33,400 bases of DNA from Folioceros fuciformis. Its lineage: Eukaryota. Made by a program: the position numbers and the translations under genes. Where the stretch lies: the NCBI GenBank assembly GCA_049999805.1, contig JBNGIO010006088.1:103539-136938 (forward strand), in the 5' to 3' direction. This document shows positions 1 to 33,400 of this stretch, in pieces (position 1 is the stretch's first letter; every line of letters starts with the position of its first letter). The notes under the pieces are model-generated. The model was not told where the DNA came from. It worked only from the letters and a program-made list of their open reading frames with translations, and ran no database searches.

Positions 1-1301
1 GGTATCCTTTCTTCTTGTTTTGCACGGCGACCAGGTTACCTCACTAGGGCTGTTGCGCCTTCTCCATTTTTCTTATCAAGTCTCAAGAAGTTTGACAATC
101 AAGTTATGCAGGCTCTTGGGAACATCATAGGTTCGGGCACCTTCGAGTGTGCTGTTGATGGATTTGGCTCAGAAGCAAGCTTTTTTGCCAGTCGCCTTTG
201 GAGGGGTTGGTCTTTTGGCTATGGAGGCCTCTGCCCCAGCTGCCTTTCTCGGCAGCTAGGCCCTCTCAGCTCCAATTTTGGCCTCTCGTTTTTTTGTTAC
301 AAGATTCCCCTATTATTGAAAGTTTTATTTCAGGTGTTGAGGAGGGCGTTTTCCCTTTACAGGTGTCTCTTAGGCAAGCAAGGGATTCTCTACCTTTGGA
401 GCCTCGTGAGGTTCTACCTCCTTTCGCCGCCTTGTGTAGGGAAGGGTTGAAGGGTCTCCAAGCCTCCCTCCTAGAAAAGCAATATGGCCAAGCACTAAGA
501 GCCCTTCTTTCAGACTCATCCATCCCGAGGTCTTCTCGAGCTCGTATTCGATCTTGTTCAGGTAAAGGAGTGGGCTCTTGGCTTTTAGCTCGAACTTGCA
601 TCCAGGTGTTTCGAATCGCAACATCAACTTTCGCCACTGCAATGAGATTTAGCTCAGGTTCTGCGCACCCCTTGGCTTTTTCTCTCTCTACATGCAGTTG
701 TGGGGTTGCTATTGTCGATACAAGGTCCCATTTGGCATGTTATCCCGTTGGGGGGCACCGCATTGTTTCTCATTATGCAATTCGGGATGTCATGTTCTTT
801 ATGGCTAGGAAGTGTGGGTTTCTTCTATATAGGGAGCGTCCATATACTTTGCGCAATGGGGTTTCACTTAGAGCCGACCTTTTCTTCACTAGGGGAGAAC
901 AGGTTTGTGTTGCTAATGTGGTTGTTACGGATCCCACTAGGGATTCGATTTGTGAGTGTCATCATCAACTCCCCTGGTTGGGCGGCAGAGGTTTGTGCAA
1001 AGTGCTAAAGTCCATCAGTATTCTCCCTTACAAGACGGGCATACTTTCATCCCTCTTGCTCTTGAGACTCATGGAGCTATGGGCAAGGACTTTTCAAAGT
1101 TTATCAAAGAGTGCACCAAGGTTTATCAAAACAATAGGAATGGTGTTCTCGCTCTTTCCTCTGTGGTGGCCTTCTTTTGACAACGTGTATCCATTGCTTT
1201 GTAATGAGCATTGGACAATGCAGTTTTCTTCGGCACCGGTGGTAAGTAGACCTTTTGTTATTCCACATCATGACATTTTCGGAGCAGTAAGTAGTTTTTG
1301 A
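1..1301 (+). mobile_element. Degenerate CRE-like (RLE-type) non-LTR retrotransposon, 3' part, cut by the window edge
   Basis: Reading across frameshifts: QAFLPVAFGGVGLLAMEASAPAAFLGS* (post-RT), RIRSCSGKGVGSWL, CCHC-like CSCG..D..H..C, SHYAIRDV, LRADL, NVVVTDP, PGWAAE, FIPLALETHGAMG (RLE). Several frameshifts and stops. Confidence 0.75.
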
Positions 1302-1667
1302 AAATGATATTTGTGCAAAAACGGGTTTTTAGGAGAAACATAATCTTCCCACACTGTAGCCATAATGTTTTCTACGGTGTTTTCTATAGTGTTTTCTACC
1401 TTCTACGAGAGAGAAGATGTATAGACTTCATATTAATGACACATCAGTCAGATCTTTGCTCACTTTTAAAGTCTAACATTGTAGTGTGCACAACCTTGGC
1501 ATTTGGTGGACATCTCGGCCTCTAGCTTTCTTGATTATCCTACTTATAATCTCTAAATTGTTTTTCTTGCCACAAGAACAAAAAAATACTGCTATCTAGT
1601 GAACTTCTTCGTGCGGCAATGTGGAACAAGTGGCTTTTATTGGTGTGCAAGCTCGAGGCAAACTTGC

Positions 1668-1871
1668 TGTTAGCATAATCTAGTTAAGACAACGCTTGAG
1701 CATCGATCCCTAGCAATAGCTCTCATTGGTAGATAGTGAAGAGTCACGACGTTCAGATCGCAACGTTCAGCACTCATGCCTCCAAAGGGCAAACCGTGTA
1801 TGCGCTGTGAGTGCAGTAATGCAAATCCATTGTCTTTCTTAGTTTCTGTGCTCGCTCGTAGGAGAACAACA
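1668..1871 (+). repeat. copia 5' LTR (LTR1)
   Basis: TGTTAGCATAATC...GGAGAACAACA, repeated at 6577-6780 with about 14 differences in 204 bp by manual count. Confidence 0.95.
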
Positions 1872-1883
1872 TGGTATCACAGC
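1872..1883 (+). other. Primer-binding site, tRNA-iMet type
   Basis: TGGTATCACAGC directly after LTR1, 1 mismatch to the canonical TGGTATCAGAGC. Confidence 0.9.
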
Positions 1884-2187
1884 CACTCTGGCGATGTCAT
1901 TAGAGGTTCTCATAATTAGATGGCACTCTAGATCCTTCCTGGTGCCCATCACTAAGAAAATGGAAATTCCAGAAATTCCTTCACTTCCCATGAGCAATGA
2001 AATGGTAGAAAGACGAACTCGGCAACTTGTGCAGGATAGACAATGTTTTGCATCAAGCACGACTTCATGATGAAGACTCATCAATCTCAAAATTGGAGCA
2101 AATTCTAATCTGCACAAATGACTATAGTCAGCCCGGTACATTACCCACTCAGTAAAATTGCCTGTAGTTTTTAGTTAGAAGCACATT

Positions 2188-5100
2188 ATGGCAAGCATAC
2201 CCCAGCCAGATAGTATTCGTCTCATGTTCAAAGCTTTTAACGGCAACAACTACTCAAGATGGAAAACCAAGATGCAACTTCTTCTACGAAAAGAAAAAGT
2301 ATGGACCATTATGGAGGGGACAGAACTCGTACCGGTATGGGGACTAGGGACTCCTGGTGGTATGCAGCCACCTGCTCTCCCTCTAACTGGGCCATGTAGT
2401 GTTGCAGACTGGGAAGAGCGTGACTTAAATGCTCTCACCCTGATGTCCTTCTATGTGGAAGATTCACACAGTCAGTACTTGGATGAGTGCACCACATCAC
2501 ATGCTGCTTGGCTAGCTCTATGTCAATTATGTGAGACTCAAGACTCATCTACTAGGGTGAACCTACGTCGTCATTTCTACCAAATCCAAATGCAGGAAAA
2601 TGAAGCAATTTCAGCATTTCTTTTGAGATTCAAAGAGTCCCTATCACAATTAGCAGCATCAGGAGTTAAAATAGATGAGGATGACAGAGTAGAAAAGTTG
2701 TTGTCGAGTATGCCAGAAAGCTATAATATAGCTGTCATGAATATCAGAGCGAGACCTACCCTGACTGTAGAGGAGGTGGGAGGTCTCTTATTAAGAAAAG
2801 AGTATTGACGCGTAGGAAAGTCAAGTGCCCCTAGTGGTAGTTCCTCATCTACAGCTTTGTATGCCAGCCGTACACCCTTTCCTAGGAACAAGCCCTTCCC
2901 TAGACCATCCTATGGTCATGCTGGAACATCCAGCAAGCCCCCGACTAAATCAATAACCTCAACAAGAAAGGTAAATGCAACTATTGTAAATTACCTGGTC
3001 ACTATGCTCGAGAGTGCAGGAAGAAAAAGTCAGATGAAGCCTCCAAGTCCCGCATTGGAGTGCATTCAGCCATAGCCTTCATGGCTAGTGAGACTCCTAG
3101 TCTCTCCCAACCTGATGTGTGGATCCTAGATTCAGGAGCTACCAAACCCATGACACCCAACCACTCATGGTTTCGGTCGTATGAGCCCCTCTCTACAGGT
3201 GAAAAAGTCTACCTTGGTGATGACACCCCAGTCCCCATTGTGGGGAGAGGTACAATTCCTATCGCTTTCCATGATGGATCCGAGAGGCTTATTATAGATG
3301 TCCTGCATGTTCCCGGGTTGAAGCGAAATTTACTCTCCGTAGGTCGTATCACAAATGCTGGTTACAATTTACAGTTGCATAGAACTAACTTCACCATACA
3401 AGATCCACGAGGTGATTTGGCTCTTACAGGTGAGAAACAAGGTGACTTCTATGTGCTTAGCGGTGCTCCAGGCGGTTCTTCCCCTTCGAACTTGGGCTTC
3501 ACCCCTGCAACATTAAAAGTCATAGTCAGTAATCCCCTCACCTCTCTTGACTTGTGGCACCAAAGGTTAGGCCATGTGAGTTCTAGCAAACTGCAAGACA
3601 TGCTTGGAAAGCAGGCACTTATTGGAATCACTATCAATTCTCGTGATGCTCCTAGTTTTTGTGAAGGCTGCGTGCATGGCAAGCATCAACGCTGCCCGTT
3701 TCCCAAAACTAGAGCACATAGGGCCACCAAGGTGTTAGAGCTCATACATAGTGATCTTTGCGGTCCTTTCCAAACTCAATCTATAGGTGGCAAGACCTAG
3801 CTTCTCACCTTCATTGATGACTACACTAGGCATGTTACTGTCTATTTTCTACACCACAAGAGTGATGTCCTGGATGCTCTTAAGTCCTATTGCACCCACG
3901 TAGAAACACAACATGGGCAAAAGATTCACCTCCTTTGCATTGACAATGGCACAGAGTATTGCAATCATGCATTCCAGGACTATTGCTCAAGGTCATATTC
4001 AGAGACAACTTACCGTATCGTATACACCTGAGCAAAATGGGGTCACTGAACGCCTCAATCGCACGCTTGTGGAGGCCGCTCATACAATGCTTAAGGTAGC
4101 CGGCCTTCCCAATACCCTTTGGGCGGAGGCCATCTCCACAGCAGCCTACTTGCACAATCGTGTACTAACCAGTGCTGTCCCCAACATCACTCCAGAGGAG
4201 GCTTGGACGGGTAAGCCTTCTATCTCTCATCTACGAACCTTTGGTTGCTACGCCTACTCACACAATCCCAAGGATTTGCACCACAAACTCAATTCCAAGG
4301 CCCTCACCTGTGTGTTGGTAGGCTACAGTATAGAATCGAAGGCCTATCGCCTCTATGATCTTGCAGCCCGTAAGATCATTGTGGCGAGAGATGTGGTCTT
4401 CGATGAATCTCCTTCCTATGGCAGCCCAGTGCCAGTGGCAGCTCTTCCCTCTCGCACCATAAGCCCTCCATACCCTGGTGCTGGTGATCTTTTGGAATAT
4501 CCTCTACTGGAGGAGGCCTACGGTGCTGCCGACACATGTGATTCCTGCGGCTGTCCCTGCCCCTGAAGTGCCCCCTCCTGGCTTGCCAACGCCGGTGGTG
4601 CAAACCCCAGGCTCGCTACCTACGCTCCTTCCTACTCCAACTACCCTCCTGGAGGTACCCCTATTTCTCCCTCCTTTCCTGCCTCCTCCTCAGATATTGA
4701 GGACTATGGTGGGGCTTGGCCTCTCTCCCCTACTAGTGCCGCGCCTACGGTGCTTCCTTCTGGATTCTGGTTCCGCCCCGAGCGCCTTGTTCCTAGGTCG
4801 CCTCGTCTTGTGCCTCCCCAATCTGGTGGGGACGTGGTGGAAAGATTGTTCGCGTGACAAGCAAAATCATCCCAATCTTGGCTACACTCCAAGGCAAGTA
4901 GAAAGTTAAAACCTAAACGTGACCCCGACTTTTCATACCTTTCTTATTTAGCAAATTATGAAGAAACTCCTCTGAAAGCATCGAAGGCTCGTGAGCCTAT
5001 GACCATGAGAGAGGCATTGTTTGGCCCCACGTCAAAACAGTGGGAGCAAGCCATACAGTTAATGTATGATTCCCTCATACAGAATTGTACTTGGGAATTA

Positions 5101-6570
5101 GTTGATCTCCCACCACGTAGAAATCCCATCACCTGCAAATAGGTGTTCAAGCATACACTTGATTCATCTGGACAGATTAGTTGCTATAAGGCTAGACTTG
5201 TAGCCAAGGGCTATATCCAGGTTCAAGGCTTAGGTTATGAGGACACTTTCTCACCAGTAATGCGGCTGGCAATTGTGTGTGTCCTGCTGTCCTTAGCTAC
5301 CATGCTAGATATGGAAGTCTACCAGCTAGATGTAAAAACTGCATTTTTGCATGGTCATCTAGAGGAAGAAATCTACATCATGTAGCCCGAAGGTTACACT
5401 TCACCAGATACTGCTAACAAAGTGTGTAGGTTAAAGAAATCCATCTACGGCTTGAAGCAAGCCCCAAGGTCCTGGAATACCAGGATCAATGAGTACTTGC
5501 TCAGACACGGGTTTAACAAAAGCTCTGCAGATTCCTCCTTGTACATCAAGCATGAGAATGGTGAATTCATAGCTCTAGGTCTTTGGGTTGATGACACCAT
5601 CCTAGTCACTAAGGATCTTGATTTGCTAGCTCGTACCAAGGGCACTCCTTCAAGCAGAATTTGACATGACAGATGTTGGAGCTATTGAGTTTTTCCTAGG
5701 CATACAGGTTCTTCGTAATCGAGCTAGCAGAACTATGTTTCTAACTCAAAAGCAGTACATTCATTCTGTGTTAGAGAGATTTAACATGTCGAATTGCAAT
5801 GGTGTGAGCACACCATTGGAGGCCAACAAGAAGCTGACGAAGGCAGACTGTCCCCAGGCCGACGAAAAAAAATCGGCTGTGTCTGGTTTCCTTACCAACC
5901 AGTCGTAGGTTCAGTCATGTATGCTAGGGTGTGTACTTGTGCTGATCTTTCCTTTACATCTGGCACATTGTCTTAGTTCTCCTCTAACCCAGGGGACAAT
6001 CACTGCCAGTCAGCCAAGCGGACGCTACGATACATGAAGGAAACTGCTGATCACGGACTAAAGTATGGAGGTTTGTCATCTTTGGATGGTCTCACTCTCA
6101 CTGGCTTTTGTGATTCTGATTATGGCAGTGACCAAGACTCTAGAAAGTCCACCACGAGCTACGTACTCATGCTTGGTGGTAGAGCTGTTGCTTGGTCAAG
6201 CAAAAGGCAAGCCACTGTTGCTCAATCGAGCACGGAGGCTGAGTATATTGCACCAGTAGAAATGGCCAAGGAGTGCATTTATATGTGAAGACTTCTTGCA
6301 GATTTACAAAAGCCTCAACCTGGTCCGACTGCGATCTATTGTGACAATCAAGCGTGCATAGCCCTATCGAAAGACCCAAGATACCACGGGCGAACGAAGC
6401 ACATACAAATCCGATACCACTTTATCCGAGAGATGGTGGCAGCAGGAGAAATTACTCTCGCTTTTTGTCGCTCTGAGCAAAACTTGGCAAATGTTTTGAC
6501 GAAGTCTCTACCCAAGGAGCAGCATAAGAGATGCAGTACAGGATTAGGCGTGACCAAGCCAGCTGTCTAG
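2188..6570 (+). pseudogene. copia gag-pol polyprotein, disrupted by multiple stops and frameshifts
   Basis: Gag FNGNNYSRWKTKM; Zn knuckle CNYCKLPGHYAREC (about 2975-3017); protease WILDSGAT; LWHQRLGH...CEGC; integrase LIHSDLCGP and [59 protein letters not shown]; RNase H GFCDSDY and SSTEAEY. Confidence 0.93.
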
Positions 6571-6576
6571 TGGGAG

Positions 6577-6780
6577 TGTTAGCATAATCTAGTTAAGACA
6601 GCGCTTGAGCATCGATCCCTAGCAATAGCTCTCATTGGTAGATAGCGAAGAGTCACAACGTTCAAATCGCAACGTTCAGCACTCATGCCTCCAAAGGGCC
6701 GACTGTGTATGCGCTGTGAGTGCAATAATGAAAATCTATTGTCTTTCTTAGTTCCTGTGCTAGGGCGTAGGAGAACAACA
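6577..6780 (+). repeat. copia central LTR (LTR2), preceded by PPT and followed by a second PBS
   Basis: PPT-like AGTGGGAG at 6569-6576. Perfect TGGTATCAGAGC at 6781-6792, and 6781-6861 matches the internal leader at 1872-1952. Confidence 0.95.
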
Positions 6781-6865
6781 TGGTATCAGAGCCACTCTAG
6801 CGATATCATTAGAGATTCTCATAATCAGATGGCACTTTAGATCCTTCCTGGTGACCATCACAAGG

Positions 6866-6965
6866 NNNNNNNNNNNNNNNNNNNNNNNNNNNNNNNNNNN
6901 NNNNNNNNNNNNNNNNNNNNNNNNNNNNNNNNNNNNNNNNNNNNNNNNNNNNNNNNNNNNNNNNN
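6866..6965. other. Assembly gap (100 N, true length unknown)
   Basis: Run of 100 N. Confidence 1.
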
Positions 6966-7069
6966 CAGCACTCATGCCTCCCAAGGGCAGACCGTGTATG
7001 CGCTTTAAGTGCAGTAATGTAAATCCATTGTCTTTCTTAGTTCCTGTGCTCGCACGTAGGAGAACAACA
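6966..7069 (+). repeat. copia terminal LTR (LTR3), 3' half visible after the gap
   Basis: CAGCACTCATGCC...GGAGAACAACA, about 7 differences in 104 bp from LTR1; followed by TSD CCTGC rather than a PBS. Confidence 0.92.
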
Positions 7070-8399
7070 CCTGCCCATACCATTAGTCAGTGACTTGGGA
7101 CTTAAGTGTGAGCTGGCAGTGCTTATTATATATTGTTCTTATCTCACAACCACACCTCCACAAAATATTGGTCGAGACAGCCCTAATTGCGTTTCTCAAG
7201 CCACGATCAACAACACAAACTGATTTCTGTGTTTGTAAGCCTATTGTCCTTATGATTGTCTCAAAATTGCTTTCTTTTTTATAGTTGTGGGTATCGTTGC
7301 CTGGAGGTGTAAGTTGCATCAAGATCAACAACTCACAATTGGGACAGTGTTATGTACAGAGACGAAGAACATCCGACAATGTGTGTACGAGAACATGGCT
7401 ATGGGCCAACATAAAAAGAAAAACAAAGCCCATGAAATTTGAATCTATTGCAAATACCAAAGTGAAGAAGAGTTGTGTAGTTGTGAAGAACATTATCGCC
7501 CCTACAAAGGCAAGGAGTCATTTAAGATCTTAAGCACCTTGGGGCAGCTTAGTGACTTATCAACCCTTCCTATTTCCTATAAGTGCAAATGTGGGGCACT
7601 CACTCACAAATACTCTTAAAGATATGTTTGCTAGCCACAATTCTGAAAAAGCTAGCACCACATAAAATCTAGTGTGGAAGCATTTACAAGAAATGGGCAA
7701 AACTGTAGTACGCTGGTGCCCATATAATTCCCTTATAACTATTAGAAGACCATGCTCATGAAGAGGCGATTGGCTCAAACTCCTAAGGGTCATATGAAAG
7801 AGAAACAATGGTTTCTAGTGCAAGAGAAAGGGCGAGGCGAAGGATGATACAATATTGAGCAATTTGGATTTCAGACAATAGTACATCAAAAGTGATGTTC
7901 ATATCCAAACCACTAGGATTCGATTCTCTATCATTAACTCATGAGGCATATAGGTTGTTTCAAGTGGGATCCAATGGCTTCATTATATTCAATGTGCTCC
8001 ACCTCGGCTTGCTTAACTATTGTCGGATTGCGATTGAGAGCCATCATTATCTTGTATGCTTGATTAGTCCACACAATTGAGTCATGCGCAGTTTATTAGC
8101 AATGATGCTTTTGGTGGTGGTAGGCCTCGCAAGTGGGAGAGTCTTTGATTCACTCCTTGTGTGTATGGAGATGATCCAAACGGTCTAGGAGCATTAATAA
8201 GCCAAGGTATTGCAGTGTGTTTGACCTGGCCAGGAGAGGGACAACCCTACTTAGGGCAGCTTTAAGGAATGTAAGCTTAGACTTGCCGACAAAAATGGCG
8301 AGCAGGTCTCAAGTATTAGGCATAAAATCCTAGCTCAACGATGTCCTCTACAACTGTAAGCATAAATTCCCTTAATGTTTGGGAAAAGGCTTTGTCTTG

Positions 8400-10067
8400 A
8401 GGGAGCATTCTCTTGTTGGAATCCGGTGGAGGTGTGCGTGTGCGTGGTGTGCAAGATCATGTGACCCGATCGAGGATTTGAGAAGCCAAGTTACAGCTCC
8501 GAGAAGTGTGGATGTAGGTGGAGGAGATTTTGTGGTGTCTGAAGAAAGCAAATGCTTCACTCTTACAAGCTTACAACTCCTAGGCAGGCTTGTTGAGAGA
8601 ATATGAGTTGCTGAAAGGCTAGATTGAGCTTGGAAGTGTCAACTCTACAAGCTTGTTGTAAGACACAAGTTGCTAAAGATACGAAGTGCTGGATTTCTGA
8701 GGCTAGAAGAAAGACCTTCAACAAGTCGGAAGAGAGAGCAACAGCCCGATAGCCTAGAAGGAAGGAGCTGCCCTTAGCTCAATCCCGAAGGCGGAGTGCG
8801 GGACGCAGCTTAGTCGCGGGGCACGAGCGCAACCTGCCCACAACACAGCTGCGAGAGCTGTGTGCGCAAGCACAGCCTAGCCGCAGTCCGGGTGCAAGAG
8901 CGGGGTGCACAGGCGTGGGCATAGCTAGGCCGAAGCCCGGCCGGGAGGGCAAGGTGGGGCACAAAGGCGCTAGCTTGCAGCCCAAGTGCACAAGCCACCA
9001 TTGCAACTAGCCCAGCCGTGAGCGCCAGCATGAGGCACTAGCCCACAGCCCGGCCGCAAGCACAAGCCGCCATCGCGGCTAGCCCGGCCATGAGGGTAGG
9101 GGAGCCTACCCAATAGGGGGCTTACTTGACGGTTATCCTACCTAGTGGGGAGCCTACCTGACGGGGAGCTTACCTGGCAGGTAGCTTAACCAATAGATAG
9201 CTTGACTACTAGGTAGCTTACTCGGGTTTTGTATTAACGAGTCATTTAAAAAAAAAAAAAGAGTATGGAGGGCATTGCTTATGAGAATTAATACTTTGTG
9301 ACACACATAGGCTGGTTAAGTCATGTGAATGTCTTGGGTTGATGGTGGCGAAAGTGATCAGGAGTAGGAATTAGAGATGGAATACTTGTCACTGGTTAAC
9401 AGTCCATGGTTGAAGTACTCAAGAAGTACAGGGCGACGACGAGAAGAAGAAGAGGTTGAACAACCAATCACGAAGGCAACCATGGAGAGTTCGCAGGAAG
9501 GAGGCAAGTATGAGGTGTTTGAGGACAAGATTGAGGCCATATTGGGAGAATTGGAGTTCAAAACCCCAACGAGGTACACTTCGCATTTTGGGTTTACTCA
9601 AATGGCTAGGTATCTTGGAGGCGAGGCGTTGGCTGCTTGCAGGAAGCATAAGGCATAGCTCACAAATTTCACTATGGTGACTAAGAGTGGAACGTCGACA
9701 ATAGTGAAGCAGTACAATCATGAGGATCCCATCAAGGAAATGATCGACACCTTGAGAGGAGAGTTTCCAAGGACATCGTCAGAAAAGGTATATGAGCTAA
9801 TGCATTTCATGTGAAAGCAAGGATTAGCTGCAGCACAAGGCAAAACAATACATGTAGGAAGATAGCAAGCTATACATGTTGCAGTCTTATGGTCAGCGTA
9901 AGGTGGTGCCAACACCAACGGAGTGTGAGGCATTGGTTACGCAAGTGCATGAGCAACTGGGTCATTTTGGTGTCAAACGCACGTTGAGCATGTTGACGCC
10001 AAGATATTGTTGGGCAGGCATGCACAAGAGAGTGCAGTAGATTGTTGCCGGGTGCGAATCATGTGAC
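8400..10067 (+). mobile_element. Ty3/gypsy LTR retrotransposon remnant (5' boundary approximate)
   Basis: 9900-10067 reads KVVPTPTECEALVTQVHEQLGHFGVKRTLSMLTPRYCWAGMHKRVQ*IVAGCESCD, a gypsy integrase H2C2 zinc-binding domain. The upstream ORF 9377-9658 may be gag-like and the GC-rich repeat-containing 8400-9260 may be leader; that upstream extent is inference. Confidence 0.55.
9099..9226. repeat. Degenerate 16-bp tandem repeat, 8 units
   Basis: GGGGAGCCTACCCAAT / AGGGGGCTTACTTGAC / GGTTATCCTACCTAGT / GGGGAGCCTACCTGAC / GGGGAGCTTACCTGGC / AGGTAGCTTAACCAAT / AGATAGCTTGACTACT / AGGTAGCTTACTCGGG. Confidence 0.85.
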
Positions 10068-10070
10068 CTA

Positions 10071-11700
10071 AACCCGGGGGGCTGTGAGGCAGTGGCCTTA
10101 AGGGTTAGAGCGGTCTTGGACCTGCATCCATATTGGGTTGCCTTGCAGGTCAATGTGGAGAATGCCTTCAACATTGTCCTTAGGGTGGCTATTTTCAATG
10201 AGCTGAAGGTTGCTGGAGGTCGTATGGAGTCTCCTATCCCCTTAGACCGCTTTGTCTATGGTGCTCCATCTAATCTCTACTTTTAACAGGGGCCCACGGC
10301 GAAGGAGGTCTCAATGCTCAACTCGGCAATAGGTAGGCGCCAGGGGGATCCCCTAGGAGGGGCTCTTTTTGATATGGCTCACTTCGGAGCCCTTTTAATT
10401 ACCGCTTCGAAAGTAGGGGGTTGTCTCTTCCCATCTTTGGCCAATAACACTTATCTCGTAGGTTCAGGGGATAAGGTTAAGGAAGCCTTTGAGCTTTTCT
10501 CAAAGGAGCTCTTACGCTGGGGCCTAAAAGTCAAGATTTCCAAGTGTGAGATTTGGTCTTCATATGGTATCACTCCATCTCTACAATTTCCGAAGGGGAA
10601 CATCGATTCTCCATTAGGGATCCACGTTCTGGGGGTCCCTGTTGGCCCCCCGATTTTATTTGTGAATTTGTGAATGCAGCTTTGTTGAAGAATTTGGCAC
10701 ACATTGAGGACCTTTATCAACTTGGGGACCCATAGGTGTCCTACGTCACCCTCTCCGCCTACTTTGCGTGATGCCTCGAGTACCTTATCCGCACGGTGTG
10801 TCTATCCCCAAATTTTCTTTTCAAAGTGAGGCACTTTGACACAAGTATTGAAGAAATTAACGGTCATTGTTAGCCCGAGTTCATTCGATTGTATTGCTGG
10901 TGATTAGGCTAGGAGACAAGCATCACTACCCATTGCTTTGGGCGGCATTGGGCTATTGGCCATAGAGGCCTTGGTGCTAGCTACTTTTTTTAATAGTTGG
11001 GCGTTCTCTGTCCCAGCTTTAGTGACTCGCTTCTCCATCAGAAACTCGGGTGTTTCGTAGGCTTTTGTCACAGGAGTTGAGGAGGGGCCATATCCCCTCC
11101 AAGGGTCCATTAGGAGGGCCTGAGATCTCTTATCCTTACACGCTTGATTGGTCATGCCTTCTTTTTCCTCTTTCCTTTGTGGGGGTATAAGGGGGCTTCA
11201 GGCCACCCTCATGGAGAAGCTTTATGGGCAAGAGTTACAGGCCCTCACGCTAGATTCCTTCATTGACAAGCAGGCTCGGGTACGCCTTCGATCTTGTTCG
11301 GGGAAAGGCGCTAGCTCTTGGCTGTTGGCCATTCCATGCATCTCGGCTTTCCGAATCATAGCAGCTTCTTTCTTTACTGCGATAAGGTTTCGCCTTGGCT
11401 TGGTCCAGCCCTTGGCCTAGTCTCTCTCTCGTTGTAGCTGTGGGGTCCTGCTCGACAACCTCGGGAGCCAACTAACGCGTTGCCCTATTAGTGGAGACTA
11501 CATCGCATCACACCCATAATGCAGTGAGGGACGTTATGTTTCCTTTGGCCAAGGAGAGTGGCTTCTTCTCCTATAAGGAGAGCTCACATATCTTGTTAAA
11601 CGGCGTCTCCATCATTGGAAACCTTTTCTTGACCAAGGTGGACCAGGTTTCTATAGTGGATGTGGTAGTCCTCTTTTTGCCTTTGGCCCTAATGGGGTTG
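10071..11700 (+). mobile_element. Degenerate 5'-truncated CRE-like non-LTR retrotransposon (RT to RLE)
   Basis: PGGCEAV, LQVNVENAFN (DxxNAFN), GRRQGDPLGGALF, PSLANNTY (decayed ADD motif), GIHVLGVPVG, QASLPIALGGIGL, RLRSCSGKGASSWL, CSCG, HNAVRDV, DVVV. Same family as 1-1301. Confidence 0.8.
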
Positions 11701-12364
11701 TTCCTCGAATCTTTGGAGTAGATGAGACTTTCCATCTCTTTTTTCAATACCCTATATATCAAAGAAAACCTATATTTAATGAGCCACGGCTTACTAGGAT
11801 GAATACTTTCTATCAAATGAAGAAGAGTTAACAACAACGTCCCATGCACAATGACATTCTTTTTGTTTCACAAAGAAACTTGTTGGAGTCAAGTCCCTAA
11901 AATCGAGGGCTCTAACTTTGTAAATGATTTAAGACAATTGTGCTTTCATGGATTTGTTGGGATTGAGTCAAACACAAGGTCAACCGAAAGAAAAGAGAAT
12001 ATTGAAAGATGCTCAAGGCAAGAAACATCAAGGGAGCGAACCCTTTACCAAAATAGTAGCTTAAGATTGGACTTAGGCCCTAAATGATCGTCAAACTTTT
12101 TCGGTGTATAATCACTCTGCAAAAGTGATGCCGATGATTTTGTCCCTCTAAAAAGCTTTAGTTGCACATGGTCAATAATCATATCATAGTGTTGTGATCA
12201 CAACGTTAAGACTCACAATGGTTTGAGATGTTGGTGAAGCTATAACATTGAACAATACACTTGTTTAAGTGGTTGGTGTGCCCATGAATGCAGCATGTTC
12301 TTTCATTGTCTAGTATTTAGATGATGTTTTGTGTGGATTGACTACATGGAGAACCATCAACGAG

Positions 12365-12835
12365 CACGTTGTTATCAACCCCTGGGTTGGGCAGCAGAAG
12401 GAAGCTCGATAAGGAAGACTTGCAAGTACAAGCCCATGTAACAAGGTCAGTACAAGCCCATGTAACAAGGTCANNNNNNNNNNTACAAGCCCATGTAACA
12501 AGGTCAGTACAAGCCCATGTAACAAGGTCACTTGTTCATTCCCCATGCTATTGAAACGCATGGGGCCATGGGTAAGGATTTTTCCGGACATGCACGAAGG
12601 CCATCACTTTAGCAAGAGTGGCGTAGGGCTTCCCCTATTCGGCGTTGTCGCATTTTTCCGGCAACGGGTTTGGATTGCACTACGAAAAGCTTTGGCATCC
12701 GTGATTTTTCGGACAACATCAAGCACGGTGGATGTGGCTGCAGCGGCCCCGATGGTAAGTAGGCCACATCTTATACCTGAATATGACATCTTCGGGACGA
12801 TAGGGAGTTACAAACTAGACGAACGAGAGGGTTAG
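12365..12835 (+). mobile_element. 3' fragment of a third CRE-like copy (RLE C-terminus)
   Basis: GWAAE..KYKP..GHLFIPHAIETHGAMGKDF, FRQRVWIAL and RPHLIPEYDIFG align with 960-1301 (GHTFIPLALETHGAMGKDF; RPFVIPHHDIFG). Confidence 0.75.
12426..12530. repeat. 24-bp tandem repeat GTACAAGCCCATGTAACAAGGTCA spanning a 10-N gap
   Basis: Two identical units on each side of the Ns at 12474-12483. Confidence 0.9.
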
Positions 12836-14877
12836 GCCCCATTCTTGGCATTTCCCCATTACGGGTTATTCCCTTGTCACGGGGTAGATGGAACTTCAAT
12901 CTTTTTTATTGTATAAAGTCTTCGACTTCCGTCCCTTAACATGACAATGAGAAGAAGGCACACGACACAGCAAACGGCCTTTCTTATTATGTAGGCCTGG
13001 CGCGTAACGAACTGGATTATAAATAAACGTCATCGGTTAGCTCACTGGTACCCGGCCCGTTGTTAGCGCTAAGTAAGTCGTACTTGACGGGGATCATTGT
13101 GTGAGCTCGCTGTGGAACACTACGTGTTCGCGGCCCCGTGAGCTTAGCTAAAACGAACAGCGCGGTAGTATTTGTATTTTATGCGCTTCTGCCCACTTTC
13201 ATTGAAGCCCACTGAGCAGTGAGCTTGTCTTCTTCCATGTGAAAGCCCCATGGAAATCATCGTCTGCCGAGCATTCCAAGGATAAATGCTTCTTTGGGCA
13301 GGTGACCTCGTCACGTTGATGCTCCTAAGTGGGAATTGTTATCCTATGATCCGACTGCTTGCCTGGTCTCGTCTCCTCATTGCTTGGCATGCGGCAGAAC
13401 AGGGTGGTGAAAAGCACATGAAAGGCATCCGGCTGGGCAACAGCGTGACAAACGCATCCATATTGAGTTGTGCCGTGAGATGCATGTATGCGGTGAAATG
13501 ACACTGGTTGCTTGGTACAAACAGAACCAACCTGTGTTCGGCTGGCAGTTCCGCACAAGTTTCGAGGCGACAAGCTTTAGAGGATTTTCAGAGATGCGCA
13601 TAAAACGTTTGCCAGAAAAAAAAAAGCCAAGCATCCAATAAGAGATGGGCGATGAAACTAGAACCCTAGTGTCTGGAATTCACACCCCGCCACATACAGG
13701 CGGGCTGTGGTGTCCGACAGCCTTTCCTGAACTGGGCTCCCCTTTCCATGCATTCGCAGCGTGGTATGTGGCAAGGCAGAATCAACAGAAGTCAGCAAAT
13801 GGGTTGTTTCCACGCTGTATCATCTAGGCCGCCGCGTCGTACTGCCCATCATGAAACTGAGCATCGTAGCATCGAAATGGGCTCCGGATCAATGCAGTTT
13901 GTGAGATGGAATGAAAATTATGCAACCCGGGAAACGAGAGGCCGATATGCAGATGCAGGGAGTGCAGAGTCCAGTTTCCGAGACAAGGGGAAGCAGCACC
14001 AGCGTGCCCTTGAGTGCAGGGTTGAGTTTACGAGACAGCGAGGCCCGACGTTGTGGATCTCTGGCAGGGTGAGTGGTGCTTTCTGTCACAACAGTGAATG
14101 GAGAGTCCGGGTCCCGGACTGTAGAACTGTCCAACTGAGAAGTCATGGTCATGTGAACGCATGTCATAACGAATGGCAGGAGCAAGGACGGCCCGTCCGT
14201 GACCAGCCTGAGTTAGTGAGTGCACGTCCCGACTGCTGACGTCGTGCTGCAGGAGTGCGAAAGTTTGAGCTCTCTGCTGGGACTCTGAATATCTGAATTA
14301 TTGTAGGCGAGCCAGGAGAGGTGAGGTGAGGTCAGGCCAGGTCAGGCTTGGACTCCCGTGTCTGGTCCACTGGAAAGGAAGGAGTCTGACACACGAGAGC
14401 AGCTCCCCAGAGACCTCACCAGTTCCTCCCACTCACTAGCCCAGTACTGCATTGTGCAGTGTAGCAATAGTGGTGGGTTCTGGAACTGTGCCGTGTGGGA
14501 GAGCTGTAATGTGGATGTGATGGTCTAGCTGCGACTTCAAAGACGGAAACCCAGCTTTCATGAGCCACGAGCAGGAGCGCCAAGGCCAAGGACGATGAGA
14601 AGGAACGTCGAAAGAGAGAAAAAGAAAGATGCTTGAATGATCAAGCTGGCGTTAACTTGCGCATTACTGCAGGCCTGACGATGTGTCAACTTCATCACAA
14701 AAGGTATCCCATAAACGACAGGCCCCCGGCCCCTGGCCCCTGTCCGGCTTTTGCAAGGCAGCGTTCCTCGCACCCACATAGCAGAGCCTTCTGCCAACCT
14801 CGTTATGTGGTAACCGCGTCACAGCGGTAAAGGGAACCGTGATCCAGCTGGAAGTCACATTGCCAGTTGGATGCCCC

Positions 14878-14908
14878 AGAGGCAGAGGCAGAGGCAGAGG
14901 CAGAGGCA
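14878..14908. repeat. (AGAGGC)5 microsatellite
   Basis: Direct reading. Confidence 0.9.
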
Positions 14909-15530
14909 AGGACGGTTGAAGCCCCTGATGACTCTTAGCTCGTTGCTCGTCTCGCAACCTGCCTTCCAGCCCGAAAAATCCCTGGCCTCGCCCCATGCTC
15001 AATCAAGATGTGTCTTTTTCTCGCCCTTCACGCCTTGGTGCCGTTCTTCTCTTCTTTGCCCCGACCCCCGACTCCTTGTGCGTCCGTCATTGTTCTTGGC
15101 TGGCTGGCATTCCGGTGAGAAGCACAGTACGGACCAGGGGGGAGAGACCAGTACCAGTACCAGTACCGGGAGGACTCGGAGCCATGACGATCAGACAGCC
15201 TCATCACTCTCGGTTGGAATGCGAATCACGACTCACAGTGCCTCAAGAGTGAAGTGAGGAATGGCGACACTGTCACGACTGGCGAGTCGCGACTCGCTCA
15301 CGGGTCACCACCACCGACTGTGTAATGGCGGTGGGGCGATGGGACGGTAGCAGGGTAAAGTAGGGTAGAGTACCCGGCCGGGCAGGGGACGTCCCGGGGG
15401 TAGGTAGCGGGGCCCAGGCGGTCGCCATTACGCTGCGTGTGGATGCGGCAACAACGGGAACGGAAAGACGTAATGAGCGCAGTTAATAATAACAGGGGAG
15501 CGGGACAAATGTCCAGCTGTCAGTCTCCGC

Positions 15531-15567
15531 ATCACATCACATCACATCACATCACATCACATCACAT
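15531..15567. repeat. (ATCAC)7 microsatellite
   Basis: Direct reading. Confidence 0.95.
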
Positions 15568-16102
15568 GTGTTGCCATGGGGCACGCATGCTTTATTCTGC
15601 ATCCTGCATGCATGTCGGGCGTTCCCTTTTCACGACCCACACTGCAACCCCAGTAGGGCGCAGCCCACGCGCGACTGCGACTGCCCAGCTACCGCCAACC
15701 ATCATGTACCGTGCGCCTTACACATCTAACGCCATCATACATACATATGCATAAATAAATCTACGTGCTTGTTCCGTATTCCTTCGTCATCATGTAATAT
15801 TTATTATTATAAATTTATTTTCTCCAGCTCATTCCTTGGGTTTGAGGATTCAATATGTCTTACCTTAGAAAAGTCATCAATGACTACATTGGATAGAGTA
15901 CCAAATTTTCTAACCCTTAAATTTAATAACTCCTTAAATGAAGTCAAAGATGCCATAACTCAAGGGATTGTTACATGAGTCACAATGCAAATCTTGTTTC
16001 TTGCTATGCACTCTTTTGCATTCTAAGATTGAATGCAGCAGGCATCACATTTGACACAAGACACTCTCATCCCGTGACGGCCTAATTCCCTCCAACATGT
16101 AC

Positions 16103-16513
16103 GATCTCTAACAGCAAACTTTTGCTCTGATGGAGACCTTTCCCAGGACTTGATGCCTCTGGGCATTCAGATTTTCTAACAATGTCTCATAGGCCCCTTT
16201 CTAGGCCTTGATTTCCTGACGGCGTAGATATGTTGACAACAAACTTTGCTGTGATGGAGGCCCTTTCCAGGCCTTTGTTTCTCCACCCAACAAATTATGT
16301 GACAATGAACTTTGATGTGATGGGGACTCGTTCCATACCTAGCTTTTGTGGTCATATAGATGTTCTGACAACTAGCTTTACAGTGATCGAGTTGCTTTTC
16401 CTTTTCATGACCGACCAGATGATGTTCTGACAACTAGCTTTACCGTTGATCGAGCTGCTTTTTACATTTCCCGGTCGACCGACTAGATCTTCTGACAATG
16501 AACTTGATGTTGG
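16103..16513. repeat. Degenerate minisatellite, period about 57-67 bp, about 6.5 units
   Basis: Units start with a GATGTTCTGACAAC-like motif at about 16103, 16170, 16227, 16293, 16359, 16421 and 16486; most then carry A(A/G)CTTT...TGAT. Confidence 0.7.
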
Positions 16514-17614
16514 AATTGTAGCTAGCCAACATGTAGTGAACTATCCATTCTTCATTTTACTTCATGCAAACGTAGAGATCCTTTGGCCATAGGCTCTAGG
16601 CTTTGTCCGAGCTAGTAACATGTTGTCTTGTGGTTGGAAAAGTTTCTTCGCGTTCCATCAAGAGATTTTGGTCATAAATTGGATTGGATGGTTCTTCTCT
16701 AGGTTTATGTCGTGTAGTGTATGTATAGAGACTTTGATCACAAATTTAGTGGGTGGTCCTTAACCTTACTTACTATCTCCCTTGGAGATAATTAGTTGTC
16801 ATGCCATCCAATTGTAATCAATGTGTGTTCAACATGGAATAGTGCAATATTGATTGATATCATAATGAGGATACGCTTTGTCAATAAACCGTTTTAAACG
16901 TCTATCTTTCAATAATGCATGTAACAACCGTACATTTCTTGCATGGTCTGTACGTTATATCTGTGTTAAAATAATACTCTTTTTTATAAAATATTAAAAG
17001 TTTGTCTTTTGAAAAACCCCCTACTTAATTAAATTTTGGTTGCGGGATGGAAACACCTGGTGTGCGACGAGGAAAAAGATCCCACCAGGGGCAAACAGAA
17101 TGGCGTTGGGGAATGAGGAGGAGTAAGTAGGACCCGCATGGGTTGAATGATTCTAGTGATAGAGAGAGAAAAAACGTTTGGAATTGAAATATCAGCGTGA
17201 TTTGTAAAGTATGGATGTAGGTCGGGTGAATGGGCCACACGTCGGGCATTGGGAGGAAAGGAAAGGAAAGGCGATCGTGGGACGGATTAATTGGAGTTAG
17301 AGAGGGAGGGCAAGGTTTGTTCTTTGGCCAGGAATGAGGTAGCGGGAGTTGGGGCGGCAGAAAGGAGGGAGAGGCCCATGTCATGCCGGGATTAAGATTT
17401 ATGCACATAGCTAGAGTGCAGCGGGTCGTGAGGAGGGTGGCAGGAAAAGACCCAGGTCGGCGAAGCAAGTGGAATCCATCACCCTTGTCACATCAAAGGG
17501 AACTGAGACGCAGCAGGTATGGTCCATTCCATGGCAGGAGGCTGCTTGTGCAACTGGTGCTGGTCCTGGACATGCCAGCACCGCTCTGCGCACCACTGCC
17601 TTGCCCGTGCGCAT

Positions 17615-17840
17615 GCGCAGCAGCACCAACAGCAGGGGGACGGGCAGCAGCAGCAGGACGGGCAGGAGGAGGAGGAGCACCAGGACGGGCAGCAAGACCA
17701 GCAGCAGCAGCAGCAGCAGCAGGATCAGTACGAGCAGCAGCAGGAGGCAAGGCAGCTGCTGCGCTGTAAAGGAGAAGCAGGAGGAGGAACAGAGAGCATA
17801 AGGAGGAGGAGAAGCGGATGCCGAGCAGCAGCAGCAGCCT
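17615..17840 (+). repeat. CAG/GAG-rich trinucleotide tract in the probable 5' leader of the MOM1-like gene
   Basis: (CAG)8 at 17699-17722 plus several shorter CAG and GAG runs. Confidence 0.85.
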
Positions 17841-18088
17841 CAGTGTTCTCTGGATTTGGCATCGTAGCAGTAGCAACAGCACGCTCAGATTCTCTACCTC
17901 TCTTGTTGGCTTGGCAGTCTCCCGGTATGGGCCGCCTGCTGCTGCTGCCCCCGCTCCCGCTCTTGTTGTCTGCGATCAGGTGTGCTGTGTGAGTGTGTGC
18001 AAAAGTGCTGGCCGCCGTGGCTCCGGCATGGGAATTGATTGCGCTTTCCGCTGCATTCGTTGTGTTGCGGCGGCTGAATTGGCCGTCA

Positions 18089-18114
<26 letters not shown>
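18089..18114. repeat. (TG)13 microsatellite in predicted leader intron 17980-18130
   Basis: Direct reading; donor CAG|GTGTG at 17980, acceptor GTGCAG at 18130. Confidence 0.9.
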
Positions 18115-18122
<8 letters not shown>

Positions 18123-18151
18123 CGGTGCAGGGGACGGGATCCCGGGCCGGG

Positions 18152-21100
18152 ATGACGCTCTGGGAACAGCAGGACCATCCTCCGGCGTATGCAACGGGGT
18201 GGAAGAGTGACGGCGATGGGGATGTTAGCATTGGGGAGTCGGACGTGGACGGACGGGACCCGTGGTTGATGGACGCTGGGGAGGACGGGGCCATGTCGTC
18301 GTCCGAGCTGCAGGATGTAGGCAAGGAGGAGCGCAGGCGTAGGTTGAGCACTCTTGTCAAGAAGCGCCGGAAAGACGGTGGGGAGGACGGCGGGGTGCGG
18401 GATGGAACGAATCGCCCTAGGCTGCCGCCGGCTCCTTCCGTAAGAAATTCGCGGGAGGATGGCGCGCGCCTGTGGGGTGCCTCCGGGAGGCGTTTGCACT
18501 CGTCCAGCAGTTATAAGAAGGTGATGCCGGAGAACCAGCGTGGGTCGGATTCGCCGGCGGGGAGCGGCTCGGAGCCTGCGCGCATTGTGCATGGAGCGCA
18601 GGCTGGGTCCAGTAAGGAAGGTGAGGCAGTGCACATTTTTCGAGAGCCTTGTCGTCTTGCAAATGCTTTGTCCGTGACGTGAGCAGCTGGTTCTGGATGT
18701 CAGTGCTTTTGTGTTGGTGCGTGGATGCAGGAGGGCTACAGAGGAGGGGCCTGGCTATCAGGTCCATTCCACCCCCGGTGAGGAATTTGTCGCTGTCAGA
18801 GGAAGCTGCGGACCTCGAGAATCCTGGGCTGGAGAGGGTGAATCGAGCGAGTGTCAACGGGCAGATCAGTGGCTCCTGGAGGTCGGGGTGCAAGGTGCCC
18901 GGGGCACTGGGGCCTGTGAAGAGAAAGAGGTCTCCTGTTATCCGGGGTGGCACCGATTACGACTCTCTGCACAGCAGAGGGCAGAAGCGGAGAAGAGGGC
19001 AGAAGCGGAGAGGAGGGTGGGGGGTATCTATATCGGATCAGGTGTCAGACGGCTTGGGCGGTGACTTGGACAGCCCCAAGGATGGACCATCTCCTTCGCA
19101 CAGTCCTCAAGGAAGGAGACGTGCGCTGGAAGAGTCCCCTACACCCGTCGGCTCCAGCATGACGCCAACCGCTGGTAGAGCAGGCAGGAGGAGATGGCTC
19201 TCGTCTTCCAGAAGGGAGGATGCCTCACCGAAAGACACGGAAGATGAGGATTCCAGGCTATTTGGTAGGGCAGGGGCCAAGGAGCTCCACAAAGACCTCA
19301 GTGTTGAGAGATGCTCGTCGTCGTCTTGGACAAGTCGGCACGTCCTCGCAGAGGATCTGGGGGAATGTTCGGTGGGTAACGGAGGATCAGCTCGGGGTAG
19401 GCATGTCGGTGATGAGACGGAGGAACATGCAGCTGAGGCTGAGGGTATGTCTCAGGGTAATACGAGGGCTCGGCATTTGCCCAACCACGCTCACCCGAGG
19501 GTGAGAAAGACCAAAGACATGCAGTCTGTTATTCAAGGAAGTGATTCGGTCACAACAGGAGATGCAAACGCGGGGTTCGCTCCCAGAATATTCCGTCCTG
19601 TTGACCATACATCCAGGATGCTGCAGGGTAAGCAGGATGGGAGCATTACCTCCAAAGAGGAGGATGGCAAGTTATCAAGTGGTGCAGTTGTCTGGGCCAA
19701 GGTACCCGTTGCCGCTTGCTAGTGTCCGGCTTACGCTCAGTGGTACAGTGTCCCACTGCAACTTGATTCGTGTGTTTTTCTGCAGATAACGGAGGAGTTG
19801 TGGTGGCCAGGAATTCTGATATCTCGCGCGTGCCTCCCACCGGATGTCCCACACGACCTCCTTGAGAGCAAAGGAGAAGGTTCAAAACCAAAAATTGTTA
19901 AGTTCTTTGGGTTCAAGCGAGCATCAGATCATTATGAAGCCGTACGGAGGAGGTACGGCCTTTTCACCTGGGACCCTCAGAGGGAGGGTGTGTCCCAAGT
20001 ATGAACTTGCTTTCTGCACTCTGTCGTCATAGCATCGCGTTTTCGTTTTGGATTTCTTATGAAAGGTTTGTTTTGGATTGGTCTGTGCTTCCAGCTGCTT
20101 GTGCCTTTTTGCCAATGGTTATGAACGCTTCAAGGATGGAGATGGAAGCAAGGGGCACAGGGAGGCTGTTTCTCTTGCCAGTATGTACCATCAGAAGACA
20201 TCGTCTTTTGGCACAGTTCAGAAAGAAGTTCGTGACCAGTTGGATACAAGAAAGCTGCTTCTGGCTGATCCTCATCAGGACTCTCTTAAGAAGAATGCTA
20301 CACGCATGAAGGGATCATCACAGAGCACAGATCCTGCGTTGATGAGTTCCCCCCGCCATTTGGCTAACGTGTTAGCTGTCCAGACTCCGGAGGAGCAAGC
20401 TCTGGTAGCAGGGCTTCCTCCAAGTTCGATAGCTGGCATCGGCACAAGCTTATCTGGATCTCTTGCAGGCCTGCCCCAGCAGATTAGCGTGCCTGGGTCT
20501 GAAGGTGGATCGGATGGAGGGGGCCCATCCTTGTCTCCTTTAACCATGGTGCCGCACCAGGGAATGAGCCATAACCTGGACATTGAAAGAAGGATGGAAG
20601 CTGGAGTCCCAGGATCCCCTGATGACATGTCATTTGATCATCAAATTCCTTCAATACAAATCGGTGGAAAGAAGAGAACGCATTCTCAGATAGAAGGCTC
20701 ACTGATCTCAGGTGAAGGATTGCGACGTGGAAACAAGAACACAGTCTTAGCGGAGACTGTAGCTAGCAGTGCCCTCACAGTTTCCGGCCTACCTGTTTCG
20801 TCAGGGAGGGAGATCCCTCCGGCTCAGGAAGGACTGCTTGTTGAAGGAGCAGCAAGGCCAGGCCCCTTGGATGTGTGCAAAGACACACGGATCATGCAAG
20901 CCCCAGAAGGTGCAATGCCTGCCGTCATAGAGCCTGTGAAAGCTACTGGATTGTGCACTGATCCAGATGCAGTGAAGACCGTAGGAACCAGTTCAAGTTC
21001 TGGCCGGGATGTTGGGGAGAGAGAGGATTTCTGCTCTGTGGATGAGCACAATGATATCTGTGAGAAATGCGGGCTGCGTGGTGATCTCCTGTATGTCGAA

Positions 21101-24100
21101 ACTCTATTGCATTGTTCTCTCCTCGTGTAAACTTCGCCAAGCATATATGCTTTCCTATGTAATGAAGTGTGATTGCTAGTGTCAGCTCATGGTTTTGGTA
21201 ATGTCACGTGCTTTTTGCAGATGTTGTGGCTGCAAGGGCTGCAAAACAGCATACCACTTGGGTTGTGCTGTATCTCAGGTGGCTGAGAGACCTGTAGGTA
21301 ATTGGTACTGTCCTGAATGTCAGAAGAGGAGGCTGCTAGCGCACATATTTGATGGTGTTGAAGTGGAGTCTATATGGAGGGTCAGAGAGGCTAGGTGCCC
21401 GTCAGCGATTGATCCAAAATCACAAAGTGCACCAGCAGCAGTTCCGGGTGAGCATATTCGGGCTGAACGTGCAGGTAGGAACTGTGGGATGGAATGCGCT
21501 CTTAGTTGTGGATGGTTTGACGATTTTTTATGGTGTGAGAGTTGTTGATCTACTTCTTTATTTGAGATACAGATGGATTGACAAGTGTCAGGGTGTTGGT
21601 TGTGGAGCTATTTTTGTATCTGAGTTCCACATGAATTGACAATTGCTAGTGTGTTGGTGATTGGTCTTCTGCTTTGCTTGAGTTATGATATCGCGAAATG
21701 GGTCGGGGAATATCTGAAAGTTTTCTTTTCCCCCTTCACTCTTTTCTTCATTGCAGTTAATGGTGAGAGGAATGGGTCAAAAGAGATCCTGAGTGGTGCT
21801 GCTGTTGAAGTTCTGGGTTGTGACACGAAGGAGTATTTTGTGAAGTGGAGTGGGTATGCCCATGTCTACAATACCTGGGTTCAAGAAGCTGAGCTCATCA
21901 AACTAGCACCCAAGAAGCTTTCCTCATACAAGAGGAAAGCAGATCAGGGCAAGGTACCATTCCATCACAGCGTTTCTTTCCTGTAAAGGTGTCTGTGACT
22001 GTGTAGCCTCACTAGTCTTGATGTGTAGCTAGCTTCTATTTGATCGCAACATGTGGTGGGAAGTACTTCTGAAGTGTTATGATGACTCCTGGAATAGAGC
22101 CCCAACTGGATTGAAGACTGGGTTGTTCCAGAACGGTTCCTTGCACGCAAGGAGTCACGGGGGTCTGATCACACACACGAGAGAGTCTGTGGTTTGGGTG
22201 GGGGCGGTGGTGGCCAATGGTTGGTGAAATGGAAAGGTCTTGGATACGACAGTTGTACTTGGGAACCAAGTGATTCTAAAGTATTAGCAAATAAAATTGG
22301 AGAGGACCTTATTCTTAAGTTCAACAAGGTAACCCCAGCTGGTGGAAGGCAAGATGGGGCTGGAGGAGCCAATGAGGTATGATATTGTGTTGATTAGTTT
22401 GAAGTTGGATGCGACACATTCCTAGCCTAATGGTGGGTCCTGATCAGGTTGAAAAAGAGCTTGTGCCGATTGAAAGGTTTTTTGTACAGCCAGAATGGGA
22501 TGGGGCACGGTGGCATTACGAGCAAGTGAAGGTGCCAGAGAAACTTATGGCACGCTGGAATTTGAAGTCCAACTGCATACTGTCTCAAGATGCCTGCAAG
22601 GTTTGTAGGTTCTTGATATTGCAGCTTCTGGCTTGTGATGGTAGTGTGTGGAGTTGTGAGGACGATGTCAATTCTGATTATCTGATTTTATGCTTTATTT
22701 TTTGGGATGTTTCAGGAAAGAACAGTTACTGCCCTGACATTTGTTTTATCCCTTCTGCGAGCATGCCCGAATGCCAAGCCTGTTCTGATTGTCTTGCCAT
22801 CCAAGGCCGTTGCTGCATGGGAGAACGAACTATTGCAGATTGCGCCTGAAGTGTATGCAGTAACCTACACAGGAACCCAGTTAGCTAGAGATGTTATTCA
22901 ACGCCACGAGTTCAACTATGACGGTGGAGGTTTTAAAACTCAGATTGTCTTCACAACTTTTGAGATCGCTCATGTGGTACAGAGTTGTTCCTATCATCTA
23001 AACTGTGTTGTCAAATGAAGTTTGTGTTTGTCTGTTTTTTGTAGTGATCCTCATGGTCAATGAGTCAGGTCGTTAGCGATTAAAGTTACATTTCTCTCTA
23101 TCGGCATAATTGTGTGTAGGATTCATATCTAAGGGACATGAGCTGGGAGGCACTGTTGGCAGACGAAGGCTACAGAATGGTGAAAGGTGCAAATGCAGAG
23201 AACTCTTTCCGCCTGCTCCAAACAGGATTTCGGCTTCTTCTTTCCCATGAGCCGCTTAAGGTCCCCCCTCCTATCAAACCTTGCAAACATGTTTTCAACA
23301 TCCTGGGTTTATGACTTGTGCCTGGTTCTAGTCTGATTGTAGGGAGCATGTTGTCTGAAGCTGGCATACTGGAGGCACTATACTCATCATTTAATTTCTC
23401 TTGCGCAGAACGAAATGGAGGATCTGTTGCATATAGTGAGCTTTCTGCAGCATGCAGAGGCAAAACGTAGTTATGAGCGGTGTTCAGGTCGGGATGAGAA
23501 AGAGCAAAAGGATTTCTTGTTGAAATTACTAAGTGAGTTCATTGTGTCTCCATCCGAGGAGTTATGCCAATCAGAGTTTGAGTTGGTGGAGCACTGGGTT
23601 CCAGTTGAAATGAGTATCCAACAGGTGGAGCAGTACTGTGAGATATTGTTGAAGAATTACTCGACACTGCTCAATGACCGAATACTAGGAGAAAAAGTCC
23701 CATCATTTAAAGATCTCGTGACTGAACTTCACCTGGTAGGTGCTTCTATCTGCAAGTGGTTTTACGTGCATCTGATCACCAAAGTGGGATCGTGGATCTT
23801 TATTCATTCGTTCTCGGGTTTGTCTATAGCTGTCTGAAGAATTGGAAAACAGCTGCAGATGAGCATGAAAATTGGTTGCAGGATTCTGACATCGTGGTTC
23901 CATGTAATGTCCATGCACAGTGCTCGGCCCACCCTGCCGCTGCAAATGCATCTAGAGTGGATGGAAAAGATACGGTGGAGGAAACGCTCTTGATGGATAC
24001 CATACAAGCTAGTGGCAAGCTTCAGGTTTTAGACATGATGCTTATGAACCTTAAATCACATCGTCGCAAAGTGGCGATTATGGTTTCATCCAAGGTTGTT

Positions 24101-27100
24101 TGAGGGGCAGTCCTCAGTTCGTAGAATCACTCAGTCTTGTGGATTGTGGCTTTACCTGTATTGTCTTTCGGTTTGATTAACGTCTGAATTCTATGCAGGC
24201 TGTGATGAGAATTTTGGAGGATTATATGCGACTGCGGTTTGGGCCTGACTCCTTCGAGGTGGTTAGCACACCTCTCGCCTGTAATGACAATCGGGCTGAA
24301 GTCCAGCGTTTCAATGAACTCGAATCAGGCTGCTTTGCCGTTCTCCTTCCGGCCTCGATGTACGGCAAGGTCTTACACCTTACAAATGTGGACGTTGTTA
24401 TCATCTTTCAGGCCGGTTTGACCTCTTTTGATGCCGCACCATCATTACAGAGAGCCCTGCAGTCAAAGAAGTTGACAGTATTCAGGCTTTACACACGGTT
24501 GAGTTTGGAGGAGGGGATGCTTGCAGCTTTCAGGGGTAAATTGGTCAGGGAAAGGCTTGTGGCTGCTGCAAAACCAATCAGTGCCAAGCTCTGTCAACAG
24601 ATTTTGAGATGGGGAGCTAAGGAGTTATTCGAAATCTTGAAGGGCAAGCTATCTCTCATTGGAGAGCGCAGAATAGCTTATACTGCAGAAAATGTTCGTT
24701 TGCTTTTGGAAGAAAGTAGAGGAATACTTGTGAAAGATGATATTGAGCATCAGTTGCTAAGGTGTGTCTTGACGAATAGGGCAGTAGAAGGCGAGTCAGC
24801 TATGTATGGTCTGCACGAGGAAGATCCTCTCCCGGAGGATATTGAGTCTTCAAAGAACTTCTGGTCAGGTCTGTTGAAGGATGGATATGTGGAATGGCAA
24901 ACCACTGGGAAGATGCCCAGGGCCAAGAAGTCAGTTCAGTGCAGGGATGACGCAATGGCTTCAATAGGTCATTCTCCAGCCGTCGAGGATGATAGTTATG
25001 CTGAACAAAGTACAAGGAACATGAAAGTTCACCAAGGCCATGTGGTGAATGGCACCTGTGCGAGCCCCGAGGGAAATTCAATGCCACAAAAGGTGCATCC
25101 TGAGGAGATCGAGGAACCGCAGCAGGAGGTGGCTGAGGATTTACAGGTACTGGTCACCCTCTCCCACGCGTGTGAACCGTTTTTTGTTCGTTTGTGGTGA
25201 AATAACCATGTTGGACCCTTTTACGGTTGGGGGCCTTTGTTTTACAGCATGTCGTGTATTATCTTCTTTGCACTGTACCGTGGAACAGTGTGTTAGTGTC
25301 CACTACCTGCGCCTTTTCTTTGAACTATTTGCTTGCTGACTAGCTACTTTGTATGAAGCCCAATCATGGGAACTACTCAGTGTTTTTGGATAAGGGCAGT
25401 CTTGTCGAAGAGTTTTCTTTGATCCTCAGACTAGTTCTGTCAGTCAACGGTAGCAATTATACCTGACCTGGAATTCTGGCTAGACATAATCTCAGCGTTA
25501 TGTTTGATGTGCAGGAGAAAGAGGGACAGCCAGGTCGTCCATCTGTTCAGCCATCTTATATCGCTCTTACTATTCGGGCTGATGAAAAATCCGAAAGTCT
25601 GGATGTGGAACGGCAGGTCGTGTTGACAAGTCAATTGCACAAAGCAGCAGCAGCTGCTAGTCACTCGGGTGCCTATGACACTGTAAAATCTAATCAGATG
25701 CAGCAACCGGAAGTAGCTATTTTGTCACTTGATCAACAACCTCTGCCGGCTGGCGATACCTCGCGCAAGCCTACAACTTGCCAGATGAGTCTGCATCCTG
25801 TAGAGGCCGCTCCAGTGAGAACAGCTGCTGCCAGTCAGTCCGGTGCCAACGACTGTGCGGGTGGGAGTCAGGTGCCACAACCGGAAGCAGCAAATCCGTT
25901 ACTTGGAGCAGATGCCACAACTGGAAACAGTCAAGAACCTGTCACGGTTGGGGATGCCTCCTGCCAGCCTCCTGCGTCCCAGACAAATAAGCATCCTGTA
26001 GAGGCTGCTCCAGTAGCGACTGACTTTCTGGTCGGGGCACGAAGACTCCTCCGCCCACTTGAATGGCTGGCAGGACTGTTCATCGACCCTCCATGCCAAT
26101 TAGATGGAATTCTACTGGTAACGCCTGAGCAGCAGGAAATGGCTGTTACGCAGCTGAAAGATCACCAGGCGAAGGAGGACAAGCATTTCCAGGATTCTGT
26201 TCAAGGCGCGAGGAACAAATTAGACGCCCATTATCAAGAAGCTTTGGAAGCAGTCAACAATCTACCTGATAAGTCTCAGAGAGAAACTTACAAGAAGATC
26301 CTGATGCAGGGGTATGACTGTGAACTCTCCCAGTTCACAAAATGTGAGCGGGAGGAGAGGCGCAGACTATTTGCAAGACAGGAAGCTGCCCGTAACGACC
26401 TCAGGTCTAAGATAAGGCCTCCTGCAGTGCTGCCTCCGTCTCCAACACAAGCCGAGATAAGGCCTCCCGCAGTGCTGCCTCCGTCTCCAACACAATCCGA
26501 GATAAGGCCTCCGGCAGTGCTGCCTCCGTCTCCAATACAAGACGCAGAGACCGGTCTACAGTCTGGTCTTCTCTCAGGTTTGAATTCTGGGAGTGCTCTG
26601 AGTCGTAGCCCCTCACTCTCTCAAGATGTACTAGTTGGAGTGAGTGTTACCTCAGTGGCTGAGCTTCGGCAACAGCAGAACACATCGCAGCCACAGCCTA
26701 GAACAAATGTCCAGGCTCAGATTCGAAGACTAGATCAGGCAGAGGTGCAACCCCTTCTTCACGATGCACAGACACGTGGGCCTCAGTTTGAGGTTCAGGG
26801 TCAGTTACTCGACCAGGTGCTACATGTACAAGGGAACACTCCAGGTCAGTTTGTGGCTTCTACCCAGCAGATGCAGGCTGAAGCTCGTTTCCACCAGGCA
26901 TCGACTTCTCAAGTCCACGCTCAGACTGTGCACTCACCGACTCAACACCAGGCTCAGCAGGACCAGCGGGCGCGCCAGGTGCAAGTTTGTGAGGATTTGC
27001 AGTCTAGACTTCTGCAACCAGGACAGCACCAGCAATTCCAGAGTCTGACGCTAAATACTAGTCATCGGACGGAGGGTCTTTGGCAGGCACAACTCCAGGT

Positions 27101-30100
27101 TCAGGCTGAACGTCAGCAGGTGTACCACCAGCAGGCTGATGCTCATCCACTTCATGCCTTCCTGCAGTCCCAACCTTGTGTGCAGACCCAGCAACATCAG
27201 GTCTTGTCGCAGGTGCAGCAAATGACTGAAGCCCAGCAGTTGGCTCAGACCCAACAAAGGCAATTGCAAGCTAGTATGCACCCCAATCATATGGTCTATG
27301 TGCAGCAACCGCAGAGTCTGGCCCAACAACTTCAATCGCAGGCCCCCATGCAATCTCAGCTACACGTTTGGACCGATCACTCTAATTCTGAAGGCCACAC
27401 CCAGGGGCAACATTCACAGACTCGTGTTTCAGGTCAGATCCAATATGCATCCACCCAACCAGCGTTACCGGGGCAGCAGGCTCTGCAAGTAGTTGAACAA
27501 CAAGTCCAACAGCAGACGCAGCAGGGGCACCACCGGCGGCAGCAGGGTCAGCAGCAAAGGCAACAGCATCAGCTTGGTCTACAGGGGCAGCAGCAGCGAC
27601 ACCAGCCACAGCAGGGGCAACAGCAACAGCATCAGCTTGACCAACAGGGGCAGCAGCAGCGACACCAGCCACAGCAGGGGCAACAGCTTGGGCAGCAGGG
27701 ACAACAGCGTGGTCTGCAGTCGGGGCAACAACAGCGTGGGGAGCAGCAGGGGCAGCGACAGCGTGGTGAGCAGCAGGGTCAGCAACAGCGTGGTGAGCAG
27801 CAGGGTCAGCAACAGTTTGGGCAGCAGCAGGGGTCTCTACAGCTTGGCCAACAGCAGGGGCAGCAACAGCGTGGTCAGCCTGGGTCACAACAGTTCCAAC
27901 AGCCACATCCGCAAACTCAGCATGCTTCACAGCAGTCACTCCAGGAACTGTCCCATGCGCATGCATTGGCGCAGGCCCAGCAAGAGTTTCAGCATCTTCG
28001 GCAGAACGGATGGACAGGACAACGATCTACGCCACCGGCTCATTCTGACGTTCAGAGGCAACCAGCCCCAGTCCAGCAGTCTCTGTTGCCACATCTTCAA
28101 GGCCTGCATCGATCCATTTTCAGTTCAGCACGGCAGGCAGAACCGACTCTTCCAGGCCTTCCTCTCCTGGCAACACCCCAACTAGCGAACAGCCAGGCCT
28201 CATCTGCGCAGATAAGTCCTGGAGCATCTTCACCTCACCAAGGGAGATCAGGGGTGCATTCTATGAGTTTTGTTGCAGGACTACTTCGTGGGCAAAACTC
28301 CGGTACAAGCAGCCCTGCACTCACTCTGCGTGGAGCAGCAAGCCCAGGTCATGGCCAGAGCCCGAGGAACAGCTGGGTGAGCCATGTGCAATCATCCGGC
28401 GCAGGGATACAAAACGGCAACACTGGTGTATCTTCTTCGGGTAGGAGTGTCGGAGGCGCTATGCACACTCCTGCAGTCTCTGTGATGGCCGGTGCAGCAA
28501 CTAATGCAACTCAAGGTCCACGGCTGCCACAGCTTCAGAGCTCCCCGATGGCGTTGCGATCCGCTCCGGAGCTGCCTCGTGCTGCCCCATTGGGAACGAT
28601 CACAAGCCTTACGCAGCCCGTGTTGTACGGAGTTGGTGGTGGGGGTCAGTCTGCAAGCAACTCGGCGGTACGTAGAGACACCTCAGGAGCCCCTCAAGTC
28701 ACCGCTATGGCAACAAGCAGGCGTGTGGTCCCGCCGCTGGCTGTTCCAGCCCTAAACACGAGCACCAGACCTGCAGTCGCTCCCGGGGCTGCTCCTTCAA
28801 TTATGTTGCCTATGCTGCGCCAAGCTACTGCGACAAGTGCATCTACCATAGCTCAAGTCATGCGAACCACACCGGACCCTCTTGTCATTGAGGAAGACAG
28901 GCTGAAGAAGAAGATGGTTGATGAAGAGGTTGACGGAACTGTACAGGTAAGTACTTGAAGCCCTTGTGCTCTGCTAATAATTTCTACCAACTTGGTTTGG
29001 ACGTCCAGAACTGAAAACGTCTTTATGGACATGTCTTTGGAGTCGTGCAGGAAGCTGCACTTCGGCAGTCTTACCTAAGAGAGGCGTCTCTTTTGAAGAA
29101 CAAATATGAAAAGTTGATACAAGATCACAATGCGAAATCGAACGGAAAGATTGACAAAATGAAGGACGCCATGGCCAAGGTAGATATGAATAGAGAGCTC
29201 GCTCATATGCTGCGAGGGAAGATGCCCATGGAGCAGCAGTCAGCACAGAGAAGGGCAGGTGCGTCCTTGGATGCTTCCATTATTGAATTTCATGTGCAGC
29301 GTTTTAGGTGAGTCTTGATGACACTTGTTTTGGTGTAGCGCAATTAGCAGAGATGCGAGCTTGTGGGCAATCTCAGAATGGGTCACCTACCGATCGGCAA
29401 TTTGGCTTTCCACATTCGCATCTGAGATCCTGCCCCGCAGCCATAGTCCTTGCGCCAGAGGATGGAAGGATTTCCTACGGTATCACTACGCAGCACTTCC
29501 CATTGTTGTTATTTTGCTTTCAGCTGATTTTCTTAGAGAGTGGTATAGATGACACATTCGTGTCTTCATTGTCGGCAGGTGCTGGATCCGTCATGACATC
29601 AACCCTTGCGCCGGCCATCGGAACAAACATGGCTTCCCCTACCCTCGCAGGGGTGTCAGGAGTCCCCAGCTCTAGGCCTGCCCTACCTCTGAATGTGACC
29701 CAGGTACCCCCCTCTGAACCTTGCGTTGCAGAAAATAGTGACAAGATTCTTAGTTGGCGAAGTCTGAGGCCGGCAGTATTGTCATCGTAGGCCAATCCAC
29801 TGCAACACGGCAGACTTCTACGATCACAGGGCTCTCCCACGTCGCAGCCAGTGCAATCTGTGCTGCGGTTGAGGGCTCAGAACTTGCCTCTACGAGTAGG
29901 TCAGCCACAGGAGAGTGTGCCACCGTTCTCTGGGCAGAATCTGCAATTTTTGGGTAATTGCGCTTCGAGAAGCGTTGTTTCTGGAGCTCGGATGGTGGCA
30001 CCATCTGGGGTAGCGTCTGTGCCACCCCAAGTTGCGCATCTCAGTCAAGCTTCTGGAAGTTGGAGGACACTGACTGCCTTGGGGCCCGCAACTCGTAGTG

Positions 30101-30414
30101 GAAGTATGTCTACAGGACTTCCAAGTCAGTCAGCAGGCGTAGGCGTCGGGACAAGAAGCCCTTCTGCACAGTCTATTTTAGCTTCCCCAAATTCTGCCCT
30201 TGCAGCAACTACTGAGGTACTGCTCGGCCGTTCTAACAAAACTGCATATGCCAACATTCCAGCCAGGTTCCTTGGGGAAGGTGAACATTTGGTTGTGCAG
30301 TCATCCAGAGGCCCAAGCGCTCCTTCGTCTGGGGGGCCGGCCCCTACCGCAGCAGGTGGGAATCCTGCTGTCAGCAGCACTCCTGAGGTGATCGACTTAA
30401 CTGGTGACGACTGA
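18152..30414 (+). CDS. MOM1: MOM1-like (CHD3-derived) transcriptional silencing factor, about 3232 aa: PWWP-PHD-chromo-chromo-degenerate SNF2 ATPase-coiled coil-Q-rich-CMM2-SIM
   Basis: Manually built GT-AG model, all phases consistent, no internal stops: 18152-18620, 18731-19701, 19786-19952, 20095-21090, 21221-21447, 21757-21953, 22098-22376, 22448-22600, 22716-22976, 23120-23260, 23409-23735, 23921-24094, 24199-25146, 25515-28946, 29051-29258, 29579-29703, 29791-30414 (9699 nt). MOM1-type signatures: CC.xKGC PHD followed by VESIW, EHWVPVEMS.QQVEQYC, LEDYMRLRFGPDSFE, CMM2 (DPL.IE..RL...KY...KVDMN..LA) and terminal VIDLTGDD. The start codon and some splice sites are uncertain. Confidence 0.88.
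19681..20134 (+). other. PWWP domain (exons 2-4 of the MOM1-like gene)
   Basis: Spliced peptide GAVVWAK|ITEELWWPGILIS...KIVKFFGFKRASDHYEAVRRS|CLCLFANGYERFK matches the PWWP consensus G..VWAK....WWP...V.FFG...Y..V...L..F. Confidence 0.82.
21041..21320 (+). other. PHD finger (exons 4-5)
   Basis: DEHNDICEKCGLRGDLL|CCGCKGCKTAYHLGC...GNWYCPEC, C4HC3 pattern. Confidence 0.92.
21364..22326 (+). other. Tandem chromodomains (exons 5-7)
   Basis: VESIW...KEYFVKWSGYAHVYNTWVQE and WVVPERFLARK...QWLVKWKGLGYDSCTWE, typical of CHD3/PKL double chromodomains. Confidence 0.92.
22484..24530 (+). other. Degenerate SNF2 ATPase, both lobes (exons 8-13)
   Basis: QPEW, PVLIVLP...WENEL...YTG...R.VI..HEF, WEALLADEGY, ASGKLQVLD, RFN, VDVVIIF, VFRLYT..SLEE are collinear with CHD3, but catalytic motifs are altered. 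Confidence 0.88.
26411..26540 (+). repeat. Coding 45-bp tandem repeat x3 (IRPPAVLPPSPTQxE)
   Basis: Units start at 26411, 26456 and 26501. Confidence 0.95.
26670..28000 (+). other. Gln-rich low-complexity coding region with GQQQ(R/L/F)G repeats
   Basis: Translation of exon 14; densest at 27495-27905 (QQGQQQRGEQQGQQQ...). Confidence 0.9.
28875..29212 (+). other. CMM2 (Conserved MOM1 Motif 2) coiled coil (exons 14-15)
   Basis: DPLVIEEDRLKKK...|EAALRQSYLREASLLKNKYEKLIQDHNAKSNGKIDKMKDAMAKVDMNRELAHML, versus the remembered MOM1 pattern DP...E.E.L...K...NK.LA.AF. Confidence 0.82.
30388..30414 (+). other. C-terminal SUMO-interacting motif (CMM3-like)
   Basis: VIDLTGDD-stop: hydrophobic core plus acidic tail, in the position of the MOM1 terminal VVCLSDD motif. 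Confidence 0.8.
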
Positions 30415-30824
30415 GGGCGCCAGGGGCAGTCGTAGGGTGAGTTTAGCAAATCGCTTACACGACTTGTTCAGTTCACTTGGGGGTGACGATGTATGCAAGT
30501 CGTGGATGCTGGAGATAACCAGATAATTGCGTATCACAAACTGTAAAGCTATGTATCGACTATGTGAAGGCAGTTAACCGCCAAGCATTCGGGTCTAGTA
30601 GTCCCGCTTGTACCTGGCCTGGTTTTTACCATTTCCCGTACTGGGGGTGCAAGATTCCTAGCTAGTGACCTGCCTAGCTAGGGACCTGTCTCTACAACTA
30701 TTCATAAACAGTCAAGTTAAGTACTACATTTGCAAATGCATTTGCTAACAGGTCTGAACGTCTCTTTGATCTGTATTGTATGGTTACCCAGTCCATCCAT
30801 TTCTTTCGTGGCGGTAAGTAACTT

Positions 30825-31041
30825 GGTCACATGTAATGTTACTTAGTGTCCGTGGTAAACAACTTAGTCATTCCAACGTAGGTCACATGTAATGTTACTT
30901 AGTGTCCGTGGTAAACAACTTAGTCATTCCAACGTAGCAATTAGTTGAGGATGTCTTGTAACTTGGTCCCATGTAATGTTACTTAGTGTCAGTGGTAGAT
31001 AACTTAGTCATTCCAACTTAGCAATTAGTTGAGGATGCCTT
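30825..31041. repeat. 56-bp repeat x3 (last two copies at 84-bp period)
   Basis: GGTCACATGTAATGTTACTTAGTGTCCGTGGTAAACAACTTAGTCATTCCAACGTA at 30825 and 30881, variant at 30965; GCAATTAGTTGAGGATG follows copies 2 and 3. Confidence 0.92.
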
Positions 31042-31063
31042 CTTGTTCGTCTGTACCACAAAA

Positions 31064-31488
31064 GACAAGTAGCATCCTAGTCCATGCTCTGTAGGGAATA
31101 TATATCCGGACAAGTAGCATCCTAGTCCATGCTCTGTAGGGAATATATATCCCGACAAGTAGCATCCTAGTCCATGCTCTGTAGGGAATATATATCCAGA
31201 CAAGTAGCATCCTAGTCCATGCTCTGTAGGGAATATATATCCAGACAAGTAGCATCCTAGTCCATGCTCTGTAGGGAATATATATCCGGACAAGTAGCAT
31301 CCTAGTCCATGCTCTGTAGGGAATATATATCCGGACAAGTAGCATCCTAGTCCATGCTCTATAGGGAATATATATCCGGACAAGGACAAGTAGCATCCTA
31401 GTCCATGCATCCTAGTCCATGCTCTGTAGGGAATATATATCCGGTCAAGTAGCATCCTAGTCCATGCTCTGTAGGGAATATATATCCG
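31064..31488. repeat. 45-bp minisatellite, 9 near-identical units
   Basis: GACAAGTAGCATCCTAGTCCATGCTCTGTAGGGAATATATATCCG at 31064, 31109, 31154, 31199, 31244, 31289, 31334, 31385 (with internal duplication) and 31444. Confidence 0.97.
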
Positions 31489-33400
31489 GCTAGGATGGAA
31501 GCTTGTTGTGCCTCCACACTTCACAAATTGTAAGCATTCTTCACCAAATTGTTGGTGACAACTCATCACTTTCTTCATCCAAGACATGGGTCCATTAATT
31601 GCAACTTGCCCTAAAAGGCACATGTAGGGAGGCCGAAGAAGTACCTTCCTCACCTTGAGAGCATGGATGCGTTACTTAGAGTGAGATACTTCTTCATGAT
31701 TATTTTAAACAAGGGGATGTAAAAATACAAAGGTATTGTGTACAAAGGTAAGACACATAAGACTTGGCAATGCGTGCAGGGTTTAGGGTGAGATTATGAT
31801 AGGTTCTTGAAATCCAATCTAGAAATCTCTTGGATTGAGCATACCTATTAACCCACCATTTCCTAAGGAGCCAGTCCCTAGCATGGACTCTATTGCCATT
31901 TGCTCGAATAAACTACCTTGCTCTCGACAGTCATGCTCACATAAGTCATGCCATGGAGCCTTCCTACAATAGGAGACTTGATAGAGAAGAGCTCGAAACC
32001 TCTAGTACTAGGCACCGCCCTTCAACCATGCACATGTTGTGTTACAATGGGATCATGTGCAAAGCCAACATAAGTAGTAATAGGCATAGGAGCATGGCTA
32101 TGAATACAGAAGTGAGGAAGATGGTCAAACCGGCCACAGGTTGCACTTGGGCTCACGTTCCACGAACTTTTCTCAACATTCTGCTGCCATTGTCCATCTA
32201 ACTGACCTCTCTCCTTGCATGTTGGCTCAAGTTTGTTCTTGCTATTGCCAACATGCACTTGGCCTTGTCCACCATTGTGCATTGCAAGTGTCCCATGCTT
32301 CAACATCTTGAACGACCAACCCAAATTCCATACCTAAATCCAAGATTTTTTAGGAGAAGTTGAAAGAAAAAAAAAAAAATATCCAACACATTTGGATATG
32401 TGATTAATATTTATTAATTTATTATAATTAAAAACTACATATATTGTATGTAAAATTTTATCATCTTCAAAACTCATTAACTATAAAGGTTGTATAACTA
32501 TACAAAGAACAACTAGGTTTTGTGAGGGAGGATCGAGCCTATGTTATGTTCTAGCTGCCTTATTGATGAATAATTTGATGTTGTAATTTGTATCACTTAA
32601 AACCACTTCCCAAAGATTAGTATAAATTATTTGCACACAACACCTCTTCCCCAACATTGAGTGTCAATCTCCAAATATTACATCATTAATTTTGAGGCAT
32701 ATAGATTGAGATCCATAGAATCTAGATGCAAAACACTCTTAGAAGGGATAACATGTATGCAAGCCACTTCTTAGAAGACTACGATTTACTAAATCATCAT
32801 ATTAGATATGGATGAAACATAATCATCCTATGTTAAAGATTAAAGTTGGACAATGAATCATACTTAGGGGACAATTCAATACATGTTTGAAATAAAGCTC
32901 AAAGTTATCCAAATATCTCAAGCCAAGAAAGTTATATATGCGTCTACATAGTTTTTCTTCTCTCTGCACTAACGGGAGACCTTTTGTATTGTATGGAAGT
33001 GTCTCTCGGCTTGCCTTCAGTGACCTTGCTTGTGACAAGGTGGACTTTGTTGTCTCTCAAAATTCGTCCGCAAAGTCGTGACTAGTTTTGGTGCCAGGAA
33101 GTTTGGAAAGCAAAGTTGTGAGACTTGGGAGAACATTGTGGTTTTGGTGCAAGGAACGTTTGTGAGCGAAGGTTGTGAAGCTTAGTAGGACTGGCGTTGC
33201 CTGGTGCGGCGATGGGTTCGTACGAGCGGTGGCATGAATCGGTGGCTCCTGACGAGTTCGTGAATTCGGATGCATCCCCTCCTGTTGTAGCGTCTATGGC
33301 TACTCCTTCGATTCTGTCGTGGCCTCCACCGACATCGGTTGCTCCTCCCTTGGAGCGGTACGTGCGGGCGGAAGTGGCGCCCCTTGGGAATGGGGAGGCC

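Follow-up and report, generated by a model that had tools for sequence, protein, structure and literature searches.

Gene structure and transcript evidence

We analyzed a window of 33,400 nucleotides of Folioceros fuciformis DNA, and all positions are numbered from its first letter. The window contains one long gene on the plus strand, at about 18.1–30.4 kb, with 17 exons and a product of approximately 3,200 amino acids, the last three introns being predicted (Table 1). The product begins with a low-complexity N-terminus, acidic and then basic, encoded by exon 1. Following the tail of the PWWP domain, exon 4 encodes a linker of approximately 285 amino acids without a family and, from about 21053, the first half of the PHD. 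Pfam gave 0 families on 20096–21088, and a homologue search with this exon among proteins of 581–2000 amino acids gave no match. Exon 14 holds coding tandem repeats and the first half of CMM2, which starts at about 28842.

Table 1. Exons and domains of the gene, listed from 5′ to 3′.
Feature	Position	Strand	Basis and remarks
Exon 1	18102..18620	+	First transcribed exon seen; 5′ limit approximate; joint 18620/18731 GT..AG
In-frame ATGs in exon 1	18116, 18152, 18269, 18293	+	Spliced frame
Exon 2	18731..19701	+	R/S/G-rich; joints in X1 contig
PWWP strand β1, GAVVWAK	19681–19701	+	Last 7 codons of exon 2
Exon 3, PWWP core	19786..19952	+	ELWWPG (β2), acidic-x-P-x-x-L turn, KIVKFFG (β3); joints in X1 contig
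Exon 4	20095..21090	+	PWWP tail (β4/5 and helices) to about 20200; joints in X1 contig
Exon 5, PHD second half	21221..21447	+	Pfam PHD 21.3 bits on the half-domain alone; joint 21090/21221
Exons 6 and 7, tandem chromodomains	21757–21953, 22098–22376	+	Pfam Chromo 38.1 and 35.6 bits; joints in X1 contig
Exons 8–13, SNF2-like pseudo-ATPase	22448..25146	+	Joints in X1 contig; motif alignment
Exon 14, large disordered Q/P-rich region	25515..28946	+	Acceptor 25515 in X1 contig; donor 28946 predicted only
Exon 15, CMM2 second half, ending at about 29221	29051..29258	+	Predicted splice sites; CMM2 HMM spans the junction
Exons 16 and 17	29579–29703, 29791–30414	+	Predicted; frame-consistent GT..AG model
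EVIDLTGDD, CMM3/SIM-like C-terminus	30385–30411, stop 30412–30414	+	Predicted exon, without transcript support

A 7456-nt Logan contig from a public run (X1) aligned to positions 18130–26400 of the window with 0 mismatches, as 14 exons separated by 13 introns, all of which are bounded by GT..AG. The contig extends approximately 28 nt 5′ of 18130, and judged from its length it would reach about 27610. X1 contained 0.75 of the words of the stretch, and two further runs, X2 and X3, gave no contig that aligned to it. The RNA label of X1 is a guess, and the RNA origin of the contig is deduced from the 13 introns that are spliced out of it; the transcript basis is one contig from one run of one study. 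The first-pass annotation had assembled a PWWP domain from three GT-AG-joined exons, in frame with a downstream PHD and two chromodomains, and all three junctions it proposed (19701/19786, 19952/20095, and 21090/21221) are present in this contig. The introns at these junctions are 84, 142, and 130 nt long, respectively, with the donors AAG/GTACCC, GAG/GTACGG, and CCT/GTATGT and pyrimidine-rich acceptors that all end in CAG. A single spliced molecule thus carries the PWWP exons together with the PHD, both chromodomains, the helicase region, and the 5′ part of the large Q-rich exon, which indicates that the PWWP exons are not separate from the rest of the gene. The spliced frame is open for approximately 3,200 codons across all exons, the last three introns (28947–29050, 29259–29578, and 29704–29790) and the C-terminal motif being predictions only.

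A divergent PWWP domain with a non-aromatic cage position

Joining 19681–19701, 19786–19952, and 20095 onward reproduced the peptide that had been read as a PWWP domain. The core motifs GAVVWAK, ELWWPG, and KIVKFFG are kept in the spliced translation and align with those of the relatives. We built a subfamily HMM, with the window sequence left out, from the four Pfam-validated PWWP domains of the CHR4/PKR1-like remodelers P0028, P0025, P0066, and P0018, whose Pfam PWWP scores were 45, 56.6, 57.7, and 39.5 bits, respectively. The sole match of this HMM on the spliced protein was at residues 314–409 (23.2 bits, E = 4e-9). The isolated PWWP segment scored 31.0 bits with the same HMM, against 9.4 bits for the best of 2000 shuffles, 1734 of which gave a score. 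A phmmer comparison with the PWWP domain of P0006, a protein of Diphasiastrum complanatum, gave E = 1.5e-4 among 150 proteins.

PWWP was the sole Pfam family matched on the core exon, at 14 bits (E = 0.072), below the cutoff of 25.6. A HMMER comparison with Pfam PWWP (PF00855) had been suggested for the domain; on the pieces of the window that could be scanned it gave 14 and 15.1 bits and stayed under the cutoff because introns split the domain, and the HMM of Pfam-validated PWWP domains was significant. A phmmer search of PDB sequences with the core exon gave 0 matches at E ≤ 10. For the core exon, the ESM Atlas placed clusters named PWWP second and third, but at scores (0.81 and 0.80) that we regard as leads only. 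A profile of five relatives and the window exon matched solved PWWP domains, of which DNMT3B and the second PWWP domains of NSD2 and NSD3 were the best; HDGF/HRP, PSIP1, and MSH6 were also matched, and the WWP and the aromatic residue of V.FFG that these structures contain are conserved in the window.

An AF2 model was obtained for the PWWP domain of P0006, which is the nearest relative and not the window domain itself, with the window exon as one row of the alignment used. The model contains five strands and two helices, with a pLDDT of 80.6. All matches listed by Foldseek for this model were PWWP structures, with TM scores up to 0.66, and the model superposes on solved PWWP domains at 0.6–0.66. 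Judged from the HMM envelope and the alignment of the relatives, the domain occupies approximately 19672–20200. The interval given at first, 19681–20134, therefore locates the domain correctly and ends too early, as its end omits the last helix. On these profile and alignment data, the segment is an authentic, if divergent, PWWP domain encoded by three exons with two introns.

The methyl-lysine cage of PWWP domains is formed by three aromatic residues. In the window, position 1 of the cage is Glu, and position 2 (the second W) and position 3 (the F of FFG) are aromatic. Position 1 is G, G, R, G, and K in the five CHD-associated relatives, none of which is aromatic. It is these residues, and the Glu of the window, that align with the Phe preceding SWWP in DNMT3B, which we take to be a cage residue. 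The altered first position described for this gene is thus present, but it is not peculiar to the gene, since five relatives are also non-aromatic there. Methyl-lysine reading by this PWWP domain is uncertain because the first cage position is non-aromatic. As the whole CHD-associated PWWP subfamily is without the first cage aromatic, contact with DNA or the nucleosome, or recognition of a non-canonical mark, would be likelier than classic H3K36me3 reading, and the subfamily is a candidate for recognizing chromatin in a non-canonical way.

Membership in the MOM clade

An HMM for CMM2, based on 96 of the 176 retrieved proteins, matched the spliced protein at 42.7 bits (E = 2.5e-15); the match runs across the predicted junction, and half of it lies on a predicted exon. 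P0131, a member of this HMM, matched PDB 3VEM (CMM2 of MOM1) with E = 3.4e-12 when queried by its CMM2 part, the full-length query being swamped by SNF2 matches. The CMM2 half-exon of the window gave 4 chance-level phmmer matches in the PDB, none of which was MOM1. In regard to CMM1, which was used to define MOM sequences in a GBE 2022 paper, Pfam (PF25029) gave no match on 25515–28946 at E ≤ 1, and an in-house HMM of 93 members gave no match even at E ≤ 1000. Most of the 45 MOM-clade C-termini listed end in [DE]VVCLSDD[DE], and the corresponding sequence of the window is EVIDLTGDD, with the core VIDL versus VVCL. The C-terminal VVCLS with its acidic motif is described as the SIM of CMM3 in the available text of PMC6084981.

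The ATPase motifs of the window are degenerate: motif I is ACKERT versus GLGKT in CHR4, motif II is DEGY versus DEGH, motif III is SHEPLKN versus TGTPLQN, and motif V is altered. Motif I is of the KER/QER type that is found in the MOM proteins of Diphasiastrum, Marchantia, and cassava. Pfam SNF2-rel_dom was matched on 22716–22976 only (28.8 bits), and Helicase_C and DUF1087 gave no match on 24199–25146. The hallmarks of CHR4/PKR1-like proteins (an intact GxGKT, DE[AG]H, and DUF1087) are not seen in the window gene. The CMM2 match and the degenerate ATPase motifs, along with a predicted C-terminus that resembles the SIM, agree with the initial description of the gene as MOM1-like and indicate that it belongs to the MOM clade within plant CHD subfamily II.

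The gene shares with MOM1 and the MOM clade (Arabidopsis MOM1, PDB 3VEM, PF25029) the CMM2 coiled coil and the xER-type motif I, and its predicted C-terminus resembles the acidic SIM of the clade, with a different core. It contains a PHD and tandem chromodomains, as do most MOM homologs according to the available text of PMC9113485. It differs from the clade in its N-terminal PWWP domain, in having no detectable CMM1 (PF25029), and in its strong divergence. The best identity was 35% over 617 columns, and only 290 of 1.84 billion representatives matched the helicase exon at E ≤ 0.001.

The best full-length match was P0006 (KAJ7544078.1, a hypothetical protein of Diphasiastrum complanatum; 398 bits), which shows the same order of PWWP, PHD, chromodomains, and a degenerate SNF2 region without GxGKT or DE[AG]H. 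Its PWWP domain is the closest to that of the window and scored 26.0 bits with Pfam, just over the cutoff. P0006 additionally possesses a zf-CW before the PWWP domain, a weak DUF1087, and a C-terminal CMM1 remnant. The annotated model of P0006 is without CMM2 and is possibly truncated. The possibility that the window gene has a zf-CW ahead of its PWWP domain, on the pattern of P0006 and Selaginella MOMa, was rejected because Pfam matched 0 families on 18625–19701. The CHR4/PKR1-like proteins P0025, P0028, P0066, and P0018 share with the window gene the order PWWP-PHD-chromo-chromo-SNF2 and homologous PWWP domains. They differ from it in their intact GLGKT and DEGH, with SNF2 scores of 254–269 bits; DUF1087 is present in all four and a Myb-like domain in three, and a CMM motif is present in none of the four.

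Distribution, origin, and possible role of the PWWP domain

The distribution of the domain was examined in 176 proteins, all of which were retrieved with the helicase exon; the absence of PWWP from some models may reflect annotation truncation, as in P0030, which is without an N-terminus. PWWP was found in 10 of the 176 stored proteins, from 5 genes. The CHR4/PKR1-like carriers are P0025 from Riccia sorocarpa, P0028 from Diphasiastrum, P0066 from Taxus, and P0018, which is sister to Ceratopteris and likely from a fern; the MOM-like P0006 of Diphasiastrum also carries the domain. The PWWP domains of these CHR4-like proteins, which come from one liverwort, one lycophyte, one gymnosperm, and probably one fern, are N-terminal to the PHD and have in common with that of the window the family-specific features VW.K, xWWP, and the acidic-x-P-x-x-L turn. 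The combination of PWWP and CMM2, for which a survey had been proposed, was found in 0 of the 96 CMM2-bearing stored proteins, and PWWP itself in the five genes of relatives. PWWP was absent from the CHR4 proteins of Magnolia and Victoria and from the MOM proteins of Marchantia, Riccia fluitans, Selaginella, and cassava that were examined.

Retention of the domain from a CHR4-like progenitor is the most likely origin by sequence comparison and fits these data better than a new fusion. The PWWP domain would have been inherited from a CHR4/PKR1-like remodeler ancestral to the MOM proteins, retained in the window gene and in one lycophyte MOM-like protein, and lost from angiosperm CHR4 as well as from those MOM proteins of liverworts, Selaginella, and seed plants that were examined. 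MOM is reported in the available text of PMC9113485 to be derived from a PKR1-like progenitor. The tree was calculated with FastTree only; the branch of the window sequence is long (1.26), and the placement of the sequence among the early-diverging ones is not fixed. Because this placement is loose, ancestral retention rests on parsimony over the 5 PWWP-bearing genes. We consider it probable, taking the evidence as a whole, that the locus encodes a MOM-clade scaffold protein without remodelling activity, in which a divergent PWWP domain was inherited from a CHR4/PKR1-like remodeler.

The domain could instead be a decaying relic that is translated and does not bind chromatin, in a protein that works via CMM2 only, like Arabidopsis miniMOM1. 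Such decay would agree with the Glu at the first cage position, the low Pfam score of the core exon, the very long branch of the window sequence, and the loss of the domain in most MOM lineages examined. It would also agree with the Arabidopsis results, in which silencing does not require the N-terminal region or the SNF2 sequences; AtMOM1 has moreover lost its PHD and chromodomains, which was interpreted in the same sense (available text of PMC2507757), so that a functional role for the PWWP domain is not implied. However, neither the frame nor either flanking splice site is disrupted, the one transcript observed contains the exons, and the core fold residues (VW.K, WWP, V.FFG, and the tail's hydrophobic pattern) are kept, giving 31 bits against the relatives. 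Furthermore, a non-aromatic cage position is common to CHR4-like PWWP domains that score 40–58 bits with Pfam, which indicates a subfamily trait and not decay. We therefore regard a relic as unlikely.

Homologous PWWP domains upstream of the PHD in the CHR4-like proteins and in P0006 speak against the lineage-specific fusion that the first-pass annotation had proposed. Such a fusion would be an independent capture of the domain in this lineage, with exon shuffling adding it to a gene of the MOM type. Introns bound the domain, no CMM2-bearing stored protein contains it, and word-index searches with the PWWP domains of P0006 and P0066 gave no further long proteins, although these searches are weak and returned only the queries. 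The domain nevertheless matches best those of the sister CHR4-like clade and of the MOM-like P0006, which lie at the same site and have both the acidic-x-P-x-x-L turn and a non-aromatic residue at the first cage position, and its carriers extend from a liverwort to a gymnosperm, which makes independent capture very improbable. That the segment is not a PWWP domain, as the sub-threshold Pfam score of the single exon and its lack of a PDB sequence match might suggest, or that its exons form a separate upstream gene, is hardly credible in view of the subfamily HMM match, the clear shuffle control, and the one spliced contig in which these exons are continuous with those of the PHD, chromodomains, and helicase and with the large exon.

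In order, the protein comprises a disordered N-terminus, PWWP, a linker, PHD, two chromodomains, degenerate SNF2, a Q/P-rich region, CMM2, and a predicted CMM3-like SIM, and it would act as a chromatin-bound scaffold that does not remodel nucleosomes. The PWWP-PHD-chromo array may tether the protein in cis to nucleosomes, and CMM2 may mediate dimerisation and the recruitment of PIAL-type partners, as in Arabidopsis. MiniMOM1 (CMM2 and an NLS) pulls down MOM2 and PIAL1/2 according to the available text of PMC10338684.

The literature searched contained nothing tying PWWP to MOM1 or CHR4, the co-mention of MOM1 and PWWP being yeast Ioc4; the papers listed for PWWP with CHR4 dealt with chromosome 4 or with animals, and the titles and abstract starts of the PICKLE/CHD3 papers named no PWWP in a CHD. 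PWWP is named 0 times in the main text of PMC9113485, the supplementary domain tables and figures of which (S4B, S9, and table S1) could show one. The domain is unmentioned in the searchable CHD and MOM literature. The value of the locus is evolutionary and annotational, with no new mechanism.

A more tentative reading, which we consider possible at most, is that the whole CHR4/PKR1 and MOM lineage of land plants was ancestrally targeted through a PWWP-PHD-double-chromo reader array. The window gene would then preserve a dead scaffold stage, targeted in cis by a PWWP domain with a non-canonical cage and with DNA, the nucleosome, or an unusual mark as its possible ligand, and flowering plants would later have moved reading to partners such as AIPP3 and PHD1. 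Arabidopsis MOM1 is without reader domains of its own, and the window gene is a MOM-clade protein with PWWP, PHD, and chromodomains beside CMM2. Considered alongside the CHR4-like proteins of non-flowering plants that carry a PWWP domain, it offers a testable view of the ancestral, cis-targeted state.

Gene model and transcript evidence

The first-pass annotation had proposed a PWWP domain, split by introns within 19681-20134, at the N-terminus of a MOM1-like silencing factor. The peptide it quoted is the product of joining 19681-19701, 19786-19952, and 20095 onward, and its frame continues into the PHD finger downstream. The three introns between the PWWP and the PHD finger (84, 142, and 130 nt) have the donors AAG/GTACCC, GAG/GTACGG, and CCT/GTATGT, respectively, and pyrimidine-rich acceptors that all end in CAG. 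One of three public sequencing runs (X1) contained 0.75 of the words sampled from 19300-21500. A single 7456-nt X1 contig matched 18130-26400 with zero mismatches and left out 13 stretches, all 13 of the form GT..AG, and the three proposed junctions (19701/19786, 19952/20095, and 21090/21221) were all present in it. The other two runs, X2 and X3, yielded no alignment. The transcript support is one contig from one run, whose RNA label is a guess; the precise removal of 13 introns indicates that the source of the contig was spliced RNA.

The spliced frame contained no stop between one near 17990 and 28946, with candidate ATG starts at 18116, 18152, 18269, and 18293. With three further predicted introns, the frame reaches a stop at 30412-30414, which gives a predicted protein of approximately 3,193-3,244 amino acids depending on the choice among the first three ATGs. 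A (TG)17 microsatellite (18089-18122) at the 5' end of the transcript contig covers the first in-frame ATG. Within the large exon, coding tandem repeats occupy 26410-26541 and 27510-27895; one comprises 2.9 copies of a 45-nt unit, corresponding to a proline-rich unit of 15 amino acids, and the others are CAG/CAA-rich units of 21-81 nt that form a Q-rich tract.

Features of the window
Feature	Positions	Strand	Basis
Exon	..18620	+	X1 contig
Exon	18731-19701	+	X1 contig
Exon	19786-19952	+	X1 contig
Exon	20095-21090	+	X1 contig
Exon	21221-21447	+	X1 contig
Exon	21757-21953	+	X1 contig
Exon	22098-22376	+	X1 contig
Exon	22448-22600	+	X1 contig
Exon	22716-22976	+	X1 contig
Exon	23120-23260	+	X1 contig
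Exon	23409-23735	+	X1 contig
Exon	23921-24094	+	X1 contig
Exon	24199-25146	+	X1 contig
Exon	25515 onward	+	X1 contig
Intron, predicted only	28947-29050	+	GT..AG, fits frame
Intron, predicted only	29259-29578	+	GT..AG, fits frame
Intron, predicted only	29704-29790	+	GT..AG, fits frame
Ty1/copia-type LTR retrotransposon body	2179-6570	+	Pfam, several frames
ORF	159-1301	+	similar peptide stretches, e.g. around ...RSCSGKG.SWLLA...
ORF	10287-10673	+	as preceding
ORF	11148-11420	+	as preceding
Non-coding tandem arrays	30825-31487		just 3' of stop codon

Identity of the PWWP domain

Searches with unspliced sequence gave weak or negative results; relatives supplied the decisive evidence. Pfam, which was run on unspliced pieces only, gave PWWP as the sole match of the core exon, below threshold (14 bits, E=0.072), and 15.1 bits for the ORF around it, where the cutoff is 25.6; phmmer of the core exon against PDB sequences gave no match. 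The ESM-Atlas neighbours ranked 2 and 3 were PWWP clusters (scores of 0.81 and 0.80), which we regard as leads.

We gathered relatives by scanning all 1.84 billion representatives with the helicase exon (24199-25146) in HMMER; 290 proteins passed E<=0.001, the highest identity being 44%. Searching 150 of these with the spliced PWWP segment (phmmer) found the MOM-like Diphasiastrum complanatum hypothetical protein KAJ7544078.1 (P0006) and CHR4-like proteins of Diphasiastrum (P0028), Taxus (P0066), and Riccia sorocarpa (P0025), together with P0018, also CHR4-like and the sister of a Ceratopteris protein. Pfam confirmed the PWWP in all five (26.0, 45, 57.7, 56.6, and 39.5 bits, respectively). In four of them the domain lies N-terminal to the PHD finger, the exception being P0066, whose model is incomplete at the N-terminus and showed no PHD; in all five, chromodomains and an SNF2 domain come after it. 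A subfamily HMM built from the four strongest relatives, with the window left out, had its only match in the spliced protein at the proposed segment (residues 314-409, 23.2 bits, E=4e-9); the isolated 110-residue segment scored 31.0 bits, and the best of 2000 shuffles scored 9.4. The alignment placed VW.K, xWWP, the acidic-x-P-x-x-L turn, and V.FFG in register with the relatives.

A profile of the five relatives and the window exon matched solved PWWP domains including those of DNMT3B, NSD2, NSD3, HDGF/HRP, PSIP1, and MSH6. The AlphaFold model of the P0006 PWWP (pLDDT 80.6, pTM 0.71) has five strands and two helices, and every Foldseek match listed for it was a PWWP structure. The profile match and this model, which is of the relative and not of the window's own domain, support a PWWP fold.

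The residue preceding LWWP is Glu, as the earlier caveat about the aromatic cage had stated. The aligned residues of the five relatives are G, G, R, G, and K, and the column corresponds to the Phe before SWWP in DNMT3B, which we take to be an aromatic-cage residue. Since the five relatives also lack an aromatic residue there, the incomplete cage is a feature that CHD-associated PWWPs share. The remaining two cage aromatic positions are retained in the window.

MOM-like features and a possible mechanism

A CMM2 HMM, iterated from the C-terminal region of the retrieved relative P0003, gathered 96 of the 176 retrieved proteins and scored 42.7 bits (E=2.5e-15) on the window; one of its members, cassava MOM1 (P0131), matches the MOM1 CMM2 structure (PDB 3VEM, E=3.4e-12). 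The predicted C-terminus, EVIDLTGDD, resembles [DE]VVCLSDD[DE], the ending of most retrieved MOM proteins, which is described as the SIM of CMM3 (PMC6084981). Motif I is ACKERT in the window and GLGKT in CHR4, a replacement of the same type as QER in the Diphasiastrum, Marchantia, and cassava MOM proteins; ATPase motifs II, III, and V have changed as well. CMM1 (PF25029) was detected neither by Pfam nor by a 93-member in-house HMM, and Pfam found neither Helicase_C nor DUF1087 on exon 24199-25146. CMM2, the C-terminus, and the ATPase motifs argue for a MOM1-like gene, and the absent CMM1, Helicase_C, and DUF1087 argue against full membership.

Nucleosome remodelling would be unlikely because the ATP-binding motif is gone. 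By analogy with Arabidopsis, CMM2 may dimerise and recruit PIAL-type partners, and the PWWP-PHD-chromodomain array would tether this scaffold to chromatin in cis. MOM2 and PIAL1/2 are pulled down by Arabidopsis CMM2 with an NLS, which is also enough for silencing (PMC2507757 and PMC10338684).

No link of PWWP to MOM1, CHR4/PKR1, or PKL was found in the searchable literature, and the main text of a 2022 CHD survey (PMC9113485) does not mention PWWP. Uncharacterised entries in public databases already show the architecture; for example, the precomputed Pfam list of P0006 includes PF00855.

Distribution of the PWWP and genomic surroundings

PWWP occurred in 10 of the 176 retrieved proteins, representing five genes, with six isoforms from the CHR4-like Diphasiastrum gene. 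P0006 alone among the 176 combined PWWP with CMM1, and none of the 10 combined it with CMM2. PWWP was absent from Magnolia and Victoria CHR4, in which the PHD begins at about residue 70-80, and from the MOM proteins of Marchantia, Riccia fluitans, Selaginella (MOMa), and cassava. A FastTree of 78 rows, omitting 26 isoforms or fragments and 73 matches with an aligned stretch <550 residues, recovered a CHR4-like clade and a seed-plant MOM clade. The window (branch length 1.26), P0006, Selaginella MOMa, and the liverwort MOM proteins fell between them in a branching order that the tree did not settle. This placement agrees with the reported origin of MOM from a PKR1-like progenitor (PMC9113485). 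On the simplest reading, the PWWP is an ancestral domain that the window gene has kept.

A zf-CW domain lies upstream of the PHD in two lycophyte MOM-like proteins, P0006 (694-737, directly preceding the PWWP) and Selaginella MOMa (P0093, 167-211), and Pfam found none in the window gene; early MOM-like proteins thus seem to carry varied reader modules. In the partial Taxus model P0066, an RVT_2 reverse-transcriptase fragment (residues 25-110) precedes the PWWP; transposon sequence has probably been included in this gene model in error.

The copia-type body in the window contains copia gag, Pol beta-barrel, pre-integrase, retroviral SH3-like, and RVT_2 domains and is followed by a 100-N gap (6866-6965). 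Pfam assigned no family to the three tabulated ORFs, and their shared peptide stretches suggest that all three are copies of a single element repeated upstream of the MOM-like gene. The non-coding arrays consist of 56/84-nt units (30825-31041) and 45/135-nt units (31063-31487; approximately 7 and 3 copies, 91-98% matches).
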